Shown here: positions 1 to 64,000 of the stretch, one piece after another
Layout of the letters: each line of letters opens with the position of its first letter
How positions within the stretch are numbered: position 1 is the first letter of the stretch
Made by a program: the position numbers and the translations under genes
The notes under the pieces: model-generated
Seen by the model: the letters and a program-made list of their open reading frames with translations, nothing else
Told to the model about the DNA's origin: nothing
Databases searched by the model: none
Source of the DNA: a virus
Lineage: Duplodnaviria; Heunggongvirae; Uroviricota; Caudoviricetes
IMG/VR virus record: IMGVR_UViG_3300028591_000113
Location: 46,087-110,086 of that record
Reading direction: 5' to 3' (one strand)
Length of the DNA: 64,000 nt

Positions 1-9659: not shown

Positions 9660-10808
9660 ACATTTACCATTTCAAGAAATCTACTATTAGCCTAAATTGT
9701 CGAGTTAGTTTTACAAACCACCAGTTGAGAGCTTGACCGCTCGTTGACCTCCGCAAGAGGTTGCTGGACGCATTTCCGCCGGTTTGAGGTCCCTATCGCA
9801 TGCATCCGAACAAAAGCGAACCTTGGCTTGATTAGTCACCCAGTAGTAGACTTGTATTCTAGAACCTATAAGATATTATTGAATAGTAGGTTTCTTGAAG
9901 TGGTAACACTTCTGTCTTATGTGGACCCCGTGCGCTAATGACGCGCATCGAGTGGGGGAATATCAGCGGGCCCCTGTAAGAAGCTGAATAGGACATTAAA
10001 CTTAATCGTCATTGTGCGGGCAGTCTCACGCACAGCAAGGAAATACCTTCCTGCTAGATAGACCAGACCTCTTCGCAAGTTGACGCGTAACGGGAACTTG
10101 CCGCCATACTGGTTGTAAAATGTAAGGGGATTTAGTTAGTTTCTACCCAGACCCGTGAAACTAATAAAGGTTGATGTCAGGTATAAGACTTAAACACCAA
10201 TAATAATGGGGATAAAAGAGTATGCGGCTGCAGACTGTCAGAATAACCCCATTATGCTGATAAGGTTTGGGGTACGCAATAGTAATGTTGCGACGGTCAA
10301 TAACCCTCGAGTTACCGGATAAGGAATATGTTGTGTAGTCAACTAAGGATACCGCTGAGGACTTGAAAAACCCCATTATGTGCCACCAGGAGACTGTATG
10401 ACCCGTATTCGAAAAGTAGGCTGGCAACTACAGGGTAAACTTAAAACCCACAATAAAGGATAAAGACCGTGTGGTCACCGTGGGACAGAACGACCCGAAA
10501 CTAGGGAACGGCAACGAACCCTAATGAGCGGGCACGACGAGGTAATGCGTTGCAGACAACCTTCACAGTAATGTGATGCTCGACGCGAGGTTTGCGGCTA
10601 TCCACCCGATAAAGCCGTGGGAGGCAACTGCCCAGGAAGGATAAGTGTTGAACGAATTCGGTAGTGCCCGCAGGGCGAAGAGTCCAGAAACCGGAGCCGC
10701 AACTCGGGGTTGGCTATTGCGAGTAGCAGGGTGCGGAGAATAGCCGAGGTAGGAAACAGGTTGATTTGCAGTTACGGTACCTGTATAAACCACTGACAAC
10801 TGCGATAT
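9660..10808 (+). ncRNA. about 1.15-kb ORF-free GC-rich region inside tRNA array; candidate large structured ncRNA (ROOL/GOLLD-like)
   Basis: No credible ORF, stops in all frames, GC far above coding neighbours, internal repeated modules (AACCCCATTATG at 10237 and 10369), flanked by tRNAs. Confidence 0.4.
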
Positions 10809-10884
10809 GGGGGTATAGCTCAATTGGGAGAGCAACTGCTTTGCAAGCAGAAGGTTGTGGGTTCGATTCCCATTACTTCCACCA
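10809..10884 (+). tRNA. tRNA-Ala (TGC) with G3-U70 identity pair
   Basis: Acceptor GGGGGTA/TACTTCC (G3-T70 wobble), anticodon loop TTTGCAA, T-stem GTGGG/CCCAT. Confidence 0.8.
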
Positions 10885-11023
10885 AATAGTTAATTATAGA
10901 GAAGGGAAACTCTTAAAACCGCTAGTAGATGGTAAGGCAAACGAAAAGTAATAAGTTGTCTGTGCAAACGATCTGCGCGAAATGCTCGGTTATAGTTGTC
11001 CGTTGACTAATACAACTAGAAAT

Positions 11024-11101
11024 ACAGAGTTGGTCTAGTGGCTAGGACGCCTGATTTGGGATCAGGACACTTCCCGGGTTCGAGTCCCGGACTCTGTACC
11101 A
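11024..11101 (+). tRNA. tRNA-Pro (TGG)
   Basis: Acceptor ACAGAGT/ACTCTGT perfect, anticodon stem CCTGA/TCAGG loop TTTGGGA, T-stem CCGGG/CCCGG. Confidence 0.85.
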
Positions 11102-11161
11102 TTCGTAAACCTGATGCTTTCTGGCGCTAGACGACCAATTATGCGCTGTCAGGAGATTTCT

Positions 11162-11248
11162 ATGAAAGCATTTCTAAATAAACTTTGGCAATTATTTGTT
11201 GAAGGCTGGAATAAGCAATTAGAAGCGCAAATCCGCTTTCATAAGTAA
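11162..11248 (+). CDS. tiny ORF (28 aa) between tRNAs
   Basis: AGGAG RBS; weak. Confidence 0.15.
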   Translation: MKAFLNKLWQLFVEGWNKQLEAQIRFHK

Positions 11249-11289
11249 TGCAGCAGGAAATCGGAACCTGCGTAAAACACCGATTATAT

Positions 11290-11365
11290 GCCCTTCTAAC
11301 CCAACGGTAGAGGTAGCAAGCTCAAACCTTGTTCAGTGAAGGTTCGAATCCTTCGAGGGGTACCA
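11290..11365 (+). tRNA. class-I (short variable arm) tRNA with anticodon CAA (Leu codon UUG), 76 nt
   Basis: Acceptor GCCCTTC/GAGGGGT, anticodon stem GCAAG/CTTGT loop CTCAAAC, T-arm GAAGG-TTCGAAT-CCTTC; variable loop only 5 nt, unlike bacterial tRNA-Leu. Confidence 0.6.
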
Positions 11366-11366
11366 T

Positions 11367-11452
11367 GCCTTCGTGGCGGAACTGGGAGACGCATCGCACT
11401 TAAGATGCGATGTCCACTGGGCGTGTGGGTTCGAGTCCCACCGAAGGTACCA
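11367..11452 (+). tRNA. tRNA-Leu (TAA), class II
   Basis: 86 nt, 7-bp anticodon stem CATCGCA/TGCGATG loop CTTAAGA, long variable arm, T-stem GTGGG/CCCAC. Confidence 0.8.
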
Positions 11453-11473
11453 TTTTTAGAAACAGGAGAAATT

Positions 11474-11734
11474 ATGACAAGAGACGATTTAATTAGCATT
11501 TTGAAAACCAAGAAGTTCGACTGCATGAATGATATGGTTGAATACTTTGAAAAATGCGGTTTTAACAGCGAAATTGAAGATGCTAATTGGGAATGTCTTT
11601 CTGTCAGATTTATAAACGGCACTGATAAATTGGATTTCAGTAGCCTTTACAACCCATGGCTTAATACATGGGAAGTCATTGTCTATGAATGGGATAACCC
11701 ATTTGATAATGACTACGAAATTAAATTAAGATAA
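11474..11734 (+). CDS. hypothetical protein (86 aa)
   Basis: AGGAG RBS, ORF between tRNA genes. Confidence 0.55.
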   Translation: MTRDDLISILKTKKFDCMNDMVEYFEKCGFNSEIEDANWECLSVRFINGTDKLDFSSLYNPWLNTWEVIVYEWDNPFDNDYEIKLR

Positions 11735-11737
11735 AAT

Positions 11738-11812
11738 ATCGGTCTAGTGTAACGGCAACACAGCTGTCTCCAAAACAGCACGATCAGGGTTCGAATCCTT
11801 GGGCCGGTGCCA
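11738..11812 (+). tRNA. tRNA-Trp (CCA)
   Basis: Acceptor ATCGGTC/GGCCGGT, D-stem GTGT/CACA, anticodon stem GCTGT/ACAGC loop CTCCAAA, discriminator G. Confidence 0.75.
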
Positions 11813-12203
11813 AATATACTCGTGTTGGTGCAATTAGTAGCATTCCAGCGGCACCAGGTATTAGACGATAAGACTAATACAATGACCGCGGGCGACGTAG
11901 GTGCAATTCCTATTTTACGAGTGCCGAACAGTTTATAATTGGTCGCAACTGGAACAGCGTGTCCAGCGCTGGCGATAATAATGGCTAAAAGACGAAAGCT
12001 CTGCCGCGCCAAATAGATGCCGTGTAACTCGGCTAGCAGAAACCATAAGAACACGAGGGGCTCCGTCTGCGAAAATAACTTTAGCCCCACCATGATGAAG
12101 ACTTATTGCTTATTCGGGAGTTTATGCGTTAATTTGCCCGTTATTGCTCGATACAGAGCCTGTGTATTAGGCGCATAAGTTGGTTCAATTCCAACATTCA
12201 TCA
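11813..12203 (+). other. structured non-coding stretch with tRNA-like fragments (T-arms GTAGG-TGCAATT-CCTAT and GTTGG-TTCAATT-CCAAC with CACCA end) but no canonical cloverleaf; possible intron-containing or degenerate tRNAs
   Basis: Two T-arm-like elements, acceptor-like pairings 107-113 nt apart, direct repeat GGTGCAATT x2. Confidence 0.25.
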
Positions 12204-12268
12204 CCAAAGATAATTGTCTAGGTGTGCGGCATAGACAAGAATAGCGCAATTCTCGAGCCGCACAATAT

Positions 12269-12343
12269 GCTGACGTAGTTTAATGGCAAAACCCGACGTT
12301 GCCAACGTTGAGACCGTGGGATCGGTACCCACCGCCAGCTCCA
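12269..12343 (+). tRNA. tRNA-Gly (GCC)
   Basis: Acceptor GCTGACG/CGCCAGC, D-stem GTTT/AAAC, anticodon stem CGACG/CGTTG loop TTGCCAA, T-stem GTGGG/CCCAC (loop ATCGGTA atypical). Confidence 0.6.
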
Positions 12344-12737
12344 AACATTTATAATAGAGAAAGCAAACTCTTAAAACTCCGGGTACGTTTACGCCGCAAG
12401 CTGAAGACTCAGTGATTTTAATCGCCGTTGTTAATTACTAGAAAAAAAATGACATTCTTTAGCCCATAGTCCCGACTATGAGAAGCGGAGACCTCCGAAT
12501 AATAGTGGGTGGAGCCACTTGGTCAGCAGATGAGAGGTTATCGGGACAAACTAATTTATAACTATCTTCAAGCGATTACCTGAGCACATCTACGTTAACA
12601 GGATGCAGGAGAGACTTGGCTCCCGATAAAGCCCGTCCATAATGTGGGACGAATAGAGAAGACCGGAATGTATACTGTAAATCCAAATAAAAGGCTGCCG
12701 GTTGGAGAAAAAACGTCAAAGGAGATAGTTATTATAT

Positions 12738-12813
12738 GCTTCGTTACGTCAACTGGGAGACTACAATCCTTACAAGATTGTGGCTGTAGGTCCGAGTCCT
12801 GCACGGAGCACCA
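12738..12813 (+). tRNA. tRNA-Val (TAC)
   Basis: Acceptor GCTTCGT/ACGGAGC, anticodon stem CAATC/GATTG loop CTTACAA, T-loop TCCGAGT. Confidence 0.7.
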
Positions 12814-12814
12814 T

Positions 12815-12888
12815 GCCCGATTAGTATAGTGGTAATACTCTTCCTTGCCAAGGAAGCATCGTCGGTTCGAATCCGTCATCGAGCTCCA
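12815..12888 (+). tRNA. tRNA-Gly (GCC), second copy
   Basis: Acceptor GCCCGAT/ATCGAGC (one mismatch), D-stem GTAT/ATAC, anticodon stem CTTCC/GGAAG loop TTGCCAA. Confidence 0.6.
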
Positions 12889-12978
12889 GATGTAAATAAG
12901 CTCAGTTAGAAGAGTTCACTGACTGTATAAAGTAAGTACACGAGCTACCGTGGATAAAATTAGCCAACTCTTTTGTAT

Positions 12979-13056
12979 GCGCCTTTAGCTCAGCTGGGAG
13001 AGCGCCACTTTGACGTAGTGGAGGTTTCATAGGTTCGATCCCTATAAGACGCACCA
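12979..13056 (+). tRNA. tRNA-Val (GAC)
   Basis: D-arm GCTC-AGCTGGGA-GAGC, anticodon stem CCACT/AGTGG loop TTGACGT, T-stem ATAGG/CCTAT. Confidence 0.75.
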
Positions 13057-13070
13057 TAAGACAATAATTA

Positions 13071-13097
13071 GGTGGACTAGGTCCGCCTTTTTTGTTA
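13071..13097 (+). terminator. Rho-independent terminator after tRNA array (GGTGGAC-ta-GGTCCGCC + T6)
   Basis: Hairpin + TTTTTT, immediately followed by conserved upstream motif. Confidence 0.7.
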
Positions 13098-13133
13098 TAA
13101 TAATTATAGAAAAGTAAAAGAGGAATTATATTT

Positions 13134-13463
13134 ATGCGTTGCTTAGACCTTGAAAACTTAAAATTAGGATGGATTTCTCCAACAGGAGAGTTCGTTTTTT
13201 GTCGTTATGGTGACCATACTAAACTTGCTTTTGAAATTTGCGAACGTTTAGGTGTTGATATTGACCCTCTTGCTGAAGAAGACCCAGAAATCTTTTTAAT
13301 CAGACATGACTGGATTTTAGTTCACGCCCCAGGATTGGACCACATTACTGCGCATTATGACTATGCTATCACAGAAGAACAGCAATCTGTTCTCAACTGG
13401 TTAGGTGTAGAAAACCGTTGCGAAGTTAGTGAATGCCCAATTTATGGGAAAGACTACTTATAA
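13134..13463 (+). CDS. hypothetical protein (109 aa)
   Basis: ORF after conserved TTATAATAATTATAGAAAAGTAAAAGAGG motif. Confidence 0.6.
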   Translation: MRCLDLENLKLGWISPTGEFVFCRYGDHTKLAFEICERLGVDIDPLAEEDPEIFLIRHDWILVHAPGLDHITAHYDYAITEEQQSVLNWLGVENRCEVSECPIYGKDYL

Positions 13464-13488
13464 AATTAAAGAAAGAAGGAAACTATAA

Positions 13489-13734
13489 ATGGAAGCAATC
13501 ACCAAAAAGGAACAAATTGAATATTATCAAGCCTGTTTATGTGGCTTATTAAGAGCCTTAAAATGTGTAGAAAAATCTAAAACTATATCATGTAGCGTAG
13601 CACCAATAGAAGATGCGAATAATGTTATTTTCTGGTTAGAACGTAATGATACTTGTATATTAAAGAAACTTGTTAAACAAGAATTAAAAGAAGTTAAAAG
13701 AAAACTGAAACAATTAAAGAAAGAAAGAAACTAA
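13489..13734 (+). CDS. hypothetical protein (81 aa), basic C-terminus
   Basis: ORF with GGAAAC RBS. Confidence 0.5.
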   Translation: MEAITKKEQIEYYQACLCGLLRALKCVEKSKTISCSVAPIEDANNVIFWLERNDTCILKKLVKQELKEVKRKLKQLKKERN

Positions 13735-13736
13735 TT

Positions 13737-14099
13737 ATGAATATGGACTTAAAGAAACTTACAGCTGAAAGTGAACACTATGCGCGAAAAATCGCAGATA
13801 AGACTTTTAAGCGCGGCGTTAGAGATTTGAAGAAAGAAATTCGCAAACAAACTAGAGCAGGAGAATATAATGCTATTCTTTATACTAGATATTGGATTTC
13901 TAGCGAAGTAGAGGAACGAATTAAAAAATACTTTGAAGAACAAGGTTTTTATATTCGTAAGTATCGTTTCGGAGAACTTAATGAATATGTGGAAGTTTGT
14001 TGGGGTCCAGGCATTGAACGCCATAAAGAAATCGATGCAATTCAACTTAAAATGATGGAAGAAATAGCCGAACAAGAGAAGAAAGAAAGCGAGGAATAA
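13737..14099 (+). CDS. hypothetical protein (120 aa)
   Basis: ORF, tight spacing in operon. Confidence 0.55.
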   Translation: MNMDLKKLTAESEHYARKIADKTFKRGVRDLKKEIRKQTRAGEYNAILYTRYWISSEVEERIKKYFEEQGFYIRKYRFGELNEYVEVCWGPGIERHKEIDAIQLKMMEEIAEQEKKESEE

Positions 14100-14101
14100 T
14101 T

Positions 14102-14593
14102 ATGCGCTTACTTACTGAAAATGAAATCAAATTCTTAAAAGATACTGGTTGGACTCCAACCGTTTATCAATGCGGTAATAGAGAATGGTATCGCACTATC
14201 TTTTGCGATGAAATCAATGAAGACCAATTAAGCGGTGATTTTACTAATAATGACGAAGTTCAACAACATTGCGCAATTTATGCGGATGAAAAATATGGTA
14301 TTGATTTACCTGCTTTTTATGATGATTTAGTTAAAGATATGGACGGCATCTCTCTTGAAGAAGAAGCACCATACATTATCTATTGTCTTTTAACAGAAGA
14401 AGAATTAGATAGCAAAACCGACGCAGAATTATTACAGTGGTTAAAAGACTGGAAGTATTTCTTCGGTTATCGCAAAGCAGACGAACAAGATGCTCGTATC
14501 GCAAGATATGAAGCCAAAGGCTTGTTCAATGGTGCGCGTGAAGTCCGCACCTATGATGATGGCAGTATTTATATTAGTGAATTGGAGGACTAA
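14102..14593 (+). CDS. acidic hypothetical protein (163 aa)
   Basis: ORF overlapping upstream stop (ATAATTATG). Confidence 0.6.
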   Translation: MRLLTENEIKFLKDTGWTPTVYQCGNREWYRTIFCDEINEDQLSGDFTNNDEVQQHCAIYADEKYGIDLPAFYDDLVKDMDGISLEEEAPYIIYCLLTEEELDSKTDAELLQWLKDWKYFFGYRKADEQDARIARYEAKGLFNGAREVRTYDDGSIYISELED

Positions 14594-14596
14594 TTT

Positions 14597-14878
14597 ATGA
14601 AATACCAAGATATACCTTATAATAAAATGGCTTTTACGCCTGAAGAAGCAGAACAATGCGCAGATTTTGTTAAGTATTTAATGCAAATGAAAAGCCCAGA
14701 CCATTACAATGAAATATGTATTACTTCTGATGGCTATTGCACTATTGTTTGTTGGGTTCATAAACCACATGATAATTCCTACGGTGGTAGTTTTGAGTTC
14801 GTTGATGAAGACCAAGATATTTGGACTGATAAAGAAATCGACGAAATCGTCAAAGCCCGTATAGAAAACCAAAAATAA
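14597..14878 (+). CDS. hypothetical protein (93 aa)
   Basis: ORF. Confidence 0.55.
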   Translation: MKYQDIPYNKMAFTPEEAEQCADFVKYLMQMKSPDHYNEICITSDGYCTIVCWVHKPHDNSYGGSFEFVDEDQDIWTDKEIDEIVKARIENQK

Positions 14879-14880
14879 CT

Positions 14881-14909
14881 TGACAACGAGCTTTAATTAT
14901 CATATAATA
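14881..14909 (+). promoter_or_regulatory. consensus sigma70 promoter TTGACA-17nt-TATAAT
   Basis: Perfect hexamers at 14881-14886 and 14904-14909. Confidence 0.7.
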
Positions 14910-14915
14910 TAAATG

Positions 14916-15843
14916 ACTAGATAGGGATATTGTGCGCAGTATCCCGAGCCTATCCTTGTGGGTAGGTGACTGACAAGTTGACCGACAGGTCGTTAAACTG
15001 CTGCTCACATAGTCCATGCGGAGCTTAATTGAGAAGAGGACATTTGATACTAAAAGATAATCCGTGAAATCTCAAATGATGCGGTGTCATCCACTTAGGG
15101 TAAAACCTGAGGACCTATTACTTCCTTAATTAGGGTTGAGATATTGTAGCGGTCGGGGATCTTTGAATGAGAGTAGGGTTGGCGCGCTCTCAGGGTAACA
15201 ACTTAGTTTGTTTTGTCGGCGTAGAGACGTTAAACCTACTGCTACCAATCTGACCAACCGGTTGCGTCAGTGAAACCTAGGATAACATGGACCTAGCGAC
15301 TTGAGTATGCGTTTACGGCCCGGGGTTACCCGCGCGGCGCATGCTAGTGGTTCCCACCATTCGGTGCTGAGGGATTGATCACCCAACGCGGTCCAACGTG
15401 AAAGCCGAAGAAACGCGGGAGATTCCCGCCTAGTAAGGGTTTGGCTCTTACACCTGTGAAAAAATGAAGGGATCGTTCCCCTTACTGTCCAGTAACTCTG
15501 GGCGGTGTGCTGGTGCCCAGCCTTGTCAAGCCGCAGGTAAAAGGTCACAGTTGAGGTGTGACTGAATAGGTAATGGTCTAAAACCTGCCGAGTTTGGTAA
15601 ATGACAATTAACCCAACCTCATTCTTTAGTTTGTTGGTGTAATCTAGCAGAAAACCATCTAGCTTCGCAATGTGCTAAAATACTAGTCAAACATTGTTTG
15701 AGAGTCCCAGGGTTGAGAGTGAAAGTCTAGCCACTCTCGTAAAATCATAGGCCGATAAGGTCTCTGGGCAAATGGATAGAAAAGTACCCTAAAATTCTAT
15801 CCAACTATTTGAAAATTAAGGTGGACTATGTCCACCTTTTTTG
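14916..15843 (+). ncRNA. about 930-nt ORF-free GC-rich transcription unit (promoter to terminator); candidate large structured ncRNA
   Basis: Stops in all 3 frames throughout, GC about 48% vs about 36% coding, perfect promoter upstream and terminator AAGGTGGAC-tat-GTCCACCTT+T6 at 15818-15843. Confidence 0.5.
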
Positions 15844-15878
15844 TTATAATTATTATATAGAAAAGTAGAGGTATATAT

Positions 15879-16133
15879 ATGAGAAAGTTAACTAAAACTA
15901 TCAATCGCAGACGTAAAAATTACAAACCAACAATCGGCTTAACATCAAAAGACGGTAGTTACCGCAAAAGTGTTAATGCTACTGTTTATTATATTAAACT
16001 TCAAAAGAAAAGAGATGCCGAGGCTGAACGAGAAGCACGAAAATTTCTTATGAACTTCTTAGAAGAAAAGATGCCTAAATTTTTTGGTATGCTTAATGCG
16101 TTTGCTAACTTAGGCGACTGGATGTATTATTAA
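15879..16133 (+). CDS. basic hypothetical protein (84 aa)
   Basis: ORF after conserved upstream motif TTATAATTATTATATAGAAAAGTAGAGG. Confidence 0.55.
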   Translation: MRKLTKTINRRRKNYKPTIGLTSKDGSYRKSVNATVYYIKLQKKRDAEAEREARKFLMNFLEEKMPKFFGMLNAFANLGDWMYY

Positions 16134-16146
16134 AAAGGAATTAATT

Positions 16147-16662
16147 ATGCCAAATGAAAAGATAAAAGTTCTATTCTTAGATGTCGATGGAGTTCTAAAC
16201 TCTACCGCAGAACTTTTTGATGACCGCGCAATTAATCCGAAAAAATTAGAAATCCTTAAAACTATTATTGATAAGACAAATGCTAAGATAGTTTTAACTT
16301 CTACTTGGCGTTGTTTTGTTAATAAGTTAAGTGCTGTTATTGAGGCACTTGAAACTGTTAATTTAGAACTCTATGGCATTACTCGTGAAGGAGTTGCTAT
16401 GAAAGACTTCAAAAATACTCCTTGGGCTAATGTAAAACGTTGCCCTTCCTATATTTATGAAGATGATATAAATAACGATCGCGGGGCAGAGATTGCCTGG
16501 TGGATTTGGTGCAGAAGAGAAAAAATAGATAAGTTTGCCATCGTTGATGACGAAGATGTTGATATTCGTAAGTATTTCCCAAATAACATTGTGAAAACAG
16601 GATTTTCAACAGGGCTTACTTCAGAAGACGCGGCGAAAATAGTAAAGATACTGGAGGATTAA
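16147..16662 (+). CDS. HAD-superfamily phosphatase (DxDxV motif FLDVDGVLN)
   Basis: N-terminal motif I LFLDVDGVLN, motif II S/T (LTSTW), C-terminal acidic Asp cluster (VDDEDVD). Confidence 0.6.
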   Translation: MPNEKIKVLFLDVDGVLNSTAELFDDRAINPKKLEILKTIIDKTNAKIVLTSTWRCFVNKLSAVIEALETVNLELYGITREGVAMKDFKNTPWANVKRCPSYIYEDDINNDRGAEIAWWIWCRREKIDKFAIVDDEDVDIRKYFPNNIVKTGFSTGLTSEDAAKIVKILED

Positions 16663-16664
16663 CC

Positions 16665-17060
16665 ATGAGTATTTTAGACAGTGAATATTTTTATGATGTT
16701 TATTGTAGTAAATTAGCAGACGAATGTAATAGTCTTAAAGAGGCTTTATCTTGCTATTGCGAGGAATGTGGCAATGGTGCTGATGTTATTCGTTATTATG
16801 TGGAACGCCATGAAAAAGACGAAAACTTTGAAACAGAAGTTGAACTTTTAGGCTATCCAAAAATCGCGCAATTACTTGACATTTTATTGCCTACTAAGTA
16901 TGACATTATGAAACCTTGGTATAAACGTCAATGTCTCAGTTTACTCGGAGAAGACGATAAAGACTTAACTGCGCACGAAAAGCATTGGAAGCGCATTATT
17001 GCTAATATTTATGATTATTACAAAAAAGGTTTCGATAAAGTTGACGAAACTCTTGACTAA
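16665..17060 (+). CDS. hypothetical protein (131 aa)
   Basis: ORF. Confidence 0.55.
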   Translation: MSILDSEYFYDVYCSKLADECNSLKEALSCYCEECGNGADVIRYYVERHEKDENFETEVELLGYPKIAQLLDILLPTKYDIMKPWYKRQCLSLLGEDDKDLTAHEKHWKRIIANIYDYYKKGFDKVDETLD

Positions 17061-17248
17061 ACCCGAAAATTATTTTATAATACTTATAGAAAGATAAGAA
17101 AATATCTTTTATTAGTTGAAAGGAGAACTACGCTATGACAAAACTAATATCTAAACAATTTAGACTCAGTTGCCAACGCTCAATGAAGTGTATGTTTTCC
17201 TATGCTAGTAAGAGATAATTAGTTTTACCTAATACCACGATTAATTAT

Positions 17249-17283
17249 TACCACTAGTATAGGAAATACTAGTGGTTTTTTAT
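17249..17283 (+). terminator. Rho-independent terminator (ACCACTAGTA-n-TACTAGTGGT + T6)
   Basis: 10-bp perfect stem + TTTTTT. Confidence 0.7.
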
Positions 17284-17287
17284 TGAT

Positions 17288-17363
17288 GCGTGGGTACCCA
17301 AGCGGCTAAGGGAGCTGGCTGCAACCCAGTTATTCGGGGGTTCGAATCCCTTCTCACGCTCCA
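17288..17363 (+). tRNA. tRNA-Cys (GCA)
   Basis: Acceptor GCGTGGG/CTCACGC, anticodon stem GCTGG/CCAGT loop CTGCAAC, T-loop TTCGAAT. Confidence 0.75.
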
Positions 17364-17378
17364 TACTTGGATCGTTCG

Positions 17379-17456
17379 CCAAGCAGTTCTAAGGCCCTCG
17401 GCCCATAACCGAGTTATCGTGGGTGCGAATCCTACACGATCCACCAAAATAATTTA
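17379..17456 (+). tRNA. tRNA with CAT anticodon (Met or Ile2-lysidine type), C33 in loop CCCATAA
   Basis: Acceptor GGATCGT/ACGATCC perfect, anticodon stem CTCGG/CCGAG, T-stem GTGGG/CCTAC. Confidence 0.6.
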
Positions 17457-17515
17457 TAGACATAATTGAAAAGTTATGTTATAATAAATATGTAAGAAAA
17501 AGAAAGGAAGATATT

Positions 17516-17863
17516 ATGTCTGTTCTTAAAACACAAGGAGATTTTAGAATCTCCCAAATCAAAAAATTAACTCAATTATGTCCTGAACCCGTGTTAGAAG
17601 CGCGACCAATTAAAGAAGGTCTTAGTTTGGAAAAAACTTATTTAGACCCAGCAGACGGTAAAGTGCATGCTTACTCTATTGCATCATTCAAGTGGGATGC
17701 TCACAATGAATGTGTTGATATGGAAACTGTTGGTGAACGCTTTATGACAGGTGTTTCAGAAGAAGAATATCCTGCGGTTAGAGAATTAATGCAATTTGCT
17801 ACTGATTTAATTAGAGCCGCATGGGAAAATGAAGAAGAAGGAGACTGGGATTACACCCGTTAA
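17516..17863 (+). CDS. hypothetical protein (115 aa)
   Basis: ORF with AAGGAAG RBS. Confidence 0.55.
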   Translation: MSVLKTQGDFRISQIKKLTQLCPEPVLEARPIKEGLSLEKTYLDPADGKVHAYSIASFKWDAHNECVDMETVGERFMTGVSEEEYPAVRELMQFATDLIRAAWENEEEGDWDYTR

Positions 17864-17873
17864 CCTTCAAGAT

Positions 17874-17953
17874 AACCGTGTCGCCAAGTGGCTCAAGGCA
17901 CCAGACTTTGACTCTGGTATATGTCGTAGGTTCGAATCCTTCCACGGTTGCCA
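17874..17953 (+). tRNA. tRNA-Gln (TTG)
   Basis: Acceptor AACCGTG/CACGGTT perfect, anticodon stem CCAGA/TCTGG loop CTTTGAC. Confidence 0.7.
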
Positions 17954-17955
17954 AT

Positions 17956-18026
17956 GGCTGTATTGTTCAGTAACAGCGTGCGTCTCATAAGCGCATTAAG
18001 AAAGTGCGACTCTTTCTGCAGCCACC
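17956..18026 (+). tRNA. tRNA with CAT anticodon (third CAT tRNA), compact 71 nt
   Basis: Acceptor GGCTGTA/TGCAGCC, anticodon stem TGCGT/GCGCA loop CTCATAA, T-stem GAAAG/CTTTC. Confidence 0.55.
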
Positions 18027-18038
18027 AATACGATATTA

Positions 18039-18060
18039 AAATGCAATTTATTGCATTTTA
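18039..18060 (+). promoter_or_regulatory. perfect 22-bp palindrome AAAATGCAATTTATTGCATTTT (operator-like) between tRNAs, plus second palindrome GTGCAGTAAAATGCAC at 18081-18096
   Basis: Exact inverted repeats seen in sequence. Confidence 0.35.
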
Positions 18061-18102
18061 GGACATAAAAACTTACTTAAAGTGCAGTAAAATGCACGTT
18101 AT

Positions 18103-18177
18103 GGTCAGGTAACTTATATGGTAGAGTGAAGGTCTGAAAAACCTTAGAAGTGGATCCGAGCGCCACCCTGACCACCA
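18103..18177 (+). tRNA. tRNA-Phe (GAA)
   Basis: Acceptor GGTCAGG/CCTGACC perfect, anticodon stem AAGGT/ACCTT loop CTGAAAA. Confidence 0.75.
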
Positions 18178-18182
18178 AATAT

Positions 18183-18271
18183 GCACCTGTGGTGAAATTG
18201 GTAGACACGCCACTTTGAGGGGGTGGTGTCCGTACAAGGACGTGCGAGTTCGAATCTCGCGAGGTGCACCA
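18183..18271 (+). tRNA. tRNA-Leu (GAG), class II
   Basis: 89 nt, anticodon stem CCACT/GGTGG loop TTGAGGG (G37), variable-arm hairpin GTCC..GGAC, T-stem GCGAG/CTCGC. Confidence 0.7.
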
Positions 18272-18395
18272 GATAATTAATTACACTCCGAGACAGAAAC
18301 ACTCATTCAAGTTTCCAGCAACTTATGAGAGCGCATCCGAGAAGAGATTTCGTAGCTTACAATAAAAGGAAGCCAAAGGGAGTAGGTCGCGGAGT

Positions 18396-18860
18396 GTGAT
18401 AATAAATGAAAGGAAACTAATGAAGTATTTTATTTCTTACTTTGCGCGATTAAAGGACTTCACATCTAATATGTTGCCCGTTTCGACCGCAGCATTTGAG
18501 CAGGCTTGGTTCAGAGGTAAGGTAGAACATATACCTGAATTAACACCTCCTACCAAGATTATGGTTGAACTTGAGGCTACTAATCAGATGTGCCGTAAAA
18601 ACTGTCCATTTCATGCACCGTGCGCGTTTATGGACAAGTATAAGGAATATCTTGACTCATTAGATTTTGATAAAGTGATTACAAAGTTAGAATTATTAAC
18701 TTTGAAACACCCAACCGTTGATACTATTGTATTGATGGTTTATGAAAAATATGATGTTCCTTGCGCTGAAAGACCTTGCTTACAAGCGTGGTTTAAAGAG
18801 CATGGAATAGAACTAAAAGAGTGGAATAAGCCGCAAATTAAGAAAACAGAATTGTTTTAG
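18396..18860 (+). CDS. hypothetical protein (154 aa)
   Basis: ORF, TAG stop. Confidence 0.55.
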   Translation: MIINERKLMKYFISYFARLKDFTSNMLPVSTAAFEQAWFRGKVEHIPELTPPTKIMVELEATNQMCRKNCPFHAPCAFMDKYKEYLDSLDFDKVITKLELLTLKHPTVDTIVLMVYEKYDVPCAERPCLQAWFKEHGIELKEWNKPQIKKTELF

Positions 18861-18871
18861 AAAGGATTGTT

Positions 18872-19210
18872 ATGGGTTTTTACGAAGAACATGATGAAGA
18901 TGTCAATCATTTAGCAGATAAGAATAAATTATCTGACGCTGAAAAAATTAAGATGTGCGAGATTCTTATGGATACTTGCGCAGCCTATGACATTCCACTC
19001 AATAGCATTGAAGATGCGCAGAACTTCTGGGAACTAATCAGATATGGTTATACCCACGTTGAACGTGAAGAACAAGCCGCTCTTTATCGCTTTATTAATA
19101 CTCATTATCCACAATTATTCGCAGAGATGGACGAATGTTATGAAAACTTAAAAAAGACATATCCATTGGCTGCGGCAAGTGGAGTTTACGATTATAAGAA
19201 AAACAGATAA
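18872..19210 (+). CDS. hypothetical protein (112 aa)
   Basis: ORF. Confidence 0.55.
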   Translation: MGFYEEHDEDVNHLADKNKLSDAEKIKMCEILMDTCAAYDIPLNSIEDAQNFWELIRYGYTHVEREEQAALYRFINTHYPQLFAEMDECYENLKKTYPLAAASGVYDYKKNR

Positions 19211-19288
19211 TGCTCAGGTACTCGAACTGGTATAGAATGCTGGCTTAGAATCAGTAGTTTGTGGGTTCGAATCCCACCCTGAGCACCA
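19211..19288 (+). tRNA. class-I tRNA with anticodon TAG (Leu codon CUA/CUG), weak D-stem
   Basis: Acceptor GCTCAGG/CCTGAGC perfect, anticodon stem GCTGG/TCAGT loop CTTAGAA, T-arm GTGGG-TTCGAAT-CCCAC; 78 nt with 5-6 nt variable loop. Confidence 0.55.
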
Positions 19289-19310
19289 AACCAGAACAAG
19301 GAGAACAATT

Positions 19311-19496
19311 ATGGAAAAGGTTTACTTTATTTTTGATGATAGAATTTATTGCGGCGCAATCATGGATAAGAAAAGCGATGGTTGGATTGTCGCAGCAGGT
19401 AATGAAGTTATGTGGTTACCTATTACAGAACCACGCTTCAAATCATTAAATGAAGCACTTAGTTATAAATGTGGCGGAGTTTTAACACCACAATAA
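19311..19496 (+). CDS. small hypothetical protein (61 aa)
   Basis: ORF with AAGGAG RBS. Confidence 0.5.
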   Translation: MEKVYFIFDDRIYCGAIMDKKSDGWIVAAGNEVMWLPITEPRFKSLNEALSYKCGGVLTPQ

Positions 19497-19497
19497 T

Positions 19498-19572
19498 ACT
19501 CCTATAGCACAACGGTAATGCAACTGACTCTTAATCAGTGGAGTGAAGGTTCGAATCCTTCTGGGAGTACCA
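19498..19572 (+). tRNA. tRNA-Lys (CTT)
   Basis: Anticodon stem ACTGA/TCAGT loop CTCTTAA, T-arm GAAGG-TTCGAAT-CCTTC. Confidence 0.75.
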
Positions 19573-19576
19573 AAAT

Positions 19577-19656
19577 GCGCCCGTAGCTCAGCTGGTTTTT
19601 AGAGCATCTGACTTTTAATCAGGGGGTCGAAGGTTCGAATCCTTCCGGGCGCACCA
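19577..19656 (+). tRNA. tRNA-Lys (TTT)
   Basis: Acceptor GCGCCCG/CGGGCGC perfect, D-arm GCTC..GAGC, anticodon loop CTTTTAA. Confidence 0.8.
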
Positions 19657-19743
19657 ATTAATTTAATATGGCCCACGGGGTTTCCGGACGGTCCGTGAAA
19701 GCTTAACCTTTACGGAGGCATAAGAAAGGCAGAATTATAATTT

Positions 19744-20052
19744 ATGAGCAGAAGTTATAGAAAATCACCAGTTATTAAAGACAATGGCAAAGGCAAGAAA
19801 AAGCAAAAAGCAATCGCTAATAGAGTAGTCAGAAGAAAATTAAAAAATCCTGATTATGTTGTTCCTAATGGCGGTTCTTATACCAAGGAATACGAATCTT
19901 GGAGAATTGCTGATTATACTTCCAGATGCACTGAAGAAGAAGCCAAAGAAATGTGGCATCGTTCAATGAGAAAATATCCTTGGTTTAAAGAACACTACCC
20001 AACATTAGAATCTTATATGATTTGGTGGAAGAAAACTTATAGGAGCAAGTAG
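19744..20052 (+). CDS. basic hypothetical protein (102 aa)
   Basis: ORF. Confidence 0.55.
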   Translation: MSRSYRKSPVIKDNGKGKKKQKAIANRVVRRKLKNPDYVVPNGGSYTKEYESWRIADYTSRCTEEEAKEMWHRSMRKYPWFKEHYPTLESYMIWWKKTYRSK

Positions 20053-20053
20053 T

Positions 20054-20263
20054 ATGAAATTAACATATACAATTCAATGGACGGATCCAGTTAAACAAAA
20101 TATGCCATTCTTGAAAATTGATGGTGATGATAATATAGCATTATATATTGCCAAAAAGAAATTAGATGAAGGTATGGAAAATGTAGTCATCAGACTTAAT
20201 AAAGCCGTCGAAGGCAAAGAAGATGAGCATTATCCTGCCGTTGATAATGGAGACGTGGAGTAA
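20054..20263 (+). CDS. small hypothetical protein (69 aa)
   Basis: ORF; 3-prime end overlapped by tRNA-Ser(GCT). Confidence 0.5.
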   Translation: MKLTYTIQWTDPVKQNMPFLKIDGDDNIALYIAKKKLDEGMENVVIRLNKAVEGKEDEHYPAVDNGDVE

Positions 20264-20336
20264 TAGGTATCTCAAGAGATTGCTAATCTCTCCAACCTCC
20301 TGGGTTGTCCGGGTTCGAGTCCCGGCGCCTCCGCCA
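20249..20336 (+). tRNA. tRNA-Ser (GCT), class II, 5-prime end overlapping last 5 codons of upstream CDS
   Basis: Acceptor GGAGACG/CGCCTCC (6/7 bp), anticodon stem AGAGA/TCTCT loop TTGCTAA, variable-arm hairpin CAACC..GGTTG, T-arm CCGGG-TTCGAGT-CCCGG. Confidence 0.55.
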
Positions 20337-20339
20337 GAT

Positions 20340-20430
20340 GCGGGCTTAGTTATAAATGGTAAAACTTGTGTTGAAAAAGGAAGAAAACACTAACTGTCCT
20401 TGTTGCGGGTTCAACTCCCGTAGTCCGCTC
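20340..20430 (+). other. tRNA-like element (acceptor GCGGGCT/AGTCCGC, T-arm GCGGG-TTCAACT-CCCGT, no CCA) with unresolved anticodon arm; possible atypical or degenerate tRNA
   Basis: Clear acceptor and T-arm pairing about 91 nt apart; no 7-nt anticodon loop could be placed. Confidence 0.3.
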
Positions 20431-20593
20431 TTTACGTTCTTTTCAGGTTTATGCCATATCTGTAATCAGAAAGGCATACGAGGCTGCTATCGTGAATCGT
20501 AGCTTGGATCAGCGGCGAAGATCCGCTGGCGAGTGATTCTTGCCTAATCCGGCTCGGTCAAGTCGTTAGTAAGTGATTCTTACATGACCATAT

Positions 20594-20683
20594 AGAAGTG
20601 TGAGTGAGTCCGGTTTAAACTACTGGTCTAGAAAACCAGCGAACAGCAATGTTCCGTGGGTTCAAATCCCACCGCTTCTGCCA
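20594..20683 (+). tRNA. tRNA-Ser (AGA), class II, A34
   Basis: Acceptor AGAAGTG/CGCTTCT, anticodon stem CTGGT/ACCAG loop CTAGAAA, variable-arm hairpin GAAC..GTTC, T-stem GTGGG/CCCAC. Confidence 0.55.
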
Positions 20684-20699
20684 AAATTACAAACTACCT

Positions 20700-20786
20700 G
20701 GAGAGCTGTGATAACTGGTAGTCGGGCGGTCTTGAAAACCGTTGTACATTAATGTATTTAGGGTTCGAGTCCCTAGCTCTCCGCCA
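20700..20786 (+). tRNA. tRNA-Ser (TGA), class II
   Basis: Acceptor GGAGAGC/GCTCTCC perfect, anticodon stem GCGGT/ACCGT loop CTTGAAA, variable hairpin GTACAT..ATGTAT, T-arm TAGGG-TTCGAGT-CCCTA. Confidence 0.75.
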
Positions 20787-20790
20787 ATAT

Positions 20791-20868
20791 ACCCTCTTAG
20801 CTCAACTGGATTAGAGCACTTGGCTACGAACCAAGAGGTTGCGCGTTCGAATCGTGCAGAGGGTGCCA
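20791..20868 (+). tRNA. tRNA-Arg (ACG)
   Basis: Acceptor ACCCTCT/AGAGGGT perfect, anticodon stem CTTGG/CCAAG loop CTACGAA. Confidence 0.8.
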
Positions 20869-20871
20869 GAT

Positions 20872-20948
20872 ACCCACATAGCTCAACTGGACAGAGCAAT
20901 GGATTTCTAATCCATCGGTTGAGGGTTCGAGTCCTTCTGTGGGTGCCA
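20872..20948 (+). tRNA. tRNA-Arg (TCT)
   Basis: Acceptor ACCCACA/TGTGGGT perfect, anticodon stem ATGGA/TCCAT loop TTTCTAA. Confidence 0.8.
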
Positions 20949-20974
20949 AATTGTCATTAACAGGAGGTAAAGAT

Positions 20975-21154
20975 ATGCCAAATCAATTATATATGGATAT
21001 GCGCACACATCGTGTAGTTCGCATAGTAAGACAACTCAATAAGACTACATATGAAGTAAGAATTTTCGATAGCAATAGTCGTTATATTGTAGATAAAGAA
21101 TGTTTACGTCCTGTTGAATTTTATAGCAAAAAGAGTGAAAAAGATGTCGCCTAA
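20975..21154 (+). CDS. small hypothetical protein
   Basis: ATG with GGAGGT RBS (inside longer standard-code ORF 20939-21154 that overlaps tRNA). Confidence 0.45.
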   Translation: MPNQLYMDMRTHRVVRIVRQLNKTTYEVRIFDSNSRYIVDKECLRPVEFYSKKSEKDVA

Positions 21155-21192
21155 GACATCTTTTTATTATATACTATATATAGGGAAATAAT

Positions 21193-21801
21193 ATGATTAC
21201 AGTTGAACAATGGGATAGTTTATATAGTCGTAACTTCGCATGGGTTACAAGAAGTTTAAAAGCCTGCTTGAATGAAAAAGCATTAGAATGGGTTGATGCC
21301 TTGCGTCTTTTTTACGACTTTGAAAATGAATTATTTAATACATATGAAATTCTCAATGAAGAAAATTATGTTTTAGGTTTAGAATTAACAGCAGAGCAAT
21401 TATTTGAAATTGCGCATAAATATATCAATAAAAGCACCGTTCACACGGTTAGATATTTTATCTTTAAATGGTGGAACGATTTAAGATATTATGTAGATGG
21501 TGCCCAACCAAACTTAGATAGTCCTTGGGAACTCTATCAAACTGCGACTGCAGAAGAGACTATGTATGCTAGACAATATTTTAGTGTTGTAACTGAAAAT
21601 TTTCGTGGAGAGCAACATACTCACTTTCATACTTTTAAAGATAATGGTCCTGTTTTGGTTTATCGTGGTATTAGATTTCCTATTGATGATGAGTGGGGAA
21701 ACGCTTGGGCTTTAGATAAGAATGGAAATCCAAGAAGCTTTTCATTAGAGTGGGATTGGTGGTATCCAATCGACGAATATCTCGACCTTTATAATATATA
21801 A
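21193..21801 (+). CDS. hypothetical protein (202 aa)
   Basis: ORF. Confidence 0.6.
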   Translation: MITVEQWDSLYSRNFAWVTRSLKACLNEKALEWVDALRLFYDFENELFNTYEILNEENYVLGLELTAEQLFEIAHKYINKSTVHTVRYFIFKWWNDLRYYVDGAQPNLDSPWELYQTATAEETMYARQYFSVVTENFRGEQHTHFHTFKDNGPVLVYRGIRFPIDDEWGNAWALDKNGNPRSFSLEWDWWYPIDEYLDLYNI

Positions 21802-21811
21802 GGAGTTATTT

Positions 21812-22300
21812 ATGACAAAGATGGCATACAATAGAAAATATAAAAGATTACGTAATAAATATAGAAAGCAACTAACTAAGCAAGCAAAAGAAGCCGCACC
21901 ATGGGATTTCGGTTTTCCTTTAGAAATGTTTGTTACTTATCTTCGTTTTATGCGCGATTACTACAAGGAAGGCTTAAATGTAGCCGATGAAAGCGAAGGC
22001 ACAGATTCGCGTTTACATACACTCAATATGGCTTTACAATTATATGAAGCATGGGATAAATGTTTTGATAATTGGTATAAGTTAGTAAAAGCAGATGAAG
22101 TTGAATGTTATAAGCAAGGTGGCTGGTATGCGCCAGCAGAAGCAGAACCTTCTGCAATATTAGATGGTCAAAACTACGTTATGATGACTAGACTTCAAAC
22201 TAAACAAGCAAATGACGAAATGTTTAATTACTATTATCGTAAAAATAGAGAGGACTTCTTTAAGTTCCTTGCGGAACATATGGAAGAATGGTGGGACTAA
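21812..22300 (+). CDS. hypothetical protein (162 aa)
   Basis: ORF with AAGGAG RBS. Confidence 0.6.
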   Translation: MTKMAYNRKYKRLRNKYRKQLTKQAKEAAPWDFGFPLEMFVTYLRFMRDYYKEGLNVADESEGTDSRLHTLNMALQLYEAWDKCFDNWYKLVKADEVECYKQGGWYAPAEAEPSAILDGQNYVMMTRLQTKQANDEMFNYYYRKNREDFFKFLAEHMEEWWD

Positions 22301-22457
22301 TGAAAAGTAGAAGAAAATCTGAGAATGTCCAACAATTTTGTTCTTCATATGACCCTAAAACAAATTATCCTTATCCTGATTGTCTTAACTGTAAATACTT
22401 CAAGCATGGTATAATTTCAGATAAATGCACGAAGTATGAAAAAGTAATTATATAGGA
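22299..22457 (+). CDS. small Cys-containing hypothetical protein (52 aa)
   Basis: ATG overlapping upstream stop; below ORF-track cutoff. Confidence 0.35.
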
Positions 22458-22469
22458 GATTAAGAACCA

Positions 22470-22682
22470 ATGGAAAAAGTATTTTATGCCGAATATGAAG
22501 GCAAACCTGTTTATAAATTAAGTGGAGACAATTACCGTGTCTGTGAGAGATGCAGAGCCAAAGGATGGCTTCTTCCACTCTGGATCAGTGATAATTGTTA
22601 TGAATATGACGGAAAAGTCTATTGTGAAGACTGTTTCCAAGAACTAATAAAAGGAGCGACAAATGAAATTATTACTAAATAA
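22470..22682 (+). CDS. small Cys-rich (CxxC x2) hypothetical protein
   Basis: ORF; CERCRAKGW...CEDC suggests zinc ribbon. Confidence 0.5.
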   Translation: MEKVFYAEYEGKPVYKLSGDNYRVCERCRAKGWLLPLWISDNCYEYDGKVYCEDCFQELIKGATNEIITK

Positions 22683-22971
22683 AACTTGGGGCGGAATTAC
22701 CCCTGAAACTGCCATGTTAAGACGCGATGAAGAACTCATCGGTTTAGTAGAACGTGGTGAATATAAAGGTCGTACAGACCGTTTTGGAAATAGAGAAGAA
22801 TTAACAGTAGTAACAATTCCTGATAATGCTACTGATTACTGCGTTGTTAATTATGATGGCGTAGAGGGCGTTTTCTATTGTGTTGGCGGACATATTAGTT
22901 TTGTCCCAGCTAGCGAAGATTGTCGTATTTTCGATGAAGTTTCTGGCTTTGTTCAAAAGAAAGACGTATAA
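22663..22971 (+). CDS. hypothetical protein (102 aa)
   Basis: ORF overlapping upstream gene by 20 nt. Confidence 0.5.
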   Translation: MKLLLNKTWGGITPETAMLRRDEELIGLVERGEYKGRTDRFGNREELTVVTIPDNATDYCVVNYDGVEGVFYCVGGHISFVPASEDCRIFDEVSGFVQKKDV

Positions 22972-23001
22972 TATATTTGTAGTTAAAAGGAGATACTAGA
23001 A

Positions 23002-23349
23002 ATGGCAGTACGTAAACCAGCACCAGCCCCACAAAAGGCTAAACTTAGAAAAAATCACGGACCAAAGAAAAAGATGTTCCATTGCTGGACATCCACAATG
23101 CGCCTTGCATTAGCTAAATGCGGTGTGTTAACTAAATATTACAATTACGAATCATTCCAAGCCTCTTGCAGTGCTCGTGGTATTCGTAGTGACACTGCGG
23201 ATTTATATGAGGAATTCATTAGACTTCCAGACCGCAAAGCACAAGATGCTTATCTCGAAAACTTAGCAGAAAATGCTAAAAAATTGGAACAAAAGAAAGC
23301 AACTAAAGCGGCAAAAATGAAGAAATTAGCCGAAAAATCTGTTGCTTAA
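23002..23349 (+). CDS. basic, Lys/Ala-rich hypothetical protein (115 aa), possibly DNA-binding
   Basis: ORF with AAGGAG RBS; KKATKAAKMKK tail. Confidence 0.55.
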   Translation: MAVRKPAPAPQKAKLRKNHGPKKKMFHCWTSTMRLALAKCGVLTKYYNYESFQASCSARGIRSDTADLYEEFIRLPDRKAQDAYLENLAENAKKLEQKKATKAAKMKKLAEKSVA

Positions 23350-23548
23350 TCGAATAAACTATTCTATAATATTATTGTTCAAAGAAAAAGAAAATAATTT
23401 TATAAATAAATTGTCCCGTTCAAGACAATAAACTGAACTTCCTCCTTTTCTTACGGGGCGCTACGGCGCCCTACCTCTATGAGATAATTACCTTGACGTG
23501 GTATAGAGGCTTTAAACGAAAAATTATCGAGTAAAAGTGAAAAAGTTC

Positions 23549-23577
23549 TTGACTTAGAGAGAATAATTTCATATAAT
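23549..23577 (+). promoter_or_regulatory. consensus sigma70 promoter TTGACT-17nt-TATAAT
   Basis: -35 at 23549-23554, -10 at 23572-23577. Confidence 0.65.
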
Positions 23578-23583
23578 AATTAT

Positions 23584-24454
23584 GCTCACAACGAAAAAGT
23601 ATTATCGAGAGATAAGAAAAAGTAGTTCGAGATACGAGAAACAGGGAAACCTGAAACTCCGCTGGCAAACGAAAATGCTGCCTTGGGCAAGCATAATGGC
23701 CCACCTTGTTCTTTGAAAATTATTTTGCAGCTTGGTGAAGATGGTCTTGCGGACCGCCAAGCAGTGACTCAAGAATGAAAGTGTCATGGGATACTGTGAC
23801 ATAAGTAAGAAACCTAGATAGTGATAGATAGGTAAACCTACTCATAAGAAAAGTAAGGATTGAGCCATGTGGGCAATATGTTAACTTGAACTCTAAACAA
23901 TACTTAAACTCGGCGGTGACAAGAGGCTACGCAGTAACAATTAAGAATGCGCCCCACCGCGAGATACTAGCGTGAGAAACTAGTATCTGGGTTCTCAAAG
24001 GAAACCGATGTCTTGATGTCTAGAAATAGACTATAACCGAGTAAAGTAGTGCGAGTAGCCGTACGACAGGAAGATAGAAAATGGCTTTAATTTGCAAGTA
24101 TGATCGCAAATCCTACACAGAATCTGAAGCTCGGTGAAAGTTGATGAGTAATGACCTCATCTTGTGTTAGTGTCTTAGGACACACTTCAGGAAGTGTAAG
24201 ATCGCAACTTACCCTCAGACCTGCGGTGCAATGTGTGAAACAAGAGTAGTTAATAAGTGTTGTATCATGAATAAAAGTGGGCAAAATGATTTTTAAAGAA
24301 CAAGGTAACTTGTTCAACTCACCTAACAATAGACCCCGTTAATAGTAAGGGATGGACCTCTGGAGCGAGAGCATTACAGGTTGAAGGTAGACGTGGCCCT
24401 TACCGATAGTGAGTTAAATATTAAGCATAGCGTGTCGAAAGGCACGCTTTTTTG
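23584..24454 (+). ncRNA. about 870-nt ORF-free GC-rich transcription unit; candidate large structured ncRNA
   Basis: Promoter upstream, terminator AGCGTG-tcgaaagg-CACGCT+T5 at 24429-24454, no plausible ORF on either strand (only spurious short ones). Confidence 0.45.
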
Positions 24455-24531
24455 TTATTCCTTTCTAATGATAATTGACTTTTAGACCATCAAACTCGAT
24501 ACTAGAAATGTATTAATGGAGGTATAAAACT

Positions 24532-24906
24532 ATGAGTGAAATTATACCTGTTGCTAAACAGAGCCCTCGTATTAAGAGTGGTGTTATCTATTGATACGTT
24601 GGAGACGCCTTCGATATTGATTGAGATATTCATTTAACAGAAGACGAAAAAGCCATCGTATTCCAACCAGGTGATAAGTTGATCTGGAACTTTTTTTCAA
24701 CTACGGATAAAAATAAGCCAGTTCATTCTTTTACTTTTGAATTTCCTGACATTGAAGATAACACAGTAACATTAAAGTTCACCAAGGAAGTCAGCAAAAA
24801 GTTTGCTATCGGTAGTTATACTTACTGCATCAAATTTGAATGCCATGATGGACGCGTTGTTACATTAAATGCTCAAAATAAACTTCAAGTAGAAGCATGT
24901 CACTAA
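24532..24906 (+). CDS. hypothetical structural-module protein (124 aa, 2 TGA-Trp)
   Basis: GGAGGT RBS; ORF intact only with TGA=Trp. Confidence 0.5.
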
Positions 24907-25496
24907 AAAATTCAATGGTCGGTGAGTTACCTAATATTAAGATAACTTCCACCGCAGATATTACTGATGAGACAATACACTCTGAAGCAACAATAAATCC
25001 ATTAGGAGTGGAAAGTTCTCCAAATATCAGTAAAGGTATTCACCCAAATACAGGTGAAGCAAGTGACCACGCTAAATTAGAACATTTAGACTATGAACAT
25101 AGCGGTCACACAGGATTTGCTAGTAGCGAAGACTTAGTAATTATCGCGCGAGCAGATGCACCACTTGGCGCATTTACACAAGAAGTAGTTAATAAATTAA
25201 GAAACAACTTCAGTGCCAATATTGAACTAAACAATCGCTTGCTCACTCTAAGCAGTAGAGCAGGAAATCAATGAACTTATACTAGCTCACCAGACGAAGG
25301 CGGCACAATGTATGTTATGACCGTCAATATGTTAAATGGTAGTTATCAAAGTTCAGCAATAAACCCAGCAAGAAGTGAATTAAATGCTCACGTACAAAAT
25401 ACAGATGTCCACATACAGGCTGGGGAAAGAAAATCTTGGAATGACAAGGTTTCTGCAAAAGTCATTGTGGACGAAGAAAAACTTAAGTTTTTCTAG
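24897..25496 (+). CDS. hypothetical protein (199 aa, 1 TGA-Trp)
   Basis: ORF continuous through TGA at 25271. Confidence 0.5.
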
Positions 25497-25509
25497 GAGA
25501 GGTTAAAAT

Positions 25510-26721
25510 ATGCCAACTAATTATATTAGCAAAATTGAAATCGATGGCGTTGAGTATGAGATTAAGGATACTGTTGCTCGTCAAGGTGGCATTAAATTCA
25601 TTTTATCAACTAACGCCGCAACTACACCTATTGGTGTTCAATGGAAGAGCGGAGACGTCGTTATTACAGGTACTCTTGCTGCCGCAGATGCAGATAAAAC
25701 TGCTTTCTATTTAGTCCCATTAGAGGACCCAGAAACATCTAACAACTATCGTGAATATATCGCCGCAAACACTGGCTCTGGCTATGTTTGGGAATGTTTA
25801 GGAACAACATCAATTGACCTTTCAGATGTCGTTACAAACGTTACATTACAAAAAGGTTTAGGAGATAAAGTATTAGGTGTTGATACGCCATTTACAAATT
25901 CTTCTTCTGCTGTTTCTTTCAACGGCGGAGCAAGTGACACATTCGTTAAATCATACCCAGGCACAAAAAGTAAACTTGAAACAACACAAATTAAAGGTGT
26001 TGGTGCGGACGAAACTGTTAATGTAGTTAAAACCGCAACATCGAAGACAGCAACAAATACGGTTTTTGGAACTGCGACAGAAGCAAGTAAGATTACTACT
26101 GAAAATAAAACTGCTACAAATACAACCTTTGGTACTGATGAAACAGTTAATAAGGTTAGCGCTGGAACCGCAGTCGATGTCGCAACTACAGATACCCCGG
26201 TTACACAAGTTATGACTGGTGATATTAGTGAAGTCTTTACAAATGCGACAGTAGAAAATGAAGTATTAAGATTTACTAAATCTGTTGTCACCAAAAAGTC
26301 TATTACACCTGCGAAAGCAAACGGTTCTATTACTCCGGTTAACATCGGCGCGCAAGTTACAGTCCCACAAGTCGAAAGCAATAGCCAAGTTAATGTTTCA
26401 AGCGTTAAAACCAATGATAGCGTTACTGTTCCAGTCGTTCAAAGCAATGAACAAGTCACTTCAACTGAAGTTATTACTGAATCTAAGACTCTTGCAACAA
26501 GTGCGGCTTCATCTACAGTCGTTGCTACTGGTTCATTAGATGCCAATGATACTACTGGTGCTGAAGTTATGACAGGTCTTGGTAATGCGCAAACAGGAAC
26601 TGCGATTACTGATGTTGGTACTGCTACAGCGGCTGCACAAACAATTACAGTCGGTGATACTGACCAAGTTGATGTTGCCAAATACAACGACTTATCACTT
26701 ACAGTTACTAAGGGTAATTAA
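25510..26721 (+). CDS. Thr/Val/Ser-rich repetitive virion structural protein (fibre/major structural candidate)
   Basis: 403-aa ORF, GGAGAGG RBS, repetitive T/V/S composition, followed by terminator 26733-26766. Confidence 0.6.
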   Translation: MPTNYISKIEIDGVEYEIKDTVARQGGIKFILSTNAATTPIGVQWKSGDVVITGTLAAADADKTAFYLVPLEDPETSNNYREYIAANTGSGYVWECLGTTSIDLSDVVTNVTLQKGLGDKVLGVDTPFTNSSSAVSFNGGASDTFVKSYPGTKSKLETTQIKGVGADETVNVVKTATSKTATNTVFGTATEASKITTENKTATNTTFGTDETVNKVSAGTAVDVATTDTPVTQVMTGDISEVFTNATVENEVLRFTKSVVTKKSITPAKANGSITPVNIGAQVTVPQVESNSQVNVSSVKTNDSVTVPVVQSNEQVTSTEVITESKTLATSAASSTVVATGSLDANDTTGAEVMTGLGNAQTGTAITDVGTATAAAQTITVGDTDQVDVAKYNDLSLTVTKGN

Positions 26722-26830
26722 TAGAAAAACTAATAAGTCCAAACTAAGGTTTGGACTTTTATTTTGGAAAAACTTGCTTTTCTAATTTCTGTCTTTTATA
26801 CTATTTATGTATGTATACGGAGGTATAATT

Positions 26831-27256
26831 ATGCCAAGACCAAGTAACTCTATTGGCTATCTTCAAATAGACAACACACAAAGTGAAATTATACCACATA
26901 AGATGACAGATGGCACAAATACTGCTGCCATTCCTGCCCTTGATGGCGACTGTCTTATCGCATTAATTGTCCCTGAAGTCACAGGCGTTGCGGCCGCAAG
27001 TGTCGCATTAGACCCTTACAAATATTACGACTTCGGTGTTTTAAACATGTCTATGACATTGACATTAAACGCCCCACAAGCATTAACTGGCTATTGTAAA
27101 GAATATCATTTTAAGTTTACTGCCGCAAGTGGCGCCGCAATAACATTACCTAGTGGAGCATTATATGCTGGCGGATCTGCACCAACATTGGTTACAGGTC
27201 ATACTTACGAATATAGTATTGTAAATAATTTAGTTGCTGTGGGAGAATTCTTCTAA
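26831..27256 (+). CDS. hypothetical structural protein (141 aa)
   Basis: ATG with GGAGGT RBS. Confidence 0.5.
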   Translation: MPRPSNSIGYLQIDNTQSEIIPHKMTDGTNTAAIPALDGDCLIALIVPEVTGVAAASVALDPYKYYDFGVLNMSMTLTLNAPQALTGYCKEYHFKFTAASGAAITLPSGALYAGGSAPTLVTGHTYEYSIVNNLVAVGEFF

Positions 27257-28713
27257 TGTCATTAAGACGTAGATTACTATGTATTTCCATCTCAATTCCT
27301 GTTGGTCCAGGTCTAGAAATCCTTACCGATGATAGTTATACCGGTAAGTACTTTTACTGTACCGCAACTTATGACGATATACAGGTGTTTGGTACATGGG
27401 CAATTACCTCTGGTAGTCAATACGCAACCATAAATAATAATGGCAGGGTAGACATTGTTAGTGGCACAGTTTCACAAGCAATAGAAATTAGTTCAACCTA
27501 CCAAGGCGAGACTGTTACTAAAACTGTCACTGTAACTTATGACAACCAATTAGTTATTGAAGGTCCAAGTTCTATGACAGGAACAAGCGGCAACTTAATT
27601 ACTCGTTATAATGGTGAAGTTGTTGACTCAACTTGAAGTATTATTAGTGGAAGCGGCGCTACAATCGACAATACAGGCGCAATCACTATTACTGCTTCTG
27701 GTTCAATCACTGTCCAAGCAATTTATTCTACTTACACAGATACAAAAACCATTACTTTAACTTATGAAGCAGGCACATCAACTTCTACAGAAGTAAATGA
27801 AGATGGCTCTGTTACAACAACTACAACTACAACTGAGACCGACCCAGAAACAGGTGCGGTTACAGAGAATACAGTATCGCAAACCGTAAATGAAGACGGC
27901 TCTATAAGTAATACAACCGCCACTCAAACAACTAATGAAGATGGCTCATATACTAGCGAATCCACTACTACAAATCAAGATGGTTCATCTTCAACAACAA
28001 ATAGTATTGGTAATGCCGATGGTTCTTCTGAAACGCACGGCACTAGCTACGACGCCAATGGCGACCCAACTGACGCCTTCAATAATGAAATTGACGTCTC
28101 TGGTAACTCATCAACTCAAACTATTGAGTATGAAGATGGCGAACCAGTAGTTAGTGGTTATACGATTGATACAAGCGGCAATCCAGAAGGCGATAAAGAA
28201 ATTAGAGATGGTGTTAATACACAATATTATGCTTTCGATACTACAAGAGGCTTTGTGGTTCATATTGAATTTGAAATCGATATGACTAATAAACCGCCAG
28301 GCCAAAATCAAAACCACCACAATATTTTAACTGCTAAAAGAGCTGATCCATCTCCTTGGTATGGCTTCCAATTAAGACAATCTAATAATACAAAGAATAT
28401 TATTTGCGGTATTCAATTTGCTACTGGTAGTAATACAAATACTAATATTACACCATCGGTTCTTACTGGTAACTGAGGTTATTATGATTTAACAATTACA
28501 TATGACCCAACGCTTGATAGAAATCAGTTCACTTGTTATGACAACTATGGACAAAAAACCGTTTTAACAAAAACAGGCACATTCCCTGACATTGATGAGT
28601 TAAAATATTTAAAGATGACCTTAGGCTGTGCGCTTGATGCAAATGGCAATGAATACAGATATGCTAATATCAATGTCTTTGACTTCTCAGTCCAAAGACT
28701 GCCCTCTAACTAA
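27256..28713 (+). CDS. tail fibre/adhesin-like protein with bacterial Ig-like (BIG2) domain, 485 aa, multiple TGA-Trp
   Basis: Continuous frame through 3 TGA codons; segment ITASGSITVQAIYSTYTDTKTITLTYEAG typical of BIG2; Thr/Ser-rich linker. Confidence 0.55.
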
Positions 28714-28869
28714 TATATACTAAAATTCATTTTTGCCGAAACGTGACAAAATAACTATATTATATATGTATCAGTATTAAAGGCAAAATTACAGTAATGT
28801 AATGACGCAAAACTATAGGATCCTCCGACGGATAGCCAGTTACCTGACCAATCCTTTGGAGGTTTTTAT

Positions 28870-29445
28870 ATGAAATTAAGAAACAAATTGGCTGCAATTA
28901 CAGCCGCTGCCATGTTAGCTTTCACAGGCGTTGGTTTTGCTGCATGGACTTTCAATAACAGTGTCGCACAAGAACAAGAAGTTGGCACATATGTTACATC
29001 AGCAATCAATGCTAAAAATGTTGCCCTTTCTGGTGACACAACAGTCTATTTAGTTTTAGACCAAGAAAAACCATATTGGTCAACTGCCGTTAATAATGGC
29101 TCCAAACCAGTTGAACTCGCAAATGGTAAAATCACAGTTACACCTGATTATGATTTAACAAATAATAATGATGGTGCCTCTTGGACTTATCATTTAACAA
29201 GTGCCATTACTGTTAGCAGCGACATCGCAAATTATGTTAATGTTACAGGTTTTGACGTTGTTGAAAAAACTGGTACAATTACTGCCGCAGATCATGAAAC
29301 CATCGCAGCAGTCGATTACAACTTACCAAGTCTCGCTTACACTACTAATAAACCAGCAAACTATGCTGATTATACAACAATGTTAAGCGCTGTAAGTGGT
29401 GATATTATTGAATTCTCATTCAACTGCACATTCACACAAAACTAG
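28870..29445 (+). CDS. secreted TasA/camelysin-family-like protein with signal peptide ending ...GFAAW-TFNN
   Basis: N-terminal signal peptide MKLRNKLAAITAAAMLAFTGVGFA followed by AAWTFNNSV, resembling TasA TWAAFND start of mature protein; GGAGGT RBS. Confidence 0.5.
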   Translation: MKLRNKLAAITAAAMLAFTGVGFAAWTFNNSVAQEQEVGTYVTSAINAKNVALSGDTTVYLVLDQEKPYWSTAVNNGSKPVELANGKITVTPDYDLTNNNDGASWTYHLTSAITVSSDIANYVNVTGFDVVEKTGTITAADHETIAAVDYNLPSLAYTTNKPANYADYTTMLSAVSGDIIEFSFNCTFTQN

Positions 29446-29457
29446 TAGGTACTAACT

Positions 29458-30240
29458 ATGTCATCAATTACGATTATAACAATAGTCGTAGTTGCACTCT
29501 TAACATTAGTAATCATAGGTCTTGCTTGACTAGGTTACGCATCTTGCTTAAAAATGTATCAACTTGAAGTTGACGCAGGAAAGCACGATAAAGAAATTTA
29601 TAAGGAGTTCCACTCCAAGAAAAAGAAGAAAGGAGGACTTTTAGGAATTATAAGTTCCTACTTAGTTCTCCTTCTTTTATCAGGACTCTTCGTAACAGGA
29701 GTAGTCTACAAAATATGCGGCGAAAATCTCAAGATTAATGGTCATACAGCACTAGTAATTAAAACTGGCTCTATGTCTGATTTTTACAACGATGATATTG
29801 CCGCACAATACAACTACGACACAAGTCTCCACTTTGACGTGGGTGACATCTGTATTTTTGAAACAGTAGATAATAATACTGAATTAGTTGAAGGTGAAGT
29901 CTACGGCTATAAATACAAAAACATCATTATTACTCACCGTCTTGTTGAAAAACATGATAACTTATATGAGTTCAGAGGTGACAATAATGCGGTTTCTGAT
30001 GGTCTTTTAATTAAAAAAGAAAATATAGTCTATCATTACATCCACACTAAAATACCTGGAATTGGCGCATTTGTTTTATATGCGCAATCAATCTTTGGTA
30101 TTTGGTCATTAACAGGCATCATCGCTGTTCTAATTAGCTCAGAAGTAGTTATACACAAAATCGACAAAATTAATAAGGCGCGTGACTATAAAATGACACC
30201 GCGTGATCCGGACGGAAGGGGTAAGAAACATGAAAAATAA
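29458..30240 (+). CDS. signal peptidase I, SipW/archaeal-ER type (Ser-His dyad)
   Basis: N-terminal TM helix, motifs KTGSMSDF (Ser nucleophile), GDICIFE, ITHRLVE (His) in SipW-type order; one TGA-Trp. Confidence 0.65.
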
Positions 30241-31168
30241 AATGCTTTTACCTGTTATCGGTTTATTTGCGGCAACGGCACTTATGGGCACAACCTATTC
30301 TGCTTGAGTATTTGAAAACACAGTATCGGTAGATAATAATGTTCAAGTAGAAGTTCCTGAATGAACCTTCGGTGATATTGGTTTTGCTAAACTAGAAAAC
30401 ATTAATGGATTAAGTTATTTAACTGCCACAAAAGAAGAAGCTATTACACGAGGTAGTTCTGAAGCGGTTAGATTTACTAATACTGGCGGAACTAATGCCA
30501 GAGACCATGTATTTTATGTTAACTTGGATAAAGATTATAATTTGTATGATATAGCAACTTGTAAGATTGAATTCGATTGCTATCATACTTTCAAAAGAGA
30601 ACAAAATACAAAAGGTTTTCCAAAACTTCAACTGTTCTCTAATAACACAGGTCGAGGAGCGGCGCAAGGTGGTGATGATACTATTACTAATATCTCACCA
30701 TATGTAGTCACTAATATTGATGAAGATTGGTGACATTTAGAATACTACATTACCTCTATGTGTCCTACTATTTGTGACCACCAAGACAAACCACAAACAA
30801 ATTATACAATTAACCGCATTAAGTTTGTTGACAGGGGTGTTTACGATTACTCTGGTACAACAGCCTATTTCATTATAGATAATCTTGTGTTTACTAATGA
30901 ACCTGGTGCTAGATTGGGCTTATTTAATAGAACTGGTGGAGATACAGTAGGTAAGTTCTTCTGGTTTAAGGTTGCTTGGTCTGGTGATTTACATTCATGC
31001 GTCCTTACAACAAGCGATCCAAGTATTGCGGTTTGAGACGATGAATCCACCAAGAGTCCGTTCTATGCTAAACTGCTCAGTGCGGGCAGAGTTACAATTA
31101 CTGCTACATTAGAAATCGGCAGTAACCATGAAATCTTTACAATCTCTAATACAATCACTGTAACTTAG
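30230..31168 (+). CDS. secreted TasA/camelysin-family-like protein, paralog of 28870 gene; 5 TGA-Trp
   Basis: Signal peptide MKNKMLLPVIGLFAATALMGTTYSA then W-VFENTVS; frame intact only with TGA=Trp; terminator 31184-31211 downstream. Confidence 0.5.
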
Positions 31169-31243
31169 ATTGAGATAAATCCTAAAATCCTGGCGCAAGC
31201 CGGGATTTTTTAGTATATTTATAATGAAAGGAGAAAACACTAT

Positions 31244-31441
31244 ATGGATACATTAGAATCATGCACAGAATTAGGACCAACACCAGAAAGTGTTGTTGTT
31301 GATACTTTACGAAAACACGTCCGTGTCAATAAAGAAACAAATTCAGTCGAATTTTATAACGACTATGGCGTAAAAATGGTATTAAGAAACCTATCTGACG
31401 AAGAAATCGCCGCTTATTCACTCTTATTCAGAATTTACTAG
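31244..31441 (+). CDS. small hypothetical protein (65 aa)
   Basis: ORF with AAGGAG RBS. Confidence 0.5.
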   Translation: MDTLESCTELGPTPESVVVDTLRKHVRVNKETNSVEFYNDYGVKMVLRNLSDEEIAAYSLLFRIY

Positions 31442-31456
31442 AAAGGAAACATTAAA

Positions 31457-32563
31457 ATGATTAGAGTTATATTATTTATTGTTTTCATCATCATACTCCT
31501 CGCTTTTGCGGGCACTGCTATTTGGCAAGGCTGGGTCGCCGTAGACGAGGATGGAGTAGGACATAAGATTGCTTGTGCCATTCTTTCCACTCTTGCCGTT
31601 GTAATGTTAGCCCTTACAATATGCGTACCTGGCTCATTCCATCAAGTAGATACCGGTACAGTCGCAGTTGTTAGACATTTAGGTAAAATTGAAGGAATTA
31701 GACAACCTGGTACTTATTATGACTTCTATATGGTCAGAAGTTATGAAACTTATGATACTAAGGTTCAACAAGATAAAATTGTTACTGCCGCTTATTCTAA
31801 AGACGGTCAAACAATGGAACTTGAAGTCTTCTTACAATATCAAGTTCAACCTGAACATATTATGGATATTGCCACTCAATATGGTAGTTTAGATGCACTT
31901 CAATCTCGTATTGAAACTCAAACTATCGAAAAGACAAAAGCCGTTATGTCTAGCGATATCGCCATGAATATTATTCAAAAACGTGCGGAATTTTCTTCAA
32001 GCGTTAGTGAAGCCGTTAGAGAAGGTATTTCCTCTGACTACTATGTTAATGTTAAAGACGTCGTTTTAACTAATATCGATTTTACTGATGAATTTGAAAA
32101 ATCAGTAGAAAATAAAGTTATTGCTGAACAAGAAAAACAAGCGGCTATTACTCGCGCTGAAGCCGAATTAGAAGTTGCTAAATTAGAAGCGCAAAGAAAA
32201 ATTGAACAAGCACGTGGTGACGCTGAAGCCCAAAAGATTATTGCTCAAGCGACAGCTGAAGCCGCAACATATAAAATTATTGAATTAGCCAAATCTATTG
32301 GTTACACTGTCAATGAAACATATTTATACTCTGTTGATGGCTTAGAAACTGCTTTTGATACAAAACAAGTAGAAACAGAAACAACTATTTATTTAGGCAC
32401 TGAATATGTTATTGATATTACTAGCGGACCTGGCGCCGCAAACTTCAAGTCTTTAGTTGAAGATTACTTACAATATCTTGCCTACTTAGAAGTTTGGAAT
32501 GGACAATTACCTCAAGTAATGGCCGGAGATGACGCCATCTCAATTATTGTTCCAAATAATTAG
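31457..32563 (+). CDS. SPFH/Band-7 (prohibitin/HflKC-like) membrane protein
   Basis: N-terminal TM helix, then VDTGTVAVVRHLGKI...PGTYY and coiled-coil Ala/Glu/Gln-rich region typical of SPFH domain proteins; terminator 32567-32597. Confidence 0.65.
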   Translation: MIRVILFIVFIIILLAFAGTAIWQGWVAVDEDGVGHKIACAILSTLAVVMLALTICVPGSFHQVDTGTVAVVRHLGKIEGIRQPGTYYDFYMVRSYETYDTKVQQDKIVTAAYSKDGQTMELEVFLQYQVQPEHIMDIATQYGSLDALQSRIETQTIEKTKAVMSSDIAMNIIQKRAEFSSSVSEAVREGISSDYYVNVKDVVLTNIDFTDEFEKSVENKVIAEQEKQAAITRAEAELEVAKLEAQRKIEQARGDAEAQKIIAQATAEAATYKIIELAKSIGYTVNETYLYSVDGLETAFDTKQVETETTIYLGTEYVIDITSGPGAANFKSLVEDYLQYLAYLEVWNGQLPQVMAGDDAISIIVPNN

Positions 32564-32624
32564 TGAAAAGTCCTGGCTTATGCCGGGACTTTTTTATATA
32601 CTTACAATGTAAGGAGAAATTATT

Positions 32625-33179
32625 ATGAAAATATGGTTGACTAGTGATACACACTTCTCTCACTTCAATATCATTAAGTATTGTAATCGTCCATTTCATA
32701 CTGTTGATGAAATGAATAGTGCGATTATTCATAATTGGAATGAGCAAGCTAAACCAGAAGATATAGTTATTTTCTGCGGGGATTTTTGTTTTGCCCGCAC
32801 AGCCGAAGCCGCTCAAGTAACGGAAAGATTCGCAACTGCACTCAATGGTTATAAGCTCATTGTCAAGGGAAATCACGACTTTAAGAAGTTTAGATACACT
32901 GACGTTGGTTTCAGAGCCGAATATTATCAAGAGTTTATCTTTAATGATAGATTTAGTTTCCGCCATCGTCCAGAAGATTTGATGATAGATAGTAAAAATT
33001 TTGATTTTATTTTCTACGGTCATGTACATAATACACCATTAGACTATACAGCGCCGCTAAATTGCATTAACGCTTGTTTAGATGCCAATGGTTTACAACT
33101 TATTGATATTACAAATTATTTTACAGCAAAAGAAATCGAGATGTTAAAAAACATCGTTAATTACGATAGAGGAGAATAA
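32625..33179 (+). CDS. metallophosphoesterase (calcineurin-like)
   Basis: Motifs SDTHFSH, CGDFCF, GNHD, GHVH. Confidence 0.7.
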   Translation: MKIWLTSDTHFSHFNIIKYCNRPFHTVDEMNSAIIHNWNEQAKPEDIVIFCGDFCFARTAEAAQVTERFATALNGYKLIVKGNHDFKKFRYTDVGFRAEYYQEFIFNDRFSFRHRPEDLMIDSKNFDFIFYGHVHNTPLDYTAPLNCINACLDANGLQLIDITNYFTAKEIEMLKNIVNYDRGE

Positions 33180-33180
33180 T

Positions 33181-34221
33181 ATGGAAAATTATGAAAATCC
33201 ACAAGTCGATGAAGTTTTAGACGTCGACGCAGAAGAGCCAGAATTAGAAGAAGAAAACGCCGGTCCGTTCGACGGATTACTTAAATGTATACAAGAAAGC
33301 CTTAAAAAGGCAGATGCTAAAGGTTTTGCGGAAACCTATGCCAAAGCCGGCGCTACTATTTTACAACAAGTAGCCGAGCAATTAAAAGAAGACAACATTA
33401 CTTTTACTCCTGAAGATGTGCAATTCCTTGATGGCTATTTCATTTTTGCTATGGGAACTAACTCTGTTCTTCATTTCCACGTAAAGGAATGTCCAGGTTG
33501 GAAGTTCGGTATCTGGTTCGGCACTGTTGAAACTGAAGATTCTACAGAAGAATGTAAGAAATACAAATTAGATGAAATTACAGCAGACTTCTTTACACAA
33601 TATGAAGATTGTATTGATAAGTTCAAACCAAGCGCCTCTACTATTTCTACTTATGAAGGACATTTAGAAATAGAAGACTTGAAGTGCAACTGGTTCTTCT
33701 ATCATAGAATTGCCGATACAATTAAAATGATTATTCAATATCCTGAGATTATGTGGTATCGTGATGTCTATTATGCAGACTTAAACTATGACTACGTTAC
33801 AGTTGAAAAAGCCCATGAAGAATTTACTGAATGGCGTCTTAAAGAGAATAATAAAAAACTTATTCATGCTGAAAATGAAAAAGTAATGCTTGATGCGTTA
33901 AAATATATCGCGGGTCCAGTTATTGAAGCTGGTGAAGCTTTTATTGCAGATAGTGGTGAAAATTGTTCTCCAAGATACAGACTTGTTGTTCTTAATACCG
34001 GAGACCCAAAAGATGATGGATGTTATCGTATTTGGGATCTTGGTTATGAAGATGCAGAAGAAGATAAGAAGTATTTTGAAGAAAAAGAAAAAGAATGCGA
34101 AGAACGCGCGAAAGATGTTTATTGGTTTAATCCAGTGTCTGACTGCTGCAGCTATATTAGCAAAGAGCACTTTGAAAAAGCAAAATACTACCATGAACAC
34201 CCTGAAGAAGATGACGACTAA
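33181..34221 (+). CDS. highly acidic hypothetical protein (346 aa)
   Basis: ORF; E/D-rich termini. Confidence 0.55.
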   Translation: MENYENPQVDEVLDVDAEEPELEEENAGPFDGLLKCIQESLKKADAKGFAETYAKAGATILQQVAEQLKEDNITFTPEDVQFLDGYFIFAMGTNSVLHFHVKECPGWKFGIWFGTVETEDSTEECKKYKLDEITADFFTQYEDCIDKFKPSASTISTYEGHLEIEDLKCNWFFYHRIADTIKMIIQYPEIMWYRDVYYADLNYDYVTVEKAHEEFTEWRLKENNKKLIHAENEKVMLDALKYIAGPVIEAGEAFIADSGENCSPRYRLVVLNTGDPKDDGCYRIWDLGYEDAEEDKKYFEEKEKECEERAKDVYWFNPVSDCCSYISKEHFEKAKYYHEHPEEDDD

Positions 34222-34294
34222 AGTCATCTTTTTCTTCCAAAAGTCAAAAATCGATAGTAATATATATATGTTAAAGAAAGGAGAATAGTTATAA

Positions 34295-35344
34295 ATGTAT
34301 TGGTATTTAGTCGCGCCAACTTATCCAAAAAGTGAAGCGCATCATGAATATCGTGACGGCAAGGTTGAAATAACACGCGGAGAGTCTGTTAAGTTCGTTG
34401 ACAATAATGATGACACTTTCGTTCGTTATGCTCTTTTAAGAGATAAAATGCTTGGTCATTTCCCAAGTCATATTATGGGAACTGATGAGTTTAAAGATGA
34501 AGTTGGATATATCTTTGTTTGCGGCGAAACACTTCGTAAATTCCATGAAAGAATGGATGTGGATGGAATTCTAGGTGAATATTTGGGTGAAGACCGAATT
34601 GCAGGTGTGCCTATTATTCGTATTCCAGTTGATAACCAACCAACAATTAATGCCAGTTACGATGGCAATACTTCTATTTGTGTAGAAACAAATGGTAACT
34701 TTAATGGGAAAAAATATTCTGTTTCATTAAAAATAAGAGATTTCTGTATAAGAGACCTCTCAATTAGTGAAAATATACAACATTTTGAGTCAGGTGTTGC
34801 TTATCAAAATACACCAAATGAACCTAAAAAGGAGAAACAAAAAATGAACTTAGGAACAAACTTATTTAAAGATTTATACTTCGGTAAAGCACCAAGTCAA
34901 TTTGCTTTATCATTCAATAACCAAATTACATACAATGGCAAATACTTCGCTGACAACGCATTAAATGATGCTTGCGGTTTAACATTAGACTTTGAAGGTC
35001 TATTATACATTATGCCAACTCAAGAATTAAAGGCTGGCGATATCGTTGCTAAGAAAGGCGATGCCTTCTACTTCGATGGTAAAAATTACATCAGTTTAAC
35101 TACTGGTCAAAAAGCCGAATACGTCCCAACTAAAGTCTTAGGCATGACATTCTACAGTGTTGTTAAGAACCTCGCTGGTAATATGTTCGGTACTGTCGAT
35201 TCAAAAACTAACCCAATGGCTAATATGTTACCATTCTTACTCTTAGGTAAGGATAACGATAGCGATGACTTAGTTAAGTTTATGCTTTTAAGTCAAGGTG
35301 GTTTTAACTTCTTACAACCACAAGCCGCACCAGAAAAGAAATAA
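34295..35344 (+). CDS. hypothetical protein (349 aa)
   Basis: ORF with AAGGAG RBS; terminator 35380-35408. Confidence 0.55.
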   Translation: MYWYLVAPTYPKSEAHHEYRDGKVEITRGESVKFVDNNDDTFVRYALLRDKMLGHFPSHIMGTDEFKDEVGYIFVCGETLRKFHERMDVDGILGEYLGEDRIAGVPIIRIPVDNQPTINASYDGNTSICVETNGNFNGKKYSVSLKIRDFCIRDLSISENIQHFESGVAYQNTPNEPKKEKQKMNLGTNLFKDLYFGKAPSQFALSFNNQITYNGKYFADNALNDACGLTLDFEGLLYIMPTQELKAGDIVAKKGDAFYFDGKNYISLTTGQKAEYVPTKVLGMTFYSVVKNLAGNMFGTVDSKTNPMANMLPFLLLGKDNDSDDLVKFMLLSQGGFNFLQPQAAPEKK

Positions 35345-35459
35345 TTACGGATCTACTTCTTGCGACGTTATAGATTATGAAAAAGACGCTTAGGCGTCTT
35401 TTTCTTTGTGTTAATGAACTTTTTATAGTATAATTATTATGATAAAGGAGAATATCTTT

Positions 35460-35585
35460 ATGTTAGTATTAGCATATATTGCAGTAAGTGTCAGTATATT
35501 AAATGTTTGGGCGGTAGCAGGAATTATCGCGCTTGCAACACGCAACTGGCATCCAATTAAAAACTTTATGAAAAGAGGAAAATAA
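35460..35585 (+). CDS. small membrane peptide (41 aa)
   Basis: AAGGAG RBS; single TM helix. Confidence 0.35.
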   Translation: MLVLAYIAVSVSILNVWAVAGIIALATRNWHPIKNFMKRGK

Positions 35586-35586
35586 C

Positions 35587-36600
35587 ATGAGAACAATTAA
35601 TGACTTCGCAATGCTTGAGCCGATGAAATACTATAATAATGAAGCAGAATCTCAAAAGCGTAGCGACATGATAAATAATATAAATGATGAGTATATGGCA
35701 ACAGTCAAAAAAGATGGTGACTGGGCAATGCTTATTCACTATAGTAAAGGCGATAATCTTATCAGAAGTAGAAGTATCAGTAAAGTCACTGGCGTCTATG
35801 GAGATTATACTGCTAAGCTTCCACACATTTGCGCGGAAATGGACAGGTTGCCTGACGAAACAGTATTACTTGCTGAAATCTGTTGGGACGAACCTGGCAC
35901 CAATGCCAATACTGTTGGTACAATTTTAAGATGTTTACCAGCCAAGGCGGTTGAACGTCAAAAAGAAAAGAAACTTAAAGCATTAGTTTTCGATTGTTTA
36001 ATGATTGGCGGCGAAGATGGATGTGATTATCCTTATGAAGACCGTTTTAATGCGGCGTCAAGATTACTTGTTCAACAAGTATTTCCTTCAAATATAATGT
36101 ATATGACTCAACAATGTCATATTGACGAACATCACGAAAATTTCCTTGAATGGGCAGATGAAATTATTGCAGACGGCGGCGAAGGATTAGTCATTCAAAG
36201 AAAAGATAATCCTTATATGCCTGGCACTCGAACTGCTTGGAAAACTTTAAAACTTAAACAATCATTGCCTGAAATGGAACTCAAGGTAATTGGCACGCTT
36301 GAACCTTCTAAAATGTATGATGGAGACTTACCTGATAATTGGCCATACGTAATGGATGGTCAATTAGTAACTAAACCATATTATTATGGTTGGAAAAATG
36401 GTGTTACAGTAGAATATAATAACACTACCTGTGATGTCACAAGTGGTTTAACTGATGCAGACCGTGAATGGTTGGCTACAGATGAAGCGCAAGAAATGAT
36501 AAAAAATGGCGAATTATACGCCGTAGTTAAAGCAATGCAAACAAATGATTTGGGTAGATTAAGACACCCATACGTTGTAAGGTTGAGAAATGACCTTTAA
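35587..36600 (+). CDS. ATP-dependent polynucleotide ligase (DNA ligase-like nucleotidyltransferase, KxDG motif)
   Basis: Motif I TVKKDGDWAM (adenylated Lys), motif IV-V EGLVIQRK, WKTLKLK. Confidence 0.7.
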   Translation: MRTINDFAMLEPMKYYNNEAESQKRSDMINNINDEYMATVKKDGDWAMLIHYSKGDNLIRSRSISKVTGVYGDYTAKLPHICAEMDRLPDETVLLAEICWDEPGTNANTVGTILRCLPAKAVERQKEKKLKALVFDCLMIGGEDGCDYPYEDRFNAASRLLVQQVFPSNIMYMTQQCHIDEHHENFLEWADEIIADGGEGLVIQRKDNPYMPGTRTAWKTLKLKQSLPEMELKVIGTLEPSKMYDGDLPDNWPYVMDGQLVTKPYYYGWKNGVTVEYNNTTCDVTSGLTDADREWLATDEAQEMIKNGELYAVVKAMQTNDLGRLRHPYVVRLRNDL

Positions 36601-36800
36601 TGACTGAAAGAAGATTATTTAACATTGTTTTAACTACATTATGTTGGTGTATTGCTGCAGTAATGTTCTTTGCTTGCGGCGATGCGCTATATGACAAATT
36701 TTATGCGGTCGCAATTACAGACGCTATTATATCAATTATTGCAGATATACTAGGGGTGCTGTGTACGCGCAAAATGATTAAAGAATGGAACAAGGAATAA
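36600..36800 (+). CDS. small membrane protein (66 aa)
   Basis: ORF, two predicted TM helices. Confidence 0.45.
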   Translation: MTERRLFNIVLTTLCWCIAAVMFFACGDALYDKFYAVAITDAIISIIADILGVLCTRKMIKEWNKE

Positions 36801-36806
36801 ACAAGT

Positions 36807-37097
36807 ATGAAGAAATTATTATTATTGCCTTTATTATTACTTACATTAACTGGTTGTGAGTTTGATAATAAAGCACCAAAAGTACCAGAAACTAATAACT
36901 ACGATAAATATTATGTTGTGTTATGCGAACATCATATTGAAAATTGTGAGTATGTAGCTTTTATTCATGATACCTATACTGATAATATCTATTATAGATG
37001 GGACAGTGTTAATAAGGGTAATTTAAGTCCTTATTACAATAAAGACGGCGCCATTATGAAGTATTCTGAGTTCCAACGAGTACATAAACATGATTAA
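36807..37097 (+). CDS. lipoprotein (signal peptide + lipobox LTLTGC)
   Basis: MKKLLLLPLLLLTLTGCEF N-terminus. Confidence 0.6.
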   Translation: MKKLLLLPLLLLTLTGCEFDNKAPKVPETNNYDKYYVVLCEHHIENCEYVAFIHDTYTDNIYYRWDSVNKGNLSPYYNKDGAIMKYSEFQRVHKHD

Positions 37098-37186
37098 GGA
37101 GCATAGTAATGGTATACGTTTTATTAGTTTTTGATGCTATATTAGTAGTTTCATTACTGCTTACTATTAAAAAAAGAAAATAATCT

Positions 37187-37456
37187 ATGGAAATGATTTA
37201 TACTGAAAATGATTTACTTTTACTTATAGCTGAAACAGAACGTGGCAACTGGCGTAAAACAGGTGTCTTAAAAAAGAAAGATGAATGGGTTGCATCTGAT
37301 GATAATGTTTTATGTGAATACGCAAGTGGTAATTGTATAGGAGACGAAACCTGCAAAAATTGTTTACGTAATCACCTTCTTCAATATATTGCCGATCAAG
37401 AGTATGATTACTTACGAAACATCCTTAAGCGTATTAAGGAAAGGTGTAATAAATAA
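37187..37456 (+). CDS. hypothetical Cys-containing protein (89 aa)
   Basis: ORF. Confidence 0.5.
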   Translation: MEMIYTENDLLLLIAETERGNWRKTGVLKKKDEWVASDDNVLCEYASGNCIGDETCKNCLRNHLLQYIADQEYDYLRNILKRIKERCNK

Positions 37457-38061
37457 TGGATAATACTACTAATGCAGGAATTGAACAATATCGTCAACAA
37501 AATAGGAATTATAATTTTACCTTAATTTCTAGAGACTGCATTGGTGGTATTGTTTATAATCAGTTAGGGTTGCCTTTTCTTTCTCCTACCGTTAATTTGT
37601 TTTTTAGTCCTGCAGATTTTAATTTATTTTGTCTTCATTTGAAAGACTATTTGGACGCCGAATTAATAGAGTGCTATGGATTTGATTATCCAGCTGGTGT
37701 TTTATTAACACCGAATCACCCTTGTATTATTATACATTTTATGCACTATAAAAATTTTTTAGAAGCAAAAGAATGTTGAGAAAGACGAAAAGAGCGCATT
37801 AACTGAAATAATATATATATTGTTTCTAGTTTTTGCTATCCTGGTGAAACTGAACATTTCAATGAACAATTAGTAGTTGATTGAAATAATATTCCTTATA
37901 AAAAAGTTATTTTTGTAAATCAGTCATATGGATTTGATAATGAATATGTTATACCACAGCCATTAGACTGTGCTGATTATGCCTGGTTATTGTCATTTGT
38001 TGATTCAAACTCTTGACGACGCGTAATAAATAAGTATGACTGAATTAGTTTTCTAAACTCT
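37456..38061 (+). CDS. polysaccharide-biosynthesis-associated DUF1919-like protein (201 aa, 5 TGA-Trp)
   Basis: Frame continuous through 5 TGA; N-terminal RDCIGG...SPTVNLF resembles DUF1919; assignment from memory, low certainty. Confidence 0.4.
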
Positions 38062-38152
38062 TAAAAAAACATAACGCTACTATTAGAAAACGGGCTGAAA
38101 AAGGTTAAAAAACATGCCGTTTTCTAAGGGCATGATTAAGTTATCAAAGCAT

Positions 38153-38184
38153 TAAAAAAGAGGACGCGTAGTCCTCTTTTATTT
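38153..38184. terminator. bidirectional Rho-independent terminator (AGAGGAC-gcgta-GTCCTCT flanked by A-run and T-run)
   Basis: Hairpin between convergent genes. Confidence 0.65.
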
Positions 38185-38892
38185 TATTTCATTAAGTAGG
38201 TCATCAATTTCAGTGCAGATTGGATTGCGCATTGATTGCTCAAGTTCTACAAAACCTACATAAGGTTTATCTTTTAATTTATTAATGACTTTTTGAAAGT
38301 CACAGACTTCTTTTTGATTTTGTTTGTAATCGTCAATTTGGTTCATTGAACCTAATAAAACAACTTTACAAAATTTACCAAAACGAGTAAGAATTGTTTT
38401 GAGTGCCACTATGTCAAGGTTTTGCGCTTCATCAACAATGACAATTGTATCTTCAAAACTTCGTCCGCGCAAGAAAGCAATAGGAATAGTTTCAATGCGG
38501 TGTTGATAGTCGTTGATATTTCCTTGTTTACTAATGCGAATAATCGCTTCTAAATTATCGATGAGTGGTCCCATGAAAGGACTATACTTTTCATCGATTG
38601 TGCCTGGGAGAAAGCCCATGTCTTCGCCGACTTGAACTGGATTACGGGCATAAATAATATGTCCATATTCTTTCTCAGCTTTTAGTTGTAATGCGGCTGC
38701 AAGTGTTGCAAAAGTTTTACCAGTACCGGCTTTACCTATACAAAAGATAATTGGTCTATCTTTTTCGTAAATTAGGCGGACAAGTTCTGCTTGTTCTTTA
38801 TTATTCTTAAAACTAACACCCATGTATGCCATAAGATCACCTCTTTTATACAGGTAATATAATGATTTTTGATTTTCACTGCAAGTATACAA
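38179..38892 (-). CDS. phoH: PhoH-like ATPase
   Basis: Walker A GKAGTGKTFATLAAA, IVDEAQN, RGRSF motifs; only sizeable minus-strand gene in this block. Confidence 0.8.
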   Translation of the reverse strand: MYTCSENQKSLYYLYKRGDLMAYMGVSFKNNKEQAELVRLIYEKDRPIIFCIGKAGTGKTFATLAAALQLKAEKEYGHIIYARNPVQVGEDMGFLPGTIDEKYSPFMGPLIDNLEAIIRISKQGNINDYQHRIETIPIAFLRGRSFEDTIVIVDEAQNLDIVALKTILTRFGKFCKVVLLGSMNQIDDYKQNQKEVCDFQKVINKLKDKPYVGFVELEQSMRNPICTEIDDLLNEIK

Positions 38893-39108
38893 TATACTAT
38901 ATACAGGTGACCAGTATAGATAGCGGCGACGGGTGGTGCTGTGCTCGCGACTCTATCTTATATCTAAGGAAGACTGCGGGGGAGTAGGGCCTTAGGTGTC
39001 TTGTGCTTGCACTCGTTGTGTGGAAAACACGGTCATCTTTTTTTATGTAATTTTACTTCCATTAGAGAACAATACGTGCTATAATATATATAGAAAGTAG
39101 GAATAGTT

Positions 39109-39318
39109 ATGTTAAGAGCCGACATTGAAAAAATACTTAAAGAAAAAGGAATTACACAAATAGACATTGTTTACAATGAAAATGACAAATTAGGTGTCTA
39201 TTGCACTATGAAAAATGGTAAACTATATGATTATACTAATCACGTAGTGGATAGAAAGAAGGACATTTGGGGATACCTTAAATGGAAAGACGGAAAGAGT
39301 ACCAGAGTTGCTTGGTAA
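39109..39318 (+). CDS. small hypothetical protein (69 aa)
   Basis: ORF. Confidence 0.5.
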   Translation: MLRADIEKILKEKGITQIDIVYNENDKLGVYCTMKNGKLYDYTNHVVDRKKDIWGYLKWKDGKSTRVAW

Positions 39319-39354
39319 CTCTTTTTTATTTATATTAAATAATAGAGGTATAAA

Positions 39355-40965
39355 ATGGGAAAACCTTATATTTATTATATTTCATCAAATAAAACACCTA
39401 ATATTATGTATATTGGTCAATCGATGGGTAATGACGGACGTTATGCTCGTGTTTTAAGTCACTTTTCTGGTTTATATCACTATAATAAAAATGGTGCTTA
39501 TGTTAATACACAAGGCAATGCAATTTCAGAAGGTACTCCATTGGTTGATTGATTAAAAGGCATAACATTAGATTCAGTGGAGGTTCAAATTTTTGAAGGT
39601 CCCGATTTCGGAATCCCACAAAACGTATGAATTGAATTTTGAAGTCAATGAGCAACAAGTCCGAATTTTAAAGACAAACTACCTGGCAATCTTGTAGAAC
39701 AAAAGCAACAAGCCTTAGATATTTTTAATAAACTAAATGATGAACAAAAATTAAATGCCGCAGAAATTATACATATTTATAATGCAAAAAAACATGGACA
39801 AATTTTAGTCCAAACTCAAATGGGTGGTCAAAATCTTAATTTATTTAAGCGTGGTAGTAATATTGTATTAAATAGAGAAATGTCACCAACTCAAATGCAA
39901 ACTCTTTTAGATGCTCATACAGGATCGATTGAAAAGATGCAACAAATTTTTGATGAAATGTTCCATAAATATGTATTAAATAATCCTCTATATATTGAAC
40001 GAATTAGTGATGCAAAAATTTGGACATCATTGGAATCTAAAAATACTTCTAGCGCTGGATATAAAATGTTGCGCAGTATTACTGATGATTTTTTACAAGA
40101 ACCTCAATATGGTAGTGTTTCTCGCTTAGATGCTATTTTAAATGAAGTTGCCGATGAGTGTGGACATGAAAATTACTTTAGAGTTTCATGAGGTGAAAAA
40201 TTACCAGAAAATCGTCGTCCTACTTTTTACCGTCAAAAGCGAAATGATAGCTATGATACTTTAATTGATGCATTAACTTCACAATTAAAAAGTAAAGCAA
40301 AGACTATTAATCAGAATAAAAATGATAAAGACATCTCTACAATTCTAAAAGACCTTATTGAGAATGGTCAAATTAATGTTAGTGTAGGTACCATTATGGA
40401 CATAAAACTTTTAATAAGTTATAATGGTTTAAGTTCTTTTAATGCAACTGGAAGTTTTATTGATATATCATCTAACTTAAAAATGATGTCTTATTACTAT
40501 TTTGCACATTGGGCTCAGCAATATTTTAATGAAAATACTTTTTCTTGAGGTCGCTCTAGATGGTCCGACAGTGAAGGCAATCGCTATGCGCGAATTAATG
40601 GCAAATTATGTATAAATTATATTTGATTAAAATACCAAGAAGAAGGAATTATTAACGGATATACTGAAAATTATGAAACCTTTAGAACTACTTTTGGACG
40701 CCAAATGTTAACACTGTATACTAAAAATCGTGGTTCAATATCTGGTAATCCGCTAGTCATGGAAGAAGTTTTTAATTTAAATGATACAACAGACATTCGC
40801 AAAGCCGGTGTATTCGATGTACCAAACATTGGCATCGAAGACGACCGAATCGTTTATTTAGCCTATTTCTTTTCTGACGCTACATATGATTATATGTCAC
40901 GTATTTTAACAGGAGAAGTAAGTGAAGATGATGCGGCTACTGTTGCGAATGTAAAATATTATTAA
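39355..40965 (+). CDS. large hypothetical protein (536 aa, about 10 TGA-Trp) with N-terminal GIY-YIG-like motif
   Basis: Three standard-code ORF pieces (39355, 39820, 40705) are in one frame joined by TGA codons; N-terminus YIYYISSN...YIGQS...R...H. Confidence 0.5.
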
Positions 40966-40975
40966 AGGAGATTTT

Positions 40976-41545
40976 ATGGTCGATTTTTTAAGACCAGTCC
41001 AACTGGGCTGATACAAACTTAATGATGCGGCAGTAGTGCCGACTAAAACCGAAAATAATGCAGGTTTTGATATTTATACAACAGAAACCGATATTACCTT
41101 ACAACCGCAAGAACACAGACTATTTAAAACTGATTTAGCAGTAGTGCCAGAAGAAGGTTGATGGTTACTTGTAAAAGATCGCGGTTCTACTGGTAGCAAA
41201 GGCATCCATGTTCATTGCGGCGTCATCGACAACAACTATAGAGGAGAAATATTTATTTGTTTAAATAATGATAACTATTATCCTGTAAAGTTTACCAATA
41301 ACGAAGAACCTGGATTACATACTCATAAAGAAAAGGTTCACAACACTGTGGGCGAAAGTTCCGCTTATACTTTGGTTGAGATTGAAGTTATTGATTATTT
41401 AGTTTATCCTACATCCAAGGCGATTGCACAAATCATTCCAATTTTACAACCAGTAGTAGAAAGTAAGGTATTAAGTAATGCGGAATGGGAAACCTATAAG
41501 AATACAGACCGCGGCGACGGAAAGTTAGGTAGTAGCGGAAAATAG
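40976..41545 (+). CDS. dut: dUTP pyrophosphatase (dUTPase) with internal insertion
   Basis: Motifs AGFDIY, KDRGSTGSKG, GVIDNNYRGEI, C-terminal RGDGKLGSSG; 3 TGA-Trp. Confidence 0.7.
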
Positions 41546-41722
41546 GTTGACAATTAAATAATACATTAGTATAATATATTTATCATATGAGGCGGCGTTA
41601 TACTTATTTCGTATGAAGGAAACGCTGGGCACACAAGATAAGCGCCATTAATTGTGGTGCTTTTTTTGTTGACAAAGACCAAAATCGTCTTTATAATATG
41701 ATTAGAATGAAAGGAGTATTCT

Positions 41723-42007
41723 ATGTACTTTACAGAATTAGCAGAATACGTTGGCGGTTTAGATACCTTCTTAGATAAATTTGAAGTTAAAAGCGCCATG
41801 AATGAATCTGGCAAATTAGTCATTTTAGAAACAAAAGAAACTTACATCTATGAAGATGAAGGTGATGCCGATAAAAAGATTAATGAAGCCCGCCAAGACA
41901 TCGGTTTCCTTGAAGCCAAAAAGAAATTCAAACAAGGTAAAGCCAATAAGAACGGTGAAATTACTCGTCCAGATACTTGGACAGTTGTCATTAAATTAAG
42001 TCACTAA
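41723..42007 (+). CDS. hypothetical protein (94 aa)
   Basis: ORF with AAGGAG RBS. Confidence 0.5.
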   Translation: MYFTELAEYVGGLDTFLDKFEVKSAMNESGKLVILETKETYIYEDEGDADKKINEARQDIGFLEAKKKFKQGKANKNGEITRPDTWTVVIKLSH

Positions 42008-42282
42008 TGGAAATCAAAATCCAACATACCATGTATATGGATGTAACATTTATAGGTACTCCTGAAGAATGTTTTGAAATATATAAATGGTATGACCAAT
42101 ACAAAACAGGCAAGACAAATGATAGAATTATCAAAGCTGTAATTAACATAATTCAAGAAATGCCATATGAAAGGGCGCTTGAAATGTGTCAAAATATGCA
42201 TCTTGATAAAGATTATGATTTGGAAACTATGTCTACTGATGAATTAAAAGCCCTTCTTATTGACAAAATCACAACAAAATAA
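42007..42282 (+). CDS. hypothetical protein (91 aa)
   Basis: ORF. Confidence 0.5.
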   Translation: MEIKIQHTMYMDVTFIGTPEECFEIYKWYDQYKTGKTNDRIIKAVINIIQEMPYERALEMCQNMHLDKDYDLETMSTDELKALLIDKITTK

Positions 42283-42284
42283 TT

Positions 42285-42638
42285 ATGACACGACCATTGT
42301 CCGGCATATACAAAATTACCAATACTAAAAACAATAAAGTCTATGTCGGACAATCGCAAAATGTCTATGAGCGAGAATCCGAACATTTTCTTGCACTTAG
42401 ACGAGGCAGACATCCAAACAAACTAATGCAAAAAGATTGGAATAAAGATAATCATGGCTTTAGGTTTGATGTTATAGAGTTTGTTCCGCTTAAAGATTTA
42501 AATGAGCGCGAAAAATACTGGATCGATAAATTGGGCACTATGGAGCCGCATGGTTATAACCAAGACTGAGTTCCATATAAAAGAAAAGAACCAAAGAAAC
42601 CTGCTTATAAACAAAAACATTACAGGAGGACAAGATAA
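42285..42638 (+). CDS. GIY-YIG homing-endonuclease-like protein
   Basis: GIYKITN...KVYVGQS...RESEH motif; one TGA-Trp extends ORF to 117 aa. Confidence 0.7.
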
Positions 42639-42842
42639 TGGAAGGTTATCATGCCTGTTGATGCGCACTTCCAGCAATAAGAGGTAATACTGACTGTTGC
42701 CAGGGATGCGCAAATAATCCTTGAAAAGATAAAAACATTCTAGATGAATGAAAAAATTTTAATATTGATGAAATAAAAAATGGTCGTATGGTTGTTGAGT
42801 ATGATAAAAATGGCTCAATAATTAAAATTACATATTACAATT

Positions 42843-42939
42843 AGGGGTGTGGCGTAATGGTAGCGCAGCGGTCTTCAAAACCGTAAAGATTCCGTGTCCA
42901 AAGCGGTAGGTGCGGGTTCGACTCCTGTCACCCCTGCCA
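42843..42939 (+). tRNA. tRNA with UCA anticodon (reads UGA), 97 nt, long variable arm, selC-like T-arm GGTTCGACTCCTGT; suppressor/tRNA-Sec-like
   Basis: Acceptor AGGGGTG/CACCCCT perfect + G73 + CCA, anticodon stem GCGGT/ACCGT loop CTTCAAA (U33, A37), about 25-nt extra arm. Confidence 0.65.
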
Positions 42940-42963
42940 GTTTTATAAAGAAAGGATTTTAAT

Positions 42964-43788
42964 ATGAAAAACTATGCATATGTTAGTGTATTAGGAAATA
43001 ATGAGTTTCTTAACGCAGCAATAGTTTTAATATACTCTTGAAAAAGAACTAAATCACAATATCCTTTTTATTTAATTATAACTACAGAAATTACAGAGCA
43101 AAATAAGGAAATCTTACGTAGTATTGGATATTCATTAATTGAAATTGAACCATACTGTCCTGAAATTTATAAAAAACAATTAGCAGAATGTACCAATCTT
43201 GATGCGATAAATATTCATGGTAGAAATACTAATATAGGTTGAAAACACTATTTTAACATGCTTTATTGTTGAAGTTTAGTTCAATTTGATAAAATATGTT
43301 GAGTAGATATTGATGTCATATTTATCCAAAATATAGATGATTTATTTAATCAGTATGATGATTTTGCTATACAATATCATGACCATTATAAGTTTGATGT
43401 TAATTTTATTATTTTAAAACCAAATCAGACTGTTTTTAAACAATTACTTGATTTTGCAGAAAAATGCCCGCCTAGAGAGGATTTTCAGGTGCTTGATGGT
43501 TATCAAATTCTTACATACTTTTTTAAAAATGAATGTAAACAAGAGAGTAGTTATATACGTTATATAGTATATGATGTGCGCTGATTGGGCACTCTTAATT
43601 ATGATTATTGACGTTGCTATAATAAAATAAGAGTTATACATTTTGGTGGCATAAAACCTTGAATGTTATCCGATATAACATGTAGAGATATATACCAAGA
43701 CTATTGATGAAAAGAGTATCTTCATATATTAAATTATGGCATTGAAGATATTAACAATAAAATGGGACTACAGTTAGAGGAGTATTAA
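42964..43788 (+). CDS. glycosyltransferase family 8 (glycogenin-like) paralog 1; 9 TGA-Trp, 0 TGG
   Basis: Alignment by eye to glycogenin: YCW-SLVQFDKICW-VDIDVIFIQNIDDLF (DxD) and HFGGIKPW; TGA sits at conserved Trp positions. Confidence 0.7.
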
Positions 43789-43792
43789 TATA

Positions 43793-44611
43793 ATGAATAA
43801 TATTTATTTATCAGTATTCAATCATAATGAACAAATTTATCCTCTAATTACTTTAATGTATTCTTGGAAACAAACAAATTCAATATATCCGTATTACTTA
43901 TTAATCACTCCCAATATTAACAAAAAGCATAGAAAAATAATAAAATGATTAGGTTTTAAAATTATAGAAATAGATACATGAGCATCTTTAGATGAGGGTA
44001 TTAACTGTAGTGAAATAGAAAAACAAGATATAATTGCTAAATTTAAAGTATTTGATTTAATACAATTTGATAAAATTTTAATGTTAGATTGTGATATTTT
44101 GTTTTTACATAATACTGACTATTTATTCGAATATCCAACTATAACGAGCGTTTCTTGGCAATCTAAAGAGTTCCGAAGTGAGTGCTTGTTATTAGAACCA
44201 AATCATGAACTATATTTAAGTTTAATTAATTATGTTAATCAATATGAACATTTTAAAGATTATTCTTCTATTTTAAAAGATTTTTTCTGAGATTTAATAT
44301 TTAGACGAGACCATTTGTTTGAACGAACTTCTTTTTATAATTTATTAGACTGTAATAATGACAATGTTAATTGAATTAATGAATGAATAAAAATTGATAT
44401 TATTTATATGACTAATGGAAACAAGCCATGAAAAACTGCAACTACAATAACTGACAGCTGAAGTAAAGATTGATATACTGCAAGAATGCTATATCAACAC
44501 TACTTAAACACATTAAATTATGGAATTGATGATCTCCGTCATAAAAAAATAATAACAAAAGAAGATTTATTAAAACCCGAAGAAAAATATAATGAAATTA
44601 AAAAAGATTAA
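43793..44611 (+). CDS. glycosyltransferase family 8 paralog 2
   Basis: Same architecture (LDCDILFLHNTDYLF DxD motif), frame intact only with TGA=Trp. Confidence 0.65.
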
Positions 44612-44637
44612 TATGATTAATGAAAGGATCCTTCTAT

Positions 44638-45480
44638 ATGAATAATTATGCCTATGTCAGTTTAATTGCTACAAACAATTATATTGGTGCGGCAGTTACA
44701 ATGATGGAATCTTGAAGACAATTAAACTCTAAGTATCCATTTTATTTGATGGTAACTGACAACATTACAGATGAAAATCGAATCATTTTACAAATATTAG
44801 GATTTAAATTAATAGATATAAAAGAATGACGCCCAGAGTCTTATGATGCTCAAAGAAGCACCATTACAGATGAGCAAGTTTTAATATGGCATGGAACCAA
44901 TGATGTCGAAACTCGTGGATGGCGCCATACTTTTTCTAAATTACTAGTGTGAAACCTAACACAATTTGATAAAGTTTGCTGACTTGATTTGGATATTATT
45001 TTCTTTCGCAATATAGATGATGTTTTTGATTTTCCTACTCCAGCTTGATTAGGACCAGATATTAATGGACATAGTGCATCGCAAATTTTTGTAATAGAAC
45101 CCAACACTGTTGTGTTTAATAAACTTATTAAGTTTGCTGAACACTTCCCAAATGATGAAAAAAAACTTTACACAGATGAAGAAGTATTGCACAGTTTTTT
45201 CCAACAAGAAGTTGAGTATAATAAAATTATTCCACTATATTTTGTATATAATTGAAACAGATGCGGTATTACTTGTGAATTTATAGAAAATTCATTAAAA
45301 ATTCGTGGCGTTCATATGACTGGCACAGAGAAGCCATGATTAAGAGGTCGTAGTTTTGTTTCACATTATAGTGTTGGATGGTATCCCGCATATTTTATTT
45401 GAAATTATTATATATCTTTATACAATGCAGGAGCGAGTAAGTTAAATCAAAAAGGGTTTAATTTACCTATTATAGATTAA
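44638..45480 (+). CDS. glycosyltransferase family 8 paralog 3
   Basis: LDLDIIFFRNIDDVF, HMTGTEKPW motifs. Confidence 0.7.
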
Positions 45481-45481
45481 T

Positions 45482-46354
45482 ATGAAGAATTATGTATATA
45501 TGTCTTTATTTAGCCATAATGAGTATATTTATCCTTTGTTGGCTTTAATGTATTCTTGAAAAAAGACGCAATCAAAATATCCTTATTATTTATTAGTTAC
45601 GCCAAACATTTCTGCGGAAAACAAAGAAATAGTGCAATCTATTGGTTTTCATATCATTGAAACAGAGGAATGGCAACCTCAAAGTTATAAAATGATGTGC
45701 GCGCAAATTTCTAAGCAAGTAAAAGATTTTTGGCAATGACATGGTGCTACAGATGAAGAAAAAGGATGGCGCCATACTTTTACAAAATTTAAAGCCTTTG
45801 GACTGACTCAATTTGACAAAATATTATTATTAGACTGTGATATTTTAATCTTAAAGAATGTAGATGACCTCTTTGAATATCCTTCTATTACAAGTGTTTC
45901 TTGGTGAAAGGGCAATTTTTGTAGTGGATGCTTATTATTTGAACCCAATCAAAAATTATGGGAAAAACTAGAAGATTTTTCTAATGAATATGTTAGAACC
46001 AATCAAGGTTTTCCTTATGATGATTATATGATATTAAAAGATTTCTTTACAGAAGATATAGTTAATAATCGTGGTCATTTAATTCCTAAAACCGATTTCT
46101 TTAATTTATTTGATTTCAAAGATAATCCTGAAAAAAGCGCCGCTTTATGACAAGATATTAGAATTATACATATGACTGGTCAAACCAAACCATGGCGACG
46201 CGGGAAACCTGTTAATATAGATATGCGCAATGAATGAGGATTTGTTCTGTTGTGGCATGCTTATTATTTACAATTATTAAATAATGCCATTAAAGAATTA
46301 CAACAACATGGTTTTAATTCTTTATCTGAAATAGATTATGAAAAGTGAGATTAA
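45482..46354 (+). CDS. glycosyltransferase family 8 paralog 4
   Basis: LDCDILILKNVDDLF, HMTGQTKPW motifs. Confidence 0.7.
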
Positions 46355-46357
46355 AAT

Positions 46358-47240
46358 ATGAAAAATTATGCTTATGTAAGTTTATTAGCAACTGATAATT
46401 ATATTGGCGCCGCCATAGTTTTAATGGAGTGTTGAAGAGAATTAAAATCTCCTTATCCATTTTACATGATGGTTACAGAAAATATTTCACAAGAAAAAAT
46501 TGAGATATTAGAAGTATTAGGCTTTAAAATTATTCATATTAATGAATGGCAACCAACTGAATATGTTAATATGAAAGAGAGCTTAAAAGATGATAAAGAA
46601 GCTATTCATTGGCATGGAACAAATCCTTTAAGTAATGGTTGGCAACATATCTTTTCTAAATTATTAATATGAAATCTTACTCAATTTGACAAAGTGTGTT
46701 GAGTTGATTTAGATATTATTTTCTTTCGCAACATTGATGATGTATTCGATTTACCTGGGTCAACATTTTTAGAACCAGATGCAAATGATTATGTATCTTC
46801 ACAATTAATTGTGGCAGAACCAAATGAACATTTATTTAAAGCGTTAAAAGAATATGGTGATAGATTTATTCCAACAGAAGAAACCCATCATAGTATTTTT
46901 ACAGATGAAGATATTATTCACTCATTCTTTCATGATGAAATTGCAAATTGTAAAAAATTTATTCCAATTACATATAGTTATGCATGGAACAGATGCTCTA
47001 TTGCTTTAGAGTTTATGCAATTAAGTCATCAATTACATGGTGTTCATATTACTGGCCCAGCAAAACCATGACTTTTAGGAAATGATTATATTCGTAATTT
47101 TTCGTCTCAATGGTATCCAGCAAAAGCAATTTGAAGTTATTACGTTTCTTGTTATAACGTAGGAGTTAAAAAACTTATGGCAAAAGGCTTTAAAAATTTA
47201 ACTTTATGACCAGAAGGAGACGAATATGACCTCAAAGTTT
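46358..47240 (+). CDS. glycosyltransferase family 8 paralog 5
   Basis: VDLDIIFFRNIDDVF, HITGPAKPW motifs; C-terminus reads through TGA into start region of next gene. Confidence 0.65.
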
Positions 47241-48374
47241 AGAATCCATGTTTTAGGTTTACCACATACAAAAACACACTTAGATTATGTTGCTTGCGCT
47301 TTTACACAGAAGATTTTATTATTCTGTAAAATGATGCACCAGCGTGGACATTACATTATTCACTATGGCGTAGAGGGATCAAATCCAGAGTGCGATGAGA
47401 ATGTTGTTGTTTTAAGTGATGAAGAATTTACAAAAGAGTTCGGAGTAAATAAAAAACATACCGACCTTTATAAATTTAATACTGATAGTGAAGCAGTTCG
47501 TATTTATACTGAAAACTGTATTAAAGAAATCAGCAAAAGAAAACAAAAAAATGATTTTATTTTACCATTCTGGGGATGTGGCCAACAAGCAATTTGTGAG
47601 TCATTCCCTGATATGCTTACCGTAGAGCCTGGTATTGGCTATATCGGCGCCGCATTTGCACCATTTAAGATTTATGAATCTTACTTCATGTTAAGTTATG
47701 ATGCAGGTCGTACTAATAATTATTTATTACCATCATTTTATGATGTAGTAATTCCTCCATTTTTTGATTTAGATGAATTTGAATATAATCCAAATGACCG
47801 CACTAAAGGTCCAGATCGCTATTTCGCTTTTTTAGGACGCATTGGCGACCATAAAGGAGTTAATATTGCTATACAAGTGTGTAAGGTATTAGGTGTGAAA
47901 TTAAAAATAGGCGGTCAGCCTTGTGATGAATATAAGAATTTTAATTGACCAGATTGTGTAGAATATATTGGTCATTGTGATGTGCAACAGAGAAAAGAAT
48001 TGTTTAAAAATGCAATAGGTACTTTTGTTGCTTCAAGATATATGGAACCTTTTGGTTATGTTCAAATTGAATCTTTATTGTGCGGAACTCCTATTATTAC
48101 TACAGATTGAGGCGCTTTCCCAGAAGTAAACATTGAAGGAGTGACTGGTTATAGATGTCAGACTTTTAATGACTTTCTAGCAGCAGCACTTCATCTACTT
48201 AATCGAGATATTGATTATATAAACTGTCGTAAGCGCGGTGAAGACTATCGTTTTGAGAAAATTGCGCCGCTTTATGAAAAACACTTCCAAGATATATTAA
48301 ATCTGACTTTGAAATCAGGTTGGTATACAATTAGTCCAGAAATTGAAGAAAAAATTAACAAATTAAAGGAGTAA
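47226..48374 (+). CDS. GT-B glycosyltransferase (GT4-like, EX7E motif) paralog A
   Basis: C-terminal [24 protein letters not shown] motif typical of GT4; two standard ORF pieces joined by TGA. Confidence 0.6.
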
Positions 48375-48376
48375 AT

Positions 48377-49519
48377 ATGAAATTTCGTTTCCATGTTTTA
48401 AGTATTCCACATACCCGCACCAATTTAGACTATACTGCTTGCGCTTATACACAAAAGGTATTTAAGTTCTGTAAGATGATGCATCAACGTGGACATTATA
48501 TTATTCATTACGGTGTAGAAGGCTCAAATCCAGAATGCGATGAAAATGTCACTGTAGTTAGTAATGAAATATATGACCGTGTATATGGTAATCATGATTA
48601 TCACAAAAACTGGTTTAAGTTTGATGAAAATGACGAATGTTATCAGACTTTTTATAAAAATACTATTGAAGAAATTAATAAACGTAAACAACCAGGAGAT
48701 TTTGTTTTAGCATTTTGGGGTCCAGGTAATAAGCCAATTTGCGACGCGCTTTCTGATATGATTATTGTAGAACCTGGAATTGGATATTGCAATAGTTGGA
48801 CACAATTTAGAGCTTATGAATCTTATGCTATTATGCACGCAGACCAAGGACGCGATGCAATGCTTTATGCTAATCCTAAATGGTATTTCACTGTAATTCC
48901 AAATTATTTTGATGTGGCTGATTTTGACTGGACTAAAACATATGAAGAACGTAAAAAAGATCCTTATTTCTTATTTTTAGGGCGCGTTTATGACGGCAAA
49001 GGATTAAATATTGCTATACAAATTTGTAAGCAACTTGGTATTAAACTGAAGGTTGCGGGGCAATTAACACCAGAATACGAAAATTTCCCATGAGACGAAC
49101 AGATTGAATTTGTTGGTTATGCTGACAAAGATAAACGTAATGAGTTAATGGGAGGTGCATTAGCATCTATTGTTGCTTCTACTTATGTCGAACCTTTTGG
49201 AGGTGTTCAGGTAGAAAATCTATTATGCGGAACTCCAACAATTACTACTGATTGGGGTGCTTTTGTAGAGAATAACATTGAAGGCGTTACTGGTTATAGA
49301 TGTCGCACATTTGACGATTTCATTAATGCGGCATTAAATTGTTATGAAGGTAAAATAAAATACGAAAATTGTCGTAAACAAGGCGAAAAATTTTCTTTAG
49401 AAAATATCGCTCTTAAATATGAAAAATTCTTTCAAGATATTTGGAATATTTATAATGGTGATGGATGGTATCAATTTACCGAGCAAACAAAAGAACGCTT
49501 AAAGAATTTTAAAAAATAG
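48377..49519 (+). CDS. GT-B glycosyltransferase (GT4-like) paralog B
   Basis: YVEPFGGVQVENLLCGTPTITTDW; about 60% identical by eye to paralog A. Confidence 0.6.
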
Positions 49520-49595
49520 TTTAGTTCGGGGTGCCTCAGCCCGATATATACACTGCGCAAAGGCGCGCATTATTATTACGGAGGTAGAAAGTAAT

Positions 49596-49868
49596 ATGAA
49601 GTATTATTCAGAACAAACAAAGAAACTCTATGAATCTCAAGAAGATTTAGAAAAAGCCGAAAAAGACTTTGAAGAAAAGAAAGCGGTTGCATTAAAAAAG
49701 AAAGAGGCTCGTGAAGCCAGAGCAAAAGAAGTTGCAGATGCTTATAATAAGTATGTTGAACTTTTTAATGCTTTTGTTAAAGATTATGGTTACTATGTAG
49801 ATTATCGTAAGTCTGCTGGTGATGAAATGCTTAGAGTCTTTAGTACTCTTTTAGATTGGCCATTTTAA
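49596..49868 (+). CDS. small Lys/Glu-rich coiled-coil protein (90 aa)
   Basis: ORF; terminator 49890-49919. Confidence 0.45.
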   Translation: MKYYSEQTKKLYESQEDLEKAEKDFEEKKAVALKKKEAREARAKEVADAYNKYVELFNAFVKDYGYYVDYRKSAGDEMLRVFSTLLDWPF

Positions 49869-49963
49869 TTAAATAAATATTTACTGAGACAAGAGTCGAG
49901 AAATCGACTCTTTTAATTTGACATAAAATAAGTAGAATAGTAGATTAATAATGAGGTAATAGT

Positions 49964-61911: not shown

Positions 61912-63852
61912 ATGGCAAATACATATAATGAAAATAGTATTATAACACTCGCGCCAAGAGAAGCGGTCCGCGAGTCTTTAGGTATGTATATCGGTAGTAA
62001 TGATTCTAACGGTATGCATCATCTTTTAACTGAAATCGTAGCAAATGCTATGGACGAAGCTGCGGCTGGTTATGGTAAAATTATTGAAGTAACTATCGAC
62101 CGCGACGATAATTCCGCAAAAGTTAAAGACTATGGTAGAGGTATTCCATATAAAATCAATGACAGTGGCAACTACGCTATTGTTGAAATGTGCACTAACT
62201 TACATAGCGGCGGCAAATTTGATGGTCAAAGTGCCTATAAATCTTCCTTAGGTTTACATGGTGTCGGCGCGACAGTTACACACGCTTTATCAAGTTATTT
62301 CCAAATTGATGTTTGGAGAGATGATGAACATTGTCAATTCGTTAGTTATGATGGCGATTATGATGACCCAACAATAGTTAAAGAAAAGACAAAACAAAGC
62401 GGCTCTGAAGTTAAGTTTATTCCAGATAATACAGTTTTTAATGGATTGGAATGGGACTGCGAAAAAATTAAAGATGAACTTCAACTTCATGCCTTATTAA
62501 ATAATGGAATTACATTTATCCTTCATGAAGTTAAGGATAATAAAGTAATAAATACTTGGAAATATCTTTATACAAATGGTATAAAAGATATGTTAAAAAT
62601 TAAAACCGAAGGCTTAAATATGATGACAGCGCCGGTATACTTCTCTACTACCGTTACAAACGATGCTGGAAATACTTGCGATGTTGAAATGGCTTTCGCT
62701 TATTGTGACAAAGGTATTGAAACTATTTATAGTTTCGTCAATGGCGGTTATACACCAAATGATGGTACACACGTCACAGGATGGAAAACTGGCTTTACAT
62801 CTTTAATTAATAAATTAGCCAGAGATAATGAATACCTTAAAGAAAAAGATAAAAACTTTAGCGGCGAAATCGTCCGTAAAGGTCTAGTCTTAGTCTTAAG
62901 TATTAAAATGAGCGAACGTCCAATGTTCGCTGAACAAACAAAGAAAACTTTAAATAGTCCAAGTGCCCGTGGATACTGTTCAAAGGCAGTAGGACAATTA
63001 GAATTAGATAAGAAACAACTTAAACAAATTCTTGATAAGATTGATATTGAACAAAAAGCCGAAGAGGCTGCTCAAAGAAAAAGAGAAGCCCAAGAAAAAA
63101 TTGCTCGCGGCGGCAAGTCAATGAATAGTTTAAGAGACTTACCAGAAAAATTAGCAGATGCTTCAGACTTTACAGATGCAGAAATCTTCTTCTGTGAAGG
63201 TGACTCTGCGGCTGGCGGCGCAAAAGACAATAAGGCTCCAAACCAAGCTGTCTTACCATTGCGCGGTAAAGTCTTAAATACAACTTGTAAGGAATTAGCA
63301 GATGCGATTAAATCTGATACAATTAAAGATATTCTTACTTGTTTGGGTTGTGGTATCGGCGACCACTTTAATATTAACAACCTTCGTTATAATAGAATTA
63401 TTATTATGGCGGATGCTGATGCCGATGGTGGACACATTGAAAACTTACTTATTACCTTGTTCTTACATCACTTACCAGAGTTAATTTTACAAGGTAAAGT
63501 TTATGCAGCCGTTCCTCCTCTTTATAGAACTGTGAATGGTAAAGAGACCAAATATTGGACCCCTGCGCAAATAAGTGAATATAAGAAATATATGCGTAAT
63601 CACCGTAATGCTGAATCTACACGATTAAAAGGTTTAGGTGAAATGAATGGTGAAGAATTGTATGCTACAACAATGGATCCAACTAACAGAACACTTATTC
63701 AACTTACAACTGATGATTGCGCAAAAACATTACAACTTTATGATGTTTTAATGGGCAAATCTCCAAGCGCTCGTAAAGAATATATTATTAAGAACAAACT
63801 TTCCAAGTTTGATGCTGAAGATACATTTGACGATTTCGACGACGAGGAATAA
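61912..63852 (+). CDS. type II DNA topoisomerase ATPase+TOPRIM subunit (T4 gp39-like / GyrB-ParE-like)
   Basis: GHKL motifs EIVANAMDE, DYGRGIP, LHSGGKFD, GLHGVG; TOPRIM EGDSAAGGAK, PLRGKVLN, IMADADADGGHI, PPLY; Trp all TGG. Confidence 0.85.
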   Translation: MANTYNENSIITLAPREAVRESLGMYIGSNDSNGMHHLLTEIVANAMDEAAAGYGKIIEVTIDRDDNSAKVKDYGRGIPYKINDSGNYAIVEMCTNLHSGGKFDGQSAYKSSLGLHGVGATVTHALSSYFQIDVWRDDEHCQFVSYDGDYDDPTIVKEKTKQSGSEVKFIPDNTVFNGLEWDCEKIKDELQLHALLNNGITFILHEVKDNKVINTWKYLYTNGIKDMLKIKTEGLNMMTAPVYFSTTVTNDAGNTCDVEMAFAYCDKGIETIYSFVNGGYTPNDGTHVTGWKTGFTSLINKLARDNEYLKEKDKNFSGEIVRKGLVLVLSIKMSERPMFAEQTKKTLNSPSARGYCSKAVGQLELDKKQLKQILDKIDIEQKAEEAAQRKREAQEKIARGGKSMNSLRDLPEKLADASDFTDAEIFFCEGDSAAGGAKDNKAPNQAVLPLRGKVLNTTCKELADAIKSDTIKDILTCLGCGIGDHFNINNLRYNRIIIMADADADGGHIENLLITLFLHHLPELILQGKVYAAVPPLYRTVNGKETKYWTPAQISEYKKYMRNHRNAESTRLKGLGEMNGEELYATTMDPTNRTLIQLTTDDCAKTLQLYDVLMGKSPSARKEYIIKNKLSKFDAEDTFDDFDDEE

Positions 63853-63909
63853 TCGTTGCCTAAGTCGATAAAAATAAATATATTAAATATAGAAAGAAGA
63901 AAACACATT

Positions 63910-64000
63910 ATGAAAAATTCAGACATTTTAAAAGCACCAAAACTATTTAAGAAACCAAAACAAGAAAAAGTAAAAGGAACACCGGAAATTTGCTGCCCTT
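63910..64000 (+). CDS. 5-prime fragment of next gene (likely further topoisomerase subunit), truncated by window
   Basis: ATG after topoisomerase gene; window ends. Confidence 0.3.
   Translation, partial: MKNSDILKAPKLFKKPKQEKVKGTPEICCP

Follow-up and report, generated by a model that had tools for sequence, protein, structure and literature searches.

The 1149-nt spacer at positions 9660-10808 of the 64,000-nt stretch of uncultured-phage DNA analysed here (the window) probably encodes a large, modular, structured non-coding RNA of an uncatalogued family, which would be co-transcribed with its neighbouring tRNAs and released by tRNA processing; we put the probability of this reading at roughly 65%. 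The spacer lies exactly between the genes for tRNA-Thr(AGU) and tRNA-Ala(UGC) as delimited by ARAGORN, both belonging to an array of 32 tRNAs on a phage-like contig, and its GC fraction is 0.474, against 0.356 for the window as a whole. A first-pass annotation had described more than 1.1 kb without an open reading frame (ORF) between these two tRNAs; its coordinates prove exact, and the 1149 nt hold no credible ORF. Comparison with homologues indicates that related phages keep the element at the corresponding point of their tRNA arrays, with strongly constrained blocks between variable expansion hairpins, and that it specifies a structured non-coding RNA. The helices of this RNA appear to be maintained by compensatory changes that fit the + strand, on which the tRNAs also lie. 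The core, a module of ~155 nt, is autonomous and recurs by itself in two further large phage contigs.

Among bacterial and phage RNAs, those that exceed ~500 nt and have an extensive conserved structure are very rare, and nearly all understood classes of that size are ribozymes, core cellular machines or, as recognised recently, RNA-only cages. To our knowledge, the function of the phage RNAs ROOL and GOLLD is still not known. Because it matches no catalogued RNA family, the element would add to the small number of very large structured RNAs without known function. An unrelated family in the niche and the genomes of ROOL would suggest that large phages quite generally house big functional RNAs in their tRNA islands, and a further family from these islands would offer a basis for comparison in asking what RNAs of this kind do. 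The core, which is compact (~155 nt), extremely conserved, backed by covariation and found both alone and embedded, should be tractable for structure and binding work.

Position and modules of the element

Nine homologous loci were recovered, all from metagenomic phage contigs. Among tRNA genes there are complete homologues (L121, L127, L128, L135 and L142) and partial copies (L126 and L136), and the two contigs with the core alone, outside any tRNA array, are L143 and L144. The element consists of an optional 5' domain (D1), a hypervariable linker, the core and two 3' domains (D3 and D4), which are listed here with the flanking genes and candidate signals.

7304-7332, + strand: candidate promoter upstream of the array, perfect sigma-70 consensus TTGACA-17-TATAAT (by consensus scan only)
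8947-8975, + strand: second candidate promoter, sigma-70-like site, 10/12 (by consensus scan only)
9584-9659, + strand: tRNA-Thr(AGU) with encoded CCA (ARAGORN; Rfam tRNA, 63.8 bits); its 3' end is the element's 5' boundary
9664-9906, + strand: D1, optional 5' domain, 243 nt (inverted repeat I1; folding; covariation in six sequences)
9897-9912, + strand: GNRA hairpin GAAGTG-GTAA-CACTTC (sequence; alignments A4 and A6)
9907-10011, + strand: hypervariable linker from D1 to the core (missing in L135; ~230 nt and 41% identical in L121; 96-97% identical in L127 and L136)
10014-10170, + strand: ultra-conserved core, ~155 nt, predicted three-way junction (85-100% identity; covariation; model R1)
10014-10018 with 10029-10033: core helix H1
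10034-10041 with 10049-10055: core helix H2
10068-10072 with 10125-10129: core helix P3, closing the three-way junction
10075-10081 with 10095-10101: core helix H3, its loop carrying the invariant palindrome ACGCGU (10083-10088)
10107-10110 with 10121-10124: core helix H4
10135-10146 with 10155-10165: core helix H5
10176-10258, + strand: variable region with a window-specific long hairpin and the first AACCCCATTATG copy (inverted repeat I2; 54-66% identity, length variation)
10256-10375, + strand: D3, conserved block (71-96% identity; core+D3 covariation)
10376-10440, + strand: inserted hairpin (expansion segment), opening with ATTATG of the second repeat copy (window and the near-identical L128)
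10441-10808, + strand: D4, 3' region (module identity; alifold)
10809-10884, + strand: tRNA-Ala(UGC) (ARAGORN); its 5' end, the RNase P site, is the element's 3' boundary
13070-13098, + strand: strong intrinsic-terminator-like hairpin with T-run (consensus scan)

D1, which is missing from L142, is predicted to be closed by a 25-bp stem (9664-9688 with 9882-9906) around a multi-branched interior. Because positions 9897-9902 are also claimed by the outer part of this stem, the GNRA hairpin at 9897-9912 may represent an alternative conformation. Its version in L121 reads GAAGTT...AACTTC, the G-to-T change being met by a C-to-A change in the 5' arm (TTACAATTTC), and L126 has a different, longer hairpin at the site (AAGTTAT...ATAACTT). 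The same hairpin was flagged by the terminator scan; in L135 no U-run follows it.

The invariant nucleotides of the core cluster in the junctions and loops of the three-way junction, and the ACGCGU palindrome in the H3 loop could be due to chance, by our own estimate at about 1 in 8 for a loop of such size. Beyond the core, the hairpin of the variable region pairs ATAATGGGG (10203-10211) with CCCCATTAT (10247-10255), and the homologues keep a hairpin here by wholly different sequences. D3 contains a GNRA-capped hairpin, CGCAATA-GTAA-TGTTGCG, whose counterpart in L142 is CTCATTC-CGCAAG-GATGGG, and a long helix, TCGAGTT/GACTTGA. The inserted hairpin at 10376-10440 is missing from L127, L135, L121 and L142. 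D4 combines conserved blocks, such as GGGACAGAACGACCCG and CGACGCGAGGTTTGCGGCTATCCACC, with a variable stretch in its middle (10641-10745). Its terminal hairpin (10766-10773 with 10798-10805) is conserved, stops 3 nt short of tRNA-Ala and shows an A-U to G-C change in L121.

The repeated modules reported in the first-pass annotation are partly real. AACCCCATTATG does occur twice (10245-10256 and 10369-10380), where ~0.04 repeated 12-mers would be expected by chance in 1149 nt by our own estimate. Both copies sit at window-specific insertions that are absent from L121, L127, L135 and L142, most of which retain only AAAAACCC of the second copy, so the repeat is lineage-specific and does not define the element. 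The second proposed pair, GGGGATAAAAGAG (10208-10220) and GGATAAAGACC (10458-10468), has in common only short motifs of the GGATAAA/GATAAAG type.

Upstream of the element lies Thr(agt) in L121, L128, L135 and L126, Thr(tgt) in L127 and L136, and Val(tac) in L142; on the 3' side, tRNA-Ala(UGC) comes next in the window, L128, L121, L127, L135 and L142. Of the copies embedded in arrays, all five whose 3' end is intact lie upstream of tRNA-Ala, three of them directly, and in the window, L121 and L142 it begins 1-5 nt past the upstream tRNA and ends 3 nt short of tRNA-Ala. Direct abutment is not universal, because extra sequence intervenes ahead of tRNA-Ala in L127 (~75 nt) and L135 (~110 nt). Just 3' of the element, L135 also carries tRNA-like remnants.

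Conservation and compensatory changes

The first-pass annotation had made its reading depend on structural conservation across related phages, and such conservation is present. In the homologues, near-invariant blocks are interspersed with variable expansion hairpins, and compensatory base-pair changes are numerous; the element measures 720-1150 nt, the minimal version being the 722 nt of the L142 type. Identity in the core is 85-100%, against 53-83% for the flanking protein; the optional D1 is 60-81% identical among homologues, compared with 85-100% for the core and 3' end. Core, D3 and D4 follow one another in the same order in every complete array copy (5/5), and L136 departs from the other copies after the core.

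The predicted helices were assessed by counting changes on both sides of a pair and comparing the counts with those for slid partners. D1, aligned in six sequences, has 49 pairs with 93% of cells paired and 17 double-side changes (3-5 with slid partners), and the core, in 8 distinct sequences, has 40 pairs, 98% paired, with 16 such changes (0-3 slid). For the core+D3 alignment the values are 74 pairs, 99% paired and 11 double changes (0-2 slid). None of 500 shuffles reached the double-change values of D1, core+D3 or the core, a control that can be exceeded through relatedness alone because the ~8 distinct sequences available come mostly from one phage clade. Many core pairs never vary, and the alifold model of D4 is weakly supported (9 double changes against 1-6 slid). 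G-U pairs and G-C to G-U changes are consistent with the + strand only. Covariation thus bears out the many helices noted in the first-pass annotation, D1 and the core each having 16-17 pairs compensated on both sides. Folding energy alone does not, its z score being -4.86 for D1 and an unremarkable -1.7 for 10012-10808. An unsupervised scan for covarying helices in 7 sequences gave mostly noise and served only to confirm helices found otherwise.

A covariance model of the core, R1, scores its members at 180-208 bits, against a best score of 11.9 bits in 826 kb of unrelated viral DNA. Compensatory changes in H1-H5 are also found in the lone cores of L143 (GC 0.285) and L144 (GC 0.443). Long-range pairings between modules are predicted from invariant columns, among them one between GACCT in the core junction and AGGTT in D3.

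Against GenBank phages and PLSDB plasmids, distant-mode blastn gave no homologue for the whole element, its core-to-3' part or the L144 core, only a chance 21-mer, and IMG/VR protein scans for close relatives with two neighbouring genes found nothing. Three IMG/VR patterns and one GTDB pattern had no match; these patterns were too specific, because they held positions that vary in L135, L142 or L143. The repeat AAWAACCCCATTATG, used as an IMG/VR search key, gave more than 119 single chance matches, none of them homologous. In more distant HAD_SAK_2-bearing phages (L122, L123 and L145-L151), no copy was found with the profile HMM and/or R1.

Coding potential and catalogued RNAs

The longest stop-free frame in the element, on the minus strand, spans 88-90 aa, against a shuffled expectation of 98-102 +/- 22-25 aa, and no credible ORF is present under genetic codes 11, 4 or 15. 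In the homologues, open frames are no longer than shuffled expectation, codes 4 and 15 included, and have no common frame; substitutions show no 3-periodicity, and only 0-3 of the 11-18 indels per homologue are divisible by three. Since gene callers might have called spurious ORFs in homologues on short contigs, the six-frame translation of the element was run as a protein query against 5.8 billion proteins, which gave 7184 candidates and none at E<=1. The split or pseudogenised protein gene that the first-pass annotation had envisaged as an alternative is excluded by the absence of a conserved frame, codon periodicity, in-frame indels and protein homologues. Equally, we find it scarcely credible that the element is an alternative-code gene, a set of decayed tRNA genes, an intron remnant or other decayed gene kept merely by recent common ancestry. 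Such a view could draw on the phage's apparent TGA recoding in part of its genome, because of which code-11 ORF lists could mislead, and on the tRNA-like remnants directly 3' of the element in L135. Against it stand the frames under codes 4 and 15, the lack of any tRNA, group I/II intron, RNase P or tmRNA match within the element at E<=10, the occurrence of the core in phages of 28-47% GC, and blocks whose conservation far exceeds that of the coding DNA next to them and which carry compensatory changes.

The Rfam 15 covariance models were searched up to E<=10 with permissive filters against positions 9500-10950, and likewise against the L121 copy. At this threshold the only matches were the two flanking tRNAs and chance-level hits to Plastid-ycf2, tmRNA_permuted (over tRNA-Ala) and SNORA32, so that these models find no intron, RNase P RNA, tmRNA or other large catalogued RNA in the element of the window or of L121. 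The context of the L144 core likewise had no Rfam match, and ARAGORN found no tmRNA in the window. By-eye likenesses were set aside: one to RNase P P4 lies in the least conserved part and has no Rfam support, and that of the H5 loop (AGACCCGUGAAAC) to what we take to be 23S rRNA near A2058-A2062 was judged due to chance by our own estimate and dropped.

ROOL forms an octameric RNA-only cage from a multi-pseudoknot fold. Together with GOLLD it belongs to the phage RNAs often found near tRNA islands (PMC12286853), and the first-pass annotation was right to place the element, a conserved structured non-coding RNA inside a phage tRNA array, in this niche. Its hint that the element might be ROOL or GOLLD itself failed. 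ROOL (RF03087, gathering threshold 99.1 bits) has no match in 9500-10950 or the L121 copy even at E<=10, and genuine ROOL copies are detected elsewhere in the same genomes (window 23707-24300, 196.4 bits; L121 16617-17192, 213.2 bits). GOLLD (RF02032, 150 bits) is equally silent at E<=10 in the window copy and L121, with controls from Mycobacterium, Vibrio and Caulobacter phages at 216.4, 189.9 and 165.3 bits. In the reverse direction, the element profile (nhmmer) and R1 (cmsearch) find nothing in the GOLLD loci L129-L131, and profile HMM and covariance-model searches do not match the window's ROOL copy.

A highly diverged GOLLD or ROOL that escapes the Rfam models is therefore very improbable, even though niche and layout are suggestive. 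ROOL too is a large structured RNA near tRNA islands, associated with rumen or gut phages, and it occurs in the same genomes as the element; it is, however, another gene at another locus, ~580 nt long with its own pseudoknotted fold, whereas the element is modular, measures 720-1150 nt and has a derived helix layout unlike the ROOL consensus line, and the genome already has its ROOL. GOLLD has a less conserved 5' part, a universally conserved 3' part and a linker that can vary and even hold tRNAs, and no dedicated protein partner of it is known (PMC12286853). The element shows a similar gradient, with its optional variable 5' domain, hypervariable linker and better conserved remainder, a likeness of layout only and not of homology: its consensus blocks and helix layout differ from those of GOLLD, whose blocks AAAGCAAAAG, GUGGAUAAG..GGGAA and GUAAUCUCAG are absent, and its most conserved part is a middle module of ~155 nt that also exists alone. 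For GOLLD an oligomeric cage has been demonstrated.

Two further systems invite comparison. The tRNA cluster of phage T4 yields stable non-tRNA RNAs of ~120-140 nt, species 1 and 2 (RNA C and RNA D), which share a transcript with the tRNAs and are freed from it by the enzymes of tRNA processing. The processing logic proposed for the element is the same; the element is 5-8 times larger and multi-domain. The manA and EGFOA motifs, shorter than 200 nt and in some cases from cyanophages, form RNA-only oligomers by kissing loops and GNRA-receptor contacts (bioRxiv 10.64898/2026.07.01.735769). The core of ~155 nt resembles them in its self-complementary loop, which is invariant, and in the GNRA-type loops close to the core; unlike manA and EGFOA, which Rfam lists as families, it matches no Rfam entry. 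Self-assembly of the core is pure conjecture.

Proposed processing and possible roles

Neither a promoter-like site nor a convincing terminator was found by consensus scan on the + strand within 9660-10808. The terminator-like hairpin at 13070-13098 directly follows the last tRNA of the block, tRNA-Val (12979-13056). Geometry and these scans suggest that the element would be part of one precursor with the tRNAs, running from an upstream promoter to the terminator at 13070. Its 3' end would then arise by RNase P cleavage at the 5' end of tRNA-Ala and its 5' end by 3' processing of the upstream tRNA, a discrete RNA thus being freed by the enzymes that mature the flanking tRNAs.

The modularity of the element (D1 lost in L142, lone cores in L143 and L144, a variable linker) may mean that the same two tRNAs enclose a string of separate structured RNAs, D1, core and D3-D4, possibly processed further, which we regard as a possible but less favoured arrangement. 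D1 is self-contained behind its 25-bp closing stem, the linker is hypervariable and deletable, and L136 diverges past the core; on the other hand, no tRNA, promoter-like site or convincing terminator separates the modules, core, D3 and D4 stay together in the same order in 5/5 complete array copies, and the predicted GACCT/AGGTT pairing, in columns that never vary, would join core and D3. The lone cores also raise the idea of a cis-acting sensor, a riboswitch-like aptamer or protein-binding leader, with the copy in the array as a derivative or co-opted form of it. An aptamer followed by an expression platform is the classic layout, and downstream of the L144 core lie first a hairpin that looks like a terminator, with its U-run, and then an ORF similar to a head-tail adaptor; invariant nucleotides concentrated in the loops and junctions of the three-way junction would fit such a sensor too. 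We nevertheless consider it improbable, given that array copies precede tRNAs with no ORF next, that the L143 core lies behind the stop of an ORF and has as its next called gene a tRNA with its own promoter-like site, that the downstream genes have no common theme, and that an aptamer of ~155 nt inside a conserved RNA of 0.7-1.1 kb would be atypical.

As a single large RNA freed from the tRNA precursor, the element might act in trans during infection, in a role possibly related to translation or based on self-assembly. Speculatively, a conserved partner would bind to the core at its invariant single-stranded junctions and loops; this partner could be a component of translation or tRNA processing or a second copy of the RNA, for instance through the ACGCGU loop, and D1, D3 and D4 would serve as a scaffold in a manner analogous to, and not homologous with, ROOL and GOLLD. 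More tentatively, and rather against the odds, it could stand beside GOLLD and ROOL as a third, unrelated class of large phage tRNA-island RNA, built around a portable three-way-junction core common to phages of very different composition. The RNA, or its core by itself, would then work as an RNA-only homo-oligomer, or else as a ribozyme or high-affinity binder aimed at the translation or tRNA apparatus of the host. Were this so, one genome would carry at least three distinct large structured RNAs: the element described here, ROOL and an element at 15215-15815.

A conserved non-coding element in the tRNA array

We describe a conserved, structured and modular non-coding RNA gene, encoded on the tRNA strand and occupying the whole of a 1149-nt spacer (9660-10808) within an array of 32 same-strand tRNAs at 8297-20948. 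ARAGORN confirms the placement proposed in the first-pass annotation to the nucleotide:

9584-9659 (+), tRNA-Thr(agt)
9660-10808 (+), the element
10809-10884 (+), tRNA-Ala(tgc)

The GC content of the element is 0.474, against 0.356 for the window. The same annotation had seen no ORF here, and this holds: the longest ORFs touching the element (88 and 90 aa) are on the minus strand, and the longest stop-free frame, at 88 aa, is shorter than in shuffles of the same sequence (98-102 +/- 22-25 aa). Across the homologues, the longest open frames range from 63 to 91 aa. Substitutions have no 3-nt periodicity (93, 93 and 77 mismatches per phase against the homologue L121), merely 0-3 of the 11-18 indels per homologue are multiples of three, and a concatenated six-frame translation matched none of 5.8 billion proteins. 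Because the genome seems to recode TGA, the ORF test was repeated with TGA or TAG as sense; frames stayed inside the shuffled range, and the frame concerned differed between homologues. A protein-coding reading is thus ruled out by ORF lengths, periodicity, indels and protein search. Internal repeated modules had also been claimed: AACCCCATTATG does occur twice (10245-10256 and 10369-10380), but both copies are located at window-specific insertions, the first as the 3' arm of a hairpin with partner arm ATAATGGGG (10203-10211), the second opening the insert at 10376-10440.

Retrieval of homologues started from neighbouring proteins and went on with invariant DNA blocks. With the HAD_SAK_2 protein (16147-16662) and a 259-aa protein (6511-7290) as anchors, their homologues were located on public contigs, among them the syntenic L121 (124 kb) and L135 (41 kb), both with the element between tRNA-Thr(agt) and tRNA-Ala(tgc), and L136, a partial copy of the 5' part. 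A 20-mer of the longest invariant block led to three JGI metagenome contigs, L128 (98.5% identity to the window), L127 (~92% in conserved parts, with a diverged 5' domain) and L126 (a partial copy). A block invariant in all of these led to L142, a 41.7-kb contig from a 'Bacilli bacterium' MAG, where tRNA-Val(tac) and tRNA-Ala(tgc) flank a 722-nt version that has neither the 5' domain nor the linker. Two IMG/VR scans added L143 (223-kb contig) and L144 (149-kb contig), each with the core alone. The set, for which public collections were searched with exact patterns only, comprises about eight distinct sequences, mostly of one clade.

Modules of the element (+ strand) and their identity to the window copy in five homologues, including L127
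9664-9906, D1 (5' domain): 60-81%; missing from L142
9907-10011, linker: 96-97% in L127 and L136, 41% in L121; missing from L135
10012-10175, core: 85-100% in all
10176-10258, variable hairpin region: 54-66%
10259-10375, D3: 71-96%
10376-10440, insert: window and L128 only
10441-10640, D4, first part: 73-92%
10641-10745, D4, middle: 45-86%
10746-10808, 3' end: 87-96%

The conserved blocks are more constrained than their surroundings, since the neighbouring 259-aa protein is just 53-83% identical across the same phages and the window and L121 copies of tRNA-Thr(agt) show many differences. Near-invariant blocks broken by length-variable hairpins are the typical look of large structured RNAs. Extra sequence of 75-110 nt separates the element from tRNA-Ala in L135 (14006-14112) and L127 (2386-2462), and T-arm-like remnants in that of L135 (GGTTCGACTCC, GGTTCGAGTCC) suggest decayed tRNA genes.

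R1, a covariance model built for the core, gives all members 180-208 bits and detects a single copy at each locus, while the best background match in 826 kb of unrelated viral contigs reaches 11.9 bits; it has no match in the rest of the window, the GOLLD control loci or more distant phages sharing HAD_SAK_2. L143 and L144 have GC contents of 0.285 and 0.443 and, in the stretches fetched, no detectable protein in common with the window, so the core is common to phage contigs of very different base composition. The main rival to a single modular RNA is that its modules are separate RNAs. The core of L143 directly follows an ORF stop, with a tRNA(UCA) bearing its own promoter-like site 150 nt downstream; that of L144 ends a ~570-nt ORF-poor stretch and is followed by a terminator-like hairpin and then a head-tail-adaptor-like ORF. 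In the window, a consensus scan of the + strand found no promoter-like site inside the element.

Secondary structure of the modules

The modular RNA gene was folded with RNAalifold from alignments of the domains, and pairs were then counted explicitly, with slid partners and 500 shuffles as controls. In none of the alignments did any of the 500 shuffles reach the number of doubly changed pairs seen in the real data.

Base pairing in the domain alignments
D1, 6 sequences: 49 pairs; 93% of cells paired; 17 changed on both sides (3-5 with partners slid)
Core + D3, 5 sequences: 74 pairs; 99%; 11 (0-2)
Core, 8 distinct sequences including L143 and L144: 40 pairs; 98%; 16 (0-3)
D4, 5 sequences: 92 pairs; 94%; 9 (1-6); predicted fold provisional

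Only the + strand, that of the tRNAs, is compatible with the conserved G-U pairs and with the changes from G-C to G-U. Folding energy is decisive by itself solely for D1 (z = -4.9) and is weak for the remainder (z = -1.7 for the + and -0.7 for the minus strand). In the core model one alifold helix was exchanged for H4, which the sequences support better; in the predicted layout P3, H3 and H4 meet in a three-way junction, with hairpins H1, H2 and H5 on its flanks. Five of the six core helices covary, and P3 (CCUCU with AGGGG) is only predicted because it never varies. Long unpaired stretches of the core are invariant, including AGAUAGACCAGA, UUGACGCGU, CCGCCA, AUUUA and the H5 loop UACCCA.A..CGU, and the H3 loop holds ACGCGU (10083-10088), a self-complementary hexamer that is likewise invariant. 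In D1, bases 9897-9902 at the 3' edge can pair either with 9668-9673 as an outer closing stem or with 9907-9912 in a GNRA hairpin; changes in two sequences, L121 and L126, are compatible with both pairings, which suggests alternative conformations.

Known RNA families, biogenesis and role

The first-pass annotation had pointed to ROOL or GOLLD. At gathering thresholds, Rfam 15 finds nothing in 9660-10808, while the same scan of the window detects tRNAs, a c-di-GMP-I riboswitch and a genuine ROOL. A search of 9500-10950 alone at E<=10 with laxer filters returns just the tRNAs on either side and, over tRNA-Ala, noise at chance level, and the L121 homologue gives one chance match and nothing else. 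The GOLLD model (RF02032) scores 216, 190 and 165 bits on three phage loci with coordinates from the supplementary alignment of PMC12286853, so the element is not recognisable as either RNA. The ROOL envisaged does exist in this genome, at another locus: RF03087 matches 23707-24300 (+) at 196 bits, ~13 kb downstream and outside the tRNA array proper (L121 16617-17192, 213 bits). By blastn the element matches none of 50,697 GenBank phage records and 72,556 plasmids, and we found no description of its RNA in Rfam 15 (4227 families), GenBank phages, PLSDB or the full-text literature searched. The family is new and has an architecture of its own, within a known kind, the large structured phage RNAs of tRNA islands.

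Consensus scanning gave two promoter candidates upstream:

7304-7332 (+), perfect sigma-70 consensus (TTGACA-17-TATAAT)
8947-8975, 10/12 sigma-70 site

The only strong terminator is at 13070, after the last tRNA of the block. The D1 closing stem begins 5 nt past the CCA end of tRNA-Thr, the terminal hairpin (10766-10805) stops 3 nt before tRNA-Ala, and in L142 the element likewise fills the Val-Ala spacer. From this layout and tight fit, the element would be part of the tRNA precursor transcript, from which RNase P and the enzymes that mature tRNA 3' ends would free it as a separate molecule. In phage T4, small stable RNAs encoded in the tRNA cluster arise by the same route; the likeness lies in this presumed release, the T4 RNAs being small. 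Unpaired nucleotides of the core are extremely conserved across different phages, the element is associated with tRNA arrays, and a precedent exists in ROOL and GOLLD, RNA-only cages with no known function (PMC12286853). Together these points suggest, loosely, an RNA that may act in trans on the translation or tRNA machinery, or assemble with itself.

Other features of the window and its relatives

A second conserved non-coding block of ~600 nt (15215-15815, +; local GC up to 0.52, no + strand ORF) lies upstream of an 84-aa ORF and the HAD_SAK_2 gene and may be another new large RNA. Its identity to L121 8977-9553 and L135 18306-18968 is 84-89%; it folds in alifold (three sequences) with 177 pairs, 15 with compensatory changes, and at E<=1 has no Rfam match except a sub-threshold sraA. 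The block ends in AAGGTGGACTATGTCCACCTTTTTT, similar to the terminator at 13070, with a terminator-like hairpin at 15818-15842. In the distant relatives L123, L145, L147 and L148, where the core RNA was not found, HAD_SAK_2 has genes of translation and RNA repair around it: ribosomal protein S21, a homologue of a hibernation factor (Ribosomal_S30AE), an aminoacyl-tRNA synthetase of class Ib, a CCA-adding/PolyA_pol enzyme and Metallophos, with an RNA ligase in L150. In the 97-kb relative L122, 2.7 kb directly upstream of HAD_SAK_2 (7232-10001) has no called genes or tRNA, and no similarity to the element by profile HMM or R1.

Two spacers (12092-12265 and 12547-12737, +), just ahead of tRNA-Gly(gcc) and tRNA-Val(tac), show 95% and 94% identity to L121 and L135, respectively, which makes them more conserved than many array tRNAs; they have no Rfam match and may represent additional small structured RNAs, or else signals for processing. 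ARAGORN likely missed two tRNAs: 8191-8284 (+), with a GUA anticodon loop and 89-97% identity to a sequence that one Enterococcus phage record labels tRNA-Tyr (the other records listed leave it without annotation or annotate it differently), and 20340-20429 (+), a weak Rfam tRNA match (32 bits). The region 7291-8012 (+), with no ORF of at least 90 aa, is 79-95% conserved in L121, L132, L135, L136 and L138, and in relatives gene callers put 41-48-aa ORFs in it. It opens with the TTGACA-17-TATAAT site (7304-7332) and closes with a terminator-like hairpin that is bidirectional (7983-8005), and may be a unit for a small protein or an sRNA.

There are signs in the sequence of TGA recoding at 30000-64000. 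Reading TGA as sense raises the fraction in open frames of at least 150 aa from 0.38 to 0.81 (30-47 kb) and from 0.55 to 0.91 (47-64 kb), and barely changes it in 1-30 kb (0.33 to 0.40); reading TAG as sense makes little difference. The window also encodes a UCA-anticodon tRNA at 42843-42939 (ARAGORN 'SeC'), with similar tRNAs in L123 and L143. Finally, the c-di-GMP-I riboswitch aptamer (28772-28847, +; 58.8 bits, gathering threshold 35) is directly upstream of an ORF at 28870-29445, and such a phage-borne cyclic-di-GMP sensor merits a separate look.

Follow-up and report, generated by a model that had tools for sequence, protein, structure and literature searches.

What occupies the stretch of about 1 kb (positions 14881-15843) for which no gene is called in the genome of a tRNA-rich phage of the class Caudoviricetes? 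The sequence examined, referred to below as the window, comprises 64,000 nucleotides of the IMG/VR record IMGVR_UViG_3300028591_000113 (positions 46,087 to 110,086). An earlier reading of the letters (hereafter the original prediction) proposed a large structured non-coding RNA (ncRNA) with its own promoter and terminator and named ROOL, GOLLD, HEARO, OLE and raiA as families to be considered. To our knowledge, very few bacterial or phage ncRNAs longer than 500 nt have a conserved structure, namely GOLLD, ROOL, OLE, raiA, and HEARO. Each of these has grown into a research topic. The element described here evolves as non-coding sequence, its pairing is maintained by compensatory changes on the plus strand, its promoter and terminator are conserved, and no Rfam family matches it. 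Very probably, the element is an independent gene encoding a highly structured ncRNA of large size (0.7-0.93 kb), and no model of Rfam 15 covers the class of this RNA.

The promoter of the element (14880-14908) scores 12 out of 12 against TTGACA-17-TATAAT, exactly as originally predicted, and is kept in all three homologous contigs described below: L016 (TTGACA/TATACT), L017, and L011. The window contains 11 sites with at most one mismatch to this consensus, every one of them on the plus strand, as compared to 1.3 expected (8-fold enrichment). This promoter class is far above chance and confined to one strand and is, therefore, a promoter type really used by the phage. Transcription of the element would start at approximately 14915. 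At the other end, the predicted hairpin was confirmed as a GC-rich stem of 9 pairs (15818-15838) with the loop TAT, followed by TTTTGTT; the predicted run of six T's results only if the tail is taken to include two T's that belong to the 9-bp stem. The terminator is conserved in L016 and L017, and its stem in L017 carries a compensatory G-C to A-U change. The GC content of the element is 45.7% (14881-15843) and reaches 51.9% in the core (15213-15626), versus 34.2-34.7% in the flanking genes. The difference of 11 points is close to the 12 points given in the original prediction; the whole window has a GC content of 35.6%. The tRNA genes of the window comprise 33 located between 8.3 and 21 kb and one more at 42.8 kb.

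The terminator hairpin is also found away from the element, with a near-copy at 13070-13088 and further ones in relatives that lack the element. A promoter-like sequence, TGGACT-17-TATAAT (15822-15850), overlaps the terminator of the ncRNA and would drive the downstream genes. This arrangement, i.e. the hairpin GGTGGAC...GTCC[A/G]CC overlapping TGGACT-17-TATAAT, recurs in the window (13070-13101 and 15818-15850) and is also found between genes in relatives (L016 at ~7218, L144, and L150). The cassette looks like a standard module boundary of this phage group. The features of the element are listed in Table 1.

Table 1. Positions of the ncRNA element, its signals and predicted structural parts in the window, and of its full-length homologs in two related contigs.
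Feature	Position	Strand	Remarks
Sigma-70-type promoter	14880..14908	+	-35 TTGACA 14880-14885, 17-nt spacer, -10 TATAAT 14903-14908
ncRNA transcript, ~930 nt	14915..15844	+	Bounded by promoter and terminator; ends inferred
Hairpin H1, invariant loop UGCG	14924-14932/14937-14945	+	G-C to A-U double changes at two different pairs in L016/L017
Second 5' hairpin CCUAUCC/GGGUAGG	14949-14955/14960-14966	+	Conserved in alignment
Variable insertion, ~190 nt	~14968..15157	+	Not in L016/L017; first ~80 nt common to L011; boundaries approximate
Hairpin H5	15168-15177/15183-15192 (region 15158..15212)	+	4 double-change pairs
Linker hairpin, variable length	15193-15212	+	Site of insertion of unrelated sequence (at least 400 nt) in L011
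Core domain A, multi-helix (H6-H13)	15213..15411	+	Closed by 15213-15220/15404-15411
Hairpin loop ACCGGU, self-complementary, near-invariant	15257-15262	+	Domain A; extra 5' C in L017
Invariant 10-nt loop AUAACAUGGA	15282-15291	+	Domain A
Core domain B (H14-H22)	15415..15620	+	
Fully invariant hairpin	15433-15451	+	Domain B
A-rich junction, invariant or near-invariant	15459-15466	+	Domain B
Invariant loop GUUGAGG	15550-15556	+	Domain B
Segment missing from L017, ~35 nt	15627-15660	+	
Conserved 3' hairpin (H23/H24)	15667..15697	+	3' of the ~35-nt segment
3' tail, weakly conserved, few consensus pairs	15698..15817	+	Extra ~100 nt in L016
Intrinsic terminator AAGGUGGAC-UAU-GUCCACCUU, then U-run	15818..15844	+	
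Homolog in L016	8829-9706		~880 nt
Homolog in L017	1200-1911		~712 nt

The window phage was recovered in 12 or more contigs of ENA, JGI, and Logan assemblies, with an identical element and no gene called in the gap of ~1 kb. Two contigs with homologs were reached via the HAD_SAK_2 gene, which is located two ORFs downstream of the ncRNA element. In both, L016 (124 kb, HAD protein 78% identical) and L017 (4 kb, 83%), the gene-free gap at the equivalent position holds a homolog with ~84% nucleotide identity. The core shares 86% identity with that of L016, which is above the values of every flanking gene (66-82%), and identity in the 3' tail (alignment columns 741-960) is 47-74%. Contig L011 (JGI 3300031992, Ga0310694_10021919) contains a partial variant at 4465-4875. 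It has the first ~180 nt (5') in common with the element, followed by at least 400 nt of unrelated sequence at a linker that is short in the other copies, and the contig stops before the core resumes. A search of this insertion against Rfam gave no match. L011 and L005, a contig of the window type, originate from the same sample (JGI 3300031992). Several metagenome assemblies break inside the variable 5' region.

The element is missing at the equivalent site in L146, L144/L145, and L138-L141, where the neighbouring ORF is 86%, 73%, and 45-70% identical, respectively. Homologs of the adjacent 84-aa ORF (orf84) were followed, and relatives at 86% identity or less had no such RNA upstream; one contig in this set, that of P0105, begins 64 nt upstream of its orf84-homolog gene. 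Given its absence from the close relatives L146, L144, and L145, the element is dispensable for this phage group. Each genome fragment carries one copy. No match to the element was found by blastn and tblastn among GenBank phages (50,697 records), and no true homolog was retrieved from IMG/VR with two flanking proteins, four DNA patterns and the alignment of spurious ORFs (see below) as queries; 119 IMG/VR matches to a 15-mer were chance hits, as revealed by nhmmer screening. Scans of JGI metagenomes and GTDB genomes with the single pattern GTCAGTGAAANNNNNGATAACATGG gave only a JGI contig of the same phage (L147) and one chance match located inside a coding gene of Bacteroides. Thus, the RNA family appears to be narrowly distributed, with one further lineage apparently revealed by the spurious ORF calls P0127 and P0129.

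A consensus structure was computed with RNAalifold from the three full-length copies, which diverge by ~15-30%; L011 is partial. About 27 local helices were predicted. Since the structure was derived from the same sequences, the following values are given with their controls. For the 169 predicted pairs in 27 helices, 96.8% of alignment cells pair, as compared to 36-42% after sliding the partners by 1-3 columns. Pairs changed on both sides number 26, versus 10.1 ± 2.4 in column shuffles (none of 500 reached 26) and 1-7 in slid alignments, and 16 of the 27 helices contain at least one of them. The identical procedure was applied to four flanking genes. The ratio of compensatory to broken pairs was 17:6 in the RNA core and 27:91 in the four genes taken together (2:20, 6:33, 8:20, and 11:18 for the individual genes; Fisher p = 4.8e-6). 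The consensus fold is more stable on the plus strand than on the reverse complement (-132.7 versus -105.0 kcal/mol) and has fewer broken pairs (6 versus 19). Folding of the single sequence gave a modest z-score of -2.8, and -4.5 for the reverse strand, and is uninformative on strand. The original prediction had named a lack of covariation as an argument against itself; compensatory changes exceed the controls, and together with the conservation of the element and its non-coding substitutions they bear out a large structured ncRNA with its own promoter.

The two core domains were also examined separately. In domain A (50 pairs), 97.3% of cells are paired versus 31-40% after sliding, and 4 double-change pairs were found versus 1.7. 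In domain B (61 pairs), 97.8% of cells are paired and 10 pairs are changed on both sides, as compared to 3.6 ± 1.5 in shuffles (none of 500 reached the observed value) and 0-1 after sliding. Additional compensatory variants come from the 5' hairpins of the partial copy in L011, including H5 (ATAGAG/CTCTAT, ATAGGG/CCCTAT, and ATAGGA/TCCTAT in the copies compared). Covariance models were built for domain A (R1) and domain B (R2). R1 scored 217-247 bits in the three copies only, and R2 scored 210-257 bits; over 150 kb of related contigs, including a 2.8-kb gene-free stretch in L018, both models returned only self-matches. Two long-range RNAalifold helices, one joining the 5' end with the U-run behind the terminator and the other joining 15193-96 with the 3' tail, lacked support and were left out of the structure. 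The palindrome TGCGCA of the first hairpin was also discarded as a kissing loop; the consensus fold places most of it in the stem and leaves a loop of 4 nt.

The survey of the window with Rfam 15 identified 32 tRNAs, a c-di-GMP-I riboswitch and a full-length ROOL RNA but nothing at the ncRNA element at gathering score. A permissive cmscan of 14800-15900 (E <= 10) also failed to detect GOLLD, ROOL, HEARO, OLE, raiA, introns, RNase P, or tmRNA, and the models of 6S RNA and rRNA did not match either. The matches obtained at this threshold were terminator-like ones at 15766-15872 (sraA, L20_leader, and others) and two weak chance matches in the core (PyrR205 and asX2), all far below gathering scores. 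No Rfam family matched the element in its homologs from L011, L016, and L017, the element shares no similarity with the ROOL copy or with any other part of the window, and no description of such an RNA was found in the literature. The affiliation with one of the five families proposed originally is therefore not supported. The phage does carry a ROOL RNA, at a different locus: it lies at 23707-24300 on the plus strand (full-length, 196 bits), with a near-consensus promoter (23549-23577) about 130 nt upstream. Its counterpart in L016 is located at 16617-17192 (213 bits).

The readings that compete with a new RNA class differ in what they make of the gap. One of them is a decayed or recoded protein gene, read from the minus strand or with TGA as sense, in which the high GC content would be due to foreign origin. 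The prediction that stops occur in every frame was correct for the plus strand, with 20-34 stops per frame and a longest ORF of 33 aa; on the minus strand, a stop-free stretch of 135 codons is present (15270-15674), which extends to 182 codons with TGA recoded, and TGA apparently serves as a sense codon in this phage at 40-52 kb. However, 6% of composition-preserving shuffles reach 135 codons, and the frame is lost in L016 and L017, whose longest stop-free stretches measure 88 and 83 codons and lie at other positions. Because of the use of TGA as sense elsewhere in this phage, the test of frame conservation was repeated with each stop codon recoded, and no conserved frame was found among the homologs. 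Core substitutions in the three homolog comparisons show no codon periodicity (21/19/17, 27/14/17, and 33/27/24 per codon phase; p = 0.81, 0.09, and 0.47), whereas flanking genes on the same contigs display an excess at the third position (HAD, 21/21/50, p = 1e-4; orf163, 29/25/67, p = 2e-6). Indels in the core are mostly of 1-2 nt and break the frames, and none of the frames tested matched Pfam or PHROG. An exhaustive search of the minus-strand translation against 1.84 billion proteins did give two small predicted proteins, P0127 (E = 7e-8) and P0129, which have a common N-terminus and then diverge by a frameshift; contigs of this lineage come from ENA and Logan and are up to 41 kb long. The window translation '...PSFFH' and the P0129 segment 'PFIFSQV' are two readings of the same nucleotides, the block CCTTCATTTTTTCACAGGTG, which is the reverse complement of an invariant RNA block. 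One nucleotide block read in different frames means that conservation is at the nucleotide and not at the protein level. P0127 and P0129 thus appear to be spurious ORF calls that run across the RNA gene of a second and more distant lineage, and in these shifting frames we see no sign of the pseudogene with protein homology that the original prediction had listed against itself. The nucleotides of this lineage, as deduced from codons, contain one forced A-U to G-C compensatory pair (15547-15559), which is too little for independent evidence. The protein-gene reading is largely refuted, and we consider it extremely unlikely.

The remaining alternatives accept an RNA but assign it differently. 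A divergent GOLLD RNA or a ROOL paralog outside the reach of narrow Rfam covariance models would fit the phage tRNA island and the length of 700-930 nt; conservation of the 3' two-thirds, combined with variation in the 5' region and the linkers, also agrees with the published architecture of GOLLD (PMC12286853). Against this assignment, the permissive cmscan of the 1.1-kb region and the searches of the homologs gave no GOLLD or ROOL at E <= 10, while an equivalent search finds the true ROOL of this phage at 196 bits, a copy to which the element has no sequence similarity. Such a relationship is quite unlikely. A long riboswitch-like cis leader or attenuator, which would control orf84 and HAD_SAK_2 by termination or read-through, is suggested by the position of the element directly upstream of these genes on one strand, by the terminator at its end and by the occurrence of riboswitches in this phage (c-di-GMP-I aptamer at 28772-28847). 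Yet a cis-leader role is very unlikely, because L146, L144/L145, and L138-L141 have homologs of orf84 and HAD but lack the element, because the promoter-like site over the terminator can drive the downstream genes independently and because the segment next to the terminator is the least conserved part; also, 700-930 nt with ~27 helices is far beyond known leaders. The presence or absence of the element at one locus, next to an ORF that is 73-86% identical in relatives, and its organization as a self-contained module with modular internal insertions could point to a mobile-element RNA or its remnant, such as an ORF-less group II intron, an IS-associated guide RNA or a retron-like ncRNA. This origin is hardly likely at all: Rfam models of group I and II introns, HEARO/omega RNA and other mobile-element RNAs do not match, genes for reverse transcriptase, transposase or endonuclease are not adjacent, the element has one copy per genome fragment, and its own promoter and terminator speak against an intron.

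The new RNA does have features in common with known large RNAs. GOLLD RNAs occur in phages and prophages near tRNA islands, exceed 700-800 nt and possess many helices, a conserved 3' part and a variable 5' region and linkers (PMC12286853). The element resembles GOLLD (RF01998) in its tRNA-rich phage setting (33 tRNAs, 8.3-21 kb), its length of 712-930 nt and its variable 5' insertions. It differs in that the GOLLD covariance model gives no match at gathering score or at E <= 10, in having its own promoter and terminator instead of being embedded in a tRNA transcript, and in its very narrow distribution. With ROOL (RF03087), it shares the rumen source and the character of an independently transcribed, large structured RNA that is phage-borne and located near tRNA arrays; the ROOL of this phage also has a near-consensus promoter ~130 nt upstream. 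The differences are a separate locus, the lack of a match to the ROOL model and a length greater by about 50%. The window and L016 each carry both ROOL and the element, so that neither stands in for the other. OLE, HEARO, and raiA are likewise large RNAs with ornate, covariation-supported multi-helix structures, but OLE and raiA are chromosomal and HEARO is IS-linked, their characteristic partner genes are absent near the element and their Rfam models do not match it. A location in a tRNA island, the length and a variable 5' region are common to several classes and do not establish membership. By the membership tests, the element belongs to none of the large RNA families described so far, although GOLLD and ROOL are RNAs of a similar kind. 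Over the three full sequences, it displays the generic features of a structured ncRNA gene, namely an excess of compensatory changes, non-coding substitutions and its own signals. With few sequences and a narrow distribution, it is at present a lead rather than an established family.

Several other features of this phage group were recorded. A block of 1.15 kb with 49% GC (9660-10808, plus strand) is located exactly between tRNA-Thr, which ends at 9659, and tRNA-Ala, which starts at 10809; with such exact flanks, tRNA processing would excise the block. It is conserved in L016 (4665-5785, 72-79% identity) with modular indels, and RNAalifold applied to both copies predicts 229 pairs, of which 27 are changed on both sides. 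The block has no Rfam match at E <= 0.1 and no similarity to the element at 14915-15844, and is a candidate for a second unclassified large structured RNA. With it, the number of distinct large RNAs in this phage clade may rise to three. Another conserved non-coding block (7291-8023, plus strand; ~82% identity to L016 2234-3160) starts with a perfect TTGACA-17-TATAAT (7304-7332) upstream of the first tRNA (8297) and could be a leader for the transcript of the tRNA array or a further ncRNA. Plus-strand stretches without an ORF of at least 60 aa occur at 1-2946 and 11813-12268 (GC 39% and 46%); within them, 2294-2665 is 71% identical to L018 12574-12954 and 12092-12265 is 95% identical to L016 6748-6922. 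In L018, a more distant phage (HAD protein 43% identical), 2.8 kb without a called gene (7232-10001; GC 0.42-0.48 versus ~0.30) lie directly upstream of HAD_SAK_2. This stretch contains no tRNA and no match to Rfam, R1, or R2, and might encode large, unrelated RNAs in a comparable position. The c-di-GMP-I aptamer of the window (plus strand, 58.8 bits) is located upstream of a 191-aa ORF without a Pfam match, and another is present in the related contig L140 (1911-1987), directly 3' of the orf84 homolog. In the bins from 40 to 52 kb, the coverage of the plus strand by open frames is 0.14-0.38 with the standard code and 0.85-1.0 with TGA recoded, and a 97-nt tRNA with the anticodon UCA, labelled SeC by ARAGORN, is encoded at 42843-42939. 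TGA seems to be a sense codon in this part of the genome (~40000-52000), where 'ORF-free' calls made with the standard code are unreliable.

As to the mode of action of the new RNA, we propose that it is transcribed from the consensus sigma-70 promoter, ended by the intrinsic terminator and folded into ~27 helices. Its predicted two-domain core, the 5' hairpins, H5 and the 3' hairpin are kept, peripheral linkers vary freely in length and content, and its carriers would form a narrow clade of AT-rich, tRNA-rich rumen or gut phages reading TGA as sense. From the niche of ROOL and GOLLD, we infer that it may act in trans as a folded RNA during infection and not as a cis regulator. The genes near the element are ORFans, except for the one encoding a HAD domain of the 'Swiss Army Knife' RNA-repair type (HAD_SAK_2), a neighbour that is a weak hint of an RNA-metabolism context. 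GOLLD and ROOL reportedly form RNA-only nanocages, a 14-mer in the case of GOLLD and a closed cage in that of ROOL. By analogy, the RNA might fold into a compact particle and self-associate, although we regard self-association as rather doubtful. The near-invariant, self-complementary hairpin loop ACCGGU would be a candidate kissing-loop contact; the occurrence of one 6-nt palindromic loop among ~20 loops is roughly at chance level. A self-associated RNA might sequester or scaffold a translation-related or tRNA-related partner.

An unrelated RNA of the size of GOLLD and ROOL, residing in the niche of ROOL and in the same genome, suggests that phage tRNA islands harbour a wider repertoire of giant RNAs. 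A bolder proposal, which combines a third giant 'ornate' phage RNA class beside GOLLD and ROOL with RNA-only quaternary assembly, possibly through an ACCGGU kissing loop, and with a hotspot for multiple RNAs, is speculative and, taken as a whole, improbable in our view. If it were true, TGA-recoded rumen phages would be such a hotspot, in which several large RNAs jointly take part in the takeover of translation or tRNAs. With two or three large RNAs per phage and relatives that lack one of them, this phage group offers a natural system for asking what these RNAs do.

Follow-up and report, generated by a model that had tools for sequence, protein, structure and literature searches.

We present a leucine tRNA gene that lacks the long variable arm and keeps the rest of the leucine architecture. 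The gene lies within a window of 64,000 nucleotides, which is the whole stretch of DNA that was analysed (positions 46,087 to 110,086 of IMG/VR record IMGVR_UViG_3300028591_000113, a virus of the class Caudoviricetes). Judged from its sequence, it is very probably a functional phage type I tRNA-Leu(UAG) that is predicted to be charged by LeuRS and would decode CUA and CUG. It typifies a widespread class of tRNAs which, although annotated, has received little discussion: about one third of the sampled phage Leu tRNAs have no long arm, the Ser tRNAs of the same sample never lack it, and the LeuRS core is kept. The scale and the Leu-specificity of the arm loss in phages are what stand out, together with a conserved C10.A25 mismatch in the D-stem of this particular lineage. 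As CUA and CUG are still leucine codons and the tRNA appears to be a working member of the phage set, it can be annotated as tRNA-Leu without recoding.

The gene was called by ARAGORN as tRNA-Leu(tag), and its match to the Rfam model RF00005 is full-length (model positions 1-71). The score of 53.5 bits against a gathering cut-off of 29 (local E=2e-11) places it far above chance and outside the pseudogene range; a covariance score within that range had been set beforehand, in a sequence-only reading of the same DNA, as the refutation of its claim. Of the 33 tRNAs that ARAGORN finds in the window, 32 form an array at 8297..20948, and the score of tRNA-Leu(UAG) is mid-range within this array, whose members span 39.6 to 69.9 bits. 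The main points of the sequence-only reading, namely a class I tRNA with a Leu-box UAG anticodon, a perfect acceptor stem and T-arm, a variable loop of 5-6 nt and the anticodon loop CUUAGAA, are all recovered by ARAGORN or in the RF00005 alignment (Table 1). Its span of 19211-19288 is right at the end and begins one base early: the gene is 77 nt long and starts at 19212, and 19211 is a lone T that separates the TAA stop of the upstream ORF from G1 of the tRNA.

Table 1. Coordinates of the short tRNA-Leu(UAG), its parts, its upstream ORF and the other Leu tRNAs of the window.
Feature	Position	Strand	Source	Remarks
Type I tRNA-Leu(UAG)	19212..19288	+	ARAGORN, Rfam RF00005	CCA encoded
Acceptor 5' strand GCUCAGG	19212..19218	+	RF00005 alignment	7/7 Watson-Crick pairs with CCUGAGC at 19278..19284
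D-arm CUCG-AACUGGUAU-AGAA	19221..19237	+	RF00005 alignment	
Anticodon arm GCUGG-CUUAGAA-UCAGU	19239..19255	+	ARAGORN, RF00005 alignment	
Anticodon UAG	19246..19248	+	ARAGORN, RF00005 alignment	reads CUA/CUG
Variable loop AGUUU	19256..19260	+	RF00005 alignment	5 nt; ends in U48, a potential partner of A15
T-arm GUGGG-UUCGAAU-CCCAC	19261..19277	+	RF00005 alignment	5/5 pairs
Discriminator A73, then encoded CCA	19285..19288	+	sequence	A73 at 19285
Upstream 112-aa ORF	18872..19210	+		TAA stop; ends one base 5' of tRNA G1
Type I tRNA-Leu(CAA)	11290..11365	+	ARAGORN, RF00005 (49.3 bits)	5-nt variable loop; A73; C13.A22 unpaired
Type II tRNA-Leu(UAA)	11367..11452	+	ARAGORN, RF00005 (54.4 bits)	canonical long arm
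Type II tRNA-Leu(GAG)	18183..18271	+	ARAGORN, RF00005 (41.9 bits)	canonical long arm

In the RF00005 alignment, the acceptor 5' strand is followed by U8 and A9. The D-stem is indeed weak, as had been claimed, with only two Watson-Crick pairs (U11-A24 and C12-G23) between a C10.A25 mismatch and a non-canonical G13.A22. The D-loop has A14 and A15 as well as G18 and G19 in an alpha 4 / beta 3 geometry, and the T-arm carries U54, U55, C56 and A58. The five pairs of the anticodon stem are G.U, C-G, U-A, G-C and G.U, and position 37 is an A, where the long Leu(GAG) of the window has G37. The long variable arm of canonical bacterial type II tRNA-Leu, a stem-loop of more than 10 nt, is absent and replaced by only 5 nt, within the 4-6 nt that, with a Leu-box anticodon, characterise type I tRNA-Leu. 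The nucleotides of the LeuRS core are nevertheless all present, that is U8/A14, A15/U48, G18G19 with U55C56, and U54/A58. The anticodon 5'-UAG-3' has no complementarity to a stop codon and pairs with CUA/CUG, so this is not a suppressor tRNA. Since the upstream ORF stops one base before the tRNA, the latter is probably released from a shared transcript; it would be co-transcribed with the neighbouring small ORFs and tRNAs and then processed at its ends.

To place these features, a pattern consisting of the UAG anticodon loop, class I spacing and a standard T-loop was searched, which yielded at least 120 IMG/VR loci, and ARAGORN was run on these and three GenBank loci, giving at least 1607 tRNAs. 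Among the matches listed, with statistics that are ascertained because ARAGORN-detected tRNAs were fetched with a pattern fixing the anticodon loop and the T-loop, A73 occurs in 96% of short Leu tRNAs (164/170), 98% of long ones (47/48) and 54% of other class I tRNAs (n=1057). For the same three groups and the same matches listed (n=170, 48 and 1057), the corresponding shares are 98%, 92% and 23% for an unpaired 13.22, 92%, 92% and 39% for A14A15, and 95%, 88% and 38% for U48. The commonest D-loop geometry among the matches listed is alpha 4 / beta 3 in short and long Leu tRNAs alike, and the sole systematic difference between the two forms is at position 9, with A in 117/170 short and G in 46/48 long tRNAs. 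The tRNA-Leu(UAG) of the window carries A73, the unpaired 13.22, A14A15 and U48, and its short sister tRNA-Leu(CAA) also carries U48. The weak D-stem is thus largely the normal D-arm of a tRNA-Leu, which has 3 bp and an unpaired 13.22, and only the extra C10.A25 is unusual.

The body of the tRNA also resembles leucine tRNAs when anticodon and variable region are hidden. A naive-Bayes isotype classifier based on 2,660 other tRNAs, in which Leu was represented by long-arm tRNAs only, ranks Leu first for tRNA-Leu(UAG) (-53.9 vs -57.4 for Cys). Of 297 short Leu-anticodon tRNAs, it assigns 42% to Leu and at most 11% to any other isotype. The possibility of an anticodon switch, that is another isotype with a mutated anticodon, was rejected for tRNA-Leu(UAG) on the basis of this ranking. 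For tRNA-Leu(CAA) the same crude classifier is ambiguous and places Arg, Lys and Ile ahead of Leu. Regarding other synthetases, AlaRS needs G3.U70 and SerRS looks for a long arm or G73, none of which is found in tRNA-Leu(UAG), and G36 is incompatible with the anticodon determinants of Val, Ile and Met. By these identity rules, we know of no synthetase other than LeuRS that would be a plausible taker for this tRNA. The identity rules are reviewed in PMC9976931. For LeuRS itself, the recognition set in E. coli and Aquifex comprises A73, U8-A14, A15-U48, G18-U55 and G19-C56 (PMC2377443, PMC6614811), and in Aquifex tRNA-Leu the removal of the variable arm mainly lowers affinity, whereas deletion of U48 abolishes charging (PMC2377443). 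Based on the sequence and these published rules, the host LeuRS would charge tRNA-Leu(UAG) with leucine, ignoring the anticodon and recognising A73 together with the core U8-A14, A15-U48 and G18G19-U55C56. As LeuRS has no strict need for the arm, its loss is possible in Leu tRNAs; the requirement of SerRS for the arm would account for the Leu-specificity of the loss in phages.

The two short tRNAs of the window stand beside canonical long-arm Leu tRNAs with the anticodons UAA and GAG, as the sequence-only reading had it, and short and long forms are complementary and not redundant. The long UAA tRNA reads UUA/UUG and the long GAG tRNA reads CUU/CUC; the short UAG tRNA reads CUA/CUG and the short CAA tRNA reads UUG. 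For CUA/CUG, tRNA-Leu(UAG) is the sole reader in the near-complete tRNA set of the phage. Across 77 ORFs, leucine is encoded by UUA (49.6%), CUU (24.2%), UUG (10.5%), CUA (7.2%), CUC (5.9%) and CUG (2.5%), so that common codons are covered by the long-arm tRNAs and rare codons by the short pair. In this phage UGA is recoded to Trp, and the window also encodes a tRNA(UCA) with a long arm. The sequence-only reading had proposed to check whether the codons of the short tRNAs are enriched in any gene class, and the outcome is modest: the share of CUA plus CUG among Leu codons is 10.7% in the 26 genes with in-frame UGA vs 6.7% in the 41 without (Fisher p=0.014), and UUG shows no difference between these gene groups. 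Once charged, tRNA-Leu(UAG) would decode these rare CUA and CUG codons, which appear slightly commoner in the UGA-recoded genes, presumably late genes.

The meaning of the codons was assessed with a codon-column test, in which the permease and the GyrB-like protein of the window were aligned with 110 and 113 homologues, respectively, of less than 85% identity. In these two proteins, 5/6 CUA codons fall in columns with at least 94% Leu and 7/9 UUG codons in columns with at least 77% Leu. The mean Leu fraction of the columns is 0.84 for CUA and 0.85 for UUG vs 0.68-0.83 for the control codons UUA and CUU; this is a measure of the evolutionary meaning of a codon and not of which tRNA decodes it. 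CUA and UUG thus align to Leu columns, which argues against reassignment.

Close relatives of the window are found neither among GenBank phages, where megablast and blastn returned only generic tRNA matches, nor in IMG/VR, where a search with the flanking ORFs and an exact 38-mer search gave no match. Relatives came only from a large assembly collection, in which many are metagenome contigs of 110-130 kb. The tRNA-Leu(UAG) is present as an identical copy in five same-strain contigs (L241-L245), and an orthologue in contig L247, whose marker protein is 89% identical, sits at the same junction between ORF and tRNA, which is likewise repeated in the same-strain contigs. Compared with the target, the L247 tRNA has C-G for U3-A70, U.G for C4-G69 and G.U for A5-U68 in the acceptor stem and A-U for G31.U39 in the anticodon stem; its C10 is changed to A, resulting in A10.A25, so that 10.25 is still mismatched. 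In the more distant L253, with a marker protein of 49% identity and an array of 39 tRNAs, the UAG tRNA keeps C10.A25 and has pair 12-23 flipped from C-G to G-C. The nearest IMG/VR neighbour, L031, belongs to a phage with one detectable protein in common with the window; its tRNA is 86% identical and has C10.A25, and the acceptor and anticodon stems are wholly different in sequence yet fully paired. A25 and the unpaired 10.25 are accordingly kept in L247, L253 and L031, and C10.A25 is additionally found in L331 and L343, two contigs of ruminant MAGs. The three first-named also repeat the split into short CAA and short UAG on one side and long UAA (+GAG) on the other. In the diverged relatives L249, L250 and L252 there is no tRNA within 10 kb of the marker gene, and L248 and L251 end before the tRNA position.

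The same picture emerges from a gapless alignment of 44 family members. Here, 93.4% of the cells are paired, compared with 34-47% when the partners are slid, and the covariation score is 0.94, which 0/500 shuffles reach, vs 0.23 in shuffled alignments. Double changes occur at 19/21 pairs, 13.22 is unpaired in 44/44 members and 10-25 is unpaired in 5/44. Given the compensatory changes and the conservation in relatives, the weak D-stem is a maintained trait and does not indicate a decaying gene, and C10.A25 is a conserved trait of the sub-lineage and not a sign of decay.

In thermodynamic folding, the cloverleaf of tRNA-Leu(UAG) is 5.9 kcal/mol less stable than the predicted MFE, and no other class I tRNA of the window shows so large a gap. 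The MFE fold, both here and in L247, is an extended rod formed by pairing between D-arm and T-arm. This rod is not counted against function, because L253 and L031 do not share its pairing and because in silico misfolding is also seen for several good tRNAs of the window. With the cloverleaf above the MFE, folding must rely on tertiary contacts or modifications, and we infer that tRNA-Leu(UAG) folds correctly despite its weak D-stem.

Short Leu tRNAs are widespread among phages. The best blastn matches of the UAG and CAA tRNAs are annotated tRNA-Leu genes of 75-77 nt from unrelated cultured phages, including Acinetobacter phage Acibel004, T5-like and FelixO1-like phages, Gordonia phage Boopy, Vibrio phages and C1-cluster mycobacteriophages. 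Acibel004 has two short tRNA-Leu, one of them with the anticodon UAG at 63499..63575, T5-like phages have a UAA and a UAG form, both of 77 nt, in hundreds of records, and Boopy combines three short tRNA-Leu with one long. Work on T5 in the 1970s-80s reportedly identified a Leu-accepting tRNA of this phage. The literature searched yielded no paper that treats the short-arm Leu tRNAs of phages as a phenomenon, no report on aminoacylation or expression of any phage short Leu tRNA, and no functional study of the short tRNA-Leu of cultured phages.

In IMG/VR, short Leu-anticodon tRNAs occur in at least 120 contigs, and short and long Leu forms are found together in 35/122 loci among the matches listed. 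In loci ascertained on tRNA-Asn, and therefore independently of Leu, short forms account for 20/57 Leu, 0/38 Ser and 2/32 Tyr tRNAs; as a rough estimate, the 95% interval of the Leu share is about 23-49%. The search pattern also matches bacterial assemblies of many phyla, and of 93 bacterial short UAG tRNAs with the Leu signature, 71 lie in dense tRNA arrays and 17 are solitary (e.g. in Pseudonocardia). E. coli chromosomes hold no homologue of the short Leu tRNA of T5. The sequence-only reading had called the CAA and UAG tRNAs a non-canonical pair, a description that fits bacteria and does not fit phages; as the short type is common in phages, this genome is not exceptional in having the pair.

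The proteins encoded in the window include a GyrB-type topoisomerase subunit, an ATP-dependent ligase, an SPFH protein, a GHMP kinase and a permease of the uracil/xanthine type, the last about 74% identical to a Lactobacillus johnsonii protein. The window also contains a ROOL RNA. Further, tRNAs of the sub-lineage are found on contigs binned with MAGs of ruminant Erysipelotrichaceae. Permease match, MAG contigs and ROOL RNA together hint at a host that probably belongs to the Bacillota of the gut or rumen.

Three other explanations of the short tRNA were weighed against a functional, leucine-charged reader of CUA and CUG. That the gene is a decaying remnant whose variable arm was deleted and whose D-stem is degenerating could be argued from the two Watson-Crick pairs in the D-stem, from an MFE fold other than the cloverleaf and from the presence of at least one degenerate tRNA-like element in the array (20340..20429). 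However, the score is mid-range for the array, acceptor and T-arms are perfect and CCA is encoded, orthologues show compensatory substitutions and the 10.25 mismatch is kept at 49% marker identity; the gene is, moreover, the only phage tRNA that covers CUA/CUG, and we consider decay extremely improbable. Charging with an amino acid other than leucine, or ambiguous charging, by which CUA/CUG would be reassigned or mistranslated during infection, is very improbable. The absence of the arm typical of bacterial tRNA-Leu, the recoding of UGA to Trp in the same genome and the failure of E. coli LeuRS on one type I tRNA-Leu speak for it, but CUA codons occupy Leu columns no less often than the control Leu codons, the tRNA body is classified as Leu, the family as a whole conserves A73 and the Leu-type core, and the identity rules disfavour AlaRS, SerRS and the Val, Ile and Met enzymes.

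The third explanation concerns the advantage of a short arm and not the identity of the tRNA. A Leu tRNA whose short arm, with A9 in place of G9, evades nucleases or toxins that recognise type II tRNAs would allow leucine decoding to go on while the host tRNA-Leu is attacked. Consistent with this are the frequency of short Leu tRNAs in phages and mobile tRNA arrays and, among the matches listed, the coexistence of short and long forms and the difference at position 9; phage tRNAs that evade tRNA-targeting defences are also an established theme (PMC10264068, PMC11464382). Yet we identified no defence system shown to target bacterial tRNA-Leu via its variable arm, and relaxed constraint accounts equally well for the Leu-specific pattern, as LeuRS can do without the arm. 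In this phage, long-arm tRNAs read the common Leu codons and would stay vulnerable. Such an escape from defence is therefore decidedly unlikely, and the broader proposal that arm loss, with A9 and in this lineage the conserved C10.A25, is adaptive, keeping a LeuRS substrate and making it invisible to host factors for type II tRNAs such as nucleases, toxins or modification enzymes, appears unlikely as well. We thus favour the functional tRNA-Leu(UAG) predicted to be charged by LeuRS.

Compared with type II tRNA-Leu, this tRNA-Leu(UAG) shares A73, U8/A14, A15/U48, the placement of G18G19, the unpaired 13.22, the alpha 4 / beta 3 geometry of the D-loop, which has 11 nt in type II, and a Leu-box anticodon, and its D-loop and T-arm are close to those of the long Leu(UAA) of the window. 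It differs in a variable loop of 5 nt (vs 11-19), A9 (vs G9) and A37 (vs G37), and in a D-stem with two Watson-Crick pairs and a mismatched 10.25 where type II tRNA-Leu has 3 bp. G37, the m1G37 site, is usual in Leu tRNAs that read CUN codons. Bacterial tRNA-Leu is almost always type II (PMC6614811), and the short Leu tRNAs of phages are in tension with this view as well as with the published statement that E. coli LeuRS charges only type II.

An experimentally studied short form is the type I tRNA-Leu(CAA) of Streptomyces coelicolor, which is leucylated by its own LeuRS at roughly one half of the type II kcat/Km (PMC6614811). Charging failed with E. coli LeuRS and with one Streptomyces LeuRS (PMC6614811), and the charging of short-arm Leu tRNAs is thus not universal. 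This tRNA is chromosomal, has the anticodon CAA and a variable loop ending in C48, whereas the window tRNA is encoded by a phage and has UAG and U48; further, in S. coelicolor A73 does not serve as an identity element, and a LeuRS domain specific to Streptomyces is required for charging (PMC6614811). Animal mitochondrial tRNA-Leu also has no long arm and is charged by a bacterial-type LeuRS (PMC6614811), and the human one is not charged by S. coelicolor LeuRS (PMC6614811). Mitochondrial tRNAs have reduced, atypical cores, unlike the fully standard T-loop and D-loop of the window tRNA.

The nearest counterparts are the short tRNA-Leu of cultured phages, whose hosts and lineages are unrelated. 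The tRNA-Leu(UAG) of Acibel004 is 76.6% identical over 77 nt and has an identical acceptor 5' strand, and the counterpart from T5-like phages is 82.5% identical over 61 nt. These tRNAs mostly have a paired 10-25, in contrast to the C10.A25 of the window sub-lineage, and have in common with the window tRNA the D-loop motif G/C13-A-A-Y-U-G-G-Y-A-N-A22, A73 and U48.

In about 40% of the genes of the window, UGA is read as a sense codon, apparently for tryptophan, with a total of 104 in-frame TGA codons spread over 26 of 67 genes. The genes concerned occur across the window, chiefly within 37000..61500. When TGA is counted as sense, the share of sequence covered by frames that are 100 aa or longer rises from 61% to 79% over the entire window, and from 41% to 92% in the 40-48 kb section. 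The sole in-frame TGA of the uracil/xanthine-type permease gene aligns to Trp in 107 of 109 homologues, and one further in-frame TGA lies within the UvrD-type helicase motif GDxxQSIFxFRGA. Stop-codon recoding is a known phenomenon in gut phages, and the recoding found here looks like an instance of it.

The tRNA that ARAGORN calls tRNA-SeC(tca) carries the anticodon UCA, which reads UGA, and its variable region holds an insertion of 24 nt. Its acceptor stem (AGGGGUG/CACCCCU) and G73 are akin to those of bacterial tRNA-Trp, and it is probably the opal-decoding tRNA behind the UGA-to-Trp recoding. The permease itself shares approximately 74% identity with its homologues in Lactobacillus johnsonii and in many metagenomes. 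It appears to be an auxiliary gene acquired from a host and offers a hint as to the host group.

Coordinates and scores of the features, in window positions unless a locus is named
Feature	Location	Strand	Details
tRNA-SeC(tca) by ARAGORN	42843..42939	+	58.9 bits on tRNA model
Weak tRNA-like element	20340..20429	+	32.1 bits
ROOL RNA (RF03087)	23707..24300	+	196 bits, cut-off 99, full length
c-di-GMP-I riboswitch aptamer (RF01051)	28772..28847	+	58.8 bits, cut-off 35
Uracil/xanthine-type permease (PF00860)	59368..60666	+	phage-borne
Sense-UGA regions (examples)	39355..40965, 42964..47242, 49964..51910, 55636..56952, 59368..60666
Solitary short tRNA-Leu(UAG)	L255, L256, L259, L261 (bacterial-assembly loci), other genome_contigs loci		actinomycetes: Pseudonocardia, Jatrophihabitans and relatives

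Adenine occupies the wobble position in the Thr(AGU), Ser(AGA) and Arg(ACG) tRNAs of the window (9584..9659, 20594..20683 and 20791..20868), as well as in Ala(AGC) of L253 and Leu(AAG) of L247, two relatives with marker proteins 49% and 89% identical, respectively. Most bacteria have A34 in Arg(ACG) only, and this set suggests dependence on an A34 deaminase with broadened specificity. A tRNA-Tyr is present in L253, whereas none was detected in the window. The weak tRNA-like element, for which ARAGORN made no call, has good acceptor, D- and T-arms, a disrupted and enlarged anticodon/variable region and no CCA. The tRNA array is followed, a few kb downstream, by a ROOL RNA, and a c-di-GMP-I riboswitch aptamer also sits within the phage genome.

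Because the D-arm UCGAAC of the short tRNA-Leu(UAG) is complementary to the T-arm GUUCGA (19221..19227 with 19264..19270), a rod-like MFE is predicted 5.9 kcal/mol below the cloverleaf, both here and in L247; no such MFE was predicted in L253 or in L031, an IMG/VR locus with an 86% identical tRNA. In the array position of the long Leu(GAG) of the window (89 nt), L247 has a shorter-armed Leu(AAG) of 82 nt (L247 6148..6229), and this swap shows that arm length and anticodon turn over within the lineage.

Chromosomes of Pseudonocardia, Jatrophihabitans and relatives carry short tRNA-Leu(UAG) genes that are solitary and show the Leu signature. The remaining bacterial matches lie mostly inside dense tRNA arrays. 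The solitary genes widen the case of the Streptomyces type I tRNA-Leu to another anticodon and to other actinomycete genera. Unlike tRNA-Trp, which is normally without an extra arm, the tRNA(UCA) has one, so that it mirrors in reverse the case of the short tRNA-Leu.

Follow-up and report, generated by a model that had tools for sequence, protein, structure and literature searches.

ROOL (Rumen-Originating, Ornate, Large) RNAs occur in phages, prophages, and other genomic regions, and, like GOLLD RNAs, they are often located near tRNAs (PMC5737381). According to Weinberg (2017, PMC5737381), these RNAs have three pseudoknots, and about 10 of their nucleotides hardly vary. Cryo-electron microscopy of ROOL RNAs has revealed closed cages composed of RNA only: an octamer for env-120, a tetramer/octamer for E. 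faecalis, and a hexamer for L. salivarius (PMC12286853, PMC12990946). In the env-120 structure, the linker is disordered and directed toward the cage interior (PMC12286853). Suggested cargo includes tRNAs, ribosomes, or other contents (PMC12286853, PMC12990946). In L. salivarius, ROOL is a free-standing RNA whose abundance equals that of 16S rRNA (PMC12286853). GOLLD, likewise a large, ornate RNA of phages and prophages near tRNA arrays, also assembles into cages of RNA only. It is modular, with a 3' region that is conserved and a 5' region that varies, and in these respects it can be likened to the unit described below (PMC12286853). [quoted passage not shown]

The locus considered here lies in a 64,000-nucleotide stretch of viral DNA (the window; positions 46,087 to 110,086 of IMG/VR record IMGVR_UViG_3300028591_000113). 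We are highly confident that it represents an independent gene for a ROOL-class noncoding RNA, carried by a large, tRNA-rich phage that has recoded TGA. The gene resembles described ROOLs in its full-length model match, in a core of about 600 nt, and in a multi-junction fold that is kept by covariation. It also has a variable internal linker at the equivalent position, and it is phage-borne, near a tRNA island and on the tRNA strand, with a predicted promoter and terminator of its own. In contrast to described ROOLs, this copy carries a structured 100-nt domain at its 3' end and a leader of about 115 nt at its 5' end, both beyond the Rfam model. It is further distinguished by a closing helix that can be longer than in the model, by a preceding two-hairpin module that contains an anti-Shine-Dalgarno-like tract, and by a phage that reads TGA as tryptophan.

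The ROOL core and its relatives

The original prediction had singled out positions 23549 to 24454 as a unit that was either a large noncoding RNA or a very long structured leader for an operon of structural genes. The Rfam search that it proposed, carried out with Rfam 15, returned a lone match in the region, to ROOL RNA (RF03087), at 23707-24300 on the plus strand only. This match scored 196.4 bits (E = 1e-42), relative to a gathering threshold of 99.1 bits, and covered model positions 1 to 574 of 574. With the extended closing helix P1 included, the core occupies 23701..24306 on the plus strand, for a length of 594 to 606 nt, close to the roughly 580 nt that characterize the family. P1 is a 26-nt inverted repeat (23703-23728 with 24281-24306) that can be extended past the model by about 11 bp, to 23701/24306 (5' strand, 23701-23728; 3' strand, 24281-24306). 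On the strength of the sequence match, the unit is a predicted gene for a large noncoding RNA with a full-length ROOL core, not a leader. The first of the two proposed identities was therefore correct, and the family, which had been left unnamed, is ROOL. No match to GOLLD, which we take to be Rfam family RF01998, reached the gathering threshold in the window, and none appeared at E ≤ 1 in 23350-24600 or 7000-16200.

We evaluated the ROOL consensus on a MAFFT alignment of six homologs that was made independently of the model. In this small sample of about four independent lineages, 77% of the cells were paired, versus 35 to 43% in slid controls, in which pairing partners were shifted by 1 to 3 columns. 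There were 21 pairs with compensatory changes on both sides, versus 0 to 4 in the same controls. Numerous G-U pairs in the alignment are compatible with the plus strand only. The segment with the most indels and substitutions among the homologs (alignment columns ~735 to 800) is a large variable loop at 24064..24129 on the plus strand, which aligns to unstructured model positions ~352 to 420 and is the equivalent of the ROOL linker. In another loop, GAUC at ~24195-24198 is an ambiguous candidate for a palindromic kissing loop (L18/L15).

Relatives of the locus were recovered through a neighboring gene for a 404-aa protein, which has 345 homologs in metagenomes. Contigs carrying the closest of these homologs had the cassette at the same place, with ROOL scores of 213 bits in L002 (a 124-kb contig), 188 bits in L003/L004 (96 and 41 kb), and 193 bits in L023. 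A pattern scan of JGI metagenomes yielded two more contigs (L019 and L020) that are 98 to 99% identical to the window. The whole cassette, comprising promoter, leader, core, 3' domain, and terminator, is syntenic and conserved in all of these contigs. One relative, whose protein is 57% identical (L005), differed in gene order at this place and had no ROOL near the 404-aa gene. Identity of the core to the window was 80.5% in L002, 92.7% in L003, and 91.9% in L023. For the 5' leader, the corresponding values were 79%, 97.5%, and 97.5%, and for the 3' domain they were 84%, 98%, and 98%; both flanks were conserved at least as well as the core. The 404-aa gene itself was 78.7%, 75.2%, and 75.2% identical.

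More distant copies came from searches of viral databases. No ROOL homolog was recovered when the unit was compared by BLASTN, in distant mode, with 50,697 phage records of GenBank. In IMG/VR, an exact-pattern scan with a 26-mer from the 5' leader gave zero matches, and a locus search with the 404-aa and 115-aa neighbors gave nothing useful; locus L001 lacks ROOL. Scanning IMG/VR with a motif gave at least 119 matches to the pattern, each a candidate ROOL locus, which suggests that ROOL loci are common in viral contigs. When seven of these were checked with Rfam, all seven were bona fide ROOLs. Four of the seven lie among tRNA genes (L096, L098, L127, and L135), and in two others (L109 and L122) a UCA suppressor tRNA lies close to the ROOL.

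The copy in the window is a divergent member of the family, judging from its fit to the model. Of the 159 pairs in RF03087, 146 could be mapped onto the window; 114 of these are canonical (78%) and 32 are not, and several helices fit poorly (the model register of P1 and helices 9 and 26). Such imperfections are what one would see in a decaying, nonfunctional relic. But the copy scores at twice the gathering threshold and covers the full model, and the cassette is conserved at the nucleotide level as well as or better than the neighboring 404-aa gene (80 to 93% versus 75 to 79%). Moreover, compensatory changes, along with a promoter and terminator that are intact across lineages, indicate purifying selection. 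We consequently place very little credence in a relic.

Transcription unit, coding potential, and genomic setting

The unit opens with a sigma-70-type promoter, TTGACT-17-TATAAT (23549..23577, plus strand), that matches the consensus at 11 of 12 positions and from which transcription would be expected to start at about 23585 (23584 to 23586). Both hexamers were invariant in six of six homologs, and the spacer differed in L002 only. Across the whole window there were 11 promoter-like sites scoring at least 11 of 12. All 11 were on the plus strand with a 17-nt spacer, making chance matches unlikely. The unit closes with an intrinsic terminator (24429..24454, plus strand) composed of an 8-bp stem with a GAAA loop, AGCGUGUC-GAAA-GGCACGCU, followed by T6. 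In L002, four pairs of the stem were changed on both sides (GCGUG/CACGC to ACAGC/GCUGU); despite this change, the T-run was invariant across the four lineages. The predicted transcript from promoter to terminator would be ~866 to 870 nt. The promoter, terminator, and length of about 870 nt that had been read from the letters alone were all confirmed.

An elevated GC content, also part of the original prediction, was recovered as a modest but real difference: 0.416 in the unit, compared to 0.356 in the window and 0.36 to 0.38 in neighboring genes. Folding energy relative to shuffled sequences was only mildly unusual (z = −3.5 for the plus strand and −2.8 for the minus strand) and by itself did not discriminate between strands. 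What decides the case for the unit is homology together with covariation rather than folding energy. The prediction had further described the unit as having the same architecture as another at 14916-15843. This was accurate for the promoter, the terminator, and the absence of ORFs, but there was no sequence similarity between the two units, and 14916-15843 had no ROOL match. The comparison that it had suggested with 14916-15843, 9660-10808, and 7339-7800, made by short-word BLAST, brought out no common motifs other than fragments of promoters and terminators. Rfam at E ≤ 1 found only tRNAs in these three elements.

A structured leader was the second identity originally proposed, which would make the unit a long cis-regulatory RNA of the operon that starts at the ATG at 24532. 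Its orientation is that of the genes downstream, only 78 nt separate it from the first of them, read-through of intrinsic terminators is common, and the architecture invoked in the original prediction applies here as well. Against this, the terminator that closes the unit is a strong one, whose stem covaries and whose T-run does not vary. The gene beyond it has its own conserved promoter-like sequence, TTGACT-17-GATACT (24475-24503, plus strand), ahead of a GGAGG ribosome-binding site and ATG (24518-24534, plus strand). ROOL is free-standing in its family (PMC12286853), and the homologs that we checked have other neighbors, including tRNAs and other promoters, with some inside tRNA arrays. Nor could the operon be confirmed as structural: the recognizable downstream products are an SPFH/Band-7 protein, a DNA ligase, glycosyltransferases, an RNase H, and a topoisomerase II. 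We consider a leader very unlikely and favor an independent ROOL gene. For ten neighboring genes, PHROGs and Pfam returned no annotation, and the 404-aa family had no match in Pfam, PHROGs, or a PDB profile search.

TGA is truly reassigned in this phage, so standard ORF finding is unreliable in the window, and a protein-coding gene could have been hidden in the unit by an alternative code or by frameshifts. Under the standard code, ORFs overlapping the region reached at most 83 aa. TGA is the only stop codon whose reassignment is supported in the phage, and reading it as sense gave maxima of 84 aa (plus strand) and 92 aa (minus strand); ORFs of 148 to 165 aa appeared only with TAG or TAA as sense, and on the minus strand only. 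Substitutions in the unit relative to two relatives showed no 3-periodicity (46/57/51 and 16/19/12 by phase; p = 0.55 and 0.46). In contrast, all five flanking genes had a strong excess of changes at the third position, with p from 3e-3 down to 9e-19. An ATG at 23582 was lost in L002, and the compensatory changes across helices also argue against a coding sequence. The claim that the unit lacks a credible ORF accordingly stands under any reassignment of stop codons, and the alternative-code gene that the prediction had named as its possible undoing was not found. We regard the chance of a hidden gene as close to negligible.

The change that does take place at the cassette is one of codon usage, as this is where in-frame TGA starts. 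Upstream of 23.35 kb, ORFs of at least 90 aa contain zero in-frame TGAs. Downstream of 24.5 kb, short ORFs fuse into long ones when TGA is read as sense, with up to 16 in-frame TGAs. In relatives, in-frame TGA codons of the window were aligned to TGA 16 times and to TGG 8 times, the only other states being one TAA and one gapped codon, and window TGG was aligned to TGA in a relative 3 times. Because window TGAs align to TGA or TGG, we conclude that TGA encodes tryptophan. The window also encodes a tRNA with a UCA (suppressor) anticodon at 42843-42939. In-frame TGA begins 60 nt into the first downstream gene, at 24592 and 24622 (both TGG in L002). Since the first gene after the terminator already holds TGA codons, the cassette marks the onset of TGA-containing genes.

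The cassette is also situated among tRNA genes. The window contains 33 of them, all on the strand of the cassette, and 32 form an island upstream, with the last tRNA ending at 20948, 2.6 kb before the cassette. Among other loci with related ROOLs, ORFs rich in in-frame TGA were found in L122, L129, and L109, and L109 and L122 have the same long UCA tRNA as the window. Across 84 ROOL loci, the ratio of ORF lengths under code 4 to code 11, a crude measure too noisy to indicate the frequency of recoding among ROOL phages, had a median of 1.31. In context only, the setting resembles that of the "Agate" lineage, described as gut and rumen phages of ~127 kb that are TGA recoded (code 4) and carry suppressor tRNAs (10.1101/2021.08.26.457843). 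Contigs related to the window are 124 to 127 kb long, a UCA suppressor tRNA is present, TGA is absent from the first third of the window but occurs in many later genes, and L002 is partly recoded. Our search of that report met with no mention of ROOL.

Accessory elements flanking the core

The Rfam ROOL model does not extend to about 115 nt of the unit on the 5' side and 150 nt on the 3' side. The 3' portion contains a conserved accessory domain of 100 nt (24316..24415, plus strand), identified from covariation and from its recurrence 3' of ROOL. It has a covarying outer stem (24316-24322 with 24409-24415) and a covarying middle stem (24345-24351 with 24397-24403), with near-invariant internal loops (CCUAACAAUAGACCCC-UAAUAG, GGAU, GUGGC, and CCGAUAG). 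In a seven-sequence alignment (A5), 100% of the cells in the framing helices were paired. Eight of 14 pairs had compensatory changes, versus 0 to 1 in slid controls. The domain is found directly 3' of the P1 strand of ROOL in at least four lineages (the clade of the window, L098/L084, L122, and L129), and the ROOL of L096 lacks it. A covariance model of the domain (R1), run on the window and 124 loci, retrieved just these copies and a 76-nt mini version in L109. No family matched the domain in Rfam at E ≤ 1. We interpret it as a putative accessory module that one subclade of ROOLs carries; it may belong to the assembled particle, act as a regulatory aptamer, or be a product of RNA processing.

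The domain could alternatively make the locus a composite, in which the 3' portion is an autonomous module, such as a ligand- or protein-binding aptamer or a processed small RNA, that stands outside the cage-forming RNA. In one variant of this idea, the aptamer would modulate the terminator 14 nt farther on and thereby control read-through into the TGA-containing genes. Near-invariant internal-loop nucleotides between covarying stems are aptamer-like, the terminator follows closely in the window with the first recoded gene behind it, and one ROOL does without the domain. The mini version in L109 sits ~1.75 kb from the ROOL of that contig, which suggests that the module can exist alone. Yet the domain begins only ~5 to 10 nt past the 3' strand of P1 in four lineages, suggesting that the two are physically one. 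Nor is the distance to the terminator constant: it is ~170 to 190 nt in L098, L122, and L129, and this weakens the reading of a riboswitch plus terminator. A search by eye for an antiterminator between the domain and the terminator revealed no conserved pairing. The lone candidate, 6 bp between GACGUG (24389-24394) and CGUGUC (24431-24436), was lost in L002, which has a different terminator stem.

The same features separate the locus from known terminating riboswitches and leaders, which it otherwise resembles in having an aptamer-like domain, a terminator, and a gene in succession. There is no match to a riboswitch in Rfam, and in the window the domain is joined to the 3' end of a 600-nt RNA that elsewhere stands by itself. 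Overall, we think it unlikely, though worth keeping in view, that the locus is a composite of this kind, and we prefer an accessory module of a single ROOL transcript.

The 5' leader (23585..23700, plus strand) is specific to the clade of the window and was recognized by its conservation in relatives. Its predicted fold contains small hairpins at 23642-23653 (CAGG-GAAA-CCUG), 23661-23681, and 23684-23703 on the plus strand. Covariation in the leader consisted of one compensatory pair and two one-sided changes. A search with nhmmer found no copy of the leader outside this clade. An insertion of 81 nt at its 5' end is tolerated in L002.

Just upstream of the promoter, and outside the region first delineated, is an associated module at 23418..23511 (plus strand) whose membership in the unit is uncertain. 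It was detected by its conservation, being 89 to 92% identical to relatives, compared to 24 to 72% for the adjacent AT-rich spacer. The module starts with a small covarying hairpin (hairpin0, 23418-22 with 23432-36), followed by a CU-rich, anti-Shine-Dalgarno-like tract (UUCCUCCUUUUCUUA, 23438-23452) that is complementary to Shine-Dalgarno sequences. This tract presumably resembles the 3' tail of 16S rRNA (CCUCCUUU). A GC-rich hairpin A (23455-23472) and a hairpin B with a conserved inner loop, CCUUGACGUGG (23474-23509), complete the module, all elements being on the plus strand. The outer stem of hairpin B covaries, with seven different versions and compensatory changes in 7 of 10 pairs. Rfam contained no match for the hairpin module. 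We also looked on the minus strand for a small ORF behind AAGGAGG, the complement of the CU-rich tract, and found none that was conserved.

The position of hairpin B relative to ROOL varies. A second copy is inserted right behind the −10 element in L002. In L122, L129, and L096, hairpin B is within the 5' leader of ROOL, and a promoter upstream of it could be read in L122 and L096 only. In the window, a conserved TATAAT (23365-23370) with a weak −35 element could be an additional upstream start, in which case the ROOL transcript may sometimes include the module. Separately, a protein gene of L096 has hairpin B in its 5' UTR. In addition, a crAss-like phage without ROOL has a 51-nt match to the upstream module, the sole hit of the BLASTN search of the 50,697 GenBank phage records.

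A proposed RNA cage and its significance

The sequence suggests the following course of events for this locus. A host-type RNA polymerase would initiate at ~23585 from the near-consensus promoter and stop at 24429-24454, yielding an RNA of ~870 nt. The central ~600 nt (23701-24306) adopt the ROOL architecture, which is evident from the match to the covariance model together with covariation in this clade. Judging from its homology to the ROOLs of env-120, E. faecalis, and L. salivarius, the core would most likely assemble into a closed, protein-free, homo-oligomeric cage of six or eight copies; oligomerization and stoichiometry are in this case extrapolated from the solved ROOLs. The loop at 24064-24129 would face the lumen of the cage. 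The 5' leader and the 3' domain would emerge from P1, and each subunit of the cage could then display one of each, unless they are trimmed.

The setting of the gene, with its tRNA island, its UCA tRNA, and the onset of TGA as tryptophan, agrees with a published conjecture that the targets of ROOL and GOLLD during infection are parts of the translation apparatus, either tRNAs or ribosomes. What ties the RNA to translation and recoding is its occurrence beside such features in a few related phages; most of the recovered ROOL loci are on contigs of 30 to 50 kb that gave no demonstration of recoding. An extension of the idea can be formulated from the accessory elements. In this extended ROOL, the core would be fused to an as yet undescribed 100-nt 3' domain that is mobile in its own right, and accompanied by a two-hairpin element near the promoter and a tract that mimics the 16S tail, and these modules would be the handles of the cage on the translation machinery (tRNAs, ribosomes, or Shine-Dalgarno sites of mRNAs) as TGA becomes sense. 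We consider this proposal unlikely, but if it is true, it would provide the first testable functional hypothesis for ROOL.

Protein-free cages that exceed the ribosome in size are known from only a few natural RNAs, of which ROOL is one. Because the RNA described here belongs to this known family, its novelty is limited to that of a further member, and it does not constitute a new family. Both the 3' domain and the upstream hairpin module, which recurs, are candidates for new RNA motifs. The practical lesson for annotation is that an "ORF-free gap" of this sort should be labeled as ROOL RNA and not mined for hidden genes. The locus is a well-delimited natural unit, from promoter through leader, core, and 3' domain to terminator, which could be transcribed unaltered for structural work. 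It also defines a setting for ROOL: a phage of ~125 kb with 33 tRNAs, a UCA suppressor tRNA, and genes with TGA as tryptophan directly after the cassette. Should the modules prove to be handles for a ligand, a protein, or tRNA, they could point to the function of ROOL. Together with the position at which TGA usage begins, the 3' domain and the upstream hairpin module could help explain what ROOL cages do.

A second ORF-free unit and the tRNA island

Besides the ROOL cassette (23549-24454, + strand), the window holds a second ORF-free unit at 14880-15850. This unit runs from a promoter (TTGACA-17-TATAAT) to a terminator (GGUGGAC/GUCCACC followed by T6) and has a GC content of 0.47. Rfam returned nothing for it at E <= 1, and it does not resemble the ROOL unit. 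A counterpart that is 84% conserved was found in the metagenome relative L002 (412-1311), and another ROOL-bearing phage, L109, carries a 67-nt match (2865-2931). We regard the unit as a candidate large ncRNA of a kind not yet described.

The window also contains a tRNA island of 32 genes (8297-20948), all on the + strand; between the genes lie small ORFs as well as additional stretches that lack ORFs. Such stretches in the tRNA-rich region include 9660-10808 and one that follows a 12/12 promoter at 7304. An Rfam search over these stretches returned only tRNAs.

Elements flanking the ROOL core

A recurring RNA module of two hairpins, with a CU-rich, anti-Shine-Dalgarno-like tract (UUCCUCCUUUUCUUA) on its 5' side, lies upstream of the ROOL promoter (23418-23511). 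We located further copies in L002 (8051-8123), L010 (2965-3045), and the ROOL-bearing loci L122 (~200-290), L129 (~3950-4030, - strand), and L096 (~1390-1450 and ~2190-2260, - strand). The module turns up in ROOL leaders, in a protein gene's 5' UTR, and in a crAss-like phage. In the second hairpin (23474-23509 in the window), the inner loop CCUU(G/U)NCGUGG is kept, while the outer stem occurs as seven different covarying sequences. The module matched nothing in Rfam and possibly represents a novel promoter-proximal motif.

On the other side of the core, the junction with the 3' domain (24298-24315) allows alternative pairings. GAACAAG (24298-24304) could pair with CUUGUUC at 23703-23709, within 23701-23711, and thereby extend P1, the closing helix of the core; alternatively, it could form a local hairpin with CUUGUUC at 24309-24315. 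Because all three segments are invariant among homologs, except for a shorter hairpin loop in L002, covariation cannot discriminate between the two pairings. The region is a possible conformational switch where the core meets the 3' domain.

A covariance model of the 3' domain (R1) identified a 76-nt minimal form in L109 (2552-2627; 46 bits). This copy lies 1.75 kb downstream of the L109 ROOL, a short distance upstream of the match to the second ORF-free unit. Its stand-alone occurrence suggests that the 3' domain is an autonomous module.

Genes downstream of the ROOL cassette

At 28772-28847 the phage genome contains an aptamer of the c-di-GMP-I riboswitch class (59 bits), upstream of an ORF at about 28819-29445. 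Its synteny is kept in all relatives (L002, 13303-13378; L003, 13265-13341; L023, 5591-5666).

Stop-codon recoding was confined to the part of the window downstream of the cassette (24532-61444 versus 1-23349), where a single ORF can contain as many as 16 in-frame TGA codons. Since these codons interchange only with TGG in relatives, we read TGA as Trp. A 97-nt tRNA with anticodon UCA, called SeC by ARAGORN, lies at 42843-42939. Under standard gene calling, many genes from ~24.5 to 61.4 kb would come out fragmented.

A Thr/Val-rich protein of 404 aa with internal repeats is encoded at 25507-26721. It had no match in Pfam, PHROG, or PDB-sequence searches. Metagenomes yielded 345 homologs, on contigs of 100-270 kb. 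The protein is well suited as a marker for this phage group.

Follow-up and report, generated by a model that had tools for sequence, protein, structure and literature searches.

Stop-codon recoding in phages is established, and how host enzymes charge the suppressor tRNAs has been explicitly left open, with suppressors detected in only ~35% of code-4 genomes (Borges et al., bioRxiv 10.1101/2021.08.26.457843). All 13 of 13 phage tRNA(UCA) tested in E. coli cell-free reactions inserted Trp (PMC12636597), the best-studied pairs use a phage TrpRS, and both papers are silent on any extra arm or additional anticodon-like loop in these tRNAs. Bacterial opal-suppressor derivatives of tRNA-Trp have also been reported to be tryptophanylated without an extra arm (Borges et al.). 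The major bacterial Trp determinant is G73, and the Trp identity pairs of E. coli and B. subtilis tRNA-Trp include A1-U72 and G2-C71 to G5-C68 (PMC9976931). Synthetases are also known to recognise anticodon-like loops outside decoding, as in the thrS operator and TYMV TLS-Val, where the mimic lies in an mRNA or a viral genome (PMC9976931). In an engineered allo-tRNA whose real anticodon reads a stop codon, a GUG pseudo-anticodon arm copied into the variable arm improved charging with His by HisRS variants to which an additional anticodon-binding domain had been fused (PMC7590224). We found no description of a natural pseudo-anticodon arm in a tRNA in the searchable literature.

The window, the whole 64,000-nt stretch of DNA analysed here, shares with the code-4 phages of Borges et al. 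and PMC12636597 the combination of standard-code and TGA-as-Trp parts in one genome, a single tRNA(UCA), the avoidance of TGA stops throughout and a low GC content (35.6%). It differs from the described phage pairs in that no TrpRS gene was found within its 64 kb and in that its tRNA(UCA) bears an additional hairpin displaying CCA, which we interpret from comparative sequence evidence as probably a conserved copy of the Trp anticodon loop that lets the host TrpRS still accept the suppressor. The sequence is of phage origin, with 33 tRNAs in arrays and PHROG matches that include a DNA topoisomerase II large subunit and a NinI-like phosphatase. No DNA-level relatives of positions 42000–46000 were found among GenBank phages by blastn, and the closest relatives of the tRNA lie on IMG/VR contigs of 24–118 kb. 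The parts of the tRNA gene and its flank are as follows.

42843–42939, plus strand: tRNA gene, anticodon UCA, 97 nt with encoded CCA end (ARAGORN; Rfam RF00005; family model R1).
42843–42849, plus strand: 5' strand of the acceptor stem, AGGGGTG, pairing with 42929–42935, CACCCCT (read in the sequence).
42868–42884, plus strand: predicted decoding anticodon arm GCGGT-CTTCAAA-ACCGT, with UCA at 42875–42877 (sequence, ARAGORN, Rfam).
42885–42891, plus strand: single-stranded 7-nt linker AAAGATT, which joins the anticodon arm to the extra hairpin (1 nt in the window's class II tRNAs).
42892–42906, plus strand: extra hairpin of the variable arm, CCGT-GTCCAAA-GCGG, whose 4-bp stem closes a 7-nt loop mimicking CUCCAAA, the anticodon loop of tRNA-Trp (36 relatives).
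42898–42900, plus strand: putative pseudo-anticodon CCA, positions 3–5 of the extra-hairpin loop (register kept in IMG/VR relatives).
42907–42911, plus strand: 5-nt linker TAGGT ahead of the T stem (GGT nearly invariant in the dual-hairpin family).
42912–42928, plus strand: T arm GCGGG-TTCGACT-CCTGT (sequence, alignment of relatives, Rfam).
42936–42939, plus strand: discriminator G73 (42936) and encoded CCA end (42937–42939).
42795–42822, plus strand: weak promoter-like site, TTGAGT, 16 nt, AATAAT, ~20 nt upstream of the tRNA (suggestive only).

The segment at 42843–42939 is a real phage tRNA. ARAGORN called a 97-nt tRNA with anticodon tca on the plus strand, and Rfam RF00005 matched it with 58.9 bits (E ~1e-10) against a gathering score of 29, the generic tRNA model beating the same-clan alternative. 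The R1 family model scored it at 102 bits, a value to be read with the fact that the sequence belongs to the R1 training set. An earlier, sequence-only reading of this DNA had described a tRNA of this length 24 nt upstream of a TGA-rich glycosyltransferase block, with a perfect acceptor stem, G73, an encoded CCA, the loop CUUCAAA and a long extra arm, and as the only tRNA of the window able to read UGA. All of this stands: the next ORF starts at 42964 after a gap of 24 nt, and UCA is carried by one tRNA of the 33 in the window (34 with one weak Rfam match). The acceptor stem has seven perfect pairs, the D arm (GCGT-AATGGTA-GCGC) consists of 4 bp closing a 7-nt loop in which G18 and G19 are present, and the variable region spans 27 nt (42885–42911). 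Thermodynamic folding was not significant for this tRNA (z = −0.19), and its minimum-energy structure is not the cloverleaf, which lies within 0.5 kcal/mol; the structural evidence is taken from covariance models and covariation, not from folding energy alone.

We examined the codon UGA in the genes around this tRNA, of which three features are needed here.

42964–51910, plus strand: TGA-rich block of five GT8 paralogues, two GT1 paralogues and a 648-aa protein, with 9, 8, 8, 6, 6, 2, 1 and 15 in-frame TGA.
57790–58728, plus strand: Stealth-family phosphotransferase gene with six in-frame TGA (alignment to 8j2n, 7dxi and 7s6n).
11738–11812, plus strand: ordinary phage tRNA-Trp(CCA), in a tRNA array in the TGA-free part of the window (ARAGORN, Rfam).

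Comparison with homologues indicates that UGA is read as Trp in the TGA-rich genes, because TGA falls on invariant Trp of Stealth proteins and alternates with TGG among paralogues. Three of the six in-frame TGA of the Stealth gene occupy Trp positions that are invariant in three solved Stealth proteins from a bacterium, fly and human (8j2n, 7dxi, 7s6n), and in the alignment of the glycosyltransferase paralogues TGA and TGG replace each other in conserved columns (XWXXX, X-WWW, XXXWX, XW). With ORFs delimited at TAA/TAG, every counted ORF running to one of these two stops, the TGA:TGG ratio was 79:42 at 37.4–52.4 kb, the 79 in-frame TGA being spread across 17 genes, versus 9:105 at 1–24.4 kb. 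In the latter region in-frame TGA are nearly absent, and only 2 of 25 code 11 ORFs end in TGA. Switching to code 4 raised the ORF cover of the window from 27 kb to 45 kb. The window combines recoded and standard-code parts in one genome in which TGA stops are depleted and in-frame TGA stand at Trp positions of homologues, as in code 4 phage recoding. Across the loci of the dual-hairpin tRNA family described below, median ORF cover rose from 0.44 to 0.71 on going from code 11 to code 4, which is a weak indication only; the comparison of code 4 with code 11 coding density between dual-hairpin and Sec-type loci is confounded by GC, because high-GC loci yield spurious long ORFs. Homologues of the GT8 proteins were set aside as independent proof of the codon assignment; they are full-length proteins predicted from short metagenome contigs and were probably translated with a recoded table.

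The body of the tRNA(UCA) is of the tryptophan type, and the molecule is best explained as an opal suppressor derived from tRNA-Trp. Over nucleotides 1–41 it shares 90% identity with an ordinary phage tRNA-Trp(CCA), and its anticodon arm differs from that of an ordinary tRNA-Trp(CCA) (MT836871.1) by C34 → U. The second-best match to R1 in the window (54 bits) is the phage's own tRNA-Trp at 11738–11812, the sole tRNA-Trp(CCA) that ARAGORN and Rfam found there. G73, at 42936, is invariant in 36 aligned relatives, and the pairs A1-U72 and G2-C71, G3-C70, G4-C69 and G5-C68 of the bacterial Trp identity set are all present, although these pairs vary among relatives (L001 and L002, for example, have G1-U72 and C2-G71). 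The set is incomplete at the anticodon, where C34-C35-A36 is replaced by U34-C35-A36 and CCA appears instead in the extra loop. The features shared with bacterial tRNA-Trp(CCA) and with the tRNA-Trp(UCA) of code-4 bacteria (Mycoplasma, Spiroplasma) are G73, A1-U72, G2–G5/C68–C71, the D arm, the anticodon stem and the T arm; ordinary tRNA-Trp are class I molecules of 72–76 nt with a variable loop of 4–5 nt, whereas this tRNA has 97 nt and a second anticodon-like hairpin in the variable region. From the 3' side the same relationship appears, as the 3' portion of the family consensus, starting with the CCA hairpin, can be aligned at ~85% with annotated tRNA-Trp genes, the extra hairpin falling on their real anticodon arm. 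The GGT of the TAGGT linker resembles the short variable loop of ordinary tRNA-Trp.

The sequence-only reading had called this tRNA selC-like, and had weighed tRNA-Sec or a Sec-derived suppressor against a suppressor serving UGA = Trp decoding; the last of these is upheld by the TGA at conserved Trp positions and by the Trp-like body and identity nucleotides. The molecule does share UCA, G73, a long extra arm and a length near the ~95 nt of bacterial tRNA-Sec (selC, Rfam RF01852), features that are insufficient for membership, and ARAGORN labels it 'tRNA-SeC'. Some relatives (L006, L020, L045 and others) also have a longer, Sec-like D stem. Bacterial tRNA-Sec, in contrast, has an 8-bp acceptor with a 5-bp T stem (8/5), as do the true tRNA-Sec of our IMG/VR scan, and a 6-bp D stem with a 4-nt loop, whereas the window tRNA has a 7/5 arrangement in which T8 stands opposite T, and its D arm has 4 bp and a 7-nt loop. 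The true tRNA-Sec of the scan form a separate class with other extra loops, and the T arm that had been taken as a tRNA-Sec mark is not diagnostic, since GGTTCGAnTCC also occurs in ordinary tRNAs of the window (e.g., Lys). Insertion of Sec at rare, SECIS-marked UGA by SelA, SelB and SelD also differs from what is found here, because 79 in-frame TGA in 17 genes, at Trp positions, are incompatible with SECIS-dependent insertion. By these structural marks the molecule is not a tRNA-Sec, and a selC tRNA or a recent derivative still working via SelA and SelB has next to no probability. Independently of this, the 'SeC' label of ARAGORN appears to follow the anticodon alone, as every tca tRNA called here received it, including ordinary ones of 75–76 nt.

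A second proposal of that reading, that the long arm confers Ser identity and UGA is read as Ser, in the manner of class II tRNA-Ser or allo-tRNAs, is improbable. Long-arm allo-tRNAs are Ser-inserting suppressors (PMC5389517, PMC7590224), G73 and G2-C71 are common to E. coli tRNA-Ser identity, and the tRNA resembles class II tRNAs (Ser, Leu, Tyr) and allo-tRNAs (PMC5389517) in its five-helix cloverleaf with a hairpin in the variable region. Against this, TGA stands at invariant Trp positions in alternation with TGG, Ser is not enriched in the conserved columns, and the body is tRNA-Trp-like. The arm is also unlike class II arms, in which 1 nt separates the hairpin from the anticodon stem and the loops are short and variable. 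In tRNA-Ser, the stem of ~5–7 bp begins 1–2 nt after the anticodon stem, and the Ser and Leu tRNAs of the window have a 1-nt 5' linker and extra loops of 3–6 nt, the Ser stems being 5–6 bp; the tRNA(UCA) has a 7-nt 5' linker, a 4-bp stem, a fixed 7-nt loop of the anticodon type and a 5-nt 3' linker. Its acceptor/T arrangement is 7/5, not 8/4 or 9/3, and in engineered tRNAs one bulge in the variable stem suffices to abolish SerRS charging (PMC7590224).

We analyzed the extra arm across related tRNAs. It is a hairpin of 4–5 bp with a 7-nt loop, N-U-CCA-A-N, matching the tRNA-Trp anticodon loop, a correspondence that the sequence-only reading had missed. When the extra arm was left unconstrained in an IMG/VR scan, U-CCA-A occurred in the 7-nt extra loop of 41 of 42 Trp-like long-arm tRNA(UCA) (G73, 7-bp acceptor) and in none of ~22 true tRNA-Sec, and TCCA[AT] was present in 12 of ~380 other long-arm tRNAs, counts that are valid for the subset defined by the anticodon-arm sequence, which the pattern scans held fixed at GGTCTTCAAAACC. 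At least 83 further unique dual-hairpin sequences were found in metagenomes. In the alignment of 36 relatives 97.8% of cells were paired and 22 of 26 pairs showed compensatory changes, a level reached by 0 of 500 shuffles; pairs of the extra-arm stem covary (CG17/GC8/AU4/GU3/UA3) over a loop, N-U-C-C-A-A-N, that is invariant or nearly so. The window tRNA conforms to this family (R1: Trp-like 7/5 body, G73, UCA arm, N-U-CCA-A-N loop), with a stem of only 4 bp and with G, not C, at the loop position equivalent to 32 (GUCCAAA). Its extra-arm sequence is identical to those of L001 and L002, and its acceptor and T stems differ from theirs by compensatory changes. The U-CCA-A loop is kept on diverged bodies, among them those of a subfamily whose D arm differs. 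As judged by this conservation, the extra arm is under selection.

The motif alone is not unique to the family, since some genuine tRNA-Sec lineages (Caulobacteraceae) carry UCCAAAAG in the extra loop. A scan of genome contigs that demanded TCCAA in the arm accordingly caught true Caulobacteraceae tRNA-Sec genes. The occurrence of the dual-hairpin family in cellular genomes was not supported by that scan, in which the Trp-like type lay only on MAG contigs that are probably phage.

Which of the two hairpins decodes was considered in the light of an unconstrained search of the first arm, in which UCA was found 26 times, CUA once (L095) and a sense anticodon never. The reverse assignment would make the CCA hairpin the true anticodon arm and the UCA hairpin an insertion after position 26, UGA being read by near-cognate CCA decoding with an altered hinge or by arm switching. 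Its appeal is that the CCA loop lies as far from the T loop as the anticodon loop does in ordinary tRNA-Trp, that the 3' part aligns with whole 3' parts of tRNA-Trp, and that secondary structure does not distinguish which hairpin is stacked under the D stem. It leaves unexplained why the first hairpin, free to vary in the search, is always a stop-reading, canonical arm of 5 bp and 7 nt; A26 also directly precedes the UCA hairpin, as in normal tRNAs, and ARAGORN and Infernal both place the anticodon there. We regard CCA-arm decoding as very improbable. A reciprocal search for a UCA-like extra loop on tRNAs with a CCA first arm found none.

We propose that the UCA arm decodes UGA and that the extra loop acts as a pseudo-anticodon by which the tRNA retains its Trp identity for the host TrpRS, an explanation towards which the sequence comparisons incline us and whose inferred parts are the binding of the extra loop by TrpRS and the role of the UCA arm as decoder. 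The first hairpin after the D arm, with anticodon UCA, would decode UGA (probably UGG too) on the ribosome, and so permit translation, in a standard-code host, of a gene block in which Trp is written mostly as TGA. For bacterial TrpRS the anticodon is a major identity element, part of which the change of C34 to U would remove, and the loss would be compensated by the anticodon-arm-like hairpin in the variable region, whose 7-nt N-U-CCA-A-N loop displays the canonical anticodon of Trp. In combination with G73, A1-U72 and G2–G5/C68–C71, this pseudo-anticodon would allow the host TrpRS to recognise the tRNA and charge it with Trp, and it may also exclude other synthetases; the long single-stranded linkers flanking the hairpin could give it the freedom to reach the anticodon-binding domain of TrpRS. 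The phage would then need no TrpRS of its own. The likeness to the thrS operator and TYMV TLS-Val would lie in the recognition by a synthetase of an anticodon-like loop outside decoding, and the putative mimic here lies inside a translating tRNA beside a real anticodon arm. The engineered HisRS case used a synthetic chassis and a fused binding domain, whereas the arrangement here is natural, concerns Trp (and apparently Ile) and presumably involves unmodified host enzymes.

The distribution of TrpRS genes bears on this proposal. Among ~85 dual-hairpin loci searched, no TrpRS gene was found. A TrpRS homologue was present in 48 viral loci, retrieved with an alignment query (a single-protein TrpRS query recovered only itself), and the four of these that hold a tRNA(UCA), with three distinct tRNA sequences, all have one of 75–76 nt without the extra arm. 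The extra arm and the phage TrpRS are complementary in distribution, on these four loci and in partial loci of ~6–14 kb. Short-arm Trp-like tRNA(UCA) also occur in phages without a TrpRS nearby (partial loci), and with the charging of armless opal tRNA-Trp noted above this means that the arm may not be strictly needed.

The short-arm tRNAs and the charging of armless derivatives also speak for a different account of the same suppressor, in which it inserts Trp but TrpRS uses G73 and the acceptor stem alone and the extra arm serves another purpose. The arm could improve UGA decoding or competition with RF2, through a Hirsh-like effect near the D/anticodon hinge; it could shield the tRNA from host anticodon nucleases, engage a Trp T-box or another factor that binds the CCA loop, or be a neutral relic of an anticodon-arm duplication. 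The molecule resembles a tRNA-Trp with a duplicated anticodon arm, so the CCA loop was possibly inherited rather than selected, and jumbo-phage tRNAs commonly have long extra arms whose loops are unrelated. A neutral relic, however, would not hold U-CCA-A invariant over a covarying stem across diverged bodies, and the few suppressors found beside a phage TrpRS gene have no such arm. We consider another purpose for the arm possible, if unlikely, in part because of a second tRNA family of similar design.

At least 120 viral loci carry a long-arm tRNA with a 7-nt extra loop of the form C-A-GAU-U-A, and the anticodon is UAU in 86 of the 88 called tRNAs with a GAU extra loop. IleRS, too, reads the anticodon. 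The sole property that the GAU loop of tRNA-Ile(UAU) and the CCA loop share is that each is the identity anticodon of the cognate synthetase, which speaks against an unrelated purpose of the arm. The cases of a second anticodon-like loop seen so far are UCA with CCA, CUA (once) with CCA, and UAU with GAU. This parallel suggests that the pseudo-anticodon principle is general: phages would have a natural means of uncoupling the decoding anticodon from synthetase identity, by retaining the canonical anticodon stem-loop as a second copy within the variable arm and changing the real anticodon to one for a codon that the host reads otherwise. We regard the case for such a general mechanism as evenly balanced; if it holds, it would explain how the suppressors of recoded phages are charged without phage synthetases. 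A pairing of the CCA of the extra loop with UGG of the D loop was also considered and rejected; it has no counterpart for the GAU loop of the Ile family, and the elbow contacts of G18/G19 would be lost.

If the pseudo-anticodon reading of the tRNA(UCA) is correct, this would be the first natural case found in which a functional tRNA has had an identity element shifted out of its anticodon and into the variable arm. The reading would also account for the 'SeC', 'Undet' or '???' labels that annotation tools give such genes, and would predict which recoded phages rely on the host TrpRS and which on their own. The tRNAs would also offer natural scaffolds for UGA and UAG reassignment in genetic-code engineering and synthetic biology.

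The promoter scan behind the weak site upstream of the window tRNA(UCA) yielded 5 sites against 5.5 expected, which is not significant. In the relatives L001 and L002, clear TTGACA-17-TATAAT/TATATT boxes stand as far from the tRNA as the weak site does in the window.

Among the 33 ARAGORN tRNA calls in the window, a single one, a 97-nt gene with anticodon tca, has an anticodon that reads UGA, as the sequence-only reading had claimed. The general tRNA model of Rfam matched 42843–42936 with 58.9 bits (gathering score 29) and, in a focused run at this gene, displaced the one other match, which came from the same clan and scored lower. The parts of the gene, read 5′ to 3′ from the sequence, and the window's other Trp-type tRNA are as follows.

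42843–42939 (+): tRNA(UCA), 97 nt
Acceptor stem: AGGGGTG/CACCCCT, 7 bp, perfect; 5′ strand followed by TG
D arm: GCGT-AATGGTA-GCGC, 4-bp stem and 7-nt loop; followed by A
Anticodon arm: GCGGT-CTTCAAA-ACCGT, loop CUUCAAA
Variable region, 27 nt: linker AAAGATT, hairpin CCGT-GTCCAAA-GCGG, linker TAGGT
42898–42900: CCA of the extra arm, loop positions 3–5
T arm: GCGGG-TTCGACT-CCTGT
3′ end: discriminator G73, then encoded CCA
11738–11812: the window's sole tRNA-Trp(CCA)

The acceptor stem, G73, encoded CCA, CUUCAAA loop, 27-nt variable region and 24-nt gap to the downstream ATG at 42964 all agree with the earlier description. Thermodynamic folding was unremarkable (z = −0.19; MFE 0.5 kcal/mol below the cloverleaf), so the structural case rests on covariance models and covariation.

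The gene had been labeled selC-like, a label that does not survive comparison with bacterial tRNA-Sec, which has an 8-bp acceptor and a 6-bp D stem, whereas the acceptor here has 7 bp (the eighth position is T-T) and the D arm an ordinary 4-bp stem with a 7-nt loop; tRNA-Sec identity is rejected on these grounds. The T loop, part of a T arm noted earlier as matching the tRNA-Sec consensus, is carried by other tRNAs of the window as well. Known Trp determinants in E. coli and B. subtilis are A1-U72, G2-C71, G3-C70, G4-C69, G5-C68 and G73 (PMC9976931), and tRNA(UCA) carries them all. Over nucleotides 1–41 it shares 90% identity with an ordinary tRNA-Trp(CCA) from a human-gut phage scaffold, with C34 to U the sole change in the anticodon arm, and a covariance model built on relatives of tRNA(UCA) gave its second-best score in the window, 54 bits, to the tRNA-Trp(CCA) that the phage itself encodes. 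By these sequence features, the body is that of a tRNA-Trp. The class II Ser and Leu tRNAs of the window begin their extra stem 1 nt after the anticodon stem and have loops of 3–6 nt, whereas the arm of tRNA(UCA) consists of a 7-nt 5′ linker, 4-bp stem, 7-nt loop and 5-nt 3′ linker; we reject a class II type because these linkers and loop differ from those of the Ser and Leu tRNAs.

With TGA counted as sense, ORFs of 150 aa or more cover 45 kb of the window, against 27 kb otherwise. TGA predominates over TGG at 37.4–52.4 kb (TGA:TGG, 79:42). At 1–24.4 kb the ratio is 9:105, with most of the nine TGA in doubtful minus-strand ORFs; genes there, when delimited at TAA or TAG, have almost no in-frame TGA, and TGA is also scarce as a stop, ending 2 of 25 code 11 ORFs. 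Three of six TGA codons in a Stealth-family gene (57790–58728) fall on Trp residues invariant in CpsY (8j2n, the bacterial protein among the alignment partners), a fly protein (7dxi) and human GNPTAB (7s6n). Among five GT8 (42964–47242) and two GT1 (47226–49519) paralogs, TGA and TGG interchange in conserved columns (XWXXX, YXXWW, X-WWW, XXXWX, YXWXW, XW), where the commonest partner residue of TGA is Trp, the others are aromatic or hydrophobic, and none is Gly. TGA on invariant Trp and its interchange with TGG thus establish that UGA means Trp in the window; both also lead us to reject Ser and Sec, and the lack of Gly in the paralog columns leads us to reject Gly (code 25). The proposal that the tRNA is a suppressor serving UGA = Trp gains support from TGA at conserved Trp positions combined with a Trp-type body, while the suggested Ser identity fails both on the meaning of UGA and on the arm, which is not of class II type.

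The extra-arm loop GUCCAAA is one change away from the tRNA-Trp anticodon loop CUCCAAA. The pattern used to scan IMG/VR specified only the UCA anticodon arm and the T loop, with 20–45 nt of any sequence between them, so that the extra arm was unconstrained; these and related counts describe subsets matching particular fixed arm sequences. The 67 unique matches formed two main classes: about 22 true tRNA-Sec (8-bp acceptor, GGA/GGG starts, extra loops like TTAC, GACGA and AGG) and 42 with a 7-bp acceptor and G73. All but one of the latter (41/42) have a 7-nt hairpin loop reading CTCCAAA, GTCCAAA, TTCCAAC or GTCCATA, and many of the 41 carry the complete GGT-CTCCAAA-ACC, a perfect Trp anticodon arm. 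Of about 380 other unique long-arm tRNAs (Ser, Leu, Tyr, Trp-CCA and others) from the loci retrieved, 12 have TCCA[AT] in the variable region. All five helices covary in an alignment of 36 relatives, with 97.8% of cells paired and compensatory changes in 22 of 26 pairs; none of 500 shuffles reached as high, and slid controls were 41–50% paired. Pair 51–65 of the extra helix appears as CG (17), GC (8), AU (4), GU (3) and UA (3), the loop U-C-C-A-A shows little or no variation, and the MFE structure of the family consensus is exactly the five-helix structure. The nearest relatives (loci L001 and L002) share identical anticodon and extra arms with tRNA(UCA), differ by compensatory changes in the acceptor and T stems, and have unrelated flanking sequences that supply their own good promoters. 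On this comparative evidence, the extra arm is a copy of the Trp anticodon arm.

A search that required the D-arm sequence and TCCAAA further on, with any first arm allowed, retrieved 27 such dual-hairpin tRNAs, with first loop UCA in 26, CUA in one (locus L095) and a sense anticodon in none, and no UCA-like extra loop was seen among many phage long-arm tRNAs with a CCA first arm. The restriction to UCA and CUA and the lack of a reverse type argue that stop codons are read by the first arm and that a CCA arm is present only where the anticodon has changed; on the simplest reading, this arm would substitute for the identity signal lost from the anticodon. The L095 tRNA (IMGVR_UViG_3300028805_000058, 7800–7892 (+)), with a Trp-like body, G73, first loop CTCTAAA (anticodon CUA, amber) and extra arm GAGGT-GTCCAAA-GCCTC, may be a TAG-to-Trp suppressor.

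Four of 48 IMG/VR loci with a TrpRS homolog hold a tRNA(UCA), 0.1–2.6 kb from the TrpRS gene, and in this contrast of four loci on partial contigs all four tRNAs are ordinary, 75–76 nt long and without an extra arm (L491, 5856–5931; L493/L494, 3368–3442; L495, 3452–3526). An approximate E. coli TrpRS query, which found L237 at 39% identity, found no TrpRS in the window or in about 85 dual-hairpin loci. This distribution fits replacement of a lost identity signal by the CCA arm. The tRNA(UCA)-TrpRS pairs resemble the 'code-change' cassettes of Jade phages; the L491 tRNA has A73, and its TrpRS has many relatives at 64–70% identity. Both TrpRS and TyrRS engage the variable-arm side of tRNA, across the dimer, so an extra arm would be accessible to the enzyme. 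Opal derivatives of tRNA-Trp are reported to be chargeable without such an arm, and short-arm versions exist in some phages without TrpRS in the DNA examined; the arm may thus make charging better or more specific without being essential to it, or may have some other role in a Trp-inserting suppressor.

Phage tRNA arrays provide a parallel to the replaced-signal reading in their long-arm 'tRNA-Ile(UAU)' genes, whose extra hairpin has the 7-nt loop C-A-GAU-U-A, with the major tRNA-Ile anticodon at loop positions 3–5. These tRNAs are 90–96 nt long, with A73 and a 4–5 bp extra stem (e.g., L099, 727–820; L084, 14037–14131; L157, 1547–1640; L144, 8691–8781 (−); L251–L369). Scanning for the GAU-loop arm alone gave at least 120 viral (IMG/VR) loci, with anticodon UAU in 86 of 88 tRNAs called there; loci chosen without regard to the motif have 14 tRNA(UAU), 6 of them with such an arm. 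IleRS and TrpRS are both anticodon-reading synthetases. The GAU-loop tRNAs appear to form another pseudo-anticodon system, one serving IleRS and AUA decoding, and fit a CCA arm that replaces an identity signal. An engineered precedent is an amber suppressor with a GUG pseudo-anticodon V-arm, in which histidylation was enhanced for HisRS variants carrying a fused extra anticodon-binding domain (PMC7590224).

JGI metagenomes yielded at least 119 dual-hairpin loci and at least 83 further unique G73-type sequences. The same anticodon arm is followed by a short variable loop at 16 viral loci, about five of them Trp-like, so the dual-hairpin form is the majority within this same-anticodon-arm subset. 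It was absent from 50,697 GenBank phage records; its 3′ part from the CCA hairpin on aligns to annotated tRNA-Trp genes, pseudo-arm over real anticodon arm, and its 5′ part with tRNA-Trp 5′ halves. Since both parts align in this way, the molecule looks like a tRNA-Trp with its anticodon arm duplicated. In cellular genomes the type is confined to MAG contigs, probably phage.

Several other tRNAs carry related or unrelated long arms. Loci L200–L234 (Caulobacteraceae, Phenylobacterium, Verrucomicrobiales and others), from a genome-contig scan whose pattern itself selected for the extra loop, hold genuine 8-bp tRNA-Sec with extra loop UCCAAAAG or UCCAAC; the UCCAA motif by itself can occur in genuine tRNA-Sec lineages. 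Three tRNA(UCA) (L017, L044, L075) have a 7-bp acceptor, U73, a 6-bp extra stem and loop AUCCA or AACCA, the CCA being in a different register from that of the dual-hairpin family. A G73/7-bp tRNA(UCA) subfamily with a CCA pseudo-anticodon arm (L006, L011, L012, L020, L038, L045, L050, L051, L063) has a Sec-like longer D stem (5–6 bp) and a TTAT/CTAT 3′ linker, and either arose independently or diverged early within the dual-hairpin design. Many phage tRNA(CCA) in L096–L198 (e.g., L109, L111, L167) are 88–92 nt long with G73, class II-like D arms (GGCCGAGTGGTCGAAGGC) and extra loops (GAAA, UAAU and others) unrelated to any anticodon, and the tRNA arrays of jumbo phages seem commonly to include long-arm 'tRNA-Trp', His, Asn, Lys, Cys, Arg and Gln tRNAs.

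Phage opal suppressors, TGA-to-Trp recoding, tRNA-Sec, class II arms and allo-tRNAs are already known, as are pseudo-anticodon arms as an engineering idea. In the full-text literature searched, which covers few subscription papers and includes the Borges preprint, PMC12636597, PMC5389517, PMC7609411, PMC9976931 and PMC13092985, no naturally occurring tRNA is described in which a second arm mimics an anticodon. The main interest of tRNA(UCA) is its conserved CCA pseudo-anticodon arm, which turns the open question of host-synthetase charging of phage suppressor tRNAs into a simple mutational experiment, and the principle appears to reach a second amino acid (Ile).

The window is phage-like, with tRNA arrays, 35.6% GC and PHROG matches to a DNA topoisomerase II large subunit and a NinI-like phosphatase; no DNA-level match to GenBank phages was found. 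It shares the two-part layout, standard-code and recoded, of known TGA-recoded phages (bioRxiv 10.1101/2021.08.26.457843). A weak tRNA-like element at 20340–20429 (+) (RF00005, 32.1 bits; no ARAGORN call) has good acceptor and T arms and a middle (GTGTT GAAAAAGGAAGAAAACAC ...) without a normal anticodon arm; it may be an aberrant or intron-containing tRNA, because no tRNA-Tyr is among the ARAGORN calls in the window. A full-length ROOL RNA (23707–24300 (+); Rfam RF03087, 196 bits against a gathering score of 99) lies past the tRNA arrays and before the first TGA-containing genes. A c-di-GMP-I riboswitch aptamer (28772–28847 (+); RF01051, 58.8 bits against 35), a predicted phage-borne second-messenger sensor, lies directly upstream of an ORF at 28870–29445.
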